64,000 nucleotides of DNA from an uncultured Acidobacteriota bacterium (GTDB lineage: Bacteria; Acidobacteriota; Thermoanaerobaculia; Gp7-AA8; CAVUJZ01), in NCBI GenBank assembly GCA_963741905.1, contig CAVUJZ010000002.1:8599-72598 (forward strand), in the 5' to 3' direction. Shown one piece after another: positions 1 through 64,000 of the stretch. The notes under the pieces were generated by a model that saw only the letters and a list, made by a program, of their open reading frames with translations, was not told the DNA's origin and searched no databases. A program made the position numbers and the translations under genes. Position 1 is the stretch's first letter. Each line of letters begins with the position of its first letter.

Positions 1-3000
1 TCACCGACCAGTTGCTGGTGTCGGCTCCCGGGGTCGGATCCAGCGCGAAGGTGAGCTGTGCCGTGGCGTCGGGGCAGAAGCTGCCACCGGTCATCGTCGC
101 GGTCGGCACGTTGATGCTGGCCACCGCATTGAGCGTGGACGTGAAGGCGCAGCCGTTCGCGTCGGTCAGGACCACGAAGTAGGTGCGGGTCCGAGCTCCG
201 GTGCTCACACCGCTCGGCGTCACCGTGCGGGTATAGCTTCCGGGCGGGAAGACTCCGGTGAGTGGCGATCCGAGGTCGACCGGCGGATTGACGCCGTCAT
301 CCTCGTACCAGCGCATCTCGGTGAAGCTGCCGGCGCCACCGGAGATCGAGGCCTTAAGCGTCACTGCGGTGTTGTCGCAGACGGTCTTCGTGAACGATCC
401 ATCATTGAAAGAGACCTCGGCGTACGGCAGCGGGTTGACTGTGAGCGTCGCATCCCGTGCGGTGCGAACCGCCGGCGCCGTCCCGGAGTTGCAGGCGTCG
501 ATCGCCACGGCCCGGAACGTCGCGTTGTCGGAAGGGGTCACCCCGGTCAGAACCAGCTCACTGGTCCAGGAGCCGCCTCCGTTGTCTGTGTTGGTAATGG
601 TGTACGCCGCGCCGGTGGTGAGATTTCCACTGGATGATCCGGCTCCCATCGAGGGCTCGATATTGGTGCCGTCCTGCCGCCAGAGGAAGGTCGTTCCGGA
701 CGGGTTGTTCAGATCGTCGCTCTGGACGTCATAGGTGTAGGTGACCGTGCTGCCGTCACAGGAGGTCTGATTCGCCGGCGCACTCACCACGGCCGGGTCA
801 TCGACGAGGTCGACGGTGGCCGAATCGGATGCCGTGCATCCGCCATTCGCCACGTCGACATTGATGATCACGCTCGAGGTCGGCTGGTCATCGGCCTGAA
901 TGGTGATGCTGGCCGAGGTCGAGGGGCTGCCACTGGTCGCATCGCCGTTGCTGCTGCCGGTGATGGTGCCCCCGGTCACCGTCCAGGTGTAGGACGCGCC
1001 GAGGCTCGGCGGAACGCTGGCGGTGAAGCTTGCCAGCGGGCAGACCTGGCTGTTGGACACGCTGGTGGTCACGCCCGCGGAAACCGGAGGGTTCACGGTC
1101 ACGGAATCAGACGCACCTGGCGTACCGGCGCAACCCGTCAGGTTGTTGGTCAGACTGGTCACGGTGTAGTTCACCGTCGTCGGGCCGACCGCGCGGTGAA
1201 GGTGAACGTCGTGGACGCGCCACTGACATTCGCTGCAGTCTGAGGTGTAGTGCCATCGGTGACCGTGACCGACCAGTCGCCATTCAAGCCCGAATCGGTC
1301 CGGGTGACGGTAACGCTGACGCTGCCGACCGAGCAGACCGGATCAGGAGTCGCGCTCACCGAGACCGCTGGCACCGGATTGACGTTCACGCTCTGGGTGA
1401 GCGTGCTGGTGCAGCCCGAGCCGTTGGTGATGTCGACCGAGAAGTCGACCGTTCCACCCGCCGCGGCGGTGACGTCGTAAGTGATCGAGCCACCGTTGGT
1501 GGGGCTGGTGATCGTGCCACGGAGGTGATGGTCCAGGAGGTCACGCTCCAACCGCCCGTATTGAGCGATGCCGTCGCTCCCGTCGCACTTTCACAGACGT
1601 CCCCCGCCACGATCGTGTCGCTGGGATTAACATTGATGTTCGCACTTCCCGTCACCGTGGTGGTGCAACCCGAGCCGTTGGTGACGTCGACCGAGAAGTC
1701 GACCGTTCCGCCGCCCGAGCCGGTCACGTCGTAGGTGATCGAGTCGGCATTGGTCGGGCTGGTGATCGTGCCGCGCCGACGTGATCGACCAGGAGATCAC
1801 GCTCCAGCCACCCGTATTCAGCGATGCCGTCGCTCCGATTGCGCCTTCGCAGACATCCGCCGCAATGACCGTGTCGCTCGGGTTCGCATTGATGTTCGCA
1901 CTTCCGGTGATGGTCGCGGTGCAGCCGGATCCGTTGGTCAGGTCGACCGAAAAGTCGACCGTGCCACCACCGAGGCCGGTCACGTCATAGGTGATCGAAT
2001 CAGCGTTAGTCGCGCTGGTGATCGTGCCGCCCGAGGTGATCGACCAGGAGATCACGCTCCAGCCACCGGTATTGAGAGACGCCGTCGCTCCCGTCGCACC
2101 TTCACAGACGTCCGCCGCCACGATCGTGTCGCTGGGCGGTCCGACGATGTTCACGCTGCCGGTGACGGTGGCCGTGCAGCCGGAGCCGTTGGTGATGTCG
2201 GCCGAGAAATCGACCGTTCCACCGGCCGAGCCGGTCACGTCGTAGGTGATCGAGTCGGTATTGGTGGCGCTGGTGATCGTGCCACCCGACGTGATGGTCC
2301 AGGAGATCACACTCCAGCCACCGGTATTGAGAGACGCCGTCGCGCCTGTCGCTCCGACACACACGTCGGAGGCAACGATGCTGTCGACGGGATTGGCATT
2401 GATGTTCGCACTCCCGAGGATCGTCGCGGTGCAACCCGCGGCGTTGGTCACGTCGACCGAGAAGTCGACCGTCCCACCGCCGGAACCGGTCACGTCGTAG
2501 GTGATCGAATCACCGTTGGTCGGACCTGTGATCGTCCCGCCGGAAGTGATCGTCCAGGAGGTGACACTCCATCCGCCCGTATTGAGGGACGCTATCGCGC
2601 CCGTCGCACCCTCGCAAACATCCGCCGCCACGATTGTATCGCTCGGGGCGGTGTTGATGTTCGCACTTCCCGTGACGGTAGCCATGCAGCCTGCCCCGTT
2701 GGTCAGGTCGATCGAGAAGTCGACCGTCCCACCGCCGGAACCGGTCACGTCGTAGGTGATCGAGTCACCGTTCGTCGGGCCGGTGATCGTCCCGCCCGAG
2801 GTGATGGTCCAGGCGATGACCGACCAACCTCCGGTATTCAGAGACGCCGTCGCACCCGTCGCTCCTTCGCAGACGTCGGCCGCCACGATCGTATCGCTCG
2901 GATTGGCGTTGATGTTCGCACTGGCAGTCACCGTGGTGGTGCAGCCCGAGCCGTTGGTGATGTTCACCGAAAAGTCGACGGTTCCACCGCCGGAACCGGT

Positions 3001-4362
3001 CACGTCATAGGTGATCGAGTTCCCGTTCGCCGCGCTGGTGATCGTCCCGCCCGAGGTGATGGTCCAGGCGATGACCGACCAACCTCCGGTATTCAGAGAC
3101 GCCGTCGCACCCGTCGCTCCTTCGCAGACGTCGGCCGCCACGATCGTGTCGGCCGGGGTCGCATCGACATCGATGAACGTCGTGTCGGTTCCGACACACC
3201 CAGTAGCGTTAGTGACGGTTACGCGATAGTAGGTGGGCGTCAGGGGTGTTTTGGTGATCGTCTGACCGGTGTCGCCGGTCGGGGTGAAGGTGACGTTGTC
3301 CGGCGAGGACTCCCACACATAGCCGGAGTACACCCCGGCGTCGAGAGTGATCGAGCTGCCCTGGCAGGCCGGGTTGGTTCCGGCGGTGAGGGTGATCGAT
3401 GGTGTCGGGTTGGCGTTGACCGTCAGCTCCGCAGGGGCGCTGACCGCCTGCGTGGAGGACCCGCAGGCATCGCGAACCCGCAGACGGTACTGGTTGCCGC
3501 TCATTCCGGCAGTGACGTTACTCAGCGTCAGCGTATTCGTCGTGGCCCCCGAGATTTGGGGCCCGTTGGAGATCGCACCACTCCCGACCAGAAGCCACTG
3601 ATAACTGAGGCTCGCCGATTCGGGATCGGTCGCGCTCGCCGTGAAGACCACCGTCCCCCCCTCGCAGGAGCCGACTGACCGGCCGGATCTGCGTGTGATC
3701 GACGGCGCCTCGTTCACCGTCACCGCGAAGCCTGCTGACGCAGCCGACGCACAGCCGCCGTCGGTTACGACGACGGTGTAGGTTCCCTCGCTACTCGCGC
3801 TCGAGGTTGCCGTGTAATTCGCGTTGCTGTCGCCATCGCTCACCGGGGTTCCGTCGAGGTACCACTGGTAGGTCTGGCCTAAGAGTAGGTACCGCTCGGG
3901 AGCGGCGGTCAGGCGAGATCGAATCGCCTCGCAGACGCTGCTGGTCCCGGTGATCTGAGGCGTCGCCGGAACTGGGTTGACCGTGATGTCGCGGCGGCGT
4001 CGGTGAACCCGGCGGTTCATGCTGGCAGCCGCCGGCATCCACGATCTTGGTGATGCTGTGAGCGGTACGGAGACCGGTTGCCGTCGGAGTGACACTGAAC
4101 GTGTAGTTCAGGCGGACGGTATGGTCGTCGGAAGCCCGTCCGGGATTCCCTGCGTCGCCGGATCCCACGTCACAGTAAATGGTGCCGTTCCCTCGGGAAC
4201 ACGAGCGTCAGATTCACCGCCTCGCCATCACAGATCTGACTGCGCTCTCCGTGAAGTGATACTGACCTGGGCTGCGGGTTCACCGTCAGAGTGGCGATGT
4301 CCGAGGTCACGTACCGCACTCGTCGGCATGATCACGATGATAGAACTGCCAGCCGTCAGCGA
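1..4362 (-). pseudogene. Distal part of a giant secreted repeat adhesin (Ig-like ~85-aa tandem domains). The frame is broken many times, and the 3' end lies beyond position 1.
   Basis: The minus-strand translation is domain-like across the whole interval but switches frame repeatedly, near 1180, 1500-1560, 1770, 4000-4100, and many times in 4100-4620. ORF 1627..4095 holds six repeats of DTIVAADVCEGATGATASLNTGGWSV...SITYDVTGSGGGTVDFSV..NGSGC. YQWY and LTVNP Ig-like motifs are present. My own translation of 1-1170 (minus) stays open to the window edge. Confidence 0.6.
1390..3170 (-). repeat. About 7 tandem copies of a 255-bp (85-codon) coding repeat inside the adhesin gene
   Basis: Unit boundaries fall at 1481, 1735, 1991, 2246, 2501, 2756 and 3011. 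Spacing is 255 bp, except 254 and 256 bp where single-nt indels break the frame. The units are near-identical at the DNA level. Confidence 0.85.
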
Positions 4363-7140
4363 CTAAGCCCCACGTTGCTCAGAGTAAGAGTGGCAGCTCT
4401 GGGCACCGCTCCACTTCAATCGAACTGCGCATCGCTGCCGTCGTTCGTCGCGATCGGGGGTAAGCCGGATCGATCGTCGCGTACCACTGGTACGTCCGGG
4501 AGCTCGGGGTCGTCTTCGTTGGCTCCGGTCGAGGTGACATTGAACTGCGCGGTCCCGCCGATCGCAGGCGGATTGTCGGCGAGGGCACTGAGGACCGGCG
4601 GCGTGAACGGTGACAACGCAGGTGGCCAGGAAGATCGAGCCGAAGACGTCGCCGGGGTTCGGGCTGATCGCTCCGCCATCCGGAAGGCCGCCGCCGAGGG
4701 TGTCCTGATTATCATTGGCCCAGGCGAAGAGGATGTGGACGCCTGGCTGAATGCCGGCGAGAGTGGTTCTCCACTCCCCATTCTCATCCCTGACCGCTTC
4801 CTTCCACCGCCCCTGCATGGTGTCGACCTGGTAGTAGATCTTCTGAACCGCGGGGGTGTTCTCCTGGGTGGACGTCGCCGCAAAGGTGAACGACGGCGAC
4901 AGGGAGGTCTGCATCGGGTCCTCGTCGGGAACGGCGTCGATGGTGAGAGGATGACGCTTCGATGCATGGATCTGGTCGACGATGGTGACGTTGCCGCTGT
5001 CCGCGTTGGCGACGTAGAGCTTGCCGTTGAGCGGATTGAAGGCCACGCCTGCCGGATTGACACCCGCATCCAGGGTGGTGGAGACCGCTCCGGTGGCGCC
5101 GTCGAGAATGGTCACCGAATTCCCGTCGGCGTTGATGATGTAGACCTTGTTGTTGATCGGATTGACGCTCAGTGCCACCGGCGTGTGTCCGACGCTCACG
5201 GTCGGGATGGTCAGCGCCGGCCGGGGTGCTGCATGGCGGCGACCGCTGGTGTTCGCGGAGGCTCCCTTGCCGGCCTGATACTCCGGATCGACCGGCTCGC
5301 GTTCAATGATGCTGACCCGATCGGAGGCGGTGTGGAGGACGTAGATCCTGCCGGAGAAGGGATTGAATCCGAGGTCGCTGGCGCTGTCCCGCACGTTGAT
5401 CGTGGAGACCTGCTCGGTCTGGCCATCGATGATCGAGACCATGCCGCCGGACCGGGCGACATACACCTCGTCGGCCTGGGGGTTGACCTCGATGGCGGTC
5501 TGTCCGTCGCCAACCTCGATCTGGCGCACGGCACCCGCGCGGGCCTGGATGACGGAAACGAAGGATGCACCGGAGTGGGCCACCCAGACTTCGTCGGTCG
5601 CCGGGTTCACGGAAAGCGCCTCGGGCTGGATGCCGACCTCGAACGAGCGTCGCTCGTGAGTGATCCCGTCGATCTCGGTGACCGTCCCGTCGCCGCGGTT
5701 GGCCACATAGATCTTGTTCATGACCGGATTGACCGCAACCGCGACCGGATCGATACCGACGCTCAGGTCGGTGACCGAATCATCCCGGGTATCGATCACC
5801 TTGAGCAGATTGGATCCATCGTTGGTCGTCGCGTAGATTCGATTGGTGCGCGGATTGACCGCGATGCCGCTCTGGCCGGCCCCCACCTGGATCGGGCGGG
5901 TCGCGTTCGTCTCGCCGTCGATCTCGGTGATCTCGCTGCTCCCGCGATTGGCGAGATACATCTTGTTGGAGAAGGGATTGAACGCGAACCGCCGCGGACG
6001 GACACCCGAGCCCACCGTGGTGGTCTCGTTGGTGGCCGCGTCGACGACGGTGACGCTGTTGCCGAAGCTGTTTGCGACGTAGAGTTTGTTCGTCAGCGGA
6101 TTGATGGTGATTCCAAGCGGCGCATCGCCGACCTGGAACTGCCCCACCACCCGATCGGAGTCACCGTCGATGATGCTGACCGACGAGCTGCCGTGGTTGA
6201 TGACGTAGACCCGCTGATTGGTGGTATTGATCGAGATCCCCGCGGGATCGGATCCGACCTCGAGGCTCGCGCGAACCGCATTGGACTCCCCGTCGATGAT
6301 CGAAACGGTGCTGCTCCCGCGGTTCGCCACATAGAGACGGTTGGTCACCGGGTTAATCGCGACCCGGTCCGGGAAGCTTCCCGCCGGCAGAGCCACGGTG
6401 GCGATCACGTCATCCGATTCTCCGTCGATGACGGCAACCGTGTCACCGCCACGATTCGCCACGTAGAGGCGGTTGGTCGTGGCGTTGATCGCCATTCCAC
6501 CCGGCCGCATGGAGCTGCCGAGGACGATGCTTCCCGCGACGGACCCGTCGGCGATGACGCTGACCGTTCCGTCGGCACCATTGGTCACGTAGACGCGGCT
6601 GGTCGCGGGATTGACTGCAATCGCGTACGGATCATTCCCCACCGGAAGGGTGGCGATCACCCGGCTCTCGACACCGTCGATGACCGAGACCGACCCCTGC
6701 GCACCGTCGGGACGGTTCAGGACATAGATCCGGTTCGCAACCGAATCCACCGCGATGGCGCTCGGCCGCTGACCGACCGGAATCGAGACGGTATTCATCT
6801 CGCGGTCGACCATGGTCACGCTGCCGCTCGCGGAATCGGCGACATAGACCCGGCCGGTGGCCGCGTTCACCCCGATCGCATTCGGCGCAAGACCGACGGG
6901 AATCCGTACGGTCCGGTTGGTCGCCCCATCCAGGACGATCAACTGCCTCCCGGTGGATTCGGCGATGTAGATCTGGTTGGTCACCGGATCCACGGCAATC
7001 GGGAACGGAGATCCCGACGTGGCCACCTTCGCCGTCACGTTCTGGGCCTGGGCCGCCGGTACTGCAGGCAGAAGCGCCAGAACAACCATCAGGGCAATCA
7101 TCAGACGTCCGATCATCGTATTCACAGTGGATCCTTTCAT
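4363..7140 (-). CDS. Secreted YVTN-family beta-propeller repeat protein, probably the N-terminal part of the same giant adhesin gene
   Basis: The ORF is 925 aa with signal peptide MIGRLMIALMVVLALLPAVPAAQA. It has many ~40-aa repeats of the type ..P.GIAVNP.TNRVYVAN..S.TVSVID. The last ~90 codons are Arg-rich nonsense, while another frame continues with domain-like sequence, which places a frame break near 4600-4620. Confidence 0.8.
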   Translation of the reverse strand: MKGSTVNTMIGRLMIALMVVLALLPAVPAAQAQNVTAKVATSGSPFPIAVDPVTNQIYIAESTGRQLIVLDGATNRTVRIPVGLAPNAIGVNAATGRVYVADSASGSVTMVDREMNTVSIPVGQRPSAIAVDSVANRIYVLNRPDGAQGSVSVIDGVESRVIATLPVGNDPYAIAVNPATSRVYVTNGADGTVSVIADGSVAGSIVLGSSMRPGGMAINATTNRLYVANRGGDTVAVIDGESDDVIATVALPAGSFPDRVAINPVTNRLYVANRGSSTVSIIDGESNAVRASLEVGSDPAGISINTTNQRVYVINHGSSSVSIIDGDSDRVVGQFQVGDAPLGITINPLTNKLYVANSFGNSVTVVDAATNETTTVGSGVRPRRFAFNPFSNKMYLANRGSSEITEIDGETNATRPIQVGAGQSGIAVNPRTNRIYATTNDGSNLLKVIDTRDDSVTDLSVGIDPVAVAVNPVMNKIYVANRGDGTVTEIDGITHERRSFEVGIQPEALSVNPATDEVWVAHSGASFVSVIQARAGAVRQIEVGDGQTAIEVNPQADEVYVARSGGMVSIIDGQTEQVSTINVRDSASDLGFNPFSGRIYVLHTASDRVSIIEREPVDPEYQAGKGASANTSGRRHAAPRPALTIPTVSVGHTPVALSVNPINNKVYIINADGNSVTILDGATGAVSTTLDAGVNPAGVAFNPLNGKLYVANADSGNVTIVDQIHASKRHPLTIDAVPDEDPMQTSLSPSFTFAATSTQENTPAVQKIYYQVDTMQGRWKEAVRDENGEWRTTLAGIQPGVHILFAWANDNQDTLGGGLPDGGAISPNPGDVFGSIFLATCVVTVHAAGPQCPRRQSACDRRDRAVQCHLDRSQRRRPRAPGRTSGTRRSIRLTPDRDERRQRCAVRLKWSGAQSCHSYSEQRGA

Positions 7141-7585
7141 TGCGGTCGACTCCTCGCCGGGTCTGGTGATAGAGCGTGTCCTCGCGTGAACCCCCGAACC
7201 GGAGGCTCCGCTCTACGGAACAACTGCTGTCGTCGGAAAGCTCACGGAAGGAACGCATGCCTCACCTCGTCTCCCTGCTTCGTTTCTTCGTTCAGCCGAA
7301 ACCCACGAAAAAACTCGGGCCAGTCAGGAATTGCGAGGTGAAAACCTGGCGTGCCGGGACGTCGCGTCTCGGGGAGACCGGACGTCCACCCGAATTCGGG
7401 CAGTGCCCGGCGACGCGATGCCCAATGAAGGAGATACCTGCCGCACAAGCCGCTCCATCTTCCCGAAATCATCTCCGCCAAGAGACTGCGATTTCGGGCC
7501 CCACAACCCACGAACCATAAAACTGCGACTGCTCGAATTTTCGGGCTTCGACTTCACTGACGTCCAGGACGAGGGCGATTCTATA

Positions 7586-8611
7586 TCAGGAAAATTTCAA
7601 CTTCAAATTCTTTTTTCCGATTCGGAACAAATGTGAGCCTTCCCGGCACGCAGGAGAACCGTTCCGCAGCCGGGAAACCAGGGGCGATTGTCGTCCTTGA
7701 AAGGCTGATGACCGACGGACGATCCGAGGAGACGCGAGCCACTCCTGCACTACGGTGGCAGGGGAGCGCTTCCTTCCGTCGACCTCGAAGTTGAGCCGGC
7801 GCATCGTGGCGTCGTCGATCGAGCCTGCGAGCGACTGGAGGGCAGCCGGGGCCGCGGCGCAGCGCGCACCGAGGTTGTGGCGACTGACCACCGCGGCCTG
7901 GTAGGGAGGGAAGAAGGTCCGGTCGTCGCGCAGGACCGCCAGATCCAGAGCCTCGATCAGACCGTCGGTGGAGTTTCCGGCGATCAGGTCCACCTGGCCC
8001 GATGCGAGCGCCTTGTAGGTCAGACCCAGATCCATGGTCTTCGGATCACGCTCGAAGTCGAGACCGTACGCCCGCTGGAGGCCCTTCCATCCATCCGGCC
8101 GCTCAGTGAACTCGTAGCCGAATCCCGGTTGAAAATCATTCTCGACCTGGTGCAGATCCGAGATGGTCTGCAGCCCCAGTTGCCGTGCGTCCCCTCCGCG
8201 GACGATCATCGCGAAAGTGTTCTCGAATCCGAGATCCGGCCCCCACCGGAGACCGGCGTCCGCATAAGCACGGCGCACCGTCTCCTCCACCTCGGAGCGA
8301 TCTCCGCTGACCGGCCGGCCCAGGATCGCAGTCAGAGCGGTGCCGGAGTACTCCACGTAGGCGTCCAGGTCCCCGGAGCGGATCGCCGTGTCGCAGACGA
8401 AGGTACCTCCCATGTTCAGCTTCCGGTCCACCCGACAGCCGGCATCCTCGAGCTTCCGGGCGATCAACTCCCCCAGAATCACCGACTCGGTGAAGTTCTT
8501 CGAGCCCACGGTGATCACGTTCTGCCGACGTCCCCCACAGCTCAGTCCTGCCAAGGCAAGCATGAGCAGAAGGAGCATTCTCTTCGGCGCATTCACATCG
8601 ATTCCTTTCAC
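7586..8611 (-). CDS. ABC transporter substrate-binding lipoprotein, glycine-betaine/osmoprotectant (OpuC/OsmX/YehZ) type
   Basis: It has a lipoprotein-like signal LLMLALAGLSCGG. The ITVGSKNFTESVILGELIA...DAYVEYSGTAL pattern is typical of this binding-protein family. It is the last gene of a three-gene ABC unit. Confidence 0.75.
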   Translation of the reverse strand: MKGIDVNAPKRMLLLLMLALAGLSCGGRRQNVITVGSKNFTESVILGELIARKLEDAGCRVDRKLNMGGTFVCDTAIRSGDLDAYVEYSGTALTAILGRPVSGDRSEVEETVRRAYADAGLRWGPDLGFENTFAMIVRGGDARQLGLQTISDLHQVENDFQPGFGYEFTERPDGWKGLQRAYGLDFERDPKTMDLGLTYKALASGQVDLIAGNSTDGLIEALDLAVLRDDRTFFPPYQAAVVSRHNLGARCAAAPAALQSLAGSIDDATMRRLNFEVDGRKRSPATVVQEWLASPRIVRRSSAFQGRQSPLVSRLRNGSPACREGSHLFRIGKKNLKLKFS

Positions 8612-9246
8612 CTTGCCTCACCACGTCCACGAGCAAGCCTCCGCTCCAGCCAGCTCAGGCCGGCGTCGGCCAGCAGGGCGAGCAATGCAGCAGGGAGTGC
8701 GCCAGCGATCAGCAGCCGGCTGTCGACCATCGCGATGCCCCGGAAGATGAGCGTCCCCAGCCCGCCTCCTCCAATGGCCGCGGCGATCGTGGCGACCCCG
8801 ATCCCGATCACCGTGGCCAGGCGGACACCCCCGACAATGGAGGGCATCGCCAACGGAATCTCCACCTGCCGAAGGCGCTGGCCGGAGGTCAGACCCAGAG
8901 CCACTGCCGTCTCCCGGAACAGCGGGTCGATTCCCTCCAGACCGGTCACCGTGTTGCGCACGATCGGCAGAAGCGAGTAGAGCACCAGTGCGAGAATCGC
9001 CGTCTTCATTCCGATCCCGCCGATCCAGGGCAGCGGGATGAGCAGACCGAACAGCGCCAGCGAGGGAACGGTCTGAATTCCGTCGATCGCGCGGAGGACG
9101 ATCCTTCCCAGGGTCCGATGACGGCTGCAGTAGATTCCGATCGGAATGCCGAGCACCACGGCGATCCCCACGGAGATGGCCACGATCTCGAGGTGTTCGG
9201 CAGTCATTCCCAAAATCTCTGCACCGTGATCCCGAAGAAAGCTCAT
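8608..9246 (-). CDS. ABC transporter permease (osmoprotectant type)
   Basis: The 212-aa protein is polytopic and hydrophobic. It overlaps both neighbours by 4 nt and sits between the ATPase and the binding protein. Confidence 0.75.
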   Translation of the reverse strand: MSFLRDHGAEILGMTAEHLEIVAISVGIAVVLGIPIGIYCSRHRTLGRIVLRAIDGIQTVPSLALFGLLIPLPWIGGIGMKTAILALVLYSLLPIVRNTVTGLEGIDPLFRETAVALGLTSGQRLRQVEIPLAMPSIVGGVRLATVIGIGVATIAAAIGGGGLGTLIFRGIAMVDSRLLIAGALPAALLALLADAGLSWLERRLARGRGEAR

Positions 9247-10007
9247 GCCTGCTCCTCCTGTGAGCTCTCGTGCAGCAGTGTCACGCTCGAGACCAGCGCG
9301 CGTGCCAGCGGATCGGGGTGACGCAGAAACTCCGATGCAGGAACGTCGACCCGGACTTCGCCTTCGTCGATCAGGACCAGCCTTCCCGCCACCCGGAGGG
9401 CCTCCGGCAGATCGTGCGTGACGAAGAGGATGGTCGTGCCCCGCTCTCCTCGGATCCGGACGAACGTCTCCTGCAACTCACCACGGACCAGGGGATCGAG
9501 AGCGCCGAACGGTTCGTCGCAGAGTAGAATGTCCGGCTCGAAGATCAGAGCCCGGACAATGCCGACACGCTGCTGTTCCCCTCCGGAAAGGCTCCGGGGA
9601 AAGCGCGCCCCGAACTCCTCGATCGGCAGCCCTACCAGGCGGAACAGCCTCTCTGCTTCGCGTCGAATCCTCGTCTCGTCCCACCGGAGAAGCCGCGGAA
9701 CGATCGCGGCGTTGTCGAACACGGTACGGTGTGGAAAGAGACCGACGCCCTGAATGATGTATCCGATCCGCCTTCGCAGCGCGATCAGATCGATCTCGGC
9801 CATCGCGTCCCGATCGATCCGGACCACCCCGCGGCTGGCTCGTTGCAGCCCGTTGACCAGACGCAGCGCGGTGGTCTTTCCGGCACCGCTGCGCCCGATC
9901 AGCGCGACTGATTCTCCCGCATCGATTCGCAGACTCAGGTCCCTCAGAATGGTGCGTCCGCCATCCACCTCGACGGAGACCTGTTCGAATGCAACCGAGG
10001 ACGACAT
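9243..10007 (-). CDS. ABC transporter ATP-binding protein
   Basis: It has Walker A GRSGAGKT, signature LSGGEQQR and Walker B ILLCDEPF. The start is taken at ATG 10007 (MSSSVAFEQV). The ORF is open upstream to 10100, so the start is uncertain. Confidence 0.8.
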   Translation of the reverse strand: MSSSVAFEQVSVEVDGGRTILRDLSLRIDAGESVALIGRSGAGKTTALRLVNGLQRASRGVVRIDRDAMAEIDLIALRRRIGYIIQGVGLFPHRTVFDNAAIVPRLLRWDETRIRREAERLFRLVGLPIEEFGARFPRSLSGGEQQRVGIVRALIFEPDILLCDEPFGALDPLVRGELQETFVRIRGERGTTILFVTHDLPEALRVAGRLVLIDEGEVRVDVPASEFLRHPDPLARALVSSVTLLHESSQEEQA

Positions 10008-10131
10008 CGGGATAGAGTACCAGTGAGGGAACCGAGCCTGGATTTCTCTCATCGCCTCGAGCCCTGCCTGACCCGCACCCGAAGCCTCTCCGCCATTCAC
10101 CGGTCCGGATCCGCAATTCGCCGGAAATCGG

Positions 10132-10533
10132 ATGACCTCCTGGCCCGCGGGCCCTATCGTGGCTCAAGTGATGACGAACCGCAGATCCGCAATCGTGATG
10201 TTCCGGCCCGACATGCCGTTGCTGTCCATCGTCGCGCCTGCCGCTCTCGCGACCATCGCCCTGCTGGTGCTGAGTGGCAGGATCGATCCGCACCGGATGT
10301 ATGCGGTCGTCGAGCTCTGGCCGATTGCACTGATCACCCTTGGCCTCGAATCGTTCCGTCGGAGACGATCGCTCAATCAGGGAGCGATCCTGATTACCGT
10401 CGGAAGCGGGGGCGCTCTGCTCCACGTCCTTTTCTCCACCGATGCGCTGAGCGGGCTGGCCTGGGTTCTGATGGTGATCGGGGTCGGGCTGGTCTTCAGC
10501 GCCCTGCGACGCGGGCCGGGAGGAACGGCATGA
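10132..10533 (+). CDS. Small polytopic membrane protein (hypothetical)
   Basis: The 133-aa ORF has several hydrophobic segments. Its stop overlaps the next start (ATGA at 10530-10533). Confidence 0.45.
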   Translation: MTSWPAGPIVAQVMTNRRSAIVMFRPDMPLLSIVAPAALATIALLVLSGRIDPHRMYAVVELWPIALITLGLESFRRRRSLNQGAILITVGSGGALLHVLFSTDALSGLAWVLMVIGVGLVFSALRRGPGGTA

Positions 10534-11221
10534 CGGATATCCAACTCACGCCGAAGCTTCTGATCGGGGCGTTTCTGGCCGTTCTCGGCCTGCTTCTGAC
10601 CGGTGGAAACCTGGGCCTGATCGATCCCGAGCCCTTTCTGCGCTACTGGTCCGTGGTGCTGATCGCCATCGGCCTTCTCAGGATTCCCCACGAATCGGGC
10701 CGTTTCTGGGGCATCTTCTGGATCGTCGCCGGTGTCTGGATCCTGGCGCTGAACCTCGGCTGGGTTCCGTGGGGTCTGAGGGATCTCTGGCCGATCATTC
10801 TGGTTGGGGCGGGGATACTCCTGATTGTTCAGTCACTGACTCCGCGGGCTGCCGCGGACGATTCCGGCGGCCAGCCGTTTCGAATGTTCGGAGTCCTGAG
10901 CCGGCCGCGTCACCGGATCGGGACCGGCTCTCCCGCCCGGGGCTCGGCGGTGGCCTTTCTGGGCGGCTGCCGCATCGACCTGGAGACCACCGCGACGGAG
11001 GCCGCGATCGATGTGGTCGCGTTCTGGGGGGGATCGAGATCGTCGTCCCGCGCGGATGGACCGTGGACAATCGGGTTACCCCGTTCATGGGAGCGGTGGT
11101 GGATCGGACACGGTCGGACCGTTCGGAAGAGCACCGTCTGGTCATTCGCGGTGGAGTGATGATGGGGGGAATCGAAGTCCGGAACGCCCGCACGGCGGGG
11201 AAGAGGGAGGATGACGAATGA
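10530..11221 (+). CDS. LiaF-like (DUF2154-type) membrane protein, with the frame broken in a G7 tract
   Basis: The N-terminal TM segments resemble the paralog at 11589..12281. The C-terminal segment (GIEIVVPRGWTVDNRVTPFMGAVVDRT...LVIRGGVMMGGIEVRN) is read in the frame of ORF 10769..11221. The two frames join at GGGGGGG 11026-11032, and the paralog reads AFWGGIEI at this position. Confidence 0.65.
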
Positions 11222-11605
11222 ATCTGCAGCAAGGTGAGTCGAGGGATCCCGAGGAAGACCGTGGTCGGACCGGACGATTGATTGCCGGACTGATTCTGAT
11301 CGCTCTGGGCATCGTGTTCTTTCTCGATCAGATGGATTTCGGCCGGGCCGTTTCGCAATGGTGGCCTTTGATTCTGATCGCGATCGGGATCAGCCGGATG
11401 AGCCGGGCGGGGACGTTGGAGCTCGGGCCTCTGGCTGATTGCGATCGGAGGCTGGCTTCAGGTCAACGAGCTCGGGCTGTGGGGTCTGGACTACGGCTCG
11501 TCCTGGCCGTTGCTCCTGGTGTTGATCGGGGCCACGATCGTGATCGACGGGCTGTTCGGCGATGGCCGTTCCCGCAGACGGAGATCGGATGAGGAAACGA
11601 GCTGA
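11218..11605 (+). CDS. Small LiaI/LiaF-type transmembrane protein, with a frame break near 11425-11432
   Basis: The N-terminus LIAGLILIALGIVFFLDQM...WWPLILIAIGI continues in another frame as LWLIAIGGWLQVNELGLWGLDYGSSWPLLLVLIGATIVIDGLF and stops at 11603-11605. Confidence 0.5.
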
Positions 11606-12281
11606 CAGCGCGCGAGCGCGCGCCTCGCGAGTGGTGACCGGCCTGATTGTTCTGACCGTCGGTCTGCTGTTCCTTGGCGATCAGATGGGCGTGCTGCACG
11701 CGGAGAACTGGTTCGACTACTGGCCGGTCATTCTCATCGCGATCGGGCTGAGTCACCTGGTGGGGGGCTCTCTGATCGGTGGCGCCATCTGGCTGGCGAT
11801 CGGTGGCGTCTTTCTGATGCGGAACCTCGGTTGGACCGAGCTGGGATTCCGGGATCTGTGGGCCTTCTGGCCACTGCTGATCAGCTGGGTCGGAGGGGTT
11901 CTCGTCTTTCAATCGCTCACGGGGGACCGGAGAAATCGGGGGAACGATTCTGCACAGACGTTCAATGCGGTCGCGGTGATGGCGGGGAACCGGCGGACCA
12001 GCAGTTCGTCCGATTTCCTCGGAGGTGATGCCACCGCGATCATGGGCGGCTGCGAGATCGACCTTCGCTCCGCCACCATTGCCGGGAGCGAAGCAGTGAT
12101 CGACGTGATCGCGTTCTGGGGCGGGATCGAGATCCGGGTGCCGTCGGACTGGACCGTGGAAGGACGGGTCACGCCGGTTCTGGGCGGATACGAGGATCGG
12201 TCCGTGGCGCCCGCCGTACCTCGTCAGCGGCTGATCATCCGGGGAACCGCGGTGATGGGAGGAATCGAGGTTCGCAACTGA
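11589..12281 (+). CDS. LiaF-like (DUF2154-type) membrane protein, intact paralog
   Basis: TM segments are followed by GGCEIDLRSATIAGSEAVIDVIAFWGGIEIRVPSDWTVEGRVTPVLGGYEDRS...LIIRGTAVMGGIEVRN. The start is taken at ATG 11589 (MRKRADSARA). Confidence 0.65.
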   Translation: MRKRADSARARASRVVTGLIVLTVGLLFLGDQMGVLHAENWFDYWPVILIAIGLSHLVGGSLIGGAIWLAIGGVFLMRNLGWTELGFRDLWAFWPLLISWVGGVLVFQSLTGDRRNRGNDSAQTFNAVAVMAGNRRTSSSSDFLGGDATAIMGGCEIDLRSATIAGSEAVIDVIAFWGGIEIRVPSDWTVEGRVTPVLGGYEDRSVAPAVPRQRLIIRGTAVMGGIEVRN

Positions 12282-13361
12282 TGCATCCAATTCTCGCCCG
12301 ACGTGATCGGTTGGCTGCATGGCTGATCTTCATCCTGCTGGTTGCGGCTCTCCTGACCTGGGCCTTGATGATCAGCCGCAGCATCGAGTTGCAGCCGGCG
12401 GTCCTGCTGGTCCTGCTGCCGACTGTGATGTTTGCGCCGATGGGGCTTTCCACCTGGTACTCCTGCAGATCGCTTCCTCTCGAGACCACCTCGCCTGCCC
12501 GGATCATCACCAGTCATGCGCTCGGTGCCGCGGTGGCTTCGGGACTCTGGCTGGTGATCTGGCGCGGCTGGCTGACTCTGCTCCGTCACTGGGGACTGCA
12601 GGGGCTGGACGAACTGCCGCCGCTGGGCGTGGCGCTTCAGTTCCTCTTTACATTGGGCGTTCTTCTTTACCTTCTGTCGGTCGGCGGTGCACTACCTGAT
12701 CCTCGCGTTCGAGGCCTCGCGGGAGGCGGAGGAGCGGGCACTGGAATACCGGATTCTCGCGCGCGAGGCGGAGCTGAAGGCATTCAAGTCTCAGATCGAC
12801 CCCCACTTCCTCTTCAACAGCCTCAATTCGATCAGCGCACTTTGTGGCGTTCGCCCCGCCGATGCGCGATCGATGTCCCAGCGACTTGCCTCCTTCCTCC
12901 GCAGCAGTCTCCGGCTCGGAGGAAGAAACCGGATCCCTCTTGCGGAAGAGCTCGAACTGGTGGATGTCTACCTCTCGATTGAACAGGTCCGCTTCGGTTC
13001 GCGCCTGCGCGTCGAGAAGGACGTCGATCCCTCGTGCGCCGACTGTGCCGTCCCCCCCCTGATCCTTCAGCCTCTCGTGGAGAATGCGGTGCGCCACGGC
13101 ATCGCCTCGCTGATCGACGGGGGCACGGTGTCCATCTCCGCGAGCCGGACGGCCACTCATCTGATCGTGGTGGTGGAAAATGACTATGATCCCGAGGAGC
13201 GTTCCTCCACGGGCGAGGGAATCGGAATGGAGAATGTCCGCGGACGACTCAGGACCAGCTTCGACGAACGAGCGGTCTTTCTCGCTCAACCGCAGGACGG
13301 AAGGTTTCGGGTGGAGCTCCGCATTCCCTGCGATCAGGCCACGGAGGGTGGAGACAGATGA
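12281..13361 (+). CDS. LytS/YehU-type sensor histidine kinase (membrane N-terminus), with a frame break near 12670-12690
   Basis: ORF 12281..12982 gives the TM-rich N-terminus. ORF 12687..13361 gives the His_kinase-type H box (QIDPHFLFNSLNSI) and ATPase N box (LILQPLVENAVRHG). The two ORFs differ in frame by 1 nt. Confidence 0.75.
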
Positions 13362-14107
13362 ATGAGGCCAGCGCACGGACGATCCGAGCCATTCTGGTGG
13401 ACGACGAGGAGCTCGCCCGCGGAATTCTCCGGGAGCTCCTTCAGGCTCACGAGGACTTCGAGATCATCGCGGAATGCCGGAACGGCTTCGAGGCGGTCAA
13501 GGCGGTCAGCGATCACGATCCCGATCTCCTCTTCCTGGACATTCAGATGCCCAAACTCGACGGGTTCGAAGTCCTGGAGCTTCTCGACCGGAAGCCGATT
13601 GTCGTCTTTGTGACGGCTTACGACGAGTACGCCATTCGCGCGTTCGAGGTTCATGCCGCCGACTACCTGCTCAAGCCGTTCAGCTCGGAACGATTCGGAG
13701 ATGTCCTCGACCACGTTCGGGAGCGGTTTGCGGCGCGTACGCCCCAGCCGCTGCAGGCGGTCTCGCGCGAGGCGCGAAGCGGGCCGCTGCAGCGCATTCT
13801 GGTTCGGGATGGGAGTGAGATCGAGGTCCTTCCGATCGCACGGCTGGACTACGTCGAGGCACAGGACGACGGCGTCGTTCTGGTCTCCGGCGAAAAGCGG
13901 CTGCGCAAGCAGCAGCCGCTCGGGGATCTCGAACGGATGCTCGACGCCTCCCGCTTCATCCGGATTCACCGGTCCTACATTCTGAATGTGGATCGCCTCG
14001 ACCGGGTGGAGCTCTACGCGAAAGACAGCCGGATTGCGATCCTCAAGGATGGCACCCGGCTGCCGATCAGCCGCACCGGCTACGGCAGACTGCGTGCGCT
14101 GCTCTAA
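13358..14107 (+). CDS. LytTR-family response regulator
   Basis: It has a receiver domain (AILVDDEELAR...LLFLDIQMPKLDGFEV) and a LytTR DNA-binding domain (FIRIHRSYILNVDRL). It overlaps the kinase stop by 4 nt. Confidence 0.85.
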   Translation: MNEASARTIRAILVDDEELARGILRELLQAHEDFEIIAECRNGFEAVKAVSDHDPDLLFLDIQMPKLDGFEVLELLDRKPIVVFVTAYDEYAIRAFEVHAADYLLKPFSSERFGDVLDHVRERFAARTPQPLQAVSREARSGPLQRILVRDGSEIEVLPIARLDYVEAQDDGVVLVSGEKRLRKQQPLGDLERMLDASRFIRIHRSYILNVDRLDRVELYAKDSRIAILKDGTRLPISRTGYGRLRALL

Positions 14108-14123
14108 CCCGGCTCCAGCAACC

Positions 14124-14312
14124 TCAGACCTTGTCCGGTGGAGCGGGGCTCTGCCGGCCTTCCTTCCGCTGGTCCTGAAATTCACGCCGGACCCGCCTCT
14201 GGTCCTCACGAAGCCTTTCGCGCTGCTGGGACTGGACGATCTCCTCTCCCTGGCGTTCCCGCCCGTGAGAGTGCTCGTAACGATCCTTGTTGACGTTGTT
14301 TTTCTTTCCCAT
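14124..14312 (-). CDS. Small highly charged hypothetical protein (62 aa)
   Basis: The ATG is preceded by GAGGT. Codon usage is consistent with its neighbours. I recognise no homology. Confidence 0.35.
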   Translation of the reverse strand: MGKKNNVNKDRYEHSHGRERQGEEIVQSQQRERLREDQRRVRREFQDQRKEGRQSPAPPDKV

Positions 14313-14635
14313 ACCTCGGTTCTTTGCGAGCGACGTGCCGTCAGGCCGGAGACGCTTCAGTCCGGAAACACGGCCACAGCCGCCCCGGGGTCATGTCTGC
14401 TCCCATGGCGGCCGGCGACAGGGAGGTTGGCCTTCTCATTCTCATTTCCAAAGGGAGCCGCAACGTGCTGAAGAGGCTGCGGTGCGGGCGGGGCGTGCGG
14501 TGCATCGCACCGCTTTCGTTGAAGGTGCCACGGAGCCGCGAGGGCGACATTCAACGAAAGCGGCGCGCTGGCGCCGCACTTCAAAGCGGGCCTCAACGTG
14601 CTGAAGAGGCTTCAATACGGGCGCCGTTGAACGGT

Positions 14636-15098
14636 TCAGGATGACGGATTCAACGTGTCCCTCAAGCGCTCGAGCTGTTCGGTGGGATAGCTCCGGGCAT
14701 TCACGCTGGCATGCGCTTCCCGGATCTTCCCGGTCTTCTCCGATGAGGTACGCAATTCGTTGTGCGTATTCGTCGGAGGCAGACTCGCAGGCGCCATAGG
14801 CGAGTCCGATGGCGTGGTCCACATCCGGCAGAAGAGAGAAGGGGAAGTGGTATTTCTCCGCGAATTTTCTCTGTTCCTCGGGCGGGTCGAAGCTGCACCC
14901 GAGAATCACCGTGTTCAGCGCGGAAAAGTCGTCGTGGAGGTCCCGGAACCCGGAACCTTCCGCGGTTCAGCCGGGGGTGTCGGCCCTGGGAAAGAACCAG
15001 AGAATCACATTCCGACCTCGAAGGTCGGCGAGATGCACCCGATCTCCCCGATGATCCTGAAGGTCGAAATCGGGGGCGGAATCGCCAGGCTTCAGCAT
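14636..15098 (-). CDS. bcp: PrxQ/Bcp-type peroxiredoxin with an in-frame TGA (candidate selenocysteine) at the peroxidatic position, plus one frame break near 14729-14733
   Basis: AAGGAG lies 7 nt upstream of ATG 15098. The protein reads MLKPGDSAPDFDLQDH...NVILWFFPRADTPG-[TGA 14967-14969]-TAEGSGFRDLHDDFSALNTVILGCSFDPPEEQRKFAEKYHFPFSLLPD.... ORFs 14967..15158 and 14442..14909 are in the same frame (249 nt apart). The C-terminus (GKIREAHASVNARSYPTEQLERL) is in the frame of ORF 14636..14824. Confidence 0.75.
14936..14961 (-). promoter_or_regulatory. SECIS-like mRNA hairpin 5 nt downstream of the in-frame UGA
   Basis: The RNA is GGAAGGUUCCGG-GUU-CCGGGACCUCC. It forms 11 pairs including one G.U, has one bulged A, and has a GU-containing apical loop about 20 nt after the UGA. 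Confidence 0.55.
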
Positions 15099-15162
15099 GC
15101 CGTGCTCCTTTCGGATCAGTGACTGGTAAAGATAACGGAGGACGCCTCCGAGGGACATTCCG

Positions 15163-18100
15163 TCAGTCTGCCTTCACCTGGACGGAATGTCCAGAAGCGG
15201 CGCTGCTCTGCAACGCTTCTTCTGCGATCGCCTGGAGACTCTCGACCCCATAGGGTTTGAGAAGAAGAAACACCCGGGGATCCTCCATTGCCTGGGTGAG
15301 GCGATCCCGGTCCACGTGTCCGCTGGAGAAGATGATCGGCAGGTCAGGCCACCGCTTTCGCAAACGGCGAAAGACCTCGATTCCGTCCAGATCCGGGAGG
15401 TGAACATCGAGCAGGACGAGATCCGGTCCGAATTCCTCCACGGCGGCGATGGCCTGATGTCCCGCCGAAACGGAACGAAAGTCCCATCCATCCAGTTCGA
15501 GAAGTTCGCCGATCCCGCTGGCGACCAGATCATCATCGTCGACCAGGAGCAGCCGGCGGGGGCGCACGGCGATCGCTGGCTGCTCAGCGCCCCGGCTCGA
15601 GTCGTCGCTGTCCTGGCCCAGCGGGATGAACAGATGAAATCTGGTTCCCCGGCTCACTTTGCTCTCGACGAAGATCGCGCCATCGTGACGGGTGACGATC
15701 TGATGGGCCACGGCCAGCCCCAGCCCGGTCGCCCCGGTCCGCCGGGTGGTGAACAGGGGATCGAAAATGTGGCGGAGATCGGCCGGGTCGATTCCTCTGC
15801 CGTCGTCCTCGACCGAAAGGTGGACGAACGCTTCAGGGTGCTCGACATGTCCCCATGGATAGCTGGCCTCCCGCGGCTCCCGCTGTGCCCTGAGGACGAG
15901 CCGGCCTCCATCGGGCATCGCGTCACGGGCGTTGAGAGCGAGATTCATCATCACCTGATGCATCTGATCCGGGTCCGCGAGCATCACCATCTCCCGTGAG
16001 TCGCATTGGGTGCGGATCGCGATTCCCGGCGGAAGCATCGGCTCCACGTGAGAGGCAAAACTCTCCAGCCACTCCGCCACGCGAACCTCCCCCAGAGCCG
16101 GATCCGAAGGCCGGGTGTAGCGGAGAATCTCCTGAGCCACCCGACGGCCGCGGTCGACGGAGACAAGGATATGATCGACCGACTTGAGGATCTTCAGGTC
16201 ATCGCTTCGCCGGCTGATCATCTGTGCGAACGGCTGAATGCCCATCAGAACGTTGTTGAACTCGTGGGCGATGGTTGCAGCCAGATGCCCCAGCCCCTGG
16301 AGCCGTTCCGAGAGCTCGAGCTGCTTCTCGAGGATCACCCGATCGGTCACGTCGCGGGTGTTGATGACGATTCCAGCGATGGCGGGATCATTTCTCAGAT
16401 CCTGACCGACCGCTTCCACGAAACGCCAGCTCCCATCCTTGTGCCGTGACCGGAAGGTGGCTCGATCGCTCAACAGCCCGGTGCCGATCGCCTCCAGGAA
16501 AATGTTCCGAACCTGGGGCAGGTCGTCCGGATGGACCAGATCGAATGCATTCGTGCCGGTCAGCTCCTCCGGATCGAATCCCAGCACGAACTTCATGCTC
16601 GGGCTTTCGTAGCGAATCGTTCCGTCGAGATCGAGGATCGAGAGGATGTCGGTCGAGTTCTCGATCAAGGCTCGAAAATGGCGTTCGCTCTGCTCGATCT
16701 GCCGGGTCGCCTCGTGCTGAATCGTCAGGTCGGTGATGGCGCCGGTCATCCGGATGGCCTCACCGGTTTCATTGCGCACGATCATTCCGCGATCGACGAT
16801 CCACGCGAACTCCCCATTGCCACGTCGGATCCGATACTCGCCCGTCCAGGAAGGAGCATCGCTTCGGAGAGCCTGATCGAGACTGGAGACCGTCGCTGTC
16901 CGGTCTTCGGGATGGAGCGATGCGATCCACGAGTCGAGCGTGCGAAGGCCGCCAGCCGCCGGATACCCGAAGCTCGACTGCAGTCCGTCGGTCCACTCGG
17001 TCTGGTCGGCTCGGATGTCCCAGTCGTAGATCGCATCCCGTGTCGCCTGAGCCGCGAGGCGAAAGCGCTCGTCCCGCTCTCTCACCCGCCGCTCTGCCTC
17101 GATCCTCGACCAGGTGTGGATGAACAGCTCGGAGGCCATCCGCAGTCCCGCCACTTCCTCCTCGAACCAGCTCCGCTTGTCGCGGACCGAATCGAACCCG
17201 AAGAAGCCGAAAAGCGACCCATCCTTCGAGATCGGGAGCAGCAGGAGAGACGGAACTTCCAGGGCTGCCAGGAGGTCCCGCTCCCCGGAAGCTTCTTCCG
17301 GAAGATCATCGAGACTGCGAACCATCACCGGCTCGAGTCGCTCCAGTCTTTCCATGAACCAGGGGCAGACCGAGGCAGGGACGTCCTGCAGCTGTTCGAT
17401 CTGCGGCTCGATCCCTGCGCGGCACCACTCGTGGGTATTGCGCAGGGACTGGCGATCGTTCGAGAGCTGGAACAGGTAGCATCGATCGACGCCGGCCCAC
17501 TCGCCCATCCGCCTCAACAGCCGGTTCACGGCCGGATCGAAACCTTCCGCGTCGGCTCCCACCAGATCGCGGGAGAGCTCATTGAGCAACTGATCCACCT
17601 CGTGTCGCCGCGCCTGTTCCCGCTCGATGCGCTTGCGCTCGGTGACGTCCCGGAGGATGCATTGGATCCGCCCGTCCCGGAGCTGCCGCGCGCTGATCTC
17701 CGCCACGCGCTCGGCTCCGTCGGCGCGGAGAAACGTTCGCTCTCCACGCACGATCTCGTGAGTGCTCCAAATCAGCGATGCGCTGAGATCTTCGCGGGTG
17801 AACCCGTAGATCGACCGGCCGATCAGCGCCTCCCGCGGCGCCCCGGCAACGCGGCAGCCAGCCTCGTTCACCTCCAGAATCTGTCCCTCGCGGTTCGCCA
17901 CGAAGATCGGATCCGAGGCCTGCTCGATCAGAGCACGGTACTGCTGTTCGCTCTCGGCCAGACGCCGCTGTGCAGCATCGCGCGCCAGCGCCTGGGCGAC
18001 GATCTCGGCGATCACCTTCAACTGGCGAACGTCAGCCTCGCTCCAGGCTCCGACGGTGCGCATCCGGTGAATTCCGAATACGCCCCGGGTCTCCTCACCG

Positions 18101-19267
18101 CAGGTGATGGGCACCGCGGCCGCGGAACGCACCCCGAGGCGCCGGAGGATGCCGCTCTGATCACTTCCGGGTACGTGCACGTCCGGAACGATGATCTCGG
18201 TGCCCCGCTCGATCGCCTCACGGATCCACTGCTCTCCCTGGCCGCTGACCGCCTCGAAGGTCCGGTTGTCGATCTCCGCACCCGGTGCGGACCAGCCGAT
18301 CTGACGCAGCCGGCCGTGTTCCACCTGAAGAATGAAGCAGCGGTCGGCATCGAGAAATCTGCCGGTCCGTGCCAGAACGTCCCTCAACGTCGGCTCGAAC
18401 GAATCGCCGCCGGCGCCCACCAGCGCTGCCGCGACTTCACCGGTCAGCGCCTCCACCTCGAGGCGGTGGCGCAGCTCCTCCTCTCCCTTCCTTCTCTCGG
18501 TGATGTCCCGGATGATCGCGTGATACCGCCCGTCGGGAAGCATCCGGGAACTGATCTCCACCGGCACGGTGGATCCATCCTTTCTCAGCAGGTGCCGTTC
18601 GGTCCGAAGCGTATGTCCTTCCCGGAGCTCCGACAGGCGCGGAGGCAGACTCAGACGATCCGCCTCCGGAAGGGTGTCGACCACGGTCATCGAGAGAAGC
18701 TCCTCCCGGGAATAGCCGAGCATTCTGCACATCATCTGATTCACATCGAGATGCCGCCCGGTCCGCTGATCGGCAACGCACATCCCGTCGGAGGCGAGCT
18801 CCATCAGCAGGTGACCGTCGTTTTCGTTCTCGCCCGAGTCCGGCACATCGACGCCATCACTCAGTTCCATCGCAACCAGCCCGAGCAGCCGCTGTCCCTC
18901 CGCGCTTCGAAGGGGAAATCGGATGCTCTTCCAGACATGCGTGCGCCCCTGCGAATCCGGCAGCCGCTCGACCAGTTCCAGCGGCTCGTCCCGCTCGAGT
19001 GCATCCCGATCGCTCACGTCCACGACCGCGGCAACCGGACTCTCCTCCAGATCGAATGAAGTCCTCCCGGACAGTTCCTCCTGCGAGAGTCCGAGGCGGT
19101 CCCGGAGCGTCCGGTTCGGCCCAGAGGAACCGTCGGTTCGGATCCTTGACGCAGGCAATCGCAGGAAGATGTTCCATGAAGGACCGGAACTGCGCTTCGG
19201 AGTCCATTCCGCCCGGCGGATTGACCGGTTCTTGATCAGGCATCAGAGAGAGGTCTCCACCATTCAT
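15163..19267 (-). CDS. Hybrid sensor histidine kinase (multiple PAS/GAF, HisKA, HATPase, C-terminal receiver), with a frame break near 19120
   Basis: It has H box HLAATIAHEFNNVLMGIQ, ATPase motifs (DDGRGIDP, TGLGLAVAHQIV) and receiver LLLVDDDD...LDVHLPDLDG. The first ~40 codons (ORF 18857..19267, ...HLPAIACVKDPNRRFLW) are offset by 1 nt. Confidence 0.85.
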
Positions 19268-19349
19268 ACCTCATCAGTCGCGGACGGTCGGTGAGAAATA
19301 CAGCCCCGGCCCGGAACGGCTCCGGAGGGAGGTTCGGCCCCGCAGTCAT

Positions 19350-22300
19350 TCACGAGCCGCAGGCGCCGAGCGGGCCGCGACCTGACTGACCCTGATGCAT
19401 CCGGACGAGGATTTCGAGCAGATCGTCCACGTCGTACGGCTTCATCAGGAACTCGGTGGTCCCGGAGCCGAGCAACTCCACGATCGAGGCCCGATCTCCG
19501 TGCCCGGTGGAGAAGATCACCGGAAGATCAGGCCGGGTTTTCCGGATTCTGCGGCAGACCTCCACCCCGTCGATATCCGGCAGGCCGACATCCAGGACCA
19601 CCGCTTGAGGATCGAATTCGGCCAGAGCCACCATGGCAGCCTCACCGTGGTCGACCAGGCAGACGGTGATGCCCTCACTGGAGAGAATTTCCCGCAGCCC
19701 CTCGGCCACCGAAAAGTCGTCCTCCACGATCAGCACCCGTTCCGGAAGTCCGGATCCGGAGACCTGCTCCTCATCGGGCACCCTCTCTAAGGCCGCCTGG
19801 GGAATCGGGAGAAACAGATGAAACGTCGTGCCGCTCCCCTCGATACTCTCCGCGAAAACCTCACCGTGATGCTGATCGATGATCTGATGAGCCACGGCCA
19901 GCCCCAGCCCCGTACCCTTGCGCTTGGTGGTGAAGAGCGGCTCGAAAATGTTCTTCAGCACTTCCGGCGGCATCCCGTTTCCGTTGTCCCGGAATGAAAG
20001 ATGAACTTTGTACTGTGGATTGGCCACCACTCCGTACGAGAAGACCCCCTCCGGGGAACAGCGCTTCGCCTGGACCTCGATCCGGCCCCCTTTGACCATC
20101 GCGTCCCGGGCATTCACCGCGAAGTTGATGATCACCTGATGAAGCTGGTCCGGATCTCCCCAGATGGTCAGGCCCGGCTCCCCATAGATCTCCACGGCGA
20201 TGCTGCCCCCGAGCAGAGAGGGAAGCTCGGCCGCGAACGATTCCAACCACTCGTCGACCGCGATCGATTGCAGATCGGGCTCGGCCGGCCGGGAGAAGCG
20301 GAGAATCTCCTGAGTGATCCGGCTTCCCCGCTGGACCGCACTGGAGATATAGGAAAGAGGCCGCTCGAGTTTCGGATCGCCGGCGGTATAGCGGCTCAGA
20401 AGCTCCGTGAATGGCTGGATTCCCATCAGCACATTGTTGAACTCATGAGCGATGGTCGCGGCCACGCGGCCGAGGCTGTTCAGCCGGTTCGCCTTTTCCA
20501 GTTGCTGCTCGATCAGGCAGCTGCTGGGAGATGTCGCTGAACGTGACCACTCCACCGATCACCTCGCCATCCAGCACGAGAGGCGAACAGGAATACTCCA
20601 CCGGAAAGGAAGTTCCTCGGCCGGTGTGGAACTCTTCGTCACGGACTCTCGAGGGCGTCCCGTTGACCAGCGCCCGGTGGATTGCACACTCCTGCCAGGG
20701 ATAGGGCGATCCGTCCGGACGGCGGGAGTGCACCAGCTCGTGCATCCGGACTCCGGCGAGCTCGTCCGGGGTGTAGCCGAGCATCTCCGCGCCGGCACGG
20801 TTGACCAGGGTGCAACGGCCCTCGAGATCAATCGCACAGAACCCCTCCATGGTGGAGTCGAGCATCAGGCTCAGCTCGGAGGCGAGGCGAAGCCGTTCCG
20901 ATTCGGACTCCCTCCACTCGGTGATGTCGATGATCGTCTTCTGAAGTACCGCCGAGCCAGGCTCGTCGAGCAGGGCGATGTTCTCGAGCACGCGGATTTC
21001 CCGGCCGTCGGCGCGACGGAGCCGCATCTCCATGTTGACTGCCGAACCCTCCCGCCGCAGTTTGCCGATCAACTGGCTCCGGTCGGAGGGATTGACGTAG
21101 AACTCGGCCGCATTGTGGCGCATCAACTCCTCGCGGCTGGAGAATCCGAACATCTGTACGCACGCTTCGTTGCAATCGATCACGCCTCCATCTTCCGAGG
21201 TGAGATAGACCGCCGCGAGATTGCGTTCGAAAAGACTTCGATACCGCGCCTCCGATTCCGCCAGCCGCTCCTCGGCCAGCTTTCTCTGAGAAATGTCGAG
21301 ATGGGAAACGACCGCGCCTCCCGATTCGGACGACAGAGGCTTGACGCTCAGCAGGAACCACCGCTTCTGGTCTGGGGAATGGCACGGATAGGTCATCCAG
21401 AAGGATTCGGTGCGCCCTTCCAGGACCTGTTCGATCCCCTCGAGCGCGCGCCGCGCGTCATCGTCGTCTCGGGCCGCGGTGCGGGTGACCGCGAGGTAGT
21501 CGGCACCCGACCCCACTCGATCCGGATCCTGGCCGTTCGCCTCGGCAAAGCGGATCCACGATTCATTGACCGAGACGATCCGGCCGTTCCGTTCGAGAAC
21601 GGCGACATGCGCTGCAAGCGACGCGAGAACCGCCCGGTTGAACTGGAGGCTTTCGCGAAGCGCCTGGTCCGCCTGCTTTCTCTCGGTGATGTCCTGAATC
21701 GCTGACGAGAGGTAGACGATCCGTCCCTGGCTGTTCCGGACCGGCGAGATCGTGACCTCGGTCCAGACCTCGGTTCCATCCTTCCGAATGTAACGCTTCT
21801 CCAGGGTGTGAGTGCCATCAGCTGCGGCTTCCACTCGCTCCAGCATTTCCAGGCTTGGGGCGACATCTTCCGGGTGGGTGAACTCTTCGAAAGACCGCGC
21901 GATCAACTCTTCCGCCTTGAATCCGAGAAGCTCACAGAATTTCGGGTTGACCCGCAGGATGCGGCCATCCGCGGTGACGTGGACGATGCCGACCACCGAC
22001 TGCTCGAATGCGCTCCGGAATCTCTGCTCACTCTCCCGCAGCGCCTCTTCGGCGAAGCGCTTCTCCCGGCGCACCTGCGCTTCCTTGACCTCCCGTTCAA
22101 TCGCCGGCCCCAGGCGACGCAGATCGCCCTTCATGATGTAGTCGCGCGCACCTCGCCGCATCACCTCCACGGCCAGAGCCTCGCCGATCGTGCCCGACAC
22201 CACGATGAGGGGGAGATCCGGATCGAAATCGCTGACAATCTGAACAGCTTCCTCTGCACTGAAGCCCGGAAGTGAGTAATCGCTGATCACAACATCCCAG

Positions 22301-22443
22301 GTCCGGTTCAACGCCTGACGCAGGTCATCCTCCCGGTCCACGCGATGGGCATCGAGAGTCCACCCCTCGGAGCGGAGATGCATCAGAAGAAGATCCGCGT
22401 CGTCGGCGGAGTCCTCGATCAGCAGAGTGCGAACAGAGGTCAT
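19350..22443 (-). CDS. Hybrid receiver-PAS-histidine kinase-receiver protein, with a frame break near 20517
   Basis: It has an N-terminal receiver (TLLIEDSADDADLL), several PAS domains, H box RVAATIAHEFNNVLMGIQ, HATPase and a C-terminal receiver (VLIVEDDFSVAEGL). ORFs 20443..22443 and 19350..20555 join as ...FSDISQQL/LIEQQLEKANRL.... Confidence 0.85.
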
Positions 22444-22463
22444 GTCAGCTCGTTTCGGGACTG

Positions 22464-22904
22464 CTATTTTCCACCGTGAACGTCGAGGGCCGATCGGTTC
22501 AGCAGCAGCCAGTACATGCCGAGGGTCCGGACCGCCTGAATGAACTCGTTGAAATCCACCGGCTTCCGCACATAGCTGTTCACGCCGAGCTTGTAGCTCT
22601 CGACGATGTCCTGCTCTTCATCGGAGGAGGTCAGGACCACCACCGGAACCAGCCGCGTGCGCTCGCTCTCCCGAATTCTCCTCAGCACCTCCAGACCATC
22701 CACCCTCGGAAGCTTGAGGTCCAGCAGGACCACCGCCGGCAACACTCCCTCCTTCTCTCCGTCGCCGAACAGCAACTCGATGGCTTCGACACCATCGGAA
22801 GCAACCACGACCTGATTGGCAATGTTGTTCTCCCGCAGCGCGATCAGCGTCAGCTCAACATCGTCCGGGTTGTCCTCGACCAGAAGAATCATTCCGTTGC
22901 TCAT
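22464..22904 (-). CDS. Single-domain response regulator (CheY-like receiver)
   Basis: It reads [16 protein letters not shown]...[17 protein letters not shown]...VVVLTSS. The ATG at 22904 overlaps the upstream kinase stop (ATGA). Confidence 0.85.
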
Positions 22905-25012
22905 TGATTCACCATTCCTTTCTGTGGCCCTTCGGTGGAAAGCCATCCCTGCGCAGCACGGTCGGACTCGGTCTGGTCCCCCGGCGACGCCGCGGGAACG
23001 GTGAAGTAGAACGTCGCGCCACGGTCGACTTCGGCTTCGGCCCAGATCCGACCGTTGTGGAGATGGACGATCCGTTGAACCGTAGCCAGACCGATTCCCG
23101 TCCCCTCGAATTCGTCGGTGCGGTGGAGACGCTGAAACGCGCCGAAAAGTTTGTTGGCGTATCTCATGTCGAAGCCCGCCCCGTTGTCCCGGACGAAGTA
23201 CACCATCTCTCCATTCTGCTCCATCGACCCGAATTCGATTTCCGCCTGCTTCCGGGCCCCGGTGAATTTCCAGGCGTTCCCGATCAGATTCTGCACCACC
23301 TGGATCATCCGCCGGTCCGCATGAACGATGAGACCTTCAGCGATCCGGACGTCGACATGTCGCTGCGGCTCGGCATTGCGCAGATCCTCGACCACGGCCC
23401 GGGCCTCGACCGACAGGTTCAGAGGTCGCCGATCGAGGTCGCCGCGCATCACCCGCGAGAGCTTGAGCATGTCATCGATCAGGTGGGCCATCCGCTGCGA
23501 GGCACGGCGAATCCTCCCAAGGTAATCGCGCCCCTGCTCGTCGAGCTGGTTCTCGTACTTTTCGAGGATGACCCGGCTGAATCCATCGATACTCCGAAGC
23601 GGAGTCCGAAGGTCGTGCGAGACGGAGTAGCTGAACGCCTCGAGCTCGCGCACGGTGCGCTCGAGCGCCTCGGTTCTCGCCTGCACCGTCGCCTCGAGGC
23701 TTCGGTTCAGCACGCGCACTTTCTGCTCCGATGCCCGGAGATCCGTCACGTCGTGTGCCGCGGCATACAGGAGCCCCCGCTCTGCGTCGGCGGCCGTCGA
23801 CCAGCGGAGCGTTCGATAGGTGCCGTCATGCGCACGGTAGCGGTCTTCGAAGGCAACCGTCTCCCCCCCGGATCGAAGCTTCTCCGCCTCCGCCAGAGTC
23901 CTCGCCCGATCGTCGGGATGAACCAGATCGAGGAACGGTCGGCCGATCAGATCCCCCACCGGATAGCCCAGAACGCGCTCCCAGGCTGGGTTCAGTTCGA
24001 CGAAACGACCCTCGCTGTCCGCGATGCAGAGCAGATCCAGCGACAGAGTGAAAAAGCTTCGTCGGGCGCGCTCCGCCTCATTTCGGCGCCATTCGACACG
24101 TTCCAGAGTCGAGGTTGCCCAGACCGCGACTCCCATCAACGCCACAATCGTGAAGGCGATCGAGAGCTGCAAGCCGAAGTCACTTCCGTACAGCCCCAGC
24201 CTCTCCCCTGTCATTCTGATCCAGCCGAAAAGCAGAGGGACGAAGAATCCCGCCGGCACCAGGAGCCGGGCGACCGATCCGGCGCTGCTCTCTGAAAACA
24301 GAACCTCGATCCACCCCTCCCCCCGACGACTCAGGTAGAAGCCGGCGGAAAGAAGAAGAAACGCCAGCGCGGTCGGCATGGCCATGTGGGTGAATCGCGG
24401 CGAGGTGCCGCCACCCGGCTCGCCGTAGAAAAATCCCAGCAAACCTACCAGAGCGGCAAATGAAACCAGCATGAACAGAGCGCGGGCAACCGAACGCACC
24501 CAGCGAGTCCGCGACTGGATCAGAGACAGCGCCAGAGCCGCCATCACGATGGCGAAAGCCGTGTTCGGAGCCATCCTTCCGGGGCTGGATGTTCCGAGGC
24601 TGTTGACCGGCTCCGAAAACAGCCATTGATCGAAACCCGGACCCGCGCCCGTGAGGTATTCGCCGAGAGTCACCAGACCGATCGCTCCCGCGACGAACGC
24701 CACCAGATTGCCGAGGTGCCTGACCCGACGATCTTCAGAAACCGTGGTCAGCAACTCGGTCACACCCAGCAGAAACAGGCAGATCGCGGTATTCGTCTTC
24801 ACCGTGATCTGGTTCGCGACCAGGCTCTGGAGTGCTTCGATCCGGAATGTCCACCCCGCCAGCACCACTCCGGCGATGAGCACGACCAGACCGGCGGCAA
24901 TGCGGGAGAGGCGAGTGAGTTCCCGCTCCACGGTCTGCCTTTGCACCACTGGACCTACCACTCGATCACTCCACCAGGCTCCGTGGGAGAAACGGGATCC
25001 GGCTGATCCCAT
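22901..25012 (-). CDS. Membrane sensor histidine kinase (polytopic N-terminus, PAS, HisKA, HATPase)
   Basis: It has multiple TM segments, H box [16 protein letters not shown] and ATPase motifs ([23 protein letters not shown]). The exact start is uncertain because it overlaps the upstream receiver gene. Confidence 0.85.
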
Positions 25013-25473
25013 CTCGATCTCCGTCCCAGAGCGGCCTCGGCGATCCGGCGAACACTACCCGGTTTGTGCAGAACCTCGGACGCCCCGAGAATTCTGGCCC
25101 GCGCTTCGATCTCGCTCGAGGCGTAGGCGGTCAGAACGACCAGCCGAGGCTTTCCTTCTCCGGTCTGCATCCCCCCGAGAAGAGCAAACACATCGTCCGG
25201 GCTCGCTCCGCCCATATGAGGATCCGCGATGACCAGAGCGTAATCGCCCGCCAGAGCCGACCTCGTCTCCTCGGAGATCTCGCGGACACACTCCACCTGG
25301 TATCCCTTGAGCTTCAGATACTCGCTCAAGGCAATCACGCTCATGTCGTCGTCGTCGAGGATGAGGATTCGGGACTTTTCCTGTCGCACTGTTCCTTTCG
25401 CTGCTGCTTTTCTCCCGATCCGGGAACGCAGAGACGAATATGCACGAAACGAGAACAGAGAGTAATCAGTCAA
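24955..25473 (-). CDS. Receiver-domain protein without a recognisable output domain
   Basis: It reads RILILDDDDMSVIALSEYLK...ALVIADPHMGG...LVVLTAYAS...LHKP. Confidence 0.65.
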   Translation of the reverse strand: MTDYSLFSFRAYSSLRSRIGRKAAAKGTVRQEKSRILILDDDDMSVIALSEYLKLKGYQVECVREISEETRSALAGDYALVIADPHMGGASPDDVFALLGGMQTGEGKPRLVVLTAYASSEIEARARILGASEVLHKPGSVRRIAEAALGRRSRWDQPDPVSPTEPGGVIEW

Positions 25474-25532
25474 CCGCGCAATCGGATGTAGGAATCATCT
25501 GACAAGCGCCCGGGAACACCGGAGCAGCAGAT

Positions 25533-26166
25533 TCAACGCACCAGACCGTTCCGGATCGCGTATCGGATCAATTCGGCGTTGTTGTTCATCTCCATCTTCT
25601 GGAGGAGCCGGCTTCGATGCGTGCTGACGGTCTTGACGCTGAGGTTGAGCTCCTCGGCGATCCCGGTGACCGTCTGTCCCGCCACGAGCTTCTCGAAGAC
25701 CTGGAACTCCCGGTCCGAGAGCCGCTCGTGAGGTTTGCTCTCGGGACCGGTGATGAAGTCGACGGCGAGCTTTTCCGACAACGTCGGGCTGAGGAATCTT
25801 CCTCCCGAGGCGACTCTGCGGATCGCTTCCACCAGAAGTTCCGGCGCGCTCTCTTTGGTCAGGTAGCCATTCGCTCCGGCGCGCATCACCCGTACCGCGT
25901 ACTGCTCTTCCGGATGCATGCTGAGCACAAGGACCGCCAGTCCGGGAAATTCGCTACGGATCTGATTCGAGAATCTCCAGGCCGCTGCGGTCCGGAAAAG
26001 ACAGATCGAGCACGACGACCGTCCAGCCTCCCTCCCGGACCCGGTCGAGAGTTTCCGCACCGGTCGAGGCTTCGCCGACAACCGCCATGTCGCCCTGATC
26101 GCCGAGGATCTGTTTGAGCCCCTGGCGGACGATGGCGTGGTCATCCGCAATGAGAATTCTGATCAT
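25533..26166 (-). CDS. NarL/FixJ-family response regulator (receiver + LuxR-type HTH), with a frame break near 25975-25990
   Basis: ORF 25954..26166 gives MIRILIADDHAIVRQGLK...VVVLDLSFPDRSGLEIL. ORF 25533..26150 gives ...QIRSEFPGLAVLVLSMH...LSDREFQVFEKLVAGQTVTGIAEELNLSVKTVSTHRSRLLQKM. The two ORFs are offset by 1 nt. Confidence 0.85.
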
Positions 26167-26284
26167 CTGTTGCTTCCGCCTCTTTGCGACACGTGCGATG
26201 AATCCGCTCCGAATCGGTCACTCCGACGATGGCAGATCAGTTGCAGCGTCTCCCGGCCGACATTAGGAACCCGCTGACGCGAAA

Positions 26285-28993
26285 TCACAAGAGCTTACGG
26301 GCTGATGACAGCTCATCGTCGCCCGCGGCAGTCTCCGGAGCGAGTGGCATCTCAACGACCACAATGGTTCCACGGCCGTCGATCCCGGTGATGTGGAGCG
26401 AGCCATCCCACTGCTGTGCCCGTTCGCGCATTCCGAGAATTCCCAGCGATCCGGACTCCTGCACTTCCTCGTCGCGAATTCCACGGCCATCGTCCCGAAT
26501 CTCGACCCAGAACAGATCCGGCCGCCTCCGGAGGCGGACCTCGACCCGGGTCGCCTCCGCGTGCCGGGCTACATTCGTCAGCGCCTCCTGAAGGATTCGG
26601 AACACCGTCGTGGATCGGGGGCCATCCAGTTCCAGGTCCTCGGGCCGGATCGAGAGATCGCACTCCAGCCCCGTCCGCTCCTGCATCTGAGAGAGGAGGT
26701 CCTCGACCGCGGGAACCAGTCCGAAATCATCCAGGACCTTCGGCCGGAGCTGAGCCGAAAACTCTCGAACCTCCTGGATGGTCTCGTCCAGCGTGCGACT
26801 CATCGAGTCCACCTTCTCCTGAAGATCAGCACCCACCCGGCTCCTCAGCCAGCTCGTCTCGAATTTCAACGCGGAAAGGACCTGCCCCAGGCGGTCGTGA
26901 ATCTCCCGGGCGATCATCTTCCGCTCCTGTTCCTGTAGCTCGAGCACCCGGGAAGACAACTCGCGGAGACGCTGACGCGACTGCCGCATCCGCTCGTGAG
27001 CCTGCCGTTCTTCGGTGACCTCCACCAGGGATCCGATGAATCCGGCGAAGGATCCATCCGGATCGATTCGAGGGACCCCGCTGGAGATCACCCAGCGCTC
27101 GGCACCGTCCGACTGAGAGAGCCTGAACTCGATCCGGACAGGGCGGCAGTCGCGGCGGGCGGAACGGTACAGTTCGACCACCCGCTCACGGTCCTGTTCA
27201 TGAACGACTTCCACCCAACCATCGCCCAGGATCCGCTTCCTGGGCAGTCCGGACATCTCGACGAACTGACGATTAGCAAAGATCCCGTTGCCTGCCGTAT
27301 CGGTCATCCAGATCCCGACGGGCGCCGAGTCGGCCACGTTGCGGAAGCGGGCCTCACTCTCCCGCAGTGCATTTTCGACACGCCGCTGCTCGGTCACGTC
27401 CAGACCGAGAGCAACCACTCCGGCAATCTCACCTGCCGCGTCCCGGAGCGGCGTGAGCACGGTCTCGAAATTCCGTCCCGCTCCTTTCGTATCGATCCGG
27501 ATCGTGGATCCTTCCATCGCGCGGATCGCTGCTCTCATCAGTGGCGCGTCCGGCTCCTGCACGTCCTGAAGACGCTTTCCGCGAAGCTCGTTCGGACCCA
27601 GCTCGAACCGCTCCAGTCCCTGCCCGACAGACGACGTGATGACCAGATCCCGATCCACCGACCAGAGAATCGCCGGAAGCTGCTCGGTGAGCATCGAAAG
27701 CCTCGCTTCGCTTTCCAGCAGCCGTTGTTCAGCCTCTTTCCGTTCCACGCCGATGGCAAGGAGATTCGCGACGGCCTCCAGAAATCGGAAGTCGTCGTCG
27801 TGAACCTTTCGGCGATCACGATTGAAGGCAGCCACCAGCCCCCACGGCTGGAATCCCACCCGAACGGGAACGGCGATCCCGCAGCGGAGCTCCGTCGAGG
27901 GAAAGAGAGGGTCCATCCACGGCTCGGCCTGCGGGTCATCCCGATCGAGAACCAGTCGATCCCGACTGCGGATCAGTTCCGTGATCTTTGGGAGATCGAC
28001 CGCGATGAGATTTGCCTCGGCGGCTTCGGATCGACAGGTGCCGTGATCGATCAATCCACCGCGGTTCGAATCCAACTCGTAAACCGCGCAGCGCCCACAC
28101 TGGGTGCCACGGCAGATGCTGGAAGCGGCAACGTCGAACAGCGCGGCGAGCTCCCGCCCTTCGAGCGCCAGCCGGGCGAGCTCGGCGACCAACTCCTGTT
28201 GTTCGAATCTCCGGGTGAGGGTCTGCTCCGCCTCCCTCCGTTCCGAGATGTCGAGGACGAATCCGACGCCCCGTTCGCGATCGCCCACCGACGCACCGCC
28301 GACAATGACCGGCACCCGGGAGCCGTCCTTCCGAACGAACTCCTTCTCGAACTGCGAGGATTCTCCGCTCCGCCGAATCTCCTCGAGCGCCACGAGGTCC
28401 AGTTCGTGGAACTGTTCCGGTGTGATGCCGGGCCAGGTGAGGCTTCCCCGTTCGAGATCGGAACGCTCATAGCCGATAACGCTCAGAAACGCGTCGTTGG
28501 CATCCACGATCTCCCCGGAGGCTTCCCAGAAGAAGATCGGCAGCATGTTGGAATCGTAGACGCGCCCGAAACGCTCTTCCGACTCGCGGCGACGGGCCTC
28601 ATTCTGTTTCTGCTCGGTGATGTCCTGGACCAGGGCCGCGGCACCGATCACCCGACCCTTCTCGTGGCGAAGGGGAAAGGCCCAGATCCGGACCTCGAGG
28701 GTCGAGCCATCCCTGCGCTTCCGCTGTGTCTCGACTCCGGAGAAGGCTCCTTCCAGGGCTCGTCCTCGCAGCGCCGCAAACTCATCCCTCAGCTCGTCCG
28801 GAACGGTGGGATTGATGTGACCGAGCGCTTCCGCCCGGGTCCAGCCGAACATCCTTTCGGCCGCCGGATTCCAGATCGTCACCCGCCCTTCGACGTCCGC
28901 ACCGACGACCGCGAGGGGGGAGTTCTCGATCAGCAGCATGAGGGACTTGCCATCGGCTGCGAACGACGGCGCGCTGAGCTCTCCCTGATCCAT
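26285..28993 (-). CDS. Cytoplasmic PAS/GAF sensor histidine kinase of the NarX/HisKA_3 type
   Basis: It has several PAS domains and a GAF-like region, the HisKA_3-type H box IAREIHDRLGQVLSALK, and HATPase motifs (IRDDGRGI, GSLGILGMRERA). It lies adjacent to the NarL-type regulator. Confidence 0.85.
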   Translation of the reverse strand: MDQGELSAPSFAADGKSLMLLIENSPLAVVGADVEGRVTIWNPAAERMFGWTRAEALGHINPTVPDELRDEFAALRGRALEGAFSGVETQRKRRDGSTLEVRIWAFPLRHEKGRVIGAAALVQDITEQKQNEARRRESEERFGRVYDSNMLPIFFWEASGEIVDANDAFLSVIGYERSDLERGSLTWPGITPEQFHELDLVALEEIRRSGESSQFEKEFVRKDGSRVPVIVGGASVGDRERGVGFVLDISERREAEQTLTRRFEQQELVAELARLALEGRELAALFDVAASSICRGTQCGRCAVYELDSNRGGLIDHGTCRSEAAEANLIAVDLPKITELIRSRDRLVLDRDDPQAEPWMDPLFPSTELRCGIAVPVRVGFQPWGLVAAFNRDRRKVHDDDFRFLEAVANLLAIGVERKEAEQRLLESEARLSMLTEQLPAILWSVDRDLVITSSVGQGLERFELGPNELRGKRLQDVQEPDAPLMRAAIRAMEGSTIRIDTKGAGRNFETVLTPLRDAAGEIAGVVALGLDVTEQRRVENALRESEARFRNVADSAPVGIWMTDTAGNGIFANRQFVEMSGLPRKRILGDGWVEVVHEQDRERVVELYRSARRDCRPVRIEFRLSQSDGAERWVISSGVPRIDPDGSFAGFIGSLVEVTEERQAHERMRQSRQRLRELSSRVLELQEQERKMIAREIHDRLGQVLSALKFETSWLRSRVGADLQEKVDSMSRTLDETIQEVREFSAQLRPKVLDDFGLVPAVEDLLSQMQERTGLECDLSIRPEDLELDGPRSTTVFRILQEALTNVARHAEATRVEVRLRRRPDLFWVEIRDDGRGIRDEEVQESGSLGILGMRERAQQWDGSLHITGIDGRGTIVVVEMPLAPETAAGDDELSSARKLL

Positions 28994-29009
28994 GCGGCAC
29001 CCTCGTCGA

Positions 29010-29711
29010 TCAGTCCGGATTGGTCGCCCAGACGCTCAAATCGGTAATGAATCCGCGGTCGTCCATCTCCAGCATCGAGACCACCGCATGAGCAATCTCC
29101 TGCGGACGCAGCTTTCGCTCGCTCGGGGGTTGTTCCCGCCCTGCGCCCGAAAAGAACTCCGTCAGCACCTCACTCGGATTCACCTGCATCACCCGGATGT
29201 CGTGCTTCCGCAATTCCGCTCTCCAGCACTCGGTCAGTCCGGTCAGCGCAAATTTGCTGGCGACGTACGCGGATCCGCCGGCGAAGCCGCGATGCGCCGC
29301 GGTCGACCCGATGTTGACGATGTTGCCCCCGCCACGCGAGACGAAATGCCGCGCCGACTCCCGCGCCATCATCGCAGCCCCGAGAACATTGGTCGCCAGA
29401 ATCGACTGAAAGTCTTCCATATCGAGATCCTTGAGCGGAGAAAAGCGACCGAACCCGGCGTTGTTGATCAGCACGTCATAATCGCCGAACGCCTCGATCA
29501 CCCCTGCGACCATTCTCTTCGCGTCGGCTTCCACCGACACATCTCCCGGAATGGGATGCGCACCGATGGTCTCCGCGGCCCTCTTCAGTCGCGCTTCGTC
29601 CCGCGCGGAGATCGCCACCTCTGCGCCACGATCCTTCAGCGCTTTCGCAATGCCCAGACCGATGCCCGAGCTCCCGCCGGTCACCAGTGCCTTCGCACCT
29701 TCCAGTTTCAT
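29010..29711 (-). CDS. Short-chain dehydrogenase/reductase (SDR)
   Basis: It reads MKLEGAKALVTGGSSGIGLGIA...NNAG...YVASKFAL, showing the TGxxxGxG, NNAG and YxxxK motifs. The 233-aa protein starts at ATG 29711. The upstream part of ORF 29010..30497 is R/P-rich junk. Confidence 0.85.
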   Translation of the reverse strand: MKLEGAKALVTGGSSGIGLGIAKALKDRGAEVAISARDEARLKRAAETIGAHPIPGDVSVEADAKRMVAGVIEAFGDYDVLINNAGFGRFSPLKDLDMEDFQSILATNVLGAAMMARESARHFVSRGGGNIVNIGSTAAHRGFAGGSAYVASKFALTGLTECWRAELRKHDIRVMQVNPSEVLTEFFSGAGREQPPSERKLRPQEIAHAVVSMLEMDDRGFITDLSVWATNPD

Positions 29712-29752
29712 CCAGACTCCTTTCCGATCGAATCGACAATATACTCTTCGAC

Positions 29753-30364
29753 ATGCGCGAGCGTCCCGTCCTCGAGACCAGTCGGCTGGTCCTGCGACCG
29801 TTTTCGGAGCTCGATGCATCACCCGTGCGCGAGCTGGCTGGCGACCCCGACGTCGCCCGCATGACCCTCTCCATTCCTCACCCCTATCCGGAGGAGATGG
29901 CGCGCCAGTGGATCGCGCTCCACGCCCCCCGATGGGAAGAGGGACGGGAGCTGGTTCTTGCGATCGTGTCCCGGGAACAGGCGAGCGTCGTGGGTGCCGG
30001 GGGCCTCCTGCTCGAGCCAGCGCACCATCACGCGGAGCTGGGCTACTGGATCGGCAGACCTTTCTGGGGCCGGGGCTACGCGACTGAAGCCTCCCGGGCT
30101 CTGCTGGGCTTCGGGTTCGAGTCCCTTGAACTGGTCCGGATTTACGGTCGTCATTTCGCCTGCAACCCGGCTTCCGGCTCGGTGCTCCGCAAGCTCGGGA
30201 TGTCCATCGAGGGCACCTGGCGACGACATCTCCGGCGTGACGAGATCTTCCACGACGTCTGCTGCTACGGGTTGCTGCGGGAAGAGTGGGCGGGGATGGA
30301 CCACCCGCAGCGCTCCGTTTCCTCGGCCGGGTCGGTTCAGCAGGGTCGTGAATCAGCACCGTGA
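29753..30364 (+). CDS. GNAT-family N-acetyltransferase (RimJ/RimL-like)
   Basis: It reads LETSRLVLRPFSELDA...ELGYWIGRPFWGRGYATEA...RIYGRHFACNPASGSVLRKLGM. The last ~20 codons (from 30303) are supplied by a copy of the 77-bp repeat. Confidence 0.8.
   Translation: MRERPVLETSRLVLRPFSELDASPVRELAGDPDVARMTLSIPHPYPEEMARQWIALHAPRWEEGRELVLAIVSREQASVVGAGGLLLEPAHHHAELGYWIGRPFWGRGYATEASRALLGFGFESLELVRIYGRHFACNPASGSVLRKLGMSIEGTWRRHLRRDEIFHDVCCYGLLREEWAGMDHPQRSVSSAGSVQQGRESAP
30303..30347 (+). repeat. Truncated direct copy (first 45 nt) of the 77-bp repeat unit
   Basis: It matches array unit 2 (30573-) with 2 mismatches and overlaps the 3' end of the GNAT ORF. Confidence 0.8.
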
Positions 30365-30436
30365 GGCAACGTGGCCGAACGTTTGACGTTCGGGTCGGCT
30401 TGAACCGTCGCGAACGATCGCCGAGGAGACTCGGAG
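30365..30436 (-). repeat. Inverted, diverged copy of the 77-bp repeat unit
   Basis: The reverse complement, ctccgagtctcctcggcg...ggttcaagccgacccgaacgtcaaacgttcggccacgttgc, aligns to unit ctccgtctcctcggccgggttggttcaccagggtccccacccggacgtacaacgtccggccactcgc. The hairpin is retained as ccgaacgt-ttg-acgttcgg (30375-30393), with changes on both arms. Confidence 0.6.
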
Positions 30437-30495
30437 TGAGCGTCGAATCACTGCCCTCGCTCCGGGACTCAACCACCTGCACGTCTCGCGGCTCC

Positions 30496-31342
30496 AACCG
30501 CAGCGCTCCGTCTCCTCAGCCGGGTTGGTTCACCAGGGTCCCCACCCGGACGTACAACGTCCGGCCACTCGCAACCGCAACGCTCCGTTTCCTCGGCCGG
30601 GTCGGTTCAGCAGGGTCCCCACCCGGACGTACAACGTCCGGCCACTCGCAACCGCAGCGCTCTGTCTCCTCAGCCGGGTTGGGTCACCAGGGTCCCCACC
30701 CGGACGTACAACGTCCGGCCACTCGCAACCGCAGCGCTCCGTCTCCTCGGCCGGGTTGGTTCACCAGGGTCCCCACCCGGACGTACAACGTCCGGCCACT
30801 CGCAACCGCAGCGCTCCGTCTCCTCGGCCGGGTTGGTTCACCAGGGTCCCCGCCCGGACGTACAACGTCCGGCCACTCGCAACCGCAGCGCTCCGTCTCC
30901 TCGGCCGGGTTGGTTCACCAGGGTCCCCACCCGGACGTACAACGTCCGGCCACTCGCAACCGCAGCGCTCTGTCTCCTCGGCCGGGTCGGTTCACCAGGG
31001 TCCCCACCCGGACGTACAACGTCCGGCCACTCGCAACCGCAACGCTCCGTCTCCTCAGCCGGGTTGGGTCACCAGGGTCCCCACCCGGACGTACAACGTC
31101 CCGCCACTCGCAACCGCAGCGCTCTGTCTCCTCGGCCGGGTTGGTTCACCAGGGTCCCCATCCGGACGTACAACGTCCGGCCACTCGCAACCGCAGCGCT
31201 CTGTCTCCTCAGCCGGGTTGGGTCACCAGGGTCCCCACCCGGACGTACAACGTCCGGCCACTCGCAACCGCAGCGCTCCGTCTCCTCGGCCGGGTTGGTT
31301 CACCAGGGTCCCCGCCCGGACCTACAACGTCCGGCCACATGC
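30496..31342 (+). repeat. Tandem array of 11 copies of an exactly 77-bp unit, each carrying a perfect 8-bp-stem hairpin
   Basis: Units start at 30496, 30573, 30650, 30727, 30804, 30881, 30958, 31035, 31112, 31189 and 31266, with no length variation. The unit is aaccgcagcgctccgtctcctcggccgggttggttcaccagggtccccacccggacgtacaacgtccggccactcgc. It contains the inverted repeat ccggacgt-aca-acgtccgg. Variation is limited to about nine SNP positions, mostly in the 5' half. Confidence 0.95.
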
Positions 31343-31448
31343 GCGGGTCGGGTGGATGAGAATTGGCCCCGGTCCGGTTGTAGAAGCCGTGGGGATGCTG
31401 GAAGAACCTTCCTGCGTCGTCGATCGTCACGATCACCGGAGGGGTCAC

Positions 31449-32147
31449 GTGAATCAGAAAATCCGTCAGTGGGGAAAATCGCTTTGGCAGGAGTGGCTGC
31501 TTCCGGCGATCATCATCATCGCGATCATCGCGCCGGTCCGCTCCGCCATCGCGGACTGGAATGACGTCCCCACCGGGTCGATGAAACCGACGATCCTCGA
31601 AGGAGACCGTGTTTTCGTCAACAAGCTCGCCTACGACCTGAAGGTTCCATTCACCACGATGCACATCGCCACCTGGGACAATCCGCAGCGGGGTGACGTC
31701 ATCGTCTTCTTTTCGCCGGCAGACGGCAAACGGCTGGTCAAGCGGGTCGTCGGTCTCCCCGGTGACCACCTCAGCCTCCATGACAATGTCCTGCTGGTGA
31801 ACGGAGTCGCCGCCGAATACGATCCCCTCGATGAAAACGTGGTGAAGCAGATCGACGCGGCGGAACGGCGGCAATCGATCTTTGCCGAAGAGAAGCTCGG
31901 ATCGGTGGAGCATGCGGTCATGGGCAATCCGGCCAATCAGACCATCCGGACCTTTCCCACCATCAGCCTCAAGCCCGACCAGTACTTCGTGATGGGCGAC
32001 AACCGGGACAACAGCTTCGACAGCCGCTACTTCGGTCCGGTGGACCGCCACCTGATCGTCGGAAAGGCCGTCGGGGTGGCGTTCTCCCTCGACCACTCCC
32101 GTTACTTTCTTCCCCGCAGCGGCCGCTTCCTTCTCGGCCTGTACTGA
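31449..32147 (+). CDS. lepB: Signal peptidase I
   Basis: GGAGGGG lies 5 nt upstream of GTG 31449. There is an N-terminal TM segment, then the catalytic Ser box VPTGSMKPTI, RGDVIVF, LVKRVVGLPGD and FVMGDNRDNSFDSRYFG. An alternative ATG lies at 31395. Confidence 0.85.
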   Translation: MNQKIRQWGKSLWQEWLLPAIIIIAIIAPVRSAIADWNDVPTGSMKPTILEGDRVFVNKLAYDLKVPFTTMHIATWDNPQRGDVIVFFSPADGKRLVKRVVGLPGDHLSLHDNVLLVNGVAAEYDPLDENVVKQIDAAERRQSIFAEEKLGSVEHAVMGNPANQTIRTFPTISLKPDQYFVMGDNRDNSFDSRYFGPVDRHLIVGKAVGVAFSLDHSRYFLPRSGRFLLGLY

Positions 32148-34130
32148 TCAGATCTCGCCGGCGGCTGGCGGCCGACCCGTTTCCATCCGTCGGCGCACCA
32201 TCAGCACCACCGCGATCAGACTCAGAAGCGAGATGCCGCCTCCAGCCAGAAATCCCGCGGGCTGGTAACGGGCCTCGATGGTGTGGGTCCCCGCATCCAC
32301 CCGAAAGGCCTGAATGATCCCTGGAGCTGCGATCCGCCGGGCCGGCTGCCCGTCAATGGTCACGTCCCAGCCGGGATCAGGGGTCTCCAGCCAGAGGAAC
32401 ACTCCCGGCTCACGCAGAACGGCGTGCCATTCCCGGACGTGACCCTCGAAACGCACCGGAGTCAGCGTGCCGGTCCACCGGGGCGGCCGATGAACCGCCG
32501 GAACCGCCGCGGCCAGGGCAGCGATCGGCCAGGCCTGAGGATTCCCATAGACGTTCAGGCCATCCCGGCTGCACACAGGTTCGAAGCCGGGCACAGGATG
32601 GGGCGCAACGACGCGATCCGCCCCGAGCGCATTCAACCACCAGCGCTGCGCCGGGCCCTCGTCAGCCATCGCCAGATGTTCGGTCAGTCGAGCAGACTGG
32701 AGCGGTGCCCAACTCCGCACCGTCCGACGGGAGTCCAGCAGTGGGGTGTACCCCCACCCGAGAGATGTCTTGCCGGTCCGCGGATGCCGGAGAGCCCAGC
32801 GAAACTGATCCACAGACGCCTCCACGACATAGACGCGGCCCGATGAGATCTGAGCCTCGAGGCAGAGTGGCTCACCGATCAACGGAGGTCGCTCCATCCG
32901 AAGCGCGACACCATCATGCGGTGCCAGCAGCAGCGGCGCCAGCACCGCAGCGGGCCCCGCCAACGGTCCCGCCATCACCAGGGCCGACGTCACTCCCTGC
33001 CCCAGCGACTCCACGGGCGCGCGGCGATGGACGATCGCGGACACGATCACCAGAGCCACGACCAGCGGAACGATCACGCGCCATCGCAACCGGTGCCGGG
33101 TCGCCATCGCTGCAGCGGCTGGAGCCAGCGCAACCACCGCCACGAACAGCAATCGCGAGGGATAGCGGACCAGTCCATGAGTGAGCCAGAGCCAGACCGC
33201 CCCTCCGGCACCGGTCCCTGCAATCACCCCGACCGCAAGAAGCAGCCAGCCCCAGATCGCCAGTTTCCGCTCTGCTCCCCGACCACGAAACAGCGCCACA
33301 ACCCCGTACACCAGCGCCCAGAACGCGACCGTCGTCCCGGTGACGAAGCGATCCGCATTCGTACTGCCATCCTGCTCCGGAATGGCGAGCTGAAGAAGAT
33401 CCGCTGCACTCAGCGCACCGCTGCTCACACCGCTCGCGGGCGATTGGGATCCTCGGTCGCCCTGCGAAACCCAGACGATGAATGGAATCGCCTGAACCGC
33501 CACCATCCCGCCACCGAGGAGGATGGCGACGACGAGGGTTCTGCGAGGGACCAGCGTGAGCGCCACCAGAACGCCGATGGCTGCCAACTGAGGCTCGCCA
33601 CCGAGCCACGCCAGAGCCACGAAAACGGCAACCGGAACGACCTTCCCGCGGAGTGCGCTCCACCAGATCCACGGAAGCCAGGCGAGCGTGTCGAGATTAT
33701 TCAGGACCCCGGCCGAGGTGATCACCGGACCTGCGAAAACCACGGTCCAGCCGGCGGCCAGTTGCAGCCATGGAGAACATCGGAGGGTCCGGGCAAGAAG
33801 CGCGATCCCCACCCCGAGAATCGCCAGATGGAGCCCGATTTCCAGCCCCAGCGATACCGTGGGGGAAAAAACAACCGGAAACCATGCCGGCGGATACAGC
33901 ACACCGCTCTGCGGGTTCGCGAAGAAGCTCTCGCCGCAACCCACGTCCGGCGTCCAGAAGGGACTGGCGGAATGCGTCAGAACCGCCGCGAGCCGAGCGC
34001 GAAGGGGAAGAAAATAGCTGGTCAGGTCGCGCAGCGTCGGAATCCAGCCAGCCAGGGCGAGGACCATCAGCCCCACGCCCGGGAATGCGGCTCCGACCGT
34101 GGCCCACCGGCTCGACTGGTTCCTGTGCAT
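32148..34130 (-). CDS. Large polytopic membrane protein, YfhO-like / glycosyltransferase-C-fold candidate
   Basis: The 660-aa protein has many TM segments. The N-terminal pattern ...FWTPDVGCGESFFANPQSGVLYPPAW... resembles the YfhO family as I recall it. The C-terminal ~200 aa are soluble, followed by a final TM segment. Confidence 0.4.
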   Translation of the reverse strand: MHRNQSSRWATVGAAFPGVGLMVLALAGWIPTLRDLTSYFLPLRARLAAVLTHSASPFWTPDVGCGESFFANPQSGVLYPPAWFPVVFSPTVSLGLEIGLHLAILGVGIALLARTLRCSPWLQLAAGWTVVFAGPVITSAGVLNNLDTLAWLPWIWWSALRGKVVPVAVFVALAWLGGEPQLAAIGVLVALTLVPRRTLVVAILLGGGMVAVQAIPFIVWVSQGDRGSQSPASGVSSGALSAADLLQLAIPEQDGSTNADRFVTGTTVAFWALVYGVVALFRGRGAERKLAIWGWLLLAVGVIAGTGAGGAVWLWLTHGLVRYPSRLLFVAVVALAPAAAAMATRHRLRWRVIVPLVVALVIVSAIVHRRAPVESLGQGVTSALVMAGPLAGPAAVLAPLLLAPHDGVALRMERPPLIGEPLCLEAQISSGRVYVVEASVDQFRWALRHPRTGKTSLGWGYTPLLDSRRTVRSWAPLQSARLTEHLAMADEGPAQRWWLNALGADRVVAPHPVPGFEPVCSRDGLNVYGNPQAWPIAALAAAVPAVHRPPRWTGTLTPVRFEGHVREWHAVLREPGVFLWLETPDPGWDVTIDGQPARRIAAPGIIQAFRVDAGTHTIEARYQPAGFLAGGGISLLSLIAVVLMVRRRMETGRPPAAGEI

Positions 34131-34320
34131 GGCGCGATTCTACGCGGTGAGGCGCGGCCAGTGCTCCGGCGATTGCAGTTCCCGGCACCGTTGTGAGTGG
34201 ATCGACCGGGTTTCGCCGACTGACCGCGACCTCGAGGCGCCTTGAGTTTTCGGTGGCGATCCTTCATTCTTTTCTCTCTTCCGGGGGCGCGCCACGTTTT
34301 TTGCATCCGCGGAAGCCATC

Positions 34321-35457
34321 ATGGAGGTCGTCACGGGTACGGAATCGAATCAGAATCAGCCACAGCAGAGCCTCTCCGATCGAATCCCGGTCGCCGTTCT
34401 CGGTGCGACCGGATCGGTGGGCCAGCGCTTCGTCCAGCTGCTCGAGCATCACCCGTGGTTCCGCCTCCATGAAGTGGTCGCTTCCGATCGGAGCGCGGGC
34501 CGCTCCTTCGGTGATGCGGCGGAATGGCGGCAACCGACGCTCCTTCCGGAGGAGGCCGCGGCGCTCGAGGTCAAGCCGCTCGGCCAGGAGCTGGAATCCA
34601 CCCTGCTGTTCTCCGCACTCGACTCCTCGGTTGCCGGGGAGGCCGAGGACCTCTACGCGAACCGGGGCTGTGTGGTGGTCTCGAACTCGAAGAACCACCG
34701 GATGGATCCCGACGTTCCCCTACTCATTCCGGAGATCAATCCCGCGCATCTGGCCGCCATCGAGCACCAGCAGACACGGCGCGGCGGGAAGGGCTATATC
34801 GTCACCAATCCGAACTGCTCCACCATCGGACTGGCCATGGCCATTGCTCCCATTGAATCTCAGCACGGTATCGACCGGCTGCAGGTCACCACGATGCAGG
34901 CGATCTCCGGAGCAGGCTATTCGGGCGTCCCCTCCTATTCGATTCTGGACAACGTCGTCCCGCTGATCTCCGGAGAGGAGTCGAAGATCGAATCGGAGCC
35001 GAACCGGATTCTCGGACGATGGACCGGCGAGCGATTCGAGGAGAACAGCATCCGGATCTCGGCCCAGGCAAACCGCGTTCCGGTGATCGATGGCCATCTG
35101 ATGTGTATCTCCTTTTCCTATCGGAATGGGGAGGACCTCAAGCGGCACTTTCCGGTCGAGACCCTGATCGAGGATGCACGTCACGCCCTCCGTTCATGGG
35201 CAGGTGAGCCTCAGCGGCTCGCGCTTCCCTCCGCACCGTCCCATCCGATTCATCTTCTCGACGAAGAGGACCGGCCCCAGCCACGGCTGGATCGGGACCG
35301 CGACCGGGGAATGTCGGTCTCGGTCGGACGAATCCGGCCCTGTCCCGTGCTCGACGTGCGGATGGTCGCCCTGGTCCACAATACGGTTCGCGGCGCCGCG
35401 GGAGCGGCCCTGCTCAATGCCGAGCTGCTGAAGTCAAAAGGTCTGTTGAATCGATGA
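34321..35457 (+). CDS. asd: Aspartate-semialdehyde dehydrogenase
   Basis: It reads VAVLGATGSVGQRFVQLLEHHPWF...NPNCSTIGLAMAIAP...NTVRGAAGAALLNAELL. Confidence 0.9.
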   Translation: MEVVTGTESNQNQPQQSLSDRIPVAVLGATGSVGQRFVQLLEHHPWFRLHEVVASDRSAGRSFGDAAEWRQPTLLPEEAAALEVKPLGQELESTLLFSALDSSVAGEAEDLYANRGCVVVSNSKNHRMDPDVPLLIPEINPAHLAAIEHQQTRRGGKGYIVTNPNCSTIGLAMAIAPIESQHGIDRLQVTTMQAISGAGYSGVPSYSILDNVVPLISGEESKIESEPNRILGRWTGERFEENSIRISAQANRVPVIDGHLMCISFSYRNGEDLKRHFPVETLIEDARHALRSWAGEPQRLALPSAPSHPIHLLDEEDRPQPRLDRDRDRGMSVSVGRIRPCPVLDVRMVALVHNTVRGAAGAALLNAELLKSKGLLNR

Positions 35458-36821
35458 TTGTCATCAAGTTCGGAGGAACCTCGGTCGGTTCGACCTCCGC
35501 TCTGCGCCAGGCGATCGAGATCGTTGCGGCGCGGCACGAGCAGAGGCCGGTGGTGGTCGTCTCGGCTCTGTCCGGCATCACCAACCAGCTCGAGGCCGCC
35601 TCGGCCGCGGCCGCCACCGGCGACGCCGAGGCGATGCGGCTCCAGGTCCGGGAAATCGAAAGCCGCCACCGGGAGATCGCCTTCGAGCTCGTCCAGCAGA
35701 AATCGGACTATCTCGACGCGTTCAACCGGCAGCTCTCCCGCCAGATCAATCAGATCACCGCCATCCTGGAAGGGATCGCTCTGGTCGGAGAAGTCACGCC
35801 CCGCGCGCACGACAAGATCTCGGCGATCGGTGAGAAGCTCTCCTCGGTGCTCTTCGCCTACACCATGCGACTGAAGATGCTCGCCGGGGTCCATGTGGAC
35901 TCCGAGGAAGTGATCGTGACCGACGAGCGGTTCGGGCGAGCGACTCCGCTGATGGACCAGACCCGGGAAGCCGCCCATCGGGTCCTGCTTCCCGAGCTCG
36001 ACCGAGGCCACATCCCGGTGATGGGAGGGTTCGTCGGACGCTCGCAGAAGGGTGCGACCACGACCCTGGGACGCGGGGGCTCGGACTACAGCGCGGCCAT
36101 CGTCGGTGCGGTTCTCGAGGCGGACGAGATTCAGATCTGGACGGACGTCGACGGCATGATGACCTCGGATCCAAGAGTGATTCCCGCCGCCCGGGTCATC
36201 GATCAGATCTCCTACGTGGAAGCTGCAGAGCTGGCCTTCTTCGGAGCCAAGGTGCTCCACCCGAACACGATCGCGCCCGCGGTGAAGCGGGCGATTCCGA
36301 TCCGGGTGCTCAACACCCACAACCCTGCAGCGCCCGGTACGCGAATCACCCGCGAGGGGGATTCCTCCAGCCGACGCGCTCGCGCGATCGCGGTCAAGCG
36401 CGGAGTCACGGCGATCCATCTGACCTCGGATCGGATGCTCGGTGCGCACGGATTCCTGGCCGCCATCTTCGAGGTCTTCGACCGCTGGGAAACATCGGTC
36501 GATCTGGTCACCACCTCGGAGGTTTCCGTCTCGCTCACGATCGACCGGGACGATCATCTCGACGCACTGGTTCAGGAGCTCGACCAGGTGGCGGACGTGC
36601 GGATTGAGCGCGATCAGGCGATCATCGCCATCGTCGGCACCGACGTGCTGGGCGACAACGCGGTGGGTGTCTCACTGTTTCAGGCTCTTCGGGAAATCCC
36701 GATCTCGATGATCGATCTCGGCAGCTCGGGATTGAACCTCAGCCTCGTCGTGCGGGGGGCGGACGCCGACCGGGCGCTCCGATCGATTCACGCCGCCATC
36801 TTCGAGCAGGTCCCGGCGTAG
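35454..36821 (+). CDS. lysC: Aspartate kinase
   Basis: It reads MIVIKFGGTSVGS...LGRGGSDYSAA...TDVDGMMTSDPR, followed by C-terminal ACT-like repeats. An ATGA overlaps the asd stop. Confidence 0.9.
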   Translation: MIVIKFGGTSVGSTSALRQAIEIVAARHEQRPVVVVSALSGITNQLEAASAAAATGDAEAMRLQVREIESRHREIAFELVQQKSDYLDAFNRQLSRQINQITAILEGIALVGEVTPRAHDKISAIGEKLSSVLFAYTMRLKMLAGVHVDSEEVIVTDERFGRATPLMDQTREAAHRVLLPELDRGHIPVMGGFVGRSQKGATTTLGRGGSDYSAAIVGAVLEADEIQIWTDVDGMMTSDPRVIPAARVIDQISYVEAAELAFFGAKVLHPNTIAPAVKRAIPIRVLNTHNPAAPGTRITREGDSSSRRARAIAVKRGVTAIHLTSDRMLGAHGFLAAIFEVFDRWETSVDLVTTSEVSVSLTIDRDDHLDALVQELDQVADVRIERDQAIIAIVGTDVLGDNAVGVSLFQALREIPISMIDLGSSGLNLSLVVRGADADRALRSIHAAIFEQVPA

Positions 36822-36881
36822 CCACGCATCTGCCAGATCCACGGCCGCGCCGGGGCAACGCGTTCCTCAGGAGGAGATTGG

Positions 36882-37556
36882 ATGAAACTCGCACTCAGCG
36901 GGCAGGGGAAGATGGGACAGGCCGTCGAGAGAGTGGCGGCACAGCGGGGACATCAGATCGCCGTCACCTTCAGCAGCAGCCAGCCACCTCGGGAGCAGGA
37001 GCTCGAGGGAGTCGAGGTGCTCATCGATTTCTCCCACGCCTCGGCCATCGATCAGGTTTTTCGCGCAGCCTGGGCCGCCGGAGTTCCCGTCGTGACCGGA
37101 ACTACCGGATGGAACGACCGGCTCGCGGAGATCCGGGAAAAGAGTGCAGCCGCCGGAATCGCGGTCGTGCACGCGGCCAACTTTTCCCCGGGAGCGAACC
37201 TTCTCTTCGCGCTCGCACGCCGGGCGGCGGAGCTCGCGATGAAGTTTGAATACGCCGCCGGAATCGAGGAGCGTCATCATGCCCAGAAGAAGGATGCTCC
37301 CAGCGGCACCGCCATCCGGATCGCCAGCGAGGTCTCCCGAGGCAGTGAAGGAAGACTCGAGGCTCCGATCGTCAGCTCGCGCGTGGGCAGCGAGTTCGGC
37401 CTCCATACGCTGTTTTTCGATTCTCCAGACGATCTGATAGAACTGAGCCACCGTGCGCGCGGCCGCGACGGCTTCGCCCGGGGCGCGGTCATTGCAGCCG
37501 AGCTGATCGCGGATCGGACCGGCTTTTTCAGTTTCGAAGAGCTCATCGGGCTCTGA
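36882..37556 (+). CDS. dapB: 4-hydroxy-tetrahydrodipicolinate reductase
   Basis: It reads MKLALSGQGKMGQAV...VTGTTGW...AANFSPGANL...ERHHAQKKDAPSGTA. Confidence 0.85.
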   Translation: MKLALSGQGKMGQAVERVAAQRGHQIAVTFSSSQPPREQELEGVEVLIDFSHASAIDQVFRAAWAAGVPVVTGTTGWNDRLAEIREKSAAAGIAVVHAANFSPGANLLFALARRAAELAMKFEYAAGIEERHHAQKKDAPSGTAIRIASEVSRGSEGRLEAPIVSSRVGSEFGLHTLFFDSPDDLIELSHRARGRDGFARGAVIAAELIADRTGFFSFEELIGL

Positions 37557-37574
37557 TCCGCGAGAGGAGGTCCC

Positions 37575-38498
37575 ATGGCAGACAAGACTGGTTCAGACCG
37601 GTTCCGGGGCGTCGGAGTCGCCCTGATCACTCCGTTCAAGGACGACGGTTCCCTGGATGAGGCGACGTTCGAAAAGTTCGTCGACTGGCAGATCGAACAG
37701 GGAACGGATTTTCTGGTTCCCTGTGGTACGACCGGCGAGAATCCCGCACTCACCTTCGATGAGCATCTGCGGGTGATCGAACTGACGGTGAAGCGGGCCA
37801 ATGGCCGGACTCCGGTACTTGCCGGTGCCGGGAGCAACTCCACGCCCAAAGCGATCGACTTCGCCCTCGGGGCGATCGAGCTCGGGGCAGACGGAATCCT
37901 GACCATCACGCCGTACTACAACAAGCCCACTCCGGATGGATTGCTCCGGCATTTCGGGGCCCAGGGCGATGCAGTGGACGGGGTTTCCTCCGGCTTTCCG
38001 ATGATCGTGTACAACGTCCCTGGACGAACCGGCTGCAACATCACTCCCGACACCCTTCAGCGAATCATCCGGACCGTGCCGAACGTGATCGGAGTGAAGG
38101 AGGCCTCCGCGAATTACGATCAGATGGCAACGATTCTCCGGGAGCGCCCGCCCGGATTCCTGATGCTCAGCGGCGATGACTCCTGGACGCTCCCACTGAT
38201 CGCTCTCGGAGCCGACGGAGTGATCTCGGTCGCAGCCAACGAGGTTCCGGCCCTGATGAAACAGATGGTCTCCGCAGCGCTGCACAACGATTTTCCGGCA
38301 GCTCGGGCCATTCACCGACAAATTCTCCCGCTGATGACCGGAAACTTCATGGAATCCAATCCCGGACCCCCCAAAGCGGCAATGAAGATGATGGGCATTC
38401 TGCCGAACGATCTGCTGCGGTCCCCATTGGCACCGCTGACCGACGCCAGCCGCTCGCGCTTGCGCACCATCCTCGAGGAGTGCGGATTGCTCGCCTGA
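37575..38498 (+). CDS. dapA: 4-hydroxy-tetrahydrodipicolinate synthase
   Basis: It reads GVGVALITPFKDDGSLDE...LVPCGTTGENPALT...TPYYNKPT...YNVPGRTG. Confidence 0.9.
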   Translation: MADKTGSDRFRGVGVALITPFKDDGSLDEATFEKFVDWQIEQGTDFLVPCGTTGENPALTFDEHLRVIELTVKRANGRTPVLAGAGSNSTPKAIDFALGAIELGADGILTITPYYNKPTPDGLLRHFGAQGDAVDGVSSGFPMIVYNVPGRTGCNITPDTLQRIIRTVPNVIGVKEASANYDQMATILRERPPGFLMLSGDDSWTLPLIALGADGVISVAANEVPALMKQMVSAALHNDFPAARAIHRQILPLMTGNFMESNPGPPKAAMKMMGILPNDLLRSPLAPLTDASRSRLRTILEECGLLA

Positions 38499-38555
38499 CC
38501 GGGCCAGTCCCCGCTTTCCTCTGTTTGTTGTAGGGTTTGTCCAACAGGAGCCGTC

Positions 38556-39383
38556 ATGATGGAAACCATCGAATCTCGAATCGCCGGACTGGAAACCACC
38601 CATGACCGCATGGAAGCGGTGCGGATTCTCAATCTCTTTCTGGCTGAACTGGAGAAGGGAACGGTTCGATCCGCGGAGCGCGACGACATGGGCGTATGGC
38701 ACGCCAATGAATGGGTCAAGAAGGGCATCCTCCATGCCTTCCGCTTCGGGGTGCTGACCGACTTCGCCTCCGGATCGCTGTCGTTTGTGGACAAGGACAC
38801 CGTTCCCCCGCGACGCTTTCGCAAGGACGAGGGCATCCGCATCGTGCCCGGCGGAACCGCGGTCCGCAGGGGAGCTCATCTCGGTCAGGGAGTGGTGATC
38901 ATGCCTCCGGCATACGTCAATGTCGGGGCTTTCGTGGACGAGGAGACGATGATCGATTCCCATGCCCTCGTCGGATCCTGTGCTCAGATCGGAAAACGGG
39001 TTCACCTCAGCGCCGCAGCACAGATCGGTGGTGTGCTCGAGCCGATCGGAAATGTGCCGGTCGTGGTGGAGGACGAAGTGGTGGTCGGCGGCAATGCCGG
39101 GATCTACGAGGGCACCATCGTCCGCACCCGTGCGGTCATCGGGGCGGGCGTGGTGATCACCGCATCCACCCCGGTCTATGACGCCGTCCGGGATCAGGTC
39201 TACCGCGCCGAGAAGAACCGACCGCTGGAGATTCCGTACGGAGCGGTGGTGGTTCCCGGATCGCGCCCCCTGTCGAGTGATTTCGGCAGGAAACACGGCC
39301 TGCAGATCGCCAGCCCGGTGATCATCAAGTACCGCGACGACAAGACCGACAGCGCCACCGCACTCGAAGAAGCGCTTCGATGA
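38556..39383 (+). CDS. dapD: Tetrahydrodipicolinate N-succinyltransferase
   Basis: It aligns by eye along its length with E. coli DapD (…[11 protein letters not shown]…[13 protein letters not shown]…[48 protein letters not shown]…). Confidence 0.9.
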
Positions 39384-40537
39384 CCGACGAGCAGCGAACC
39401 CCTCCGGCCGCATCACGTTTCGATGGGGTGGACGTCTCGCTGATCCGGCAGATCAATGCGCTCGCCACCCCGCTGAGTCTCAATCTGGGACTGGGCGAGC
39501 CGAATCTGCGTCCCGACGATCGGCTCATGGAGATGGTCGAGCGTGCCGCGCGCGAAACGCCGTGGAGCTACTCGCCGAACGCCGGATTCCTCTCTCTCCG
39601 GCAGGCCATCTCGGATTGGCATGGCGGTCTGGCCGATCCTCCCGATGGAATCTGCGTCACCGCGGGGACCCAGGAGGGGCTCCACGCGGTGATCACCGCC
39701 TTCGTCAATCCGGGCGATGAAGTGCTGGTGCCTGATCCAGGCTTTCTCTCCTATCCTGCCCTGGTCCGTCTCGCCGGCGGGGAGCCGGTGGGCTACCCGC
39801 TGGAGACCGGCTCATGGACGGTGGATCCAGACGAGATCGAGTCGCGGCTGAGCTCCCGGACCCGCGCGATCGTGATCAACTCACCATCCAATCCGACCGG
39901 TGGCGTCCTTTCGCGCCACGTCCTCGAGCAGATCGCGGACCTCGCCGACCGCCATGGTTGTCTCCTCATCAGCGACGAGGTGTATCGGGAAATCCACTAC
40001 GGAGAGCGGCCCCCGACCCTGCTCGGGCTCGGCAGGAACTCCATCGTTCTCACCGGACTCTCCAAGAGCCATGGCCTGACCGGATTGCGGATCGGGTGGA
40101 TCCTCGGGCCCGGAACATTGATGCGGAGCATCATCAAGGCGCATCAGTACATCACCACCTGTGCATCCGTTGCATCACAAAGGCTGGCCGAACAGGTACT
40201 CTCCGATCGACCGTGGAACGAAGGCTGGCTGGCCGGCGTCCGCGCACAGTTCCGCGGCCAGCGGGAAACGGCTCTGTTCGGGATCGAGCACCGTCTTCAC
40301 ACCAGGATCTCCCCACCGGAAGGGGCGTTTTACGCATTCGTTCCAATCCCCGCCTGCCGCTCGCTGGAGCTTGCTCGCGAGCTCGCCACCGATGCCGGGG
40401 TGATCGTCATCCCCGGGGTGGCATTCGGCGAGCAGGGAGAAGGCTTCGTCCGGATCTCCTACGCGGCACCGCACGAGATCATCGGGAGCGGAATCGAGCG
40501 GATCGGCAGGTATCTCGATGGGCGGGCGCTTCGGTGA
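39380..40537 (+). CDS. Class I/II pyridoxal-phosphate aminotransferase (DapC-like by context)
   Basis: The fold-type I pattern includes the ...[13 protein letters not shown]... lysine motif. An ATGA overlaps dapD. Confidence 0.75.
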
Positions 40538-40584
40538 GTCGGCAAAATGATAGGCTCTCCAGTTCGAAAACAAGGAGGACAGCA

Positions 40585-41061
40585 ATGAAGGGCAAACGCG
40601 AGATCATCGACATTCTCAATGACGTGCTCACCGCCGAGCTGACCGCGATCAACCAGTACTTCGTCCATTCGGAGATGTGCGAGAACTGGGGCTATCAGCG
40701 GCTTCACGAGACGATCCGGAAGCATTCGATCGGCGAGATGAAGCACGCGGAGGAGGTCATCGAGCGCGTCCTGTTCCTCGACGGGGTTCCCAACGTTCAG
40801 CGCCTCGGAAAGGTCAACATCGGCGAGACCGTCCAGGAGCAGCTGAAGGTCGACCTCGCCCTGGAGATGGACGCCCTGCCCCGGCTTTCGTCAGGGATCG
40901 AGACGTGCCGCAAGGAAGGTGACCATGGAAGCCGGATTCTGCTGGAGAAGATCCTGGCGGAAGAGGAAGAGCACGTCGACTGGCTGGAGGCGCAGCACGA
41001 CCAGATCAGGCAGATGGGACTGGAGAACTACCTGGCCAATCAGGCCCGGGACGACGACTGA
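40585..41061 (+). CDS. bfr: Bacterioferritin
   Basis: AAGGAGGA lies upstream of ATG 40585. It reads MKGKREIIDILNDVLTAELTAINQYFVHSEMCENWGY...IGEMKHAEEVIERVLFLDG...LAEEEEHVDWLEAQ. Confidence 0.9.
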   Translation: MKGKREIIDILNDVLTAELTAINQYFVHSEMCENWGYQRLHETIRKHSIGEMKHAEEVIERVLFLDGVPNVQRLGKVNIGETVQEQLKVDLALEMDALPRLSSGIETCRKEGDHGSRILLEKILAEEEEHVDWLEAQHDQIRQMGLENYLANQARDDD

Positions 41062-41111
41062 CGATCGGCGATCGGCCGTTGCGGCAGGATCCGCGTCTGC
41101 ATCGCAGGCTC

Positions 41112-41360
41112 CTACGGAGCGATGATGCCGGCCGCGTGGCGGTCGCGATCCGGGGTGATCGCAGAGAGGATCTCAGCCTCTCTGCAGAGAGCGTCCGACG
41201 CTGCAGCCCTCGCCTCGAGGATGGCGCGCAGCATCGGATGGCAGGAGCGGCACCCGGTTCCGATGCCACAGGCCTGCAGGTCCCGGACGGTGGAGGCGCC
41301 GTGATCGATGGCGGCGTGAATGTCGCGATCGGAGGTTCCGGTGCAGAGACAGACAATCAT
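41112..41360 (-). CDS. bfd: Bacterioferritin-associated ferredoxin (BFD-like 2Fe-2S domain)
   Basis: MIVCLCTGTSDRDIHAAI...CGIGTGCRSCHPML shows the C-x-C...C-x-x-C pattern. Confidence 0.8.
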   Translation of the reverse strand: MIVCLCTGTSDRDIHAAIDHGASTVRDLQACGIGTGCRSCHPMLRAILEARAAASDALCREAEILSAITPDRDRHAAGIIAP

Positions 41361-41375
41361 GGTAGGCCCTTTACG

Positions 41376-41392
41376 TTGAGACTGAGTCTCAA
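41376..41392. promoter_or_regulatory. Perfect 8-1-8 palindrome TTGAGACT-g-AGTCTCAA, a candidate operator in the bfd / ligD-pol divergent region
   Basis: I verified the palindrome by reverse complement. It lies 16-32 nt upstream of the bfd ATG (41360, minus). Confidence 0.4.
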
Positions 41393-41479
41393 ATGCATTC
41401 TACCCCCCACAACCATCCTGTCCACTCTTCGATTCCCCCCTCCCCCCTGGCCTGCTCACTGCAGGCGTAGACTCCCGTC

Positions 41480-42415
41480 ATGCCCGCCAAACGCGTCATC
41501 CCCGACGACCGGGACCACATCGGTGTCCGCCTCGCCGACCGGCTGGTCAATCTCACCAACCTCCAGAAACCCTTCTTCAAACAGCTCGCCCTGACCAAGG
41601 GCGACCTCCTCCAGTACTACCTCGAGATCTCGCACTTCCTTCTCCCCCACCTGATCGACCGCCCCATGGTGATGAAGCGTTATCCCAACGGTGCCGAGGG
41701 AAAGCACTTCTTCATGAAACGCGCACCGTCGCCCCGACCGAAATGGATCCAGATCTGCGACATCCGGCATCGAAATGCCGGCATGGTCAACTACCCCGTC
41801 GTTCAGGACCTGCCAACCCTGATGTGGATCATCAATCTCGGCTGCATCGACCTGAACCCCTGGTATGGCCGCTGCGACGACGTCGATCGGCCCGACTACC
41901 TCCACTTCGACCTCGATCCCGTCCCCGGCGCCGACTTCGGCCGCGTCCGGGAGGTCGCCCTGCTGGTCCGTGACACCCTCGAATCCCTCGGGATGCGCTC
42001 CTGGGCAAAAACCACAGGCTCACGCGGCATTCACGTCTACGTCCCCATCCGTCGCGACCTGGTCCAGAAGGAAGTCTGGACGATCGCCAAAGCGATTGCG
42101 AAGGAGCTCGAGGCACGTCATCCGAAGCTGGTGACCGCGGAGTACCGCAAGGCCAAACGTCCCCGAGGCCGGATCAACGTGGACTACAACCAGAATGCCT
42201 GGGGCCGCACCCTCGCCAGCGTCTACTCGGTTCGCCCCACCCCCGAAGCCACCGTCTCGATGCCGGTGAACTGGGAGGAGGTCGAAGCCGGAGTCGCCAT
42301 CACCGACTTCAACATTCTCAACACACCAGGTCTTCTCCGCGAGCGGGGCGACCTCTGGAAACCTCTCCTCGGAAAGCGCCGCTTCGATCTCCGCAAGATC
42401 GTCGGCTCACTCTGA
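41480..42415 (+). CDS. LigD-type NHEJ polymerase/primase domain protein (stand-alone)
   Basis: It reads LTNLQKPFF...LTKGDLLQYY...RPMVMKRYPNG...DLDP...KTTGSRGIHVYVP...VDYNQNAWGRTLASVYSVRP. Confidence 0.85.
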   Translation: MPAKRVIPDDRDHIGVRLADRLVNLTNLQKPFFKQLALTKGDLLQYYLEISHFLLPHLIDRPMVMKRYPNGAEGKHFFMKRAPSPRPKWIQICDIRHRNAGMVNYPVVQDLPTLMWIINLGCIDLNPWYGRCDDVDRPDYLHFDLDPVPGADFGRVREVALLVRDTLESLGMRSWAKTTGSRGIHVYVPIRRDLVQKEVWTIAKAIAKELEARHPKLVTAEYRKAKRPRGRINVDYNQNAWGRTLASVYSVRPTPEATVSMPVNWEEVEAGVAITDFNILNTPGLLRERGDLWKPLLGKRRFDLRKIVGSL

Positions 42416-42445
42416 GGAGGCTCCGGAGACGGAGCGGGCGATCGG

Positions 42446-43579
42446 GTGGCTCTCCCGGGTGCGCGATTTGCTCGGTTCTTTGCCATGACACGCACTGAAT
42501 CACGCTCCCCGGCCTCTCGCGCTCCTCAGATCGAGGAAGGGGGCTTCCCCAGTCTCGATCTCCCGCTGCCACTCCCCTATCCGCCGATGGAAGCGAAGCG
42601 AGCCGACCGGATCCCCGGGAGTAAAGGGTGGCTTTTCGAGCCGAAGTGGGACGGGTTCCGCGCGGTGATCTTCCGGTCCGGCGACGAGGTGGTGATCCAG
42701 TCGAAGGCAGGGCAACCGCTCGGTCGCTATTTCCCTGAGCTCGTCGATGCGGCCCGGCGGCTCAAGCCCGACCCGTTCGTCATCGACGGCGAGATCGTCG
42801 TGCCGGTCGAGGGGCGACTTTCATTCGACGACCTCCTGCTGAGGATCCACCCCGCCGCATCCAGGGTGGAGAAGCTCTCCCGCGAGATTCCAGCCGAAGT
42901 CTTCGTGTTCGATCTGCTTCACGAGCGCGGATCGGGGACGGTGCTCGCGGAACGACCTCTTCGCGAGCGGCGCAAGCGCCTCGAGCGCTTCTTCCGTTCG
43001 ATTCCCGACGACACCTCCTTCAAGCTCTCTCCCGCCACCGAAGACCCGCGGATCGCCCGGGACTGGTTCGACAACTACGGCAGCCAGGGGCTGGACGGAA
43101 TCATCGCCAAGCGGATCGACGAGCCCTATCACTCCGGCGATCGCGAGGGCATGGTGAAGATCAAGAACCTGCGCACCGCCGATTGCGTGGTGGGAGGTTA
43201 TCGAACATCCTCGCGCGGTGAGGGCGTGGGATCGCTTCTCCTCGGTCTGTTCGATTCCGAAGGCCGGCTCCATTTCGTCGGCCATACGTCATCCTTCTCG
43301 TCCACCGAGCGTCTCGAGCTGGAGTCGCTCCTGGAGCCTCTGCGGGGAGACAACCCCTTCTCCGTTCGGGTTCCGGGAGGTCCGAGCCGCTGGGCGTCCG
43401 AGCGCAGCTCGGAATGGAATCCTCTCCGCGCGGAACGGGTCTGCGAAGTTCGCTACGATCATTTCAGCCAGGGGCGGTTCCGCCATGCGACGAAATTTCT
43501 CCGATGGCGACCGGAGAAGAATCCGAAGCAGTGCACGATGAAGCAGGTTCAGAAGAGCGTTCCGATGCCGGAGCGGTGA
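42446..43579 (+). CDS. ATP-dependent DNA ligase (LigD ligase-domain type)
   Basis: It has adenylation motif I, EPKWDGFRA. Other motifs are FDLL, DGIIAKR and KIKN, with an OB-fold tail. The start is uncertain, at 42446 or ATG 42485. Confidence 0.85.
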   Translation: MALPGARFARFFAMTRTESRSPASRAPQIEEGGFPSLDLPLPLPYPPMEAKRADRIPGSKGWLFEPKWDGFRAVIFRSGDEVVIQSKAGQPLGRYFPELVDAARRLKPDPFVIDGEIVVPVEGRLSFDDLLLRIHPAASRVEKLSREIPAEVFVFDLLHERGSGTVLAERPLRERRKRLERFFRSIPDDTSFKLSPATEDPRIARDWFDNYGSQGLDGIIAKRIDEPYHSGDREGMVKIKNLRTADCVVGGYRTSSRGEGVGSLLLGLFDSEGRLHFVGHTSSFSSTERLELESLLEPLRGDNPFSVRVPGGPSRWASERSSEWNPLRAERVCEVRYDHFSQGRFRHATKFLRWRPEKNPKQCTMKQVQKSVPMPER

Positions 43580-43667
43580 GAGCGCTGGCTTCCCTCCCTC
43601 GAAACATCCTCGAAAACTCCTCGGGCATTCAAAATTTTGGCTCCCGCCCCCCTGTTCCTGGTGCGCG

Positions 43668-45089
43668 GTGAAGATCAGGACTGCAGCGGTCGCTCTTCTC
43701 GTTCTCTGCAGCGGTCTCGCGATGGCCGGCGAGCCGCAGGTTCCTCCGGTCCACATTGCGATGGCCCAGCCTTCGAGTCTGGTCCACGGCGACCTCCGGG
43801 TGCCGGTGCTTGCGGATCCTCGGGTCGAACGGATCGAACTGCGGATCAACAACGTGCCGTTCGATCAGAAAGAGGGGCGGGCCGCGGTGTTCACCGTTCC
43901 GGTGGGGCGCTACCTCCGCCGACTTCGCATCCGTGCGATCGGCTATGGCCTGGCGGATCAGGTTGTGGGGCAGGACGAGATCATGATCAACGATCCCCAG
44001 CCCCCGTTTCGGATCTCACTCCAGGTTCCGCCCCACCTCCCGGAGGACGGCGCAGGAGAGGTGACTTTTTCGGCGAATGTCAGCGTTCCTCCATCGACCG
44101 AAATCGACGGGGTGGACTTCTTTCTCGGTGAGACGAAGATCGGGACCGACAGAGAGCCACCATTTGCGATCAGCGTGAATCCCTCCGCCGTTCCGGATGC
44201 GATCTACGCCCGCGCGGTGCTGCGAACCACCGGCGGGGAAGAAGCGAATGATGTCCAGTTCTTCGGTGCCGCCGCGAGTGACAAGGTGGAGGTCGTGCTT
44301 CAGCAGATTCCGCTCTCTCTGGCGGGACAGCTCCCTGACCGGCCGCTTCAGGCGTCCGACATCACCCTTCTGGACAACGGCGACCCGCACCCCATCGAGT
44401 CGCTGACCCCGGCCTCCGACCAGCCTCTGCATCTGATCCTGCTGCTGGACTCCTCCGAGAGCATGATCGAGGAACTGCCGGTCGTGCAGAAAGCGGCCCG
44501 CGAGTTCGCTCGGGCGATGCTCCATGGAAGGAACGAGATCGCGGTGGTCGCCTTTCATCAGCGCACCTTCTGGCTCACTCCGTTCACCTCCGATCTGAAC
44601 GAGATCGATCGCGCGATCGATCAGATCCGGCCCCGGGGTCAGACCCACCTCTACGATGCGGTGATCGAGATGCTGTTCGAGCTCCAGAAACAGCCGGGCC
44701 GGCGGGCCCTGGTGGTTCTGTCGGACGGAGTGAACGAGGGCGGAACCTTCGAGCTCGATCACGTGATCCACTACGCACGCTACTCCGGCGTTCCCGTCTA
44801 TCCGATCATCCGAAACACCCTGCTTTCCCGTCTGATGCGATTCGGCCTCTCCTTTTTCGAGGCGAACCGATTCGCGAAAATCGCGGAAGAGTCGGGCGCA
44901 ACCTACTTCATCATCCGGGATCCCCGCCAGCTCAGCGGCGTCTACGCTGCGATCGCCAATGAGCTCCGCCAGCAGTACCTGGTCAGCTTCTACGCTCAGA
45001 CCTCCGGCTATGACCAGTGGCATACCCTCGGAATCCGAAGCTCCATTCGGGGACTCGAGCCGCGGATTCCCCGCGGTTACTTTCCGTAG
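43668..45089 (+). CDS. Secreted von Willebrand factor A (VWA) domain protein
   Basis: It has signal peptide AAVALLVLCSGLAMAG, a MIDAS-like LLLDSSESM, and ...VVLSDGVNEGG. From memory it resembles the acidobacterial VWFA-related family. Confidence 0.75.
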   Translation: MKIRTAAVALLVLCSGLAMAGEPQVPPVHIAMAQPSSLVHGDLRVPVLADPRVERIELRINNVPFDQKEGRAAVFTVPVGRYLRRLRIRAIGYGLADQVVGQDEIMINDPQPPFRISLQVPPHLPEDGAGEVTFSANVSVPPSTEIDGVDFFLGETKIGTDREPPFAISVNPSAVPDAIYARAVLRTTGGEEANDVQFFGAAASDKVEVVLQQIPLSLAGQLPDRPLQASDITLLDNGDPHPIESLTPASDQPLHLILLLDSSESMIEELPVVQKAAREFARAMLHGRNEIAVVAFHQRTFWLTPFTSDLNEIDRAIDQIRPRGQTHLYDAVIEMLFELQKQPGRRALVVLSDGVNEGGTFELDHVIHYARYSGVPVYPIIRNTLLSRLMRFGLSFFEANRFAKIAEESGATYFIIRDPRQLSGVYAAIANELRQQYLVSFYAQTSGYDQWHTLGIRSSIRGLEPRIPRGYFP

Positions 45090-45272
45090 TCCGAATCTCG
45101 ATCGCAGCGTCCGCGGCAGATCGCAGCGGCGGCGGAAGCGGATCCGCGGCCTGGCCGATTCCGTGGCCTCCCAGCCGGGGGCACCCTCCCCGTCGCGACA
45201 TGGACAGGGTGATCAGTGCGAGCCGGCCCGACGGTTCGCGGCATGTGATGTGAACGTATACCGGCCGGAGGA

Positions 45273-46418
45273 GTGATCATTCGAAGCTCGGACCCTCAGG
45301 CCCTGTTGCCCCCGCCACGGCCCCGTCGATGGAGATCGCGTGGGTTGACTCCCGCTCAGGAGAGGCTTTTTCACTGGGTCGCGATCCTCTTCGTTCTGCT
45401 GATGGTGTTCGGCTGGGTGATCGCGGTGGTCGAGGCGAATCGGCCGGTGCCGGCTCCGGCCACGCCGAGCGCTCCCATCTCCGCACCGATGGCCTCGGGC
45501 GTCCTCGACGCCGATGCGCCTACCCTGGCATTTCTCAACGAAGCGAGCCTTCGTCTGGTTGACCCGTTGAGGGGGTACAGCGGCAAGATCAACACGGCGA
45601 TCGTCCCTCCCGGCTCTCATCTCGACGTGGCTCCACCGGCCGAGGAAGGGCTGCGGGCACGGTTCACCAGTTCGAAGGGAGAGGTGGTGGAGAGCCCGGG
45701 GTTCGATGCACCTGAACGGCCGGGACTCTGGGAATTCGGCCTCGAGCTCAACCGCCTCCAGCGTGGAATCGACGACTTTCAGGTCATCACCCTCGTCCCA
45801 TTCTCCAAAAAGAAGGAGGGGCGGATCGGCCCCTACTATCTCGGTCAGTGGCCGTTCGAATCCGGAGGAAAGCCGAAAACTCCGGCCTACGAAGACCCGG
45901 AAGGCTTCATTGAAGTCACGCCCCAGAACCAGAATCTCTGGGTCTCGGAGCACTTCCAGTTGAAGGATTTTCTGACCCACGGCCAGGGAGATGTCTGGCC
46001 GAAGTACCTTCTGCTCAGCCCCCGCCTGCTCGACAAGCTGGAGCTGACTATCGATGAGCTTCAGAGGGAGGGGATCGAGGTGAAGCACGTGAAGATCATG
46101 AGCGGGTTCCGTACTCCCCGATACAATCATTCCGGAGGAGATCCGACGGGCCGGGCCAACCTCAGTCGCCACATGTACGGTGATGCCTCGGACATCTTCG
46201 TGGACAACGATCGGAACAACTGGACCGACGACGTCAACGGGGACGGCAAGATCACGACGGAGGACTCGAAGGTGGTCGCACGCGCGGCCGAAGCCGTCGA
46301 ACGTCGCTATCCCGCTCTGGTCGGAGGGATCGGAATCTATCCCGGTTGCTGCGGCCACGGGCCGATGACGCACATCGACGTCCGTGGGTACAAAGCCCGC
46401 TGGACTTACCACCCCTGA
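45273..46418 (+). CDS. Membrane-anchored peptidase M15A / DUF882-like metallopeptidase
   Basis: It has an N-terminal TM segment (WVAILFVLLMVFGWVIAVV). The C-terminal SGFRTPRYN...SRHMYGDASDIFV...HIDVR pattern is that of Zn D,D-peptidase-like enzymes. The start codon is uncertain. Confidence 0.65.
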   Translation: MIIRSSDPQALLPPPRPRRWRSRGLTPAQERLFHWVAILFVLLMVFGWVIAVVEANRPVPAPATPSAPISAPMASGVLDADAPTLAFLNEASLRLVDPLRGYSGKINTAIVPPGSHLDVAPPAEEGLRARFTSSKGEVVESPGFDAPERPGLWEFGLELNRLQRGIDDFQVITLVPFSKKKEGRIGPYYLGQWPFESGGKPKTPAYEDPEGFIEVTPQNQNLWVSEHFQLKDFLTHGQGDVWPKYLLLSPRLLDKLELTIDELQREGIEVKHVKIMSGFRTPRYNHSGGDPTGRANLSRHMYGDASDIFVDNDRNNWTDDVNGDGKITTEDSKVVARAAEAVERRYPALVGGIGIYPGCCGHGPMTHIDVRGYKARWTYHP

Positions 46419-46496
46419 GGGGGCGACACACGCCCTGCCGGCCCGCGTCCGGGAATCAGGCAGGTAGCATGCATTACCCACGGCAGGAGGCTACGT

Positions 46497-46979
46497 GTGC
46501 AACAGGAAATGACGAGCTGCCCCGACTGTGGATCGGAACGGGACAGCAGCGAGGTCTGCAGAGCTTGTGGAGCCCCGCCGGTGGATGACCGGAGGGAGGA
46601 TGTCGAGGCGCCGGTGCCGGGAGTTCGCACCACGGATCTGGAGCCGTACGTCGCACTGCGATATATCGCCCGGCTGTTCCGGATCCTCGCCGTGCTGATG
46701 CTGATCATGCTGGTCGGCGAGATCGTCACCGGCCTGATGATGCAGGGCCAGGCGGCAGTGATGACGCTCCTGGGTGAGGCCACCCGAATGTTCGTTGCCG
46801 CCGGTCTGCTCTGGGCCGCGGGCGACATCGCCGTGCTGCTGATCGATCTCGGGCACGACATCCGCGTCTCCCGGATCCTTCTCGGCAGGATCAACGCCGA
46901 GATGTACCGCCAGGGAGCGGGAATCGACGTCCCCCGGCGCAGGTCCGAATCCGAAACCCGCGAAGAACTGCGCCACTGA
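46497..46979 (+). CDS. Zinc-ribbon plus two-TM hypothetical membrane protein
   Basis: CPDCG...CRACG at the N-terminus is followed by two hydrophobic helices. Confidence 0.5.
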   Translation: MQQEMTSCPDCGSERDSSEVCRACGAPPVDDRREDVEAPVPGVRTTDLEPYVALRYIARLFRILAVLMLIMLVGEIVTGLMMQGQAAVMTLLGEATRMFVAAGLLWAAGDIAVLLIDLGHDIRVSRILLGRINAEMYRQGAGIDVPRRRSESETREELRH

Positions 46980-47140
46980 GGTCAGGGCATCGCCCGACAG
47001 CGGGTCAGGCGGAGGACGCGACGCGTGCTTCGCCGGGCCCCCTTTGTGCCCCGAGCCGAAAATTTCGGGGCAACCAGTTGCGATCCTCCTCCGAACTCGG
47101 TATGTTTGTTATTCTGAATTTCTGATCGAGTGGAGGATGC

Positions 47141-47695
47141 ATGGCCCGAAAATTTTCACTGTTCCTGATACTGCTTCTGATCCTCGCGACCGCGCTTCCC
47201 CTGCTGGCGAAGGGGGTCGACAAGGACAATCTCGACGAATACGGCCGGGGAATCATCGAGGATTACAGCGATATGGAGCCCGGTGAGCCGATCGAATGGC
47301 AGTGGGTTGCCCCTGGAGTGAACCTGCACGACTACCGGATCGACGTCGGTGAGTTCCAGAACCTCTCCAAGGTCAACGACTCACGGATGCTCGAGACCCT
47401 CGAGGACGGGCTCTCCAAGGCCTTCGAACGCACTGCAAAGAAGGGCGAGAAGAAGGGAACCCTCACCACCGAGAATGCGGTGTTCTGGGCCGAGCGCGGA
47501 AACAGCGCCAAGCGCTGGATCCCCTATGCCGGCGACCATCTCGCCCAGGCCGGAATCGGCGTCGAGATGATCTTCAAGGACAAGAACGGAAAAGTGGTTG
47601 CGAAGATCCGGCACTCCGGCCGCGAAGGCGGCCAACCTGCGGACGCAGCGTGGGAACTGCTCGATGAGATCGCCGACTGGGTGCATAATCACTGA
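47141..47695 (+). CDS. Secreted hypothetical protein
   Basis: It has signal peptide FSLFLILLLILATALPLLAKG, GGAGGA upstream of the ATG, and a strong terminator downstream. Confidence 0.6.
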   Translation: MARKFSLFLILLLILATALPLLAKGVDKDNLDEYGRGIIEDYSDMEPGEPIEWQWVAPGVNLHDYRIDVGEFQNLSKVNDSRMLETLEDGLSKAFERTAKKGEKKGTLTTENAVFWAERGNSAKRWIPYAGDHLAQAGIGVEMIFKDKNGKVVAKIRHSGREGGQPADAAWELLDEIADWVHNH

Positions 47696-47726
47696 GCTCC
47701 AGTCGCAGCCCGCCTCACGAAAGAAA

Positions 47727-47752
47727 GGCGAGCCCTCGGGCTCGCCTTTTTT
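47727..47752. terminator. Bidirectional intrinsic terminator between convergent genes
   Basis: The hairpin is GGCGAGCC-ctcg-GGCTCGCC followed by TTTTTT. An A-rich tract (gaaagaaa) precedes it, so it also works on the minus strand. Confidence 0.8.
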
Positions 47753-47773
47753 CGTCCTCGATCGGGCAACAGA

Positions 47774-48913
47774 TCAGACCGGAGGAGAGATCGCCGAGTA
47801 CATCACTTCGCGAATCTCACTGAATACATCCTCGGCCGGAACCCCCTTCTCCCGATAGGTCGAGGCCCGCTTGGTGAGCTGCTCGATGGTCTTCTCGTCG
47901 AGCGCGCGGAAATCGATGGTCCGGTCATTGAGCTCACAGAACGCCACCAGAGCGGCGACCGCCAACCTTCGGTTCGCCGAATGGAATGGCAGGTTCTGGA
48001 CCAGAGCGAAAAAGAACGCCGCCGCCTTTTCGAAGAAACGGGGATAAGCATCACGACCGAAAATCGTCGCCTGGGGTCGCTCGACTGCATTCCGCAGCGC
48101 GAAATCGGAATCGACTTCTCCGGGCTGGGCCTGGGTTCCACCGAATTCCGCGGCGACCGCCTGATGCAACTCGATCAGCTCGTCGATGGTGAGATAGCGA
48201 ACCCGCCGCTGATCAGTCCTTGAGCCGCCGGAGAGCTGTAGGATACTTCTGGACAGCCCGCTTGAAGGCGGAGGCGACCCGGGGATTGCTGAATTGGAGC
48301 CGCCCTTTCCGGCTTTCTTTCGACTCCGCTTTGCTGCCGGACTTTTTGCTGCCGGCTTTGCTGCCGGACTTTTTACCGCTGGTTTTCTTGCCGGCGCCTT
48401 CTTTGCGCCTTTTGGAGGCGACGCCTTCTGGACTGCCGGCTTTTTTACCGCCGACTTTTTTACCGCCGACTTTTTTGCCGCTGGCTTTTTTGCTGGCGAT
48501 GCCTTTTTTGCTGATGCTTTTTTTGCTGATGGTTTTTTTGCCGGCGTCTTCCTTGCGGCCTTTCCGGACGACGCCTTTGGGGCCGCCGGCCTTTTTAGTG
48601 CGCCGGCTTTTTTGCCGCTGGCTTTTTTGCTGGCGACGACTTTTTTGCTGACACCTTTTTTGCCGGTGACTTTTTTGCTGACGCCTTTCTTGCTGACGCC
48701 TTGGTTGCGGCTTTCCCGGGCTGCGACTTTTTTGCCGCTGCTTTTTTTGCCGCTGGCTTTGCCGCCGGAGACTTTTTTGCTGCTGCTTTTTTTACTGCTC
48801 TTTTTGCTGGGCTTTTTCCGGCTGCCGGCTTTGCTGCTGGGGCTTGCTTTTTTCTCTCGTTTCTGGCCATCGTTCATCTCGAGCCTCGCTGCAATCGTAG
48901 AGATCCAACTCAC
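47774..48913 (-). CDS. Histone-H1-like Lys/Ala/Ser/Pro-rich N-terminal region (~230 aa) fused to a Doc/Fic-fold domain with a degenerate active-site motif
   Basis: The C-terminal 140 aa align by eye with phage P1 Doc (YLTIDELIELHQAV...ERPQATIFGRDAYPRFFEKAAAFFFALVQNLPFHSANRRLAVAAL). The N-terminus is KKxSxKK/AKKPAAKK low complexity. An alternative start is ATG 48877. Confidence 0.7.
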   Translation of the reverse strand: MSWISTIAARLEMNDGQKREKKASPSSKAGSRKKPSKKSSKKSSSKKVSGGKASGKKSSGKKVAARESRNQGVSKKGVSKKVTGKKGVSKKVVASKKASGKKAGALKRPAAPKASSGKAARKTPAKKPSAKKASAKKASPAKKPAAKKSAVKKSAVKKPAVQKASPPKGAKKAPARKPAVKSPAAKPAAKSPAAKRSRKKAGKGGSNSAIPGSPPPSSGLSRSILQLSGGSRTDQRRVRYLTIDELIELHQAVAAEFGGTQAQPGEVDSDFALRNAVERPQATIFGRDAYPRFFEKAAAFFFALVQNLPFHSANRRLAVAALVAFCELNDRTIDFRALDEKTIEQLTKRASTYREKGVPAEDVFSEIREVMYSAISPPV

Positions 48914-49120
48914 TCACTCAGCTTGGGTTACCGAGAGTCCTCCAGAGATGATTTTGCGATTGCGTCTGGTCGATTGCCTAACCCTGACGTCTTTTTGTAC
49001 ATGAAATTATACATCATTATAAGCGATCCGCGTCCGATCGGTACACAAATCTGGTCGGTTGACCCGGCAGATCCGACAGATTCGCCGGATTTCGGACCGA
49101 TTCCAGCCTCCGCGCCCCAT

Positions 49121-49360
49121 TCACGGTTCAGGGCTGTTCGCCAGAAGGGCTTTCCCCCGTTCGGTCAGCACGAACCGCTCGCCTCCACCGTCCGCAGTCA
49201 GAAACCCCTTCGCCACCAGCCCCCGAAGCGGTTCGTCGCCGCGGTCGACCGGATGCCGGATCGCCCGGAGCTGCCCGACCTCCAGCTCGGTCTGGCCAAC
49301 TCGCCGATACTCCTGCAGAACCCGGATCTCCTCGGGCTTCAGCCCGGCAGGCAACTTCAT
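49121..49360 (-). CDS. Small winged-helix-like hypothetical protein (79 aa)
   Basis: GGAGGAG lies 5 nt upstream of ATG 49360. It reads ...EIRVLQEYRRVGQTELEVGQL...LVAKGFLTADGGGERFVLTERG. Confidence 0.5.
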   Translation of the reverse strand: MKLPAGLKPEEIRVLQEYRRVGQTELEVGQLRAIRHPVDRGDEPLRGLVAKGFLTADGGGERFVLTERGKALLANSPEP

Positions 49361-49579
49361 GCTTCTCCTCCTGCACGCCCAGCAATCGGAACTCGTCTCG
49401 ATCTGGCCGCCTCGTGTAGTACGTTGCAAACAGGTTTGTTGGGCACGATAGTGCCGATCGCAAGGCGCGGCGACGAGTCGACGTGGTTCATCTGCGAGGA
49501 GCTCGCAACGGGGCCCGCGGTACCTTCACGCCTCAACCGTAGGGCGAGGCAGAATGGACCGTATTGACGACGCACTCCG

Positions 49580-50437
49580 CTAGTGTGACCGACCAGGCTT
49601 CGCACTTTCAAGCCCGCATCCCGATGGCTGACACCGCGGACACCACCAGGTGAGCCGCGCATCCTCTCCCAGACGAGCCGCCTCGATCGGGGTGCCGCAC
49701 CGCCGGCAGGCCTGCCCGCCCCGACCGTAAACCCACAACCGGCCCCGGGGATCAGCCGTCCCCGTGGTTCGCCGATGATCCCTCGGCGCAAGCGGATCCC
49801 GCACCTCGCGCACATTCTTCCGCAGAAGAGCCGCGGCGAGATCGACCAGCGCTTCCAGTCTCTCCACGGAGATCTCCGCCACCGGGGAGAGCGGATTGAT
49901 CCCGGCCAGAAACAGAGCCTCCGACTTGAATACGTTCCCGACACCAGCCATGACCGACTGGCGGAGCAGTGTCACGCCGATCTGTTCATCACCGTGCTTC
50001 TCGATCCGTCGAACCACCTCGGCCGAATCAAACCGTTCGCCAAGGGGATCGGGGCCGAGCCGCTCGACCGCCTCGATGGCCGCACCTCCCGCGTGGAACT
50101 CCGCTACCGGAATGGCGAAGCCCACCGCGACGTACTCCTCGTTTCCGATCACGATACGCATGTCGTCGCGGCGTCGCCGCCAGCGCTCGTCCGGACGGTA
50201 GATGTGCCAGCTCCCATTCATTCGCAGGTGCGTTCGAAGCACGAGAGGCCCTTCGAGCTCCATCAGAAGGTGCTTTCCGGATGCGGTCACCCGCAGCACT
50301 TCCCGCCCGGCGATCGGACTCTGATCGTCGACCCGGGCGAGCTGAGCCAGGACGGTTTCGAACCGGGTCACTCTTCGCCCGGCGAGGGCGCGGTTCAGAG
50401 CACGGGCGCTGCGGAAAATCGTGTCTCCCTCAGGCAT
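49580..50437 (-). CDS. nei: Fpg/Nei-family DNA glycosylase (endonuclease VIII-like)
   Basis: It has N-terminal MPEGDTI (catalytic Pro2/Glu3), H2TH ...AGVGNVFKSEALF..., and a C-terminal zinc finger CRRCGTPI...CPRCQ. The start at 50437 overlaps the lhr stop. Confidence 0.85.
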   Translation of the reverse strand: MPEGDTIFRSARALNRALAGRRVTRFETVLAQLARVDDQSPIAGREVLRVTASGKHLLMELEGPLVLRTHLRMNGSWHIYRPDERWRRRRDDMRIVIGNEEYVAVGFAIPVAEFHAGGAAIEAVERLGPDPLGERFDSAEVVRRIEKHGDEQIGVTLLRQSVMAGVGNVFKSEALFLAGINPLSPVAEISVERLEALVDLAAALLRKNVREVRDPLAPRDHRRTTGTADPRGRLWVYGRGGQACRRCGTPIEAARLGEDARLTWWCPRCQPSGCGLESAKPGRSH

Positions 50438-53400
50438 GAGAGCGGTCCCCGGTCCGGCGCAGCAGATAGCCTTTGACCCCGGGCCGGAAGCCGACGCGGC
50501 GAAGCTCCTCGCCCAGGGGATGCTCCGCAACCGGCATCCCGTTGATCTCGCCGATCAGGAGTGCACGGCGCTCGCCCTCCTCGACCAGTCGCTGAAACTC
50601 CCGAGCCAGCGCGACCGCCGTCTTCGAGCGTTCCGGCTCGGCCTCGGGCAGATCGACCAGCACCTGGCGTTCTCCTCTCGAGATCCATGCGCTGAGTCGT
50701 CCATCCACCAGCACCACCCGGGATCCGGCCGAACGGCTGGGAGAGCCTGGCAGGTCGGGCCACCGAAAAATCGAGCCCCAGGGGTTCGCCGGATCCGTCG
50801 AAGCGAGGGAGAACACCTCCGGGTCGCCCTCCGAGTTACGACAGGCCCGAAGGCGATCCACCGCACCCGGCAACGCGAACTGCATCGCCGCCACGCCCGC
50901 GAGAAAGTACCCGCGCCGGATTCGCCCGCTCTCCTCCATCGCCCTCAGAACAGGATAAATCGTTCGGAAGCCACCCCGCAGCCCCTCCGCATCCCCCGAC
51001 TCCCGAGCCAGGACCCCATAGCGCGACAGAAGCTGCTGCGACCAGGCAGTGCCCCGCTCCGCAGCGCTCATCTCCAGAACCGGCACGAGACTCCACCGTC
51101 CCTCCAGGGTTGGAGGCAGCCGGCGTCTCGACCGGAATCCCACACCCGTGGTGCGCTGCCGGCGAGCTGGCCGGACCCGCGAGCGGACCGGGTGAAACGA
51201 ATCGTTGGTGACCATGCCCCGCCAGACGAGACTCCACACCGCATCAGTCACCTCGTCCGGGAACCCGCCCCCGATCCCGGCCAGAATGGCACTGAAGAAC
51301 GACGCCCCCTCTTCGGAGAGGAAATCGAGAACGCGGGATTCCAGGTCGCTGAAGGCCAGTTCCGGGTCCGGGGGCTGGAACAGCCGGGGGAGATCGTCCG
51401 CGAGATAGAGCGCGACCCGGCCGTCCCTCTCGCCGATCGGCGCGATGCCGGCCCAGGCGATCTCTCCCGCGGACATCAGCGTGTCGAGGTCGGAGGGTCG
51501 ATACGAGCCCAGTCTGGAAGGAAGAATCACCGTCTCCAGATCGGATGCAGGCAGCGGACATCCCTGGAGGTTCTCCACAACGTCGAGAAGTGCATTCAGG
51601 CCTGTCCGCGGGCGGCCAATCCCCTGCCATCCCGCCAGAAATCGTCCGAACACCTCCGGCTCGGCCGGCTCGATCTGATGCCGCAGCCGGGCGAGCGATC
51701 GTCGACGAATTCTCGCCAGAACCGATCTTTCGCACCATTCCCGCTGGGTTCCATCCGGCCGGAATTCACCTTCGATGAGCCTGCCTGCAAGACTCAGTCG
51801 CTCGAGGATCTGCTCGACCACCCGAGCACCGAGCCGGAAGCGGGAGGCCACCGATCGCGCCTCGAACGGACCATGGGTCCGCGCGTACCGCAAGATCAGA
51901 TCGCCGAGAGGATCCTGCACCGGCTCGAGCAAACGCTCGGGGAGTCCCTGTGGAAGGGGCACACCGAGGCCGTCGCGATACCGCGCCGCATCTTCTGCGG
52001 CGATGATCCGGGTTTCGCCTCCCAGACGGATCTCGATTGCCCGGCGGCTCTCCAGCAGATCCGCCACGATCGCGTCGATCCCGGCCTCTCCCCGCTCCCG
52101 GATCTCGTCGAGTGACAGATCCCCCAGATGCAGAAGCAGGTCGTGCAGGTCGTCCAGATGACGGATCCTGCGCTCTCCGCGCCACTGAATCTCGCCCTCG
52201 ACCTGTTCGATCACCTCCGTTTCCAGAAGCTCCCGAAGCTCGACATCGCCCATCAACTCGCGAAGCTGAGCCGGATCGATGGCCAGAGCCTGAGCCCGAC
52301 GTTCCGCCAGCGGAGCATCCCCGTCGTAGATGTAGTTCGCGACGTAGCGGAACAGGAGAGAACCGGCGAACGGGGACGGCGTGGCAGTTTCGACGATCTC
52401 CACACGCACGGCGCGTTCGCGGATCCGAACCGCCAGGTCGACCAGCGCGGGCAGGTCGAACACATCCACCAGGCATTCGCGGTAGGTTTCCAGAAGGATG
52501 GGGAAACCGCTGAATTTCGAGGCCGCCTGCAGCAGGTCCGCGGCCCGCTTGCGCTGCTGCCACAGAGGAGTCCTCGAGCCTGGACGCCGCTTCGGCAGCA
52601 GCAGCGCCCGGCCGGCGTTTTCCCGAAACCGGGCCGCGAAGAGCGAGCTCGAAGCGAGCTGCCGAACCACCAGGTCGCGGATCGTCTCCGGATCCGGAAT
52701 GACCAGGTCCGCATCGGGCATCGTCTCGCTCTCCGGAAATCGCACGATGAAACCGTCGTCACTCCACATCACCTCGACATCGAGCCCCCGCTCCTCCCGG
52801 ACCCGCGCCACCACCGCCATTGCCCATGGTGCATGGACCTTCCCTCCGAACGGGGAAAGGACACAGATCCGCCAGTCCCCCAGGTCGTCGGGACAGCGTT
52901 CGATCACGAGGGTCCGATCATCCGGAATTGCGCTTCCGGATTGCTTCTGGTCCCGGAGATACTGCAGGAGGTTGGCGCTCGCCAGGTCATCGAGGCGGTG
53001 CCGTTCCCGCAGACGCCGTTGCGCATCGGCCGGAGGCTGCTCCTGAAGCTCACGAAGAAGGCCGCCGATCTCCCGACCGAACTCCGCCGGCCGTTCGGCC
53101 GCCTCCCCCTTCCAGAAGGGCATCTTTCCACGCTCTCCCGGCGCCGGAGAGACCATCACACGATTCCAGTCGATCTCCTCGATCCGCCAGGTGGATGCGC
53201 CCAGGACGAACGTTTCCCCCTCGCGGGACTCGAATACCATCTCCTCGTCGAGCTCTCCGACCCGGGCACTGCGGCCTTCGCCTCCGGCCAGGAAGACTCC
53301 ATACAGCCCACGATCCGGAATGGTGCCCCCGTTGATCACCGCAAGACGTTGTGCCCCCGCCCTCGCCTCGACCATCCCGCCGATGCGGTCCCAGTTGATC

Positions 53401-54947
53401 CGGGGCCGGAGCTCCGAGAAGTCATCCGACGGATAGACGCCGGAGAGCATGTCGAGAACGGCATCGAACATCGACCGTCGGAGCTCGGCGAAGGGCGCGG
53501 CCTGCCGGATGGTGGCGAACAACTCGTCGACCGCCCACGGCTCCATGGCGACCATCGCGACGACCTGCTGGGCGAGGACGTCGAGAGGATTGCGGGGATA
53601 GCGGCTGGCCTCGATTCTTCCGGAGAGCATGGCGTCGCTCACCGCGGCGCAGGCCACCAGATCGCCCCGGTACTTCGGAATGATGACGCCACCGCTGACC
53701 GCTCCGACCTGGTGACTGGCACGCCCGATCCGCTGCATTCCAGCAGCGATGGACGGAGGTGCCTCGATCTGGATCACCAGATCGATCGCCCCCATGTCGA
53801 TTCCAAGCTCGAGCGACGAGGTGGCGATCAGGGCGGGTAATCGTCCCGACTTCAACGCGTCCTCGATCTCCACCCTCTGTTCGCGCGCCAGAGACCCGTG
53901 GTGCGCACGAGCGACCGGCTCTCCCGCAAGCTCGTTGAGCGCTGCCGCGAGCCGCTCCGCAAGACGCCGGCTGTTGACGAAGACCAGCGTGGAACGGTGC
54001 TCTCGCACCAGGGCCAGCAGCCGCGGATGAATCGCCGGCCAGATCGAATGCCGGACTTCCGGCTGTGCCGCGGGTCCGCTCGGAATCTCCTCCACCTCGC
54101 CGATCCGGGCCATGTCCTCGACCGGCACTTCCACCGAGATCTCCAGCCGCCTCGCCTCCCCCGTATCGACGATGGTCACCGGTCGGAACACCGGAGCGGG
54201 CTCCGCCGCGCCTATCGAGCTCTCCACCTCGGCCGAGTCGATGTGGTGCTCGGAATCGCCTTCCCGGGCCGGCTCGAGAGCGCAGTCCGTTCTGAAGGCG
54301 CCACCGAGGAACCGGGCAACTTCATCGAGCGGCCGCTGGGTGGCCGACAGGCCGATCCGCTGGGGCGAGCGCTCACAGAGCGCCTCCAGGCGCTCCAGAG
54401 AGAGGGCCAGATGCGAGCCGCGCTTGGTCGGAACCAGGGCGTGGATCTCGTCGATGATCACCGTCTCCACCGAGCGGAGCACCTCCCGGGCCCGTGAGGT
54501 CAGCAGCAGATACAACGACTCCGGAGTGGTGATCAGGATGTCCGCCGGGTTCCGCGCGAATCGAGCCCGTTCGGCGGCGGGGGTGTCTCCGGTCCGGATC
54601 CAGACGTCCGGGAAATGAAACGGAACATCCTGCTCCCCGGCGACATGGGCAATGCCCTGCAGAGGGGCTCGGAGGTTCCTCTCGACATCGACGGCGAGCG
54701 CCTTGAGAGGCGAGACGTAGATCGCCCGGCAACGCCGCGAGCGCTCCGGAACGGGTGCGAACATCAGGCGGTCGATGCACCAGAGGAAGGCGGCGAGCGT
54801 CTTCCCGCTCCCGGTGGGAGCGAGGATGAGAGTGGACTCGCCGGTCGAAATGGCCGGCCAGCCGAGACTCTGAGCCCGTGTCGGCTGACCGAACGAGTCG
54901 GCGAACCAACGCCGGGTCGGTGCATGAAATGCTGCAAGCGATTCCAT
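50430..54947 (-). CDS. lhr: Lhr-family large ATP-dependent DNA helicase
   Basis: It has motif I APTGSGKT and DEIH, Lhr-typical length (~1500 aa), and a conserved N-terminus FHAPTRRWFADSFGQPT. The start is taken at ATG 54947. Confidence 0.9.
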   Translation of the reverse strand: MESLAAFHAPTRRWFADSFGQPTRAQSLGWPAISTGESTLILAPTGSGKTLAAFLWCIDRLMFAPVPERSRRCRAIYVSPLKALAVDVERNLRAPLQGIAHVAGEQDVPFHFPDVWIRTGDTPAAERARFARNPADILITTPESLYLLLTSRAREVLRSVETVIIDEIHALVPTKRGSHLALSLERLEALCERSPQRIGLSATQRPLDEVARFLGGAFRTDCALEPAREGDSEHHIDSAEVESSIGAAEPAPVFRPVTIVDTGEARRLEISVEVPVEDMARIGEVEEIPSGPAAQPEVRHSIWPAIHPRLLALVREHRSTLVFVNSRRLAERLAAALNELAGEPVARAHHGSLAREQRVEIEDALKSGRLPALIATSSLELGIDMGAIDLVIQIEAPPSIAAGMQRIGRASHQVGAVSGGVIIPKYRGDLVACAAVSDAMLSGRIEASRYPRNPLDVLAQQVVAMVAMEPWAVDELFATIRQAAPFAELRRSMFDAVLDMLSGVYPSDDFSELRPRINWDRIGGMVEARAGAQRLAVINGGTIPDRGLYGVFLAGGEGRSARVGELDEEMVFESREGETFVLGASTWRIEEIDWNRVMVSPAPGERGKMPFWKGEAAERPAEFGREIGGLLRELQEQPPADAQRRLRERHRLDDLASANLLQYLRDQKQSGSAIPDDRTLVIERCPDDLGDWRICVLSPFGGKVHAPWAMAVVARVREERGLDVEVMWSDDGFIVRFPESETMPDADLVIPDPETIRDLVVRQLASSSLFAARFRENAGRALLLPKRRPGSRTPLWQQRKRAADLLQAASKFSGFPILLETYRECLVDVFDLPALVDLAVRIRERAVRVEIVETATPSPFAGSLLFRYVANYIYDGDAPLAERRAQALAIDPAQLRELMGDVELRELLETEVIEQVEGEIQWRGERRIRHLDDLHDLLLHLGDLSLDEIRERGEAGIDAIVADLLESRRAIEIRLGGETRIIAAEDAARYRDGLGVPLPQGLPERLLEPVQDPLGDLILRYARTHGPFEARSVASRFRLGARVVEQILERLSLAGRLIEGEFRPDGTQREWCERSVLARIRRRSLARLRHQIEPAEPEVFGRFLAGWQGIGRPRTGLNALLDVVENLQGCPLPASDLETVILPSRLGSYRPSDLDTLMSAGEIAWAGIAPIGERDGRVALYLADDLPRLFQPPDPELAFSDLESRVLDFLSEEGASFFSAILAGIGGGFPDEVTDAVWSLVWRGMVTNDSFHPVRSRVRPARRQRTTGVGFRSRRRLPPTLEGRWSLVPVLEMSAAERGTAWSQQLLSRYGVLARESGDAEGLRGGFRTIYPVLRAMEESGRIRRGYFLAGVAAMQFALPGAVDRLRACRNSEGDPEVFSLASTDPANPWGSIFRWPDLPGSPSRSAGSRVVLVDGRLSAWISRGERQVLVDLPEAEPERSKTAVALAREFQRLVEEGERRALLIGEINGMPVAEHPLGEELRRVGFRPGVKGYLLRRTGDRSHA

Positions 54948-55092
54948 CGACTGAGGAGTCACCTTCCGCCGGAGATCGACGACCGCGGGAGTGTCCTGAT
55001 CCGGGTGATTTTCGTCCCGAGGCTGGACATCCCGCACTTCGATTGCAAGAATAGTGGGCGTCGGAAGATACTGTGAGTGGGAAACAACGCCG

Positions 55093-55857
55093 ATGCGTGT
55101 GAAAGTTCTGGGGGCATACGGGTGTACCGACGCAACGCACAACCTGACCGGTTATCTGCTCGATGATCGGATCGCAGTTGATGCGGGGACGTTGTCATCC
55201 AAGCTCACGCTTGCACAGCAGGCGCGGATCGAGACCGTCTACATTACCCACGCTCACGCCGACCATACCCGCGACCTTCCCCACCTGATCCTCAACCGGT
55301 TCCATCAGAACGCGCCCCCGCTGACCATCCTCGCCTCGGAGGATGTGATGCACGAGCTGATGACCTACTACTTCAACGGCAACGTCTGGCCGGACTTCCA
55401 GGAGATCATCTCTCCCGAGACCGGAAAACACGCTCTGCACTACCGCGCCCTTCCCGCCGGAAAGAAATCGGTGGTCAACGGCGTTGGCTACACAGTCGTC
55501 CCCGTCACCCATACCGTTGCGGCGGCGGGAGCGATCATCCAGATCGAGTCCCAGTCCATCGTCTTCACCGGCGACACCGGACCGACCTCGGAAATCTGGA
55601 AACGGGTCAACCGGATTCAGGGAGTGGCCGCGGTGATCACCGAAGCCTCCTTCCCCAATGATTATCAGGAGCTCGCGACCAACAGCGGCCACCTGACTCC
55701 TCAGACCCTCGAGCAGGAACTGAAGAAGATCAAAGCGGACGCACCGGTCTATGCAAGCCATCGAAAACTCCCCTACGAGCGGAAGATCGAGTCGGAAATC
55801 CGCAACATCCGTGACCGGCGCGCTCGGATCCTGGTCGAAAAGCAGTACACCTTCTGA
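55093..55857 (+). CDS. MBL-fold metallo-hydrolase, class II cyclic-nucleotide phosphodiesterase-like
   Basis: It reads VLGAYGC...NLTGYLLDD..AVDAGT and has HxHxDH (ITHAHADHTRDL). Confidence 0.55.
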   Translation: MRVKVLGAYGCTDATHNLTGYLLDDRIAVDAGTLSSKLTLAQQARIETVYITHAHADHTRDLPHLILNRFHQNAPPLTILASEDVMHELMTYYFNGNVWPDFQEIISPETGKHALHYRALPAGKKSVVNGVGYTVVPVTHTVAAAGAIIQIESQSIVFTGDTGPTSEIWKRVNRIQGVAAVITEASFPNDYQELATNSGHLTPQTLEQELKKIKADAPVYASHRKLPYERKIESEIRNIRDRRARILVEKQYTF

Positions 55858-55934
55858 GCCGGGATTCTTTTTTCCACCCGTCCCCAACGGTTTCCCTCCG
55901 GGATCCGTATCTCCCGTGGAGCTGATTTCGTCCA

Positions 55935-56786
55935 ATGCCTCGTAAACCGATATCCGTTCTCATCCATACGTTGAATGAGGTCGACCTGATCGAGGAGTGC
56001 ATCCGATCAGTCGCCTGGGCCGACGAGATCTATCTACTCGATTCCTTTTCCTCCGACGGAACTCCGGAGCTGGTCCGGGAGAAGTTCCCCGAGGTGGTCG
56101 TCGAGCAGAGGGAATCGCTCGGATCTGCCGCCCAGAAGAACTATGGAATGGAACGGGTTTCCCACGACTGGATGCTCGTCGTGGACGCCGATGAACGGGT
56201 CACCCCCGAGCTGCGCGACGAAATCCTCGCTCTGCTGGAGGGCGAGCCGGATCACTGGGGCTACTCCATTGGTCGCCGGAACTTCATCCTCGGCCGCGAA
56301 GTCCGCCATTCGGGACTGCAACGGGACCGGGTAATCCGGTTCTTCAACCGGGAACATGCACGGTACCCGAACCGCCGGGTTCACGCCGAGATGATCGTGG
56401 AAGGGTCGGTCGGCCCCCTCCGGGACAAGCTCCTCCACCACTACATCCGGAGCTTCGACCACATGGCCGAGAAGATGACCCGCTACGGCATCTGGGCGGC
56501 GGCACAGATGTATCTGGACAAACGGCGGATCTCCCCGCTCGACGTGGTCCTTCATCCTCTCTGGCGTTTCTTTCGCGACTACTTCATGAATCTCGGCTTT
56601 CTCGACGGGATCCGCGGGCTGGTGGTGGTCGGGATGCACACCTACTACACCTTCCTGAAGTACGCGAAGGCCTGGGAACTGCAGCTTCTCGACCGGCGTG
56701 GCGAGCAGGTGGACCTGCCGCGACTCGATGCCGATCCCCGTCGCTGGCTCCGCCCCTGGGAAGAACCGCGCAACTCCCGGCAGTAG
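55935..56786 (+). CDS. Family 2 glycosyltransferase
   Basis: ISVLIHTLNE...LLDSFSSDGT...VVDADE shows the DxD motif. Confidence 0.75.
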   Translation: MPRKPISVLIHTLNEVDLIEECIRSVAWADEIYLLDSFSSDGTPELVREKFPEVVVEQRESLGSAAQKNYGMERVSHDWMLVVDADERVTPELRDEILALLEGEPDHWGYSIGRRNFILGREVRHSGLQRDRVIRFFNREHARYPNRRVHAEMIVEGSVGPLRDKLLHHYIRSFDHMAEKMTRYGIWAAAQMYLDKRRISPLDVVLHPLWRFFRDYFMNLGFLDGIRGLVVVGMHTYYTFLKYAKAWELQLLDRRGEQVDLPRLDADPRRWLRPWEEPRNSRQ

Positions 56787-56799
56787 CTTTCACCCCGGA

Positions 56800-57093
56800 T
56801 CAGGCGCCGGAATCCTGCCCACTCATCCGGTCCGCGAGAACCTCTGCATCCTGCTCGACCTGAGGCCGTTGCTGGGGCTCCCAGCTACGTAACGCATCCG
56901 AGGGAGAGCGGTTTTCCAGGCGGGGCCGGGAGAGAATCAGCGCGACCAGGTCGGCCACACCCCAGGTGAGAAAACAGGTCACCGAGACGACGAGGATCTG
57001 TCGCGGACTCTGGAGCGGAAGGAGAAAAAAGAGAATGGACGGCACGATCACCCCCATGGCGACCGCCCCGACCACGAGCCGTTTCCCTGTCAT
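56800..57093 (-). CDS. Small two-TM hypothetical membrane protein
   Basis: It has the hydrophobic segments VVGAVAMGVIVPSILFFLL and VSVTCFLTWGVADLVALIL. Confidence 0.4.
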   Translation of the reverse strand: MTGKRLVVGAVAMGVIVPSILFFLLPLQSPRQILVVSVTCFLTWGVADLVALILSRPRLENRSPSDALRSWEPQQRPQVEQDAEVLADRMSGQDSGA

Positions 57094-57121
57094 CGGACTA
57101 TTGTAGTGTAGAGGTGCCCCC

Positions 57122-57934
57122 TCAGCGGACGGCAACCGAGGGAGCCTGCTGCTCGATGGTCGCGGCCACCCTGCCCGCCACCTTCTCCTCGTACTCCTTC
57201 TTGAATTCCTTGACGTTCTTCACGTAGTGACGCGTCTCGCCGAACGGGGGCACGCCGTCGTACTTCCGGACGTTTCCTTCCCCACCGTTGTAGGCGGCGA
57301 TGACCTTGGTCTCATCACCATCGAATCGCTCGTGGAGATACTTCAGATACTTGGCGCCCGCACGGACATTGTCGGCTGGATTGAGCAGATTCTTCGCACC
57401 CATCCAGCGACCGGTCCGAGGCATCAGCTGCATCAGCCCCTTCGCTCCGCGATGAGACTGAGCCGTCGGCTTGAACCTCGATTCCTGCTGCACCACCGCC
57501 GCGACCAGTTCCGGCGGAAGATCGTTCTTCTTCGCTTCCTTGTAGATGATGTTGCCGAACGGCACCTGGGTCTCGAAGAAATCCTTTTTCGCCTGCTCGG
57601 AGATCAGGGTCATCTGCCGCTCAGCCTGAGCGGGATCGAGCGGGGAGGTCACATCGCCGGCCAGTGAGGCGAACTCACTGGTCACCCCATGCACCGTCTT
57701 CACCGCCTCGGCAGGGGTGCCAACGCGGTCGGTCGGGTTCATCCTCTGCGCCCGCAGCGGGATTCCGATTCCTCCCACGGCCAGTGATGCACCGAGGAGG
57801 ATCGTCCCGTACCGCTTCTTGAGCGCGCGGAATCGTTTGCTCCTGACGCGGAGGGCCTCCTCGCGGATCCTGGATCGATCCACTCCGTCGAGAAGCCTCT
57901 GCTGGAAAGAGCGGCGTGCTTCTGGTTCGGTCAT
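57122..57934 (-). CDS. Lytic transglycosylase (SLT domain) with an N-terminal membrane anchor
   Basis: It reads VVQQESRFKPTAQSHRGAKGLMQLMP...AYNGGEGNV. Confidence 0.85.
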   Translation of the reverse strand: MTEPEARRSFQQRLLDGVDRSRIREEALRVRSKRFRALKKRYGTILLGASLAVGGIGIPLRAQRMNPTDRVGTPAEAVKTVHGVTSEFASLAGDVTSPLDPAQAERQMTLISEQAKKDFFETQVPFGNIIYKEAKKNDLPPELVAAVVQQESRFKPTAQSHRGAKGLMQLMPRTGRWMGAKNLLNPADNVRAGAKYLKYLHERFDGDETKVIAAYNGGEGNVRKYDGVPPFGETRHYVKNVKEFKKEYEEKVAGRVAATIEQQAPSVAVR

Positions 57935-58171
57935 TCGATCTCCCTCTCCGAGTCGATGCGAGCCAACCAGATGATCAGCCCGAATTTTAGCACTAATTAC
58001 CAGGCAAAATTGTCGTCCTGGTTTTACGACTCATTTTTATCGTTCGATATTTCTTTCTCGGTTTCCAATTGCTGCCTTAGTTATTTGCAAGCATCACTCC
58101 AATGGACCCTTCGAAACAATCCCTTATTCGCTTTCATGCCCCTGTCCTATAACAACGTTCTGGGTCAATGA

Positions 58172-58197
58172 GATACGTACGTATCCGATCACGTGAT
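58172..58197. promoter_or_regulatory. Two adjacent perfect palindromes, GATACGTACGTATC (58172-58185) and ATCACGTGAT (58188-58197), in an AT-rich intergenic island
   Basis: I verified both by reverse complement. They lie ~85-110 nt upstream of the rlpA-like ATG (58281), in the divergent SLT/RlpA promoter region. Confidence 0.4.
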
Positions 58198-58280
58198 AAA
58201 GCGTGCCAGAACTGGGCGAGTGTCCCCTTCTGGTGACATCGCGTCGGTTCCTGGTGTCACAACGGAAAACCTGCGAAAAT

Positions 58281-58775
58281 ATGGGCATGGTGGGGACTTT
58301 ATTGAGCGCGATTCTGCTGCTGCAGAGCAGCTCAGCAGCCACGACCCATCCCTGCGAGCTTCCGGATGTGGTGGTGTCGAGACCGTTCGACTGCAAGCGG
58401 ATCAGTCCCGAACACCCGCTTTCCCCGCTTTCCCTGGTGCCGGAACCAGAGGTGCCGACCGAGCCGGCGACCGTGCTGCGAGGCCGGGCGTCCTACTACA
58501 GCGATTCGCTCGAGGGACGGCCGACCGCGAGCGGCGAGATCTTCCGCCAGAAGGATCTGACGGCAGCGCACCGCACCCTTCCACTCGGAACCATCGTCGA
58601 GGTGCGCTCGGTTGCGACCGGAAGGTCGGTTCGCGTCCGGATCAATGATCGCGGACCCTTTACCGGCGGATTCGAGATCGACCTGTCCCGAGCGGCCGCT
58701 CGGACCATCGGGGTCGATCGCGCCCGCGACCGGAGGGTGGAGATCACGATCATTCGCGAGAGCGAAGGGGAATGA
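58281..58775 (+). CDS. rlpA: RlpA-like double-psi beta-barrel (septal ring lytic transglycosylase family) protein
   Basis: It has a signal peptide (MGMVGTLLSAILLLQSSSA) and reads GRASYYSDSLEGRPTASGEIF....TAAHRTLPLGT.V.V......GRSV.VRINDRGPF. Confidence 0.8.
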   Translation: MGMVGTLLSAILLLQSSSAATTHPCELPDVVVSRPFDCKRISPEHPLSPLSLVPEPEVPTEPATVLRGRASYYSDSLEGRPTASGEIFRQKDLTAAHRTLPLGTIVEVRSVATGRSVRVRINDRGPFTGGFEIDLSRAAARTIGVDRARDRRVEITIIRESEGE

Positions 58776-58944
58776 GACCTCGGAGGCTGTGCAGAAATCG
58801 AGGGTGGATCGGCTTGCGAGCGCGACGGCAGCAGACGCGAGGCGCGGCGACGAGGCGATGCGGGCTCATCGCGGAGGAGCCGCAACGAAGCAGATGGCGT
58901 CGTCCCGCCGCAAGACGGGACGCTCGGGATTCCTGCACAGCATC

Positions 58945-59673
58945 TCAGTGTGGCTGTGCGTTCCGCGGAATGACGAAACAGAAGCGGCTGCCTTCATCCG
59001 GCGAAGACCGCACCTCGATCCGTCCTCCGGAGTCCTCGACGATCCGGCGCGCGACCCAGAGCCCATAGCCCGGACCCTCGCCCACCGACTTGTCCAGCTT
59101 CAGACCCATCTCGAAGATCTGATCGTGAAAACGGGGATCGACACCGACGCCATTGTCTTCGACGCAGACTCGAACCTCCCCATCCTCCTCGGCAGTTTTG
59201 ATCTCGACGCGACGCTCCGACTCCGGCCGCTCATTGAACGTGAGCGCGTTGCTGACCAGGATGCTGAGCACTTCCCGGATCCTTTCGGCGTCTCCCCAGA
59301 CAGAGGGGACCGAACCGCTCACCTCGAGCTGTCCCTCACCGAGCATCGCGCTCGATTTGAGCCGGACCTCGTCGATCAACTCGCCGAGATCGAGCCGCTC
59401 CGGATGCGCCGGCCGGCCGAGAAGCTTCACCAGTCGGCTCATCTCCTCCAGGGTCCGTTTCAACTGCCCGACACTGGAGCGAACCCGCTCCAGGAAGTCG
59501 CGCCCTTCTTCGTCGAGCTTTTCGCCGTACTCCGACAGGAGAAGATCGCTGAATCCGTCGATTGCGAAGATCGGCGATTTCAGATCATGCGACAGGACGC
59601 TGAACAGTTGCAGCAGGTCCTGCCTCTCGAGCACAATCCCGCCGGCGGGTGGGTGTTCTGTCTGGACTGCCAT
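58945..59673 (-). CDS. Soluble histidine kinase (HisKA + HATPase only)
   Basis: AAGGAGGG lies upstream of ATG 59673. It has H box FSVLSHDLKSPIFAI and ATPase motifs (VEDNGVGVDP, GPGYGLWVARRIV). Confidence 0.8.
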   Translation of the reverse strand: MAVQTEHPPAGGIVLERQDLLQLFSVLSHDLKSPIFAIDGFSDLLLSEYGEKLDEEGRDFLERVRSSVGQLKRTLEEMSRLVKLLGRPAHPERLDLGELIDEVRLKSSAMLGEGQLEVSGSVPSVWGDAERIREVLSILVSNALTFNERPESERRVEIKTAEEDGEVRVCVEDNGVGVDPRFHDQIFEMGLKLDKSVGEGPGYGLWVARRIVEDSGGRIEVRSSPDEGSRFCFVIPRNAQPH

Positions 59674-59714
59674 CCTGCGATGCCCTCCTTCAGCCGCTGA
59701 CCTCCTGCAAGAGC

Positions 59715-60764
59715 TCAACCAGCCTCGACCAACCAGGGCCGATCGGGACGGATGCGCCGCGCCGACCAGTTTCCCACCCTCTCGATTGCCTCCTCGGAAC
59801 CGTCGGCCGCGGCGGTGATCAGACAGTTCAACAGGCGGCTCCCCGCGGGCACCACGACGTCCTGCGCGACGATCGAATCTTCCACCGTCGAACCACTTCC
59901 CACTCGAGCACGGTCCCAGAGGACCGAGCCTCGCACCCGGCTCCCCGGCCCGAGAACACTCTCCGATCCAAGAACCGAATCGTCCGGCTCGCCACCAGCC
60001 TCGACCGTCCGATGCAGGACGGAGCTTCCCCGGACGAGCGATCCTTCCGGCAGCTCCAGCTCCCCCGACAGCATCCGCCGACGCATCGCATCGCTTGCCG
60101 CCATATACCGGGCAGGCGTCCCGATGTCGAACCAGAGCCCGTCGTCAACCACCCCGGCCAGACCTGGACCGATCCTCCGGGTCAGGGGGATGTAGACGTC
60201 CTCGGTGATTCCCGAAAAGCCCTCCGGAGGAAGCAGGTCGAACACTGCCGGACTGAGCACGTGACAGCCGGCAAACATCAGCGGCTCGCCTCGCGCCTCA
60301 TCTCCGAACCCGCTGACCCGGCCCCCCTGGAGGCCGACCACGGTGAACCGCTCACCCTCCGGCGGATGCCGCAGCAGGAGCACCGCCACGGCACCGCTCG
60401 CCCTCCGGGTCCGCTCGAGCTCGCGCAGCGGGGGCCACTGTACGGTGTCGGCGTTGGTGACGCAGAAGTCGTCGTCACCCAGAAAAGCCCTGGCGTTGCG
60501 GATTCCCCCTCCCGTCCCCAGAATCTCCGGCTCGTATGTTGTCTGGACGTCGCAGCGATCCCTGAAGCCGGACAGATAGTCGCGGATCGGATCAGGCTGA
60601 TGGTGGAGATTGACGACGATCTCTCGGATGCCCGACTCGATCAGGCGCTCGAGAGCCCAGCCGAGCAACGGCCGGTTCAACAGCGGAATCATCGGCTTCG
60701 GCAGGTGGCTCGTGGCCGGGCGGAAGCGCGTGCCGAAGCCCGCCGCGAGAATCATCGCCCTCAT
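59715..60764 (-). CDS. Sugar-phosphate nucleotidyltransferase with a C-terminal left-handed beta-helix region
   Basis: It reads MRAMILAAGFGTRFRP....LPKPMIPL; the C-terminal half contains hexapeptide-like repeats. The ATG at 60764 overlaps the upstream stop (ATGA). Confidence 0.75.
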   Translation of the reverse strand: MRAMILAAGFGTRFRPATSHLPKPMIPLLNRPLLGWALERLIESGIREIVVNLHHQPDPIRDYLSGFRDRCDVQTTYEPEILGTGGGIRNARAFLGDDDFCVTNADTVQWPPLRELERTRRASGAVAVLLLRHPPEGERFTVVGLQGGRVSGFGDEARGEPLMFAGCHVLSPAVFDLLPPEGFSGITEDVYIPLTRRIGPGLAGVVDDGLWFDIGTPARYMAASDAMRRRMLSGELELPEGSLVRGSSVLHRTVEAGGEPDDSVLGSESVLGPGSRVRGSVLWDRARVGSGSTVEDSIVAQDVVVPAGSRLLNCLITAAADGSEEAIERVGNWSARRIRPDRPWLVEAG

Positions 60765-61327
60765 ATCGAGGGGAGATCCTCGGCCCGGAACACCATGTGC
60801 TCCGGAAGATCGCCGCGGAGGCGCCGCTGCTGGCGGTAAAGCTCCATGTAGCTCGCCCGCACCGCCTGGTTCATGTCCAGACCGAGCTCCTGAACGATCG
60901 TCTGAATCTGGTCCATCGGTCCTTCGATCTCGAAGTAATCGCCGATCGGAGTCCGGTCGACGACCACCTCCGCGCCGCGGAAGCGCCATACCTCCCGCAG
61001 CTTCTGATAGCGGAAGACCGATTTGAATCCGAGGGCTTCGAAAAGCTGGATGGCCTGCTCCAGACTCTCCACGCCGGTCTGGATCTCTTCGCGGGATTTG
61101 ACGCCGCCCTCGTAGCTCACCGGACCCTTGTAGGTCACCAGCACGAAGCGGCCGAACCTCCGCAGTCGAAGCATGCAGCCTCGGGTCCGGAGCTCGCCAC
61201 GCCGATCCAGCACGATGTTGTCCTCGAACGTCTCCGGATAGAGACGCTCCGCCCCCTCGGCGCGAAGCTGTCCCATCAGCTCCTGCCGGTCGTGGAGGGG
61301 AAACTTGATCTCAATCTCCTGAGCCAT
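60761..61327 (-). CDS. CYTH-domain protein (class IV adenylate cyclase / triphosphatase family)
   Basis: It has the N-terminal EIEIKF signature (ExExK) and reads ...LRLRR...VTYKGP...REEIQ...; its size is ~188 aa. Confidence 0.75.
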   Translation of the reverse strand: MAQEIEIKFPLHDRQELMGQLRAEGAERLYPETFEDNIVLDRRGELRTRGCMLRLRRFGRFVLVTYKGPVSYEGGVKSREEIQTGVESLEQAIQLFEALGFKSVFRYQKLREVWRFRGAEVVVDRTPIGDYFEIEGPMDQIQTIVQELGLDMNQAVRASYMELYRQQRRLRGDLPEHMVFRAEDLPSI

Positions 61328-62522
61328 GCGCCTTCCGCAGAACCTCTACGCCCGGAAGCTGCTCGCCGGAAATGAACTCCAGCGACGCGCCGCCTCCAGT
61401 CGAAATGTGAGTGATGGCATCCGCCATCCCCGACTGATGGACCGCTTCGACCGACTCTCCGCCCCCGACGATGGAGGTGGCTGCGCTGTCGGCAACCGCC
61501 TTGGCCACCGCACGCGTTCCCGCGGCGAACGGCTCCTTTTCGAACACGCCCATCGGGCCGTTCCAGAAGATCGTCCTCGCGTCCGCGAGGATTTCCACGT
61601 ACTTCATCACCGTACGGGTTCCGATGTCGACCGCCATGCCGCCGGGATCGACACCGGCTTCGACGTCGACCGTGTGGACGCGGGTCGGGTTGTCCAGCGA
61701 ATCGGTCACGACGAGATCCACCGGAAGAACCAGATCGGCCCGTTCGGAACCGGCGGAGATCCGCCTCGCCACCTCCAGGGAATCCTGGTCCACGAGCGAG
61801 GCACCCATCGAGGTTCCACCGGCTGCCAGGAACGTGTTGGCCATCCCCCCACCGATCAGCACGTGATCGGCGAGCCGGACCATCGCTTCCAGCGGCTCGA
61901 TCTTTCCCTTGATCTTCGCCCCGCCGAGGATCGCCACGAACGGCCGGTTCTCGTCGCTCACCGTGGTGACCTTCTGCAGAAACTCCACTTCACGAGAGAG
62001 CAGCAGTCCGGCGGCCACCTTTCCGGCGCCGAAGATCTCCGGCACCCCCACGATCGAGGCATGGGCACGGTGGCTCGCGCCGAATGCATCGTTCACGTAG
62101 AGCTCTGCGAGGGAGGCGAGCTGCCGGGCGAACTCCGGATCGTTGGCTTCCTCCCCAGCGTGAAAACGGAGGTTCTCGAGGAGGAGCACCTCACCGTTCT
62201 GCAGTGCATCGGCCTGTTCGGCCGCCTCCGGACCGACGCAGTCGGACGCCCACCGCACCTCTGTTCCGAGAAGCTCGGAAAGACGCTCACGGACCGGAGC
62301 CAGCGAGTACTTCGGGTTGACCGTCCCTTTCGGACGGCCCATATGGCTGGCGGCGATGATCCGGGCGCCTGCCTCACGCAGCCGGCGAAGCGTCGGCAGG
62401 GTGGCCTCGATCCGGCTGGCATCACTGATGGCCCCGCCGTCCAGTGGCACGTTGTAGTCCACCCGATAGAAAACCCTCTTCCCCTCGAACGAGAGGGCAT
62501 CGAGACCAGGCAGCTTGATCAT
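61311..62522 (-). CDS. pgk: Phosphoglycerate kinase
   Basis: It reads MIKLPGLDALSFEGKRVFYRVDYNVPL...SHMGRPKG...NLRFHAGEE...ILGGAKIKGKI...WNGPMGVFE...STGGGASLEF. The upstream part of ORF 61311..63335 is out-of-frame gap sequence. Confidence 0.9.
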   Translation of the reverse strand: MIKLPGLDALSFEGKRVFYRVDYNVPLDGGAISDASRIEATLPTLRRLREAGARIIAASHMGRPKGTVNPKYSLAPVRERLSELLGTEVRWASDCVGPEAAEQADALQNGEVLLLENLRFHAGEEANDPEFARQLASLAELYVNDAFGASHRAHASIVGVPEIFGAGKVAAGLLLSREVEFLQKVTTVSDENRPFVAILGGAKIKGKIEPLEAMVRLADHVLIGGGMANTFLAAGGTSMGASLVDQDSLEVARRISAGSERADLVLPVDLVVTDSLDNPTRVHTVDVEAGVDPGGMAVDIGTRTVMKYVEILADARTIFWNGPMGVFEKEPFAAGTRAVAKAVADSAATSIVGGGESVEAVHQSGMADAITHISTGGGASLEFISGEQLPGVEVLRKAHGSGD

Positions 62523-62602
62523 GATCGGTTCCTCCGGAATGACAGCGGGAGCCGGACTCGCCGGCTCCCGTCGATTCTGTCGCGGCTGGTCGAGCCGAGC
62601 TC

Positions 62603-63614
62603 TCAGCTCTTGACCTTTGCGATGTAGCGGATCAGGTCCACCACCCGGTTCGAATACCCATACTCGTTGTCGTACCACGACAGAACCTTGTGCATCTTCG
62701 GGTCGACCGAGCGGGTGAAGGTGGTATCGACGATCGATGAATAGGGGCTGTTGTTGAAATCGATCGACACCAGCTGCTCCTCCGAGCAGGTGAGGATGCC
62801 CTTCAGGTCGCCGTCTGCAGCCTTCCGGAGAGCGTCGTTGATCTCCTCCGCGCTGGTTTCCTTCTCGGTGTTGAACACCAGATCCACCAGCGAGACGTTC
62901 GGCGTCGGGACGCGCACCGAGATTCCGTCGAACTTCCCCTTCAGCTCGGGAAGCACCAGACCCACCGCCTTTGCCGCACCGGTGGTGGTCGGAATCATCG
63001 AGAGGCCCGCCGCACGGGCTCGCCGCAGGTCCTTGTGAGGCAGGTCGAGGATGACCTGATCGTTGGTGTACGAGTGGATCGTGGTCATGATGCCGCGGGT
63101 GATGGTGAAGTTCTCGTGAAGCACCCGGGCCATCGGTGCGAGACAGTTCGTGGTGCACGAAGCGTTCGAGATCACCTGGTGCTTCGAAGGGTCGAAGTCC
63201 TTCTCGTTCACCCCCATGCAGACGGTGAGATCGACCTCTTTCCGGGCGCGGAGATCGATCACCTGTTCCACGGTGCCGTGCAGATGCGCCGCGGCCTTGT
63301 CCCGCTGGCGTGAACCGCCCGGTGGACTCCACCACGATCTCCGCCCCAGATCCTCCCAGGGAATCTTCGCGGGATCGGGCGAGGCATAGACCTTGATGTC
63401 TTTCCCGTCGACAGTGATCTTTCCCTCACCGCTGGAGACCTCGTTGGGCAGCGTCCCATGGACCGAGTCGTACTTCAGCAGGTAGGCGAGCGTTGCCGGA
63501 TCCGTCAGATCGTTGACGGCGACGAACTCGACATCCTGAGTATTGTCATGAAGGGCGGCCCGGAGCACATTGCGTCCGATTCGGCCGAATCTCGTTGATT
63601 CCTACGTGTACCAT
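62603..63614 (-). CDS. gap: Glyceraldehyde-3-phosphate dehydrogenase, with at least 5 single-nt indels in the 5' third
   Basis: GGAGGA lies upstream of ATG 63614. The conserved motifs INGFGRIGRNVLRA, VVESTGRFT and VIISAPGK are recoverable only by switching frame near 63590, 63345, 63308 and twice in 63245-63262. The remainder (SNASCTTNCLAP...HSYTNDQ...WYDNEYGYS) is intact. Confidence 0.85.
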
Positions 63615-63717
63615 TCATCATTCCTCCGGCGGGCAACCCGCTGCAAGATCTGTTCAATCGTGAGAGGCACACTGCCTGACAGGCGAAATCTATCAGAGAT
63701 TGCCGGGAACGAAGAAC

Positions 63718-63745
63718 GGGAGCCAGGCCTGCCGCTCCGGCTCCC
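63718..63745 (-). terminator. Hairpin downstream of the M16-like gene, a possible terminator
   Basis: In minus sense it reads GGGAGCC-ggagcggcaggcct-GGCTCCC followed by gttcttcgtt. The T tract is only modest. Confidence 0.3.
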
Positions 63746-63814
63746 TTCCTGCCCTCCGATGCCCGCCTGCGGCCACAGGTCGGCGGCTCCACGCCGCGCT
63801 CGCCTCGGAGCTCC

Positions 63815-64000
63815 TCAGCCCTCGGGGTGCACCGGCATCCCGTCGAGATCGTAAAGGCCCATCGGACGGCCCGAGCGTCGACAGCGGCTCGCTGATCTCA
63901 CTGGCCTTTCCCACCACCACGATCGCCGACCGATCCCGGACTGACGTATTTCTGCGCCACCCGCGCCACGTCGTCGGCGGTGACTGCCGCAATCCATTCC
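63815..64000 (-). CDS. 3' end of an M16 (pitrilysin/insulinase)-like peptidase gene, truncated by the window edge and with two frame breaks
   Basis: Stitched across frames, the translation reads EWIAAVTADDVARVAQKYVSPDRSAIVVVGKASEISEPLSTLGRPMGLYDLDGMPVHPEG*. I recognise this C-terminal pattern only weakly. Confidence 0.3.
   Translation of the reverse strand, partial: GMDCGSHRRRRGAGGAEIRQSGIGRRSWWWERPVRSASRCRRSGRPMGLYDLDGMPVHPEG

Follow-up and report, generated by a model that had tools for sequence, protein, structure and literature searches.

A minus-strand locus at positions 14636 to 15098 of the DNA analysed in this work, a stretch of 64,000 nucleotides from an uncultured Acidobacteriota bacterium (GCA_963741905.1, CAVUJZ010000002.1:8599-72598; hereafter the window), is very probably a single gene for a selenocysteine (Sec)-containing peroxiredoxin (Prx) of the PrxQ/Bcp type, as judged from its sequence and from that of its relatives. 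Sec-containing peroxiredoxins have been known as a selenoprotein family since about 2004-2005. In the mechanism that we propose, the UGA at codon 44 would be decoded as Sec instead of acting as a stop, with SelB and Sec-tRNA(Sec) recruited by a hairpin that starts 5 nt after the UGA. From what is known of the family, Sec44 would replace the peroxidatic Cys in a site formed by the P-x3-T-x2-U motif and Arg114, and it would attack peroxides to give a selenenic acid; its recycling would probably depend on an external thiol, for example thioredoxin or a glutaredoxin-type reductant, in a 1-Sec mechanism. The coordinates of the gene and of the features discussed below are collected in Table 1.

Table 1. 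Features of the candidate selenoprotein gene (prx) and of other window loci considered in the text; positions are counted from the first nucleotide of the window.
Feature	Position	Strand	Remarks
Shine-Dalgarno-like AAGGAG	15105..15110	-	6 nt 5' of the ATG at 15098; read from the sequence
Putative prxQ/bcp-type selenoprotein gene	14636..15098	-	Whole gene; 153-aa product after one frameshift repair
prx start codon ATG	15098-15096	-	Followed by 43 codons (ATG included), TGA (predicted Sec) and 109 codons after repair
In-frame TGA (predicted Sec44)	14967..14969	-	Peroxidatic position of P37-x3-T41-x2-U44
SECIS hairpin (predicted)	14936..14961	-	MFE structure; begins 5 nt past the UGA
Hairpin, outer pairs	out to 14964 / 14933	-	Two pairs
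Hairpin, lower stem	14961-14959 / 14938-14936	-	3 bp
Hairpin, bulged A	14958	-	
Hairpin, core helix	14957-14950 / 14946-14939	-	8 bp
Hairpin, apical loop	14949-14947	-	GUU
Cys68 codon	14895-14897	-	In GCSFD
Pro91 codon	14826-14828	-	In LLPD
Catalytic Arg codon (R114)	14757..14759	-	In QRIAYLI; Arg invariant in Sec-type and Cys-type alignments
+1 frameshift, GAC[C]GGG	14732..14733	-	Removal of one base gives YLIGEDGKIREAHASVNARSYPTEQLERL, colinear with orthologues
prx stop codon TGA	14638-14636	-	
Terminator-like GC stem, then TTTCGTTGAA	14560..14577	-	About 60 nt past the prx stop; consensus match only
Mirror of the terminator-like stem	14497-14513	+	
LytS-like sensor kinase gene	12281-13361	+	Frame +2 to +3 near 12657-12685, against a single-ORF orthologue in locus L001
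GAPDH gene	about 63614-62603	-	Extra A at 63592 (AACG[A]GATTC)

Reading frame, protein family and active site

From the ATG at 15098 the minus strand encodes MLKPGDSAPDFDLQDHRGDRVHLADLRGRNVILWFFPRADTPG, then the TGA at 14967-14969 is found, and the same frame resumes with TAEGSGFRDLHDDFSALNTVILGCSFDPPEEQ. The earlier note on this DNA had described the two halves as ORFs 14967..15158 and 14442..14909 of the minus strand, lying in one frame 249 nt apart and separated by a single TGA and 19 sense codons; these coordinates were rechecked and are correct, and translation gave the same peptide across the stop, WFFPRADTPG-(stop)-TAEGSGFRD. The orthologues begin at an equivalent MLxxGD, in agreement with the ATG at 15098. 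It had also been anticipated that annotation would split the gene in two, which is the case for the orthologues in public gene calls, but the window gene lies in three pieces. At the third break ...AQRIAYLIGED continues as REDPGSACQ..., and the +1 frame gives GKIREAHASVNARSYPTEQLERLRDTLNPSS followed by a stop (ORF 14636..14824); the true C-terminus is in this last ORF because of a +1 frameshift at ~14732-14733.

The family searches were carried out with a repaired protein, in which a C was placed at the TGA and the frameshift was removed. This protein matched Pfam AhpC-TSA (PF00578) with an E-value of 4.5e-32 over profile positions 1-123 of 124, and Redoxin (PF08534) with 2.9e-20. The top PDB matches in HMMER alignments were Bcp/PrxQ proteins, 3drn (6.9e-22) followed by 2ywn and 5enu, and in these alignments the stop falls in the column of the peroxidatic Cys (dtpgCT in 5enu, dtpgST in 3drn), as the earlier note had placed it. 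The PxxxTxxC(U) motif and the distal Arg are both present (P37, T41, U44 encoded by the TGA, and R114). The best NCBIfam model was Bcp NF006960 with 102.7 bits, under its cutoff of 140, and PrxQ NF053650 scored 86.7 bits, under a cutoff of 260; with such scores the protein belongs to a divergent Bcp/PrxQ branch, and therefore PGAP would give it no name from either model. The earlier note had cited PrxU of Eubacterium acidaminophilum as a precedent. As an experimentally characterised, thioredoxin-dependent and Sec-containing enzyme, PrxU does establish that such peroxiredoxins exist, but it belongs to another Prx subfamily and is not the closest known selenoprotein: the PrxU model NF040737, with a cutoff of 270, gave only 35.3 bits, and the alignment covered just a part of its 233-residue profile. 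The Bcp-type 'Prx, TxxU' selenoprotein family (COG1225/pfam00578) is the proper reference. By these profile comparisons the predicted protein is a divergent Bcp/PrxQ-type Prx and not a PrxU orthologue.

In a search of 5.8 billion proteins the best full-length matches were Cys-type proteins with 57-59% identity. The Cys-type PrxQ/Bcp proteins (E. coli Bcp, NF006960; Sulfolobus solfataricus Bcp1, 3drn; metagenomic proteins P0001-P0004) share with the window protein their length, the DTPG-x-T-x-EG...FRD helix and the catalytic Thr and Arg, and they differ from it in having TGC or TGT where the window has TGA. The nearest Cys forms mostly carry a Cys five residues after the peroxidatic position (CTxEGC), with Q or K in P0005, P0014 and P0024, whereas the window protein has Ser (UTAEGS).

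The resolving Cys of the C-x4-C arrangement, which is characteristic of atypical 2-Cys PrxQ, is thus missing from the window protein, where Ser49 occupies the +5 position; since 1-Cys Bcp proteins exist, this does not exclude it from the PrxQ/Bcp family. Among 56 Sec forms the +5 residue is Ser in 47, Cys in eight and Thr in one. Because the usual +5 resolving Cys is replaced by Ser, recycling by an external thiol is probable, and a 1-Sec mechanism of this kind seems the most likely route. The proposal in the earlier note that this would be a 1-Sec enzyme is plausible with Ser at +5; on the other side, the protein has two other cysteines, C68 and C104, and a sister Sec group keeps the +5 Cys. 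Most Sec forms have a Cys at +47 (PLLCD) and a few have no other Cys; none is universal. The window protein and loci L001 and L003 have instead a Cys at +24 (GCSFD), and L007 has both. This +24 residue may be a structural or redox Cys that has changed its place. A general role of Cys68 as the relocated resolving Cys was considered and rejected, as it is present in 4 of the 56 Sec forms only.

The TGA codon in related loci and the frameshift of the window copy

The codon that relatives carry at this site, TGA or TGC/TGT, had been named in the earlier note as a check on its reading. TGA was found at the peroxidatic codon in 55 of 55 related loci, distributed over several phyla and obtained from both short-read and long-read assemblies. 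In the protein search, matches shorter than the full-length ones were closer to the window protein: P0075 (92 aa) and P0096 (86 aa) have 65-66% identity, and both begin just past the TGA region. Their contigs (L001 and L002 from ENA, L003 from JGI) encode an AhpC-TSA piece 43 or 63 aa long, then TGA, then the C-terminal fragment; the ENA and JGI gene calls cut these orthologues into 43-/63-aa and 86-/92-aa pieces. Beside the TGA, L001-L003 show synonymous differences (GAC/GAT, ACC/ACA, CCC/CCG and GGC/GGA).

When a single genome of each GTDB species was scanned, 43 loci were obtained, with TGA in 43 of 43; this sample is biased to Sec-type members, given that the Sec-type motif T[IA]EGSGFRD was one of the two patterns used as seeds. 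The titles of 31 of these loci name Thermoanaerobaculia metagenome-assembled genomes (MAGs); the other 12 are a mix of other Acidobacteriota, Latescibacterota, Planctomycetota, Binatia, Thermodesulfobacteriota, Actinomycetota, Rhodospirillaceae, Methylococcaceae and Elusimicrobia. The orthologue is carried by the complete Thermoanaerobaculia chromosomes OY970284.1 and OY970380.1. A metagenome scan seeded with six window peptides that are distant from, and unrelated to, the active site gave 10 relatives, again with TGA in all 10. A degenerate 44-nt pattern found no match in metagenomes, the peptide-seeded metagenome scan returned nothing closer than 60%, and no protein identical to the LytTR neighbour or to the 63-aa N-terminal ORF is on record; no close relative of the source organism was present among the collections searched, and the nearest relative of the window protein has 60-66% identity.

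The layout of the gene is the same in all the relatives but two, 43 codons followed by TGA and by approximately 100-106 codons to the stop; the exceptions are L046, cut by the end of its contig, and L058, with a stop after 72 codons. The 100 or more codons downstream of the TGA are kept at 60-66% identity. In about half of the relatives TGA is also the ordinary terminator of the prx gene, so it still acts as a stop codon in these organisms and no reassignment of the code has taken place. Taken together, the conservation of the TGA, the layout and the TGA stops effectively refute a substitution artefact, a private nonsense mutation and a reassigned code.

The first of these possibilities, a plain Cys peroxiredoxin in which base calling or assembly turned TGC or TGT into TGA, draws some support from the proven errors of the contig, but it would need the same substitution in 55 independent loci sequenced by different methods, and the Cys-type relatives with TGC or TGT have no stable hairpin at this place; we regard it as having practically no chance of being right. 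The earlier note had argued against it on the basis that the errors of this contig are indels. GAPDH was indeed confirmed to have an insertion of one base, and the LytS-like kinase a frameshift. As the orthologues already decide the matter of the TGA, this error-profile argument is not needed.

The GAPDH N-terminus is split over two frames, MVHVGIN and GFGRIGRNVLRA, with the break inside the GxGxxG motif (VGIN|GFGRIGR) at 49 kb from prx. The extra A is almost certainly a contig error, which means that the assembly contains 1-nt insertions. Since it is very unlikely that a GAPDH would in nature have its GxGxxG motif broken, we treated the three breaks, in prx, in the kinase and in GAPDH, as assembly errors rather than gene decay, a view that we hold with high confidence. 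Overlapping same-strand ORF pairs were also considered as a sign of many frameshifts, and this was discarded because most of them are separate genes or spurious frames.

If the frameshift at ~14732 were real, the window copy would be dead: the family would use Sec and this member of it would be a decaying pseudogene. The break occurs in the window copy alone among the 56 sequences (L058 stops early at a different point), and the frameshift in the adjoining kinase gene could mean local decay. Against this, a housekeeping gene 49 kb away has the same type of single-base insertion, which indicates assembly error, and once one base is removed from prx its C-terminus is conserved and fully colinear, both Arg114 and the YP..QL tail are intact, and there are no further lesions. 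A pseudogene is for these reasons improbable, and an intact gene with an assembly error is the reading retained below.

The hairpin downstream of the UGA

The hairpin GGAAGGUUCCGG-GUU-CCGGGACCUCC (14961-14936) that the earlier note had drawn is present in the minimum free energy (MFE) fold with its 11 pairs and its bulged A, and the fold adds two more outer pairs. The strands of the core helix are GGUUCCGG and CCGGGACC, closed by the GUU loop, and the free energy is -20.2 kcal/mol over 45 nt. The bSECIS model, in the form in which a passage of PMC13188914 quotes it, calls for a loop of 3-9 nt with a G within the first two loop positions, an upper stem of 4-16 bp, a distance from the UGA to the loop of 16-37 nt and an MFE of -7.5 kcal/mol or lower. 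The window hairpin falls within all the limits given in that passage: its loop is GUU, with G followed by U, its upper stem has 8 bp, the UGA and the loop are 17 nt apart and the energy is the one mentioned above, so that the likeness to bacterial SECIS elements claimed for it was borne out. With the elements recognised by bSECISearch, such as that of E. coli fdhF, it shares the stem-loop right after the UGA, the small loop with G then U, the 8-bp upper stem, the 17-nt distance and an MFE under the -7.5 kcal/mol limit; it differs in that the loop is a minimal one of 3 nt and the stem lies over the codons that encode the active-site helix (G-S-G-F-R-D), and SelB binding is in this case only predicted. 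No match was obtained from Rfam when the window was scanned at gathering thresholds.

When the 66-nt hairpin region was shuffled preserving dinucleotides, the fold was unexceptional (z -0.87; 37 of 200 shuffles). Such a shuffle is uninformative for GC-rich RNA, and therefore a synonymous-recoding control was used instead, in which the peptide is fixed and the codons are redrawn from the usage of these same genes. Against this null the window hairpin had a z of -3.25, and none of 200 recodings was as stable. For the 56 Sec-type genes the mean MFE was -18.5 kcal/mol compared with -13.1 in the recodings (mean z -1.9), whereas the Cys-type control set, of four genes only (L059-L062), showed no excess stability as a group (z +1.2, +0.1, -1.8 and +2.6). 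The choice of Gly codons points the same way as the recoding test, that is, toward a constraint at the RNA level: within the helix and loop the codons are GGT at +4 (48/56) and GGG at +6 (51/56), while outside them GGC is used at -1 (43/56) and at +23 (40/56).

The earlier note had also proposed a covariance analysis of orthologues, and in this analysis the hairpin proved to be conserved. Pairs and covariation were counted on 45 distinct sequences. Each of the eight core pairs is present in nearly every one of them, and 83% of the cells are paired in the hairpin register compared with 63% at most in any slid register. Most pairs of the helix are invariant and one is clearly compensatory: pair 23-33 is C-G in 36 sequences, G-C in eight and broken in one. 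The switch replaces TCC (Ser) at +5 by TGC (Cys) or AGC (Ser), and is accompanied by a synonymous change of Arg CGG to CGC. The covariation score was 0.064, compared with 0.023 in shuffles, and none of 500 shuffles scored as high. In a rough neighbour-joining tree the G-C sequences, L037/L038 and L051-L058, cluster together, so the switch may be a single evolutionary event. It was observed that L051-L058 keep the +5 resolving Cys (U-TAEG-C), with its TGC in the stem opposite Arg CGC and not CGG, and that L037/L038 have Ser AGC opposite the same CGC.

Six distant members (L036, L039-L042 and L044) do not have the window-type helix. Their hairpin is GCGGAUUC-CGUGAUC-GAAUCCGC, shifted in position, with a 7-nt loop, and encoded by SGFRDRIRD (codons +5 to +13). 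In this second class 92% of the cells are paired, compared with 51% at most when the partners are slid, and it has compensatory changes too, one exchange of C-G to U-A in the upper stem and one more exchange in the lower stem. Its carriers belong to Latescibacterota, Planctomycetota, Thermodesulfobacteriota, Binatia, Rhodospirillaceae and Methylococcaceae.

The machinery for Sec incorporation was searched in the DNA at hand. With E. coli SelA, SelB and SelD as queries, tblastn detected no selA, selB or selD, either in the 64 kb of the window or in the related loci (~0.6 Mb); there are no tRNA genes of any kind in the window and no tRNA-Sec in any related locus. Pfam annotation of ~40 window ORFs, which include two-component sensors, a dap operon, LigD, Lhr helicase, PGK and GAPDH, gave no Sec-machinery domain. 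A GC3-based screen of the window for other TGA-interrupted genes was non-discriminating and did not recover the prx site itself.

The lack of Sec machinery in the DNA searched would fit a gene whose UGA is read through or reassigned to Trp, Gly or Cys without selenium, or terminates translation to leave a 43-residue peptide, with the hairpin as a by-product of EGSGFRD and GC-rich codons; this peptide is conserved too, and RNA rich in GC folds easily. But TGA normally terminates many of these same genes, the conservation extends over the 100 or more codons beyond it (60-66% identity), and the stop sits at the one residue where exchange between Sec and Cys is an established pattern. The hairpin, in addition, is more stable than the recodings of the same peptide, uses atypical Gly codons and contains a compensatory synonymous change. 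We consider a selenium-free reading very unlikely, and decoding of the UGA as Sec remains by far the better account of the locus.

Known selenoproteins and genomic neighbourhood

The Sec-containing Prx (TxxU) is among the most abundant bacterial selenoprotein families, and has been classified under COG1225 (PMC1088965) and pfam00578 (PMC2398784). There were 43 such genes in the Sargasso Sea data (PMC1088965) and 253 in the GOS data (PMC2398784), a genome survey counted 91 genes in 78 genomes (PMC5029168), and the family is included in a 2026 review (PMC13188914). Multiple Cys-to-Sec conversions have been reported for it, and the several separate Sec groups in our rough tree agree with this. 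The window protein shares with the Bcp-type 'Prx, TxxU' family the AhpC/TSA fold, COG1225 and Sec in the place of the peroxidatic Cys of PxxxTxxU, as well as a SECIS directly 3' of the UGA inside the coding sequence and widespread Cys homologues; the likeness is drawn from published descriptions, and the relatives are here mostly Thermoanaerobaculia (Acidobacteriota). Some Acidobacteria have been reported to have selenoproteins at the phylum level (PMC1794560), and in our literature search Thermoanaerobaculia were nowhere mentioned together with selenocysteine.

The window gene adds a member to an established Sec Prx family and changes no concept. What it adds is modest: the spread in Thermoanaerobaculia, the fact that the inspected gene calls still split the gene, and the way in which the SECIS stem and the codon of the resolving Cys bear on each other. 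A known selenoprotein family is in this way extended to a lineage for which no Sec literature was found, and the gene offers a clean example of a SECIS that constrains active-site codons. With regard to a broader proposal we are evenly divided: that Sec-PrxQ is a widespread selenoenzyme of Thermoanaerobaculia, a soil class, present in at least 31 species-level MAGs and fragmented in the inspected calls; that its SECIS lies in the codons of the active-site helix, where pairing freezes EGSGFRD and couples the +5 Cys (TCC vs TGC) to a compensatory, synonymous Arg change; and that distant branches evolved a second, shifted SECIS. As gene calling leaves these genes in two or three pieces in dozens of Acidobacteriota MAGs, inventories of peroxide defence and selenium use in these soil bacteria are incomplete. 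Such genes could be rescued with the signature DTPG-TGA-ACN-NNN-GAR-GGT-TCC-GGG-TTC-CGG-GAC.

Upstream of prx, between its start (15098) and the stop (15163) of a gene for a 1331-aa PAS/His-kinase hybrid, there is a terminator-like stem on the minus strand at 15136-15150, CGGAGGCGTCCTCCG followed by a T-rich tail, an indication that prx has a transcript of its own. No promoter of the sigma-70 type was identified. On the other side of the gene, 500 bp separate the prx stop from the end of the LytTR gene. This gap holds a 24-nt inverted repeat (14503-14526 / 14547-14570) that contains two terminator-like stems, mirror images of one another and both with TTTCGTTGAA after them, and that is flanked by a 42-nt direct repeat (14449-14490 / 14582-14623) whose copies are 83% identical. 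The region 14449-14623 could act as a terminator in both directions or be a small repeat element. A highly charged ORF of 62 aa (MGKKNNVNKDRYEHSHGRERQGEE...) is found at 14124-14312 of the minus strand, with the LytTR gene on one side and the prx terminator region on the other. The LytTR regulator (13358-14107) lies downstream of the LytS-like kinase, and in L001, as in the window, prx is paired with a convergent LytTR/LytS set.

Elsewhere in the window, a 255-bp tandem repeat at 1396-3151 (6.9 copies, 81% matches) is found in an 822-aa ORF (1627..4095, minus strand) with weak PKD-like matches, which looks like a repeat-domain surface protein.

Follow-up and report, generated by a model that had tools for sequence, protein, structure and literature searches.

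Eleven head-to-tail copies of a 77-bp unit, each carrying a short GC-rich palindrome, lie between a GNAT acetyltransferase gene and lepB. They probably form a tandemly amplified cluster of a lineage-restricted family of palindromic repeats of the REP/REPIN (BIME) type, and the array most likely belongs to a known kind of bacterial repeat, the semi-selfish intergenic element, and is no new system. The initial annotation of this DNA had left three options: a centromere resembling sopC, an RNA leader or sponge transcribed with lepB, and an amplified REP-like selfish element. Since the modules of the repeat are found in both orientations and in varied arrangements, here and on three other contigs from uncultured bacteria, with a GTGG head and with covariation in the stem, the third option fits best.

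Structure of the array

The window, that is, the whole stretch of 64 kb that was analysed, contains the following features around the array:

29010-29711, minus strand: short-chain dehydrogenase (SDR) gene (Pfam adh_short)
29753-30364, plus strand: RimJ/RimL-like GNAT acetyltransferase gene (Pfam Acetyltransf_3, E=7e-34)
30302-30347, plus strand: partial forward copy of 46 nt, unit positions 1-46, the non-palindromic A arm (repeat search, DNA search, nhmmer E=1e-10)
30368-30446, minus strand: inverted diverged copy (opposite-strand pattern matches, alignment, nhmmer E=1.3e-3 over unit positions 15-74)
30447-30494, plus strand: linker from the inverted copy to the array, within a composite repeat kept in another contig (peptide TTCTSRGS...)
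30495-31341, plus strand: the array, each 77-bp unit consisting of the 46-nt A arm, then CCCAC, then CCGGACGT-ACA-ACGTCCGG, then CCACTCG
31342-31448, plus strand: unique 107-nt spacer, with a GGAGGGG ribosome-binding site at 31438-31444
31449-32147, plus strand: lepB, signal peptidase I (Pfam Peptidase_S26, E=1e-43)

The 11.0 units of the array (30495-31341, plus strand) follow each other head to tail with a period of 77 bp and zero indels, as the initial annotation had described. Tandem Repeats Finder delimits them at 30495-31338 (period 77, 11.0 copies, 94% matches, 0% indels, score 1534), and a second repeat search yields eleven spacings, each of 77 nt. The hairpin CCGGACGT-ACA-ACGTCCGG has an 8-bp stem and a 3-nt loop; the 19-nt palindrome is perfect in 9 of the 11 units, and the stem mismatches fall in units 8 and 11, one apiece, exactly where they had been reported. 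Read on the minus strand, the unit presents GTGG followed by the 8-bp stem with a TGT loop (GTGG-CCGGACGT-TGT-ACGTCCGG). The hairpin RNA has a predicted free energy between -13 and -14 kcal/mol; in the mismatched units 8 and 11 the values are -7.7 and -9.7 kcal/mol. The hairpin half of the unit, CCCGGACGTACAACGTCCGGCCACTCG, occurs 11 times, in the array only: eight occurrences are exact, units 8 and 9 have one mismatch each, unit 11 has three, and shuffled sequences give none.

The distribution of the variation depends on what is counted. Of the differences from the consensus, 20 fall in unit positions 9-51 and 4 in the remaining 34 nt (p=0.006, Fisher test on cells), whereas variable sites number 9 of 43 and 4 of 34 (p=0.37): the claim that substitutions cluster in the 5' half of the unit holds for the first count but not for the second. 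All six polymorphisms common to at least two units lie within unit positions 9-50. Units 3 and 10 are identical, as are units 4 and 6, and the segments between hairpin cores are 85-100% identical among units; the array is an invariant palindromic core of ~34 nt alternating with a more variable segment of ~43 nt. A second potential stem (ccgggt...acccgg) does exist beside the hairpin, as had been proposed, but it competes with the main hairpin, and its polymorphic partners, unit positions 32 and 50, never change together.

No plus-strand frame of the unit contains a stop codon, and the minus strand contains one per unit; the three long plus-strand ORFs had rightly been ascribed to this stop-free unit. 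Because the three frames are open, an ORF with a period of 77 amino acids is possible even though 77 is not a multiple of 3, and such an ORF, P0001, was in fact called; the length of the unit does not, as had been argued, bar a repeat protein. That identity is rejected on another ground: GC content at the three codon positions is flat in the array, 0.67/0.70/0.69 against about 0.68/0.46/0.77 in real genes, so that the array does not look coding.

Further copies beside the array

The locus is larger than first described: it includes one partial copy in forward orientation and one inverted copy in addition to the 11 units. The initial annotation had located the array and missed the other two copies; nhmmer and pattern searches detect no further copy of the unit or of the hairpin elsewhere in the 64-kb window.

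The partial copy at 30302-30347 sits inside the 3' end of the GNAT gene, in its ~20 last codons. It is 96% identical to unit 2, with which it has T18, C32 and G39 in common; among the array units, T18 and G39 are found in unit 2 only, and C32 in unit 7 too.

The inverted copy presents GTGG at 30371-30374, then the hairpin CCGAACGT-TTG-ACGTTCGG at 30375-30393, and after it the A arm in reverse complement. GTGG directly precedes the stem in every unit of the array, on the minus strand, and in this copy, on the plus strand. Relative to the array hairpin, stem position 4 is compensated, from G:C to A:T. In the minimum free energy fold of the head region, the segment 30317-30330 pairs with the inverted arm; the RNA fold of this region, 30290-30500, is not better than those of shuffled sequences.

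Related arrays in public data

A HMMER search with the translated array against 1.84 billion (1.84e9) representative proteins retrieves only P0001, which is the array itself, and P0128, P0002 and P0003, three ORFs from whose called frames alone the structure of the underlying DNA is deduced. P0128 has a 76-aa (228-nt) period that is colinear with positions 30358-30580 of the window, that is, with the inverted unit, the linker and a forward unit; the matches are ungapped, with 58-61% amino acid identity in two frames. Writing A for the arm and B for the palindrome, P0128 is an inverted dimer, A-B...B'-A', repeated at 228 nt. Its hairpin can be deduced from two overlapping frames, VAERFTFGW and GRTFHVRVG giving GTGGCCGAACGTTTCACGTTCGG, RPL and SGH giving ACGTCCGGCCAC, and the layout of GTGG head and stem is deduced likewise. 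P0002 contains at least six forward units with a direct period of 28 aa (84 nt), in which stem position 4 is A:T (PNVQRSAT/PERTTFGH, giving CCGAACGTACAACGTTCGG), and P0003 is a mosaic of both orientations. Stem position 4 is thus G:C in the array and A:T in both the inverted copy and P0002, from which it follows that the palindrome is maintained.

The non-repeat tails of the related ORFs do not match the window, and hence no synteny is found. A scan of 185,579 species-representative genomes with GGCCGRACGTTNNACGTYCGGG returns only seven unrelated single hairpins, a scan of JGI metagenome contigs with the A-arm pattern returns four chance matches inside coding regions, and two scans of viral sequences return zero matches. 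The repeat family is very rare in public data.

Genes flanking the array

The neighbourhood is that of an ordinary chromosome, with the SDR, GNAT and lepB genes, a YfhO-like membrane protein and lysine-biosynthesis genes. Among the ~55 window proteins scanned with Pfam there is no product of a cas, ParA/ParB, rep, toxin or transposase gene, as had largely been observed before, and no Y1 transposase (RAYT). In a cluster look-up, 8 of 10 candidate window-protein sequences are present, each as a singleton; the absent two are alternative lepB starts.

The GNAT gene ends in repeat-derived DNA, which provides its stop codon and the ~20 codons before it (DHPQRSVSSAGSVQQGRESAP). GNAT homologues are ~180-190 aa long and end at the LREEW motif, or at most ~10 residues past it, so that the tail is without counterpart; consequently, the ancestral coding sequence of GNAT is not the source of the repeat.

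On the other side, the GTG start of lepB at 31449 is 107 nt past the array, which confirms its earlier placement, and is backed by homologues of 232 aa, which align over 100% of the protein. An N-terminal extension of LepB through an in-frame 540-aa ORF was rejected, given the length of these homologues and the ribosome-binding site that precedes the GTG. The 107-nt spacer presumably holds lepB's own promoter; a simple scan finds no sigma-70 consensus in it, and it aligns poorly with the SDR-lepB spacers of relatives. In the closest lepB relative, the adh_short gene (minus strand, 1943-2668) adjoins lepB (plus strand, 2838-3536), the two being divergent with a 169-bp spacer. Since SDR and lepB are directly adjacent there, the GNAT gene and the array are extra here, and the array is no part of a conserved lepB leader; the leaders of the closest lepB relatives are short and unrelated to it.

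Comparison with known repeats

Several points count against the REP reading: the repeat occupies a single locus in the 64-kb window; its conserved 77-nt unit, with a 46-nt non-palindromic arm, exceeds the length of classical REPs; the window contains neither a RAYT nor another transposase; the array is purely head-to-tail; the family is scarce in public data; and the simple consensus scan yields no promoter or terminator. Classical REPs are 20-40 nt long and number more than 100 copies per genome. Tagged REPs in general are dispersed in tens to hundreds of copies, mostly outside genes, and often flank a cognate RAYT, a Y1 transposase of the IS200/IS605 kind.

Among the likenesses to REPs and REPINs are the short palindrome, rich in G and C, at one foot of which the unpaired GTGG may stand for the GT(A/G)G-type tetranucleotide, the two hairpin subtypes in opposite orientation, the inverted dimers and ordered tandem arrays that include flanking DNA, the presence of about 12 hairpins between co-directional genes, and the occasional overlap with ORF ends (PMC3116915, PMC3733652, bioRxiv 10.64898/2026.03.23.713779). 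Evenly spaced REPs of a single type form ordered tandem arrays in P. fluorescens SBW25, where arrays of 12 also occur (PMC3116915), and ~10% of tagged REPs are found at ORF ends (PMC3116915 / PMC3733652). In E. coli, the BIME-2 cluster REP325 has 12 hairpins in 577 bp; it separates two co-directional genes, yjdM and yjdN, stabilising the upstream mRNA and attenuating read-through (bioRxiv 10.64898/2026.03.23.713779). The array differs in its head, GTGG and not GTAG, in its purely head-to-tail layout with one hairpin per 77-nt unit and a long non-palindromic arm, and in the public rarity of its family. GTAG heads do degenerate to GTRG, with GTGG documented in one family only, Opitutus terrae GTAG-20, and pure head-to-tail layouts are rare for tagged REPs (PMC3733652).

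Another point of comparison is recognisable in its modular design. As in the array, one internal module is tandemly amplified in the BOX element of Streptococcus pneumoniae (boxA-boxB(n)-boxC), which is likewise predicted to form stable hairpins and has no known transposase. BOX is an AT-rich modular mosaic intergenic element with defined terminal A and C modules, and it is unrelated to the array in lineage and sequence.

Alternative explanations

It is conceivable, though unlikely, that the array is a private minisatellite or VNTR of the MIRU kind: local DNA at the GNAT 3' end would have been tandemly duplicated, with neither mobility nor REP-type biology and no function beyond a possible copy-number polymorphism. 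MIRUs occur at many loci, in spacers inside operons; they contain small ORFs that overlap at their stop and start codons, and are not known to have a strong palindrome. The unit of the array shows no sequence relationship to them, is stop-free, hence without such overlaps, and has a perfect 8-bp hairpin. The two are alike in organisation, MIRU-VNTRs being tandem units of 40-100 bp, some of exactly 77 bp, in spacers between co-directional genes, with variable copy number and a possible influence on downstream gene expression; 77-bp MIRUs are similarly placed between the co-directional genes senX3 and regX3 in the Mycobacterium tuberculosis complex (PMC4213456). The single locus, the near identity of the partial copy in the GNAT tail to unit 2, and the exact phasing with identical units, which suggests recent local amplification, agree with this explanation. 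However, local duplication explains none of the occurrences of the same modules in three other ORFs, in both orientations, with periods of 84 and 228 nt and out of synteny, and both the GNAT homologues that have no tail and the compensated substitutions in the palindrome argue against it.

Less likely again, the array may be a cis-element under selection, taken from a previously undescribed repeat family of an uncultured lineage and co-opted to uncouple the essential lepB from the gene inserted upstream, either as a long multi-hairpin insulator or attenuator or as a platform on which proteins are loaded; selection would then have favoured tandem amplification independently in separate genomes, with periods of 77, 84 and 228 nt. 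In a variant of this view, some enzyme other than a RAYT would move the family.

It is improbable that each unit is a site for some dimeric DNA-binding protein. The palindrome would be an operator and the 77-bp phasing would matter, as in a centromere of the sopC/parC kind, or in a loading site for nucleoid proteins or gyrase as in BIME-2. The perfect 19-bp palindrome is indeed the least variable part of the unit, and the period is strictly free of indels although the contig has indel errors elsewhere. The F-plasmid sopC centromere, 12 x 43 bp with an inverted repeat in each unit, resembles the array in its direct tandem units, strict phase and small inverted repeat per unit. The array, by contrast, lies among chromosomal housekeeping genes, and the window genes scanned include neither partition genes (ParA/ParB) nor a Rep gene nor a regulator close by. 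Nor is the 77-bp phasing shared with the related arrays, whose periods are 84 and 228 nt and whose orientation is mixed, and 77 bp amount to about 7.3 helical turns, so that the sites are not on one helix face. The first option of the initial annotation, a sopC-like centromere, is thus rejected: the genes scanned in the window include no par or replication genes, and the period changes from array to array. A passage in PMC2817692 does propose that REP/BIME clusters are binding sites for several proteins.

We give little credence to a dedicated functional RNA, whether a multi-hairpin lepB leader, an sRNA or protein sponge, or a processed repeat RNA resembling ToxI. The array and both flanking genes are on the same strand, the 11 hairpins are stable, at -13 kcal/mol each, and the RNA of E. 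coli REP325 appears as a ladder of hairpin species (bioRxiv 10.64898/2026.03.23.713779). Against this, Rfam 15 gives 0 matches in the whole window at gathering scores, in keeping with the earlier impression that no described RNA family is present; in E-value mode the sole match, CRISPR-DR20 (20.8 bits, gathering score 42, E=0.23), is on the inverted copy, not on the array, and is noise. The three-unit RNA fold is at the level of shuffled sequences on either strand (z=-0.94 and -0.96), a consensus scan for promoters and terminators finds no match, hence none per unit, and the leaders of the closest lepB relatives offer no parallel. Of the RNA leader or sponge that had been suggested, only a weaker form survives, a 3'-UTR hairpin barrier of the REP type. 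Both ToxI and CRISPR arrays share with the array a regular direct arrangement in which a palindromic core alternates with a more variable segment. A ToxI-type antitoxin of a type III system is rejected, for the downstream gene is a normal lepB and not a toxin of the ToxN/AbiQ type. CRISPR is ruled out, as it had been from the start, by 'spacers' that are 85-100% identical, by the lack of cas genes in the window and by the lack of a CRISPR-DR match on the array.

That the array, or its copy number, is an assembly artefact seems very improbable. The contig comes from a MAG and was rightly described as indel-prone: frameshifts that are clearly errors affect gap (~63.57-63.62 kb) and a hybrid histidine kinase (~20.5 kb), and identical units are hard to place. 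But errors of the frameshift type point to long-read data, able to span 847 bp; the unit variants are structured, T18, C32 and G39 of unit 2 recurring in the partial copy 270 bp upstream; and comparable arrays exist in three other contigs.

Finally, a real gene for a 77-aa-period repeat protein running through all three unit frames (the P0001 type of ORF, 307-332 aa) is scarcely credible, even with three open plus-strand frames and a public annotation that called one of them, in view of the flat codon-position GC, of a sole Pfam match (Ntox37) that at 27.2 bits falls just short of the gathering cut-off (27.8) and in which no single stretch is significant by itself, of 'homologues' that are only other arrays in shifting frames and orientations, and of a chance that we estimate at roughly 1-in-5 for a 77-nt unit at this G+C to leave a strand free of stops.

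A possible history of the locus

In the reading as an amplified REP/REPIN-like cluster, the anatomy of the locus, its family members, the stem covariation and the lack of other candidate systems in the window are observed, and mobility, the mechanism of amplification and any RNA-level effect are inferred. The building block is a module of ~77 nt, the 46-nt arm A with the short GC-rich palindrome B, that the family also uses as inverted dimers (A-B ... B'-A'), the orientations differing in hairpin subtype, G:C or A:T at stem position 4. An element would have landed on, or grown beside, the 3' end of the GNAT gene, whose final ~20 codons and stop it now supplies. The 11 in-phase forward A-B units could then have arisen as direct copies underwent replication slippage or recombined unequally, and gene conversion may hold the copies alike.

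Transcripts that read through from the GNAT gene would carry an untranslated stretch of about 1.08 kb, rich in C (42% C, 27% G), in which 11-12 stable hairpins form. Such an RNA would stop 3' exonucleases and attenuate transcription ahead of lepB, possibly via Rho, and lepB would then rely on its own promoter within the 107-nt spacer. By analogy with E. coli REP325, the array probably has a mild regulatory effect or none at all and acts, if anything, as a 3'-UTR hairpin barrier or attenuator.

If this reading is true, the array belongs to a REP/REPIN-like family that is new and very rare; the lineage it comes from is uncultured and probably related to Acidobacteriota, and the family's traits would be a GTGG head, orientation-specific hairpin subtypes and an unusual, purely head-to-tail expansion. 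Such elements would reshape gene ends, as when GNAT acquires its last 20 codons and stop from one of them, and the upstream region of an essential gene would here be padded with about 1 kb of hairpin-rich DNA. The array opens no new mechanism and settles no long-standing question. It does carry a warning for annotation, since stop-free tandem repeats can be called 'proteins': P0001, P0002, P0003 and P0128 are all calls of this kind.

The array and its unit

Tandem Repeats Finder reports a single array at 30495-31338, with a period of 77, 11.0 copies, 94% matches and 0% indels, and an independent repeat search yields eleven 77-nt spacings, all exact: the strict period of eleven units without indels described in the initial annotation is thus recovered in the assembled sequence. 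Each unit is composed of a 46-nt non-palindromic part, A, and a hairpin module, B. All 11 occurrences of the hairpin half CCCGGACGTACAACGTCCGGCCACTCG in the 64 kb fall within the array, and shuffles yield none. The 19-nt palindrome CCGGACGT-ACA-ACGTCCGG is perfect in 9 of the 11 units, the exceptions being units 8 and 11, already singled out, with one stem mismatch apiece; on the minus strand, every B reads GTGG-CCGGACGT-TGT-ACGTCCGG. Single hairpins are stable (-13 to -14 kcal/mol). The second stem said to adjoin the hairpin is present, but it uses the same bases as the main hairpin, and thus competes with it; in no unit are the variable partners of this second stem, at positions 32 and 50, both changed.

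The clustering of SNPs ascribed to the 5' half holds when cells are counted, with 20 differences from the consensus in unit positions 9-51 against 4 in the other 34 nt (Fisher p=0.006), but not when variable sites are counted, with 9/43 against 4/34 (p=0.37). Six variants are common to at least two units, all within unit positions 9-50; unit 3 is identical to unit 10, and unit 4 to unit 6.

The wider locus

The repeat locus extends beyond the array as first described, in the order A - 20 nt - B'A' - linker - (A-B) x 11 - 107 nt - lepB, where B'A' denotes an inverted copy.

Features of the repeat locus and its flanks
30302-30347, + strand: A, partial forward copy, 46 nt (nhmmer E=1e-10)
ends at 30364, + strand: GNAT gene (Acetyltransf_3 E=7e-34)
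30368-30446, - strand: B'A', inverted diverged copy (nhmmer E=1.3e-3)
30447-30494: linker between B'A' and the array
30495-31341, + strand: (A-B) x 11
GTG start at 31449, + strand: lepB, 107 nt past the array (Peptidase_S26 E=1e-43)

Read along the plus strand, the inverted copy is GTGG-CCGAACGT-TTG-ACGTTCGG. The GTGG head is thus kept in both orientations, and both sides of stem position 4 have changed, from G:C in the array units to A:T in the inverted copy. A sub-threshold Rfam match to CRISPR-DR20 on the inverted hairpin (30363-30398, - strand; 20.8 bits vs a gathering score of 42, E=0.23) is judged to be noise.

The partial A copy sits within the GNAT ORF. Since homologues of this protein have about 180-190 aa and end at the motif LREEW or just past it, the last ~20 residues (DHPQRSVSSAGSVQQGRESAP) and the stop codon come from repeat DNA; the ORF enters the repeat in all three frames, so this tail is independent of a possible frameshift. 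The variants T18, C32 and G39 of unit 2 are all present in the partial copy, T18 and G39 being found in no other unit and C32 also in unit 7, which argues for real sequence variation and for probable gene conversion between the two copies.

It had been claimed that the array cannot encode a repeat protein, 77 not being a multiple of 3. All three frames of the unit are in fact open, yielding a long ORF with a 77-aa period, and public data include one such ORF annotated as a protein (P0001). The GC content at codon positions 1/2/3 nevertheless favours a non-coding array: it is flat in the array, at 0.67/0.70/0.69, against about 0.68/0.46/0.77 in real genes here.

Relatives of the repeat

The search of public genomes and metagenomes proposed in the initial annotation produced no relatives at the DNA level: pattern scans returned 7 unrelated single hairpins in 185,579 species-representative genomes, 4 chance matches inside genes in JGI metagenome contigs, and nothing in viral contigs. 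The translated array, in contrast, found three related ORFs on other contigs. A word-indexed protein search retrieved P0002 and P0003 besides P0001 itself, and HMMER, run exhaustively against 1.84 billion representative proteins, retrieved only these and P0128; with four proteins matched, the family is very rare in public data.

The structure of the related arrays was read from the called peptides, by ungapped mapping onto the window and by self-periodicity. P0128 contains a 76-aa (228-nt) composite, repeated at least 6 times, which is colinear with window 30358-30580 (inverted unit, linker and forward unit), with 58-61% of amino acids identical; each inverted hairpin is preceded by a forward one at a distance of ~25 nt, so that inverted dimers A-B...B'-A' are reiterated in tandem. 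P0002 has at least 6 forward units with a 28-aa (84-nt) period, and P0003 is a mosaic of both orientations. Since the reading frame varies from copy to copy, the underlying DNA can be fixed from two overlapping frames: VAERFTFGW and GRTFHVRVG of P0128 give GTGGCCGAACGTTTCACGTTCGG, RPL and SGH of P0128 give ACGTCCGGCCAC, and PNVQRSAT and PERTTFGH of P0002 give CCGAACGTACAACGTTCGGCCAC. According to these deduced sequences, the family as a whole shares the GTGG head, an 8-bp stem and G:C/A:T covariation. Where P0128 and P0002 run beyond the repeats, their tails find no match in the window, and their arrays are thus apparently not in a syntenic setting.

An isolated intergenic hairpin, GGCCGGACGT-TCG-ACGTCCGGG, lies just 3' of a stop codon in an Acidobacteria gp6 MAG (QHWF01000639.1, 2858-2879). 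It has the stem of the array hairpin without the A arm, and may be a chance occurrence or a distant singleton relative.

Nature of the array

Several features of the family fit the class of REP, REPIN and BIME elements, and all have precedents in the literature: its palindrome is short and GC-rich, with an unpaired head that may be of their GT(A/G)G type; its two hairpin subtypes are bound to opposite orientations; and it forms inverted dimers as well as ordered tandem arrays in which flanking DNA is included. Degeneration of the GTAG head to GTRG, and in Opitutus terrae to GTGG, is documented, and about 10% of tagged REPs lie at ORF ends (PMC3733652); P. fluorescens SBW25 has tandem arrays of single-type REPs at even spacing, and two arrays of 12 (PMC3116915). 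The best supported reading is thus that the array is a cluster of a new, rare REP/REPIN-like family, a kind of bacterial repeat already known; of the three options first put forward, an amplified REP-like element fares best. The forward A-B unit would have been amplified by slippage or unequal recombination, and its copies may be kept similar by gene conversion.

The main rival is a private minisatellite of the MIRU kind, for which there is a precedent in the 77-bp MIRUs between senX3 and regX3 (PMC4213456). It keeps this rank because the window holds only one locus of this repeat in 64 kb, the unit exceeds a classical REP in length, and the array is purely head-to-tail, an arrangement uncommon among tagged REPs (PMC3733652). 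However, it does not account for units in both orientations, for periods that differ, or for relatives in non-syntenic settings.

A well-folded long RNA is rejected, since three units on either strand fold no better than shuffles (z about -0.9), though single hairpins are stable; so is a known RNA family, the suggested Rfam scan yielding no match at gathering scores and only CRISPR-DR20 in E-value mode. The proposed sopC-like, plasmid-type centromere fails for want of partition genes among the window genes scanned, and because the relatives do not share one period (77, 84 and 228 nt). CRISPR, already discounted, is rejected by 'spacers' that are 85-100% identical, and a ToxI-type antitoxin by the downstream gene, which is lepB.

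Flanking genes and possible function

The GNAT and lepB flanks, with the GTG 107 nt downstream, are confirmed by Pfam matches and homologues: both a GGAGGGG ribosome-binding site and 232-aa homologues spanning the protein end to end speak for this lepB start. The nearest of these are only 66-69% identical, which indicates a poorly sampled lineage; named matches come mostly from Acidobacteriota and Verrucomicrobiota MAGs. On the contig with the closest lepB relative (L012, 1943-3536), a short-chain dehydrogenase (SDR) gene (-) and lepB (+) diverge from a shared 169-bp spacer, with no gene between them; in window 29010-32147, the GNAT gene and the array stand between them. Both are thus additional here. 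As a lepB leader the array is not conserved, and an insertion may have brought in the GNAT gene itself.

The best functional analogue would be E. coli REP325, a 577-bp cluster of 12 hairpins that separates yjdM from the co-directional yjdN; it stabilises the mRNA upstream of it and also attenuates read-through, in part through Rho, its RNA forming a ladder of hairpin-ended species (bioRxiv 10.64898/2026.03.23.713779). A transcript reading through from the GNAT gene would gain ~1.08 kb of untranslated sequence, rich in C (42% C, 27% G) and with 11-12 hairpins, and by analogy such RNA should lend itself well to attenuation; lepB is presumably transcribed from its own promoter in the 107-nt spacer. 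The array would be more notable only if it were a selected insulator or protein platform, or were mobilised by a new enzyme.

Genomic context

The window is ordinary chromosome: its genes include a glycine-betaine ABC transporter, many PAS/GAF two-component genes, SDR, GNAT, lepB, a YfhO-like membrane protein, cell-wall genes, pgk and gap. Among the window genes scanned there are no Cas, ParA/ParB, Rep, transposase, RAYT (the IS200/IS605-like partner of REPs) or ToxN-like genes, in agreement with the initial reading for cas, par, rep and transposase. The contig had also been called indel-prone, and apparent 1-nt frameshifts at ~63570-63620 (-) and ~20440-20560 (-) bear this out: the NAD-binding motif of gap is spread over two frames, MVHVGIN in one and FGRIGRNVLRAAL in another, and a PAS-HisKA hybrid kinase is broken into two overlapping ORFs. 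They suggest an indel-prone assembly of long-read type, whose reads could then span the 847-bp array.

Other features were observed in passing. A compact lysine/diaminopimelate cluster (34321-40537, +) has the order asd, lysC (AA_kinase + ACT), dapB, dapA, dapD-like hexapeptide transferase, aminotransferase. Two stretches, 41480-43579 (+) and 50430-55142 (-), hold a LigD divided over two genes, one for the primase-polymerase and one for the ATP-dependent ligase, and, nearby, a 1570-aa Lhr-type helicase. The 822-aa ORF 1627-4095 (-), with weak PKD/Ig-like Pfam matches and a 255-bp tandem repeat (1396-3151; 6.9 copies, 81% matches), is probably a surface protein of 85-aa Ig-like repeats. In ORF 47774-48913 (-), short tandem repeats of 12-48 nt at 48328-48805 encode a Lys/Ala-rich region that resembles histone H1-like HC2 (E=1.9e-9, below the Pfam gathering cut-off), in an unusual pairing with a Fic/DOC domain.
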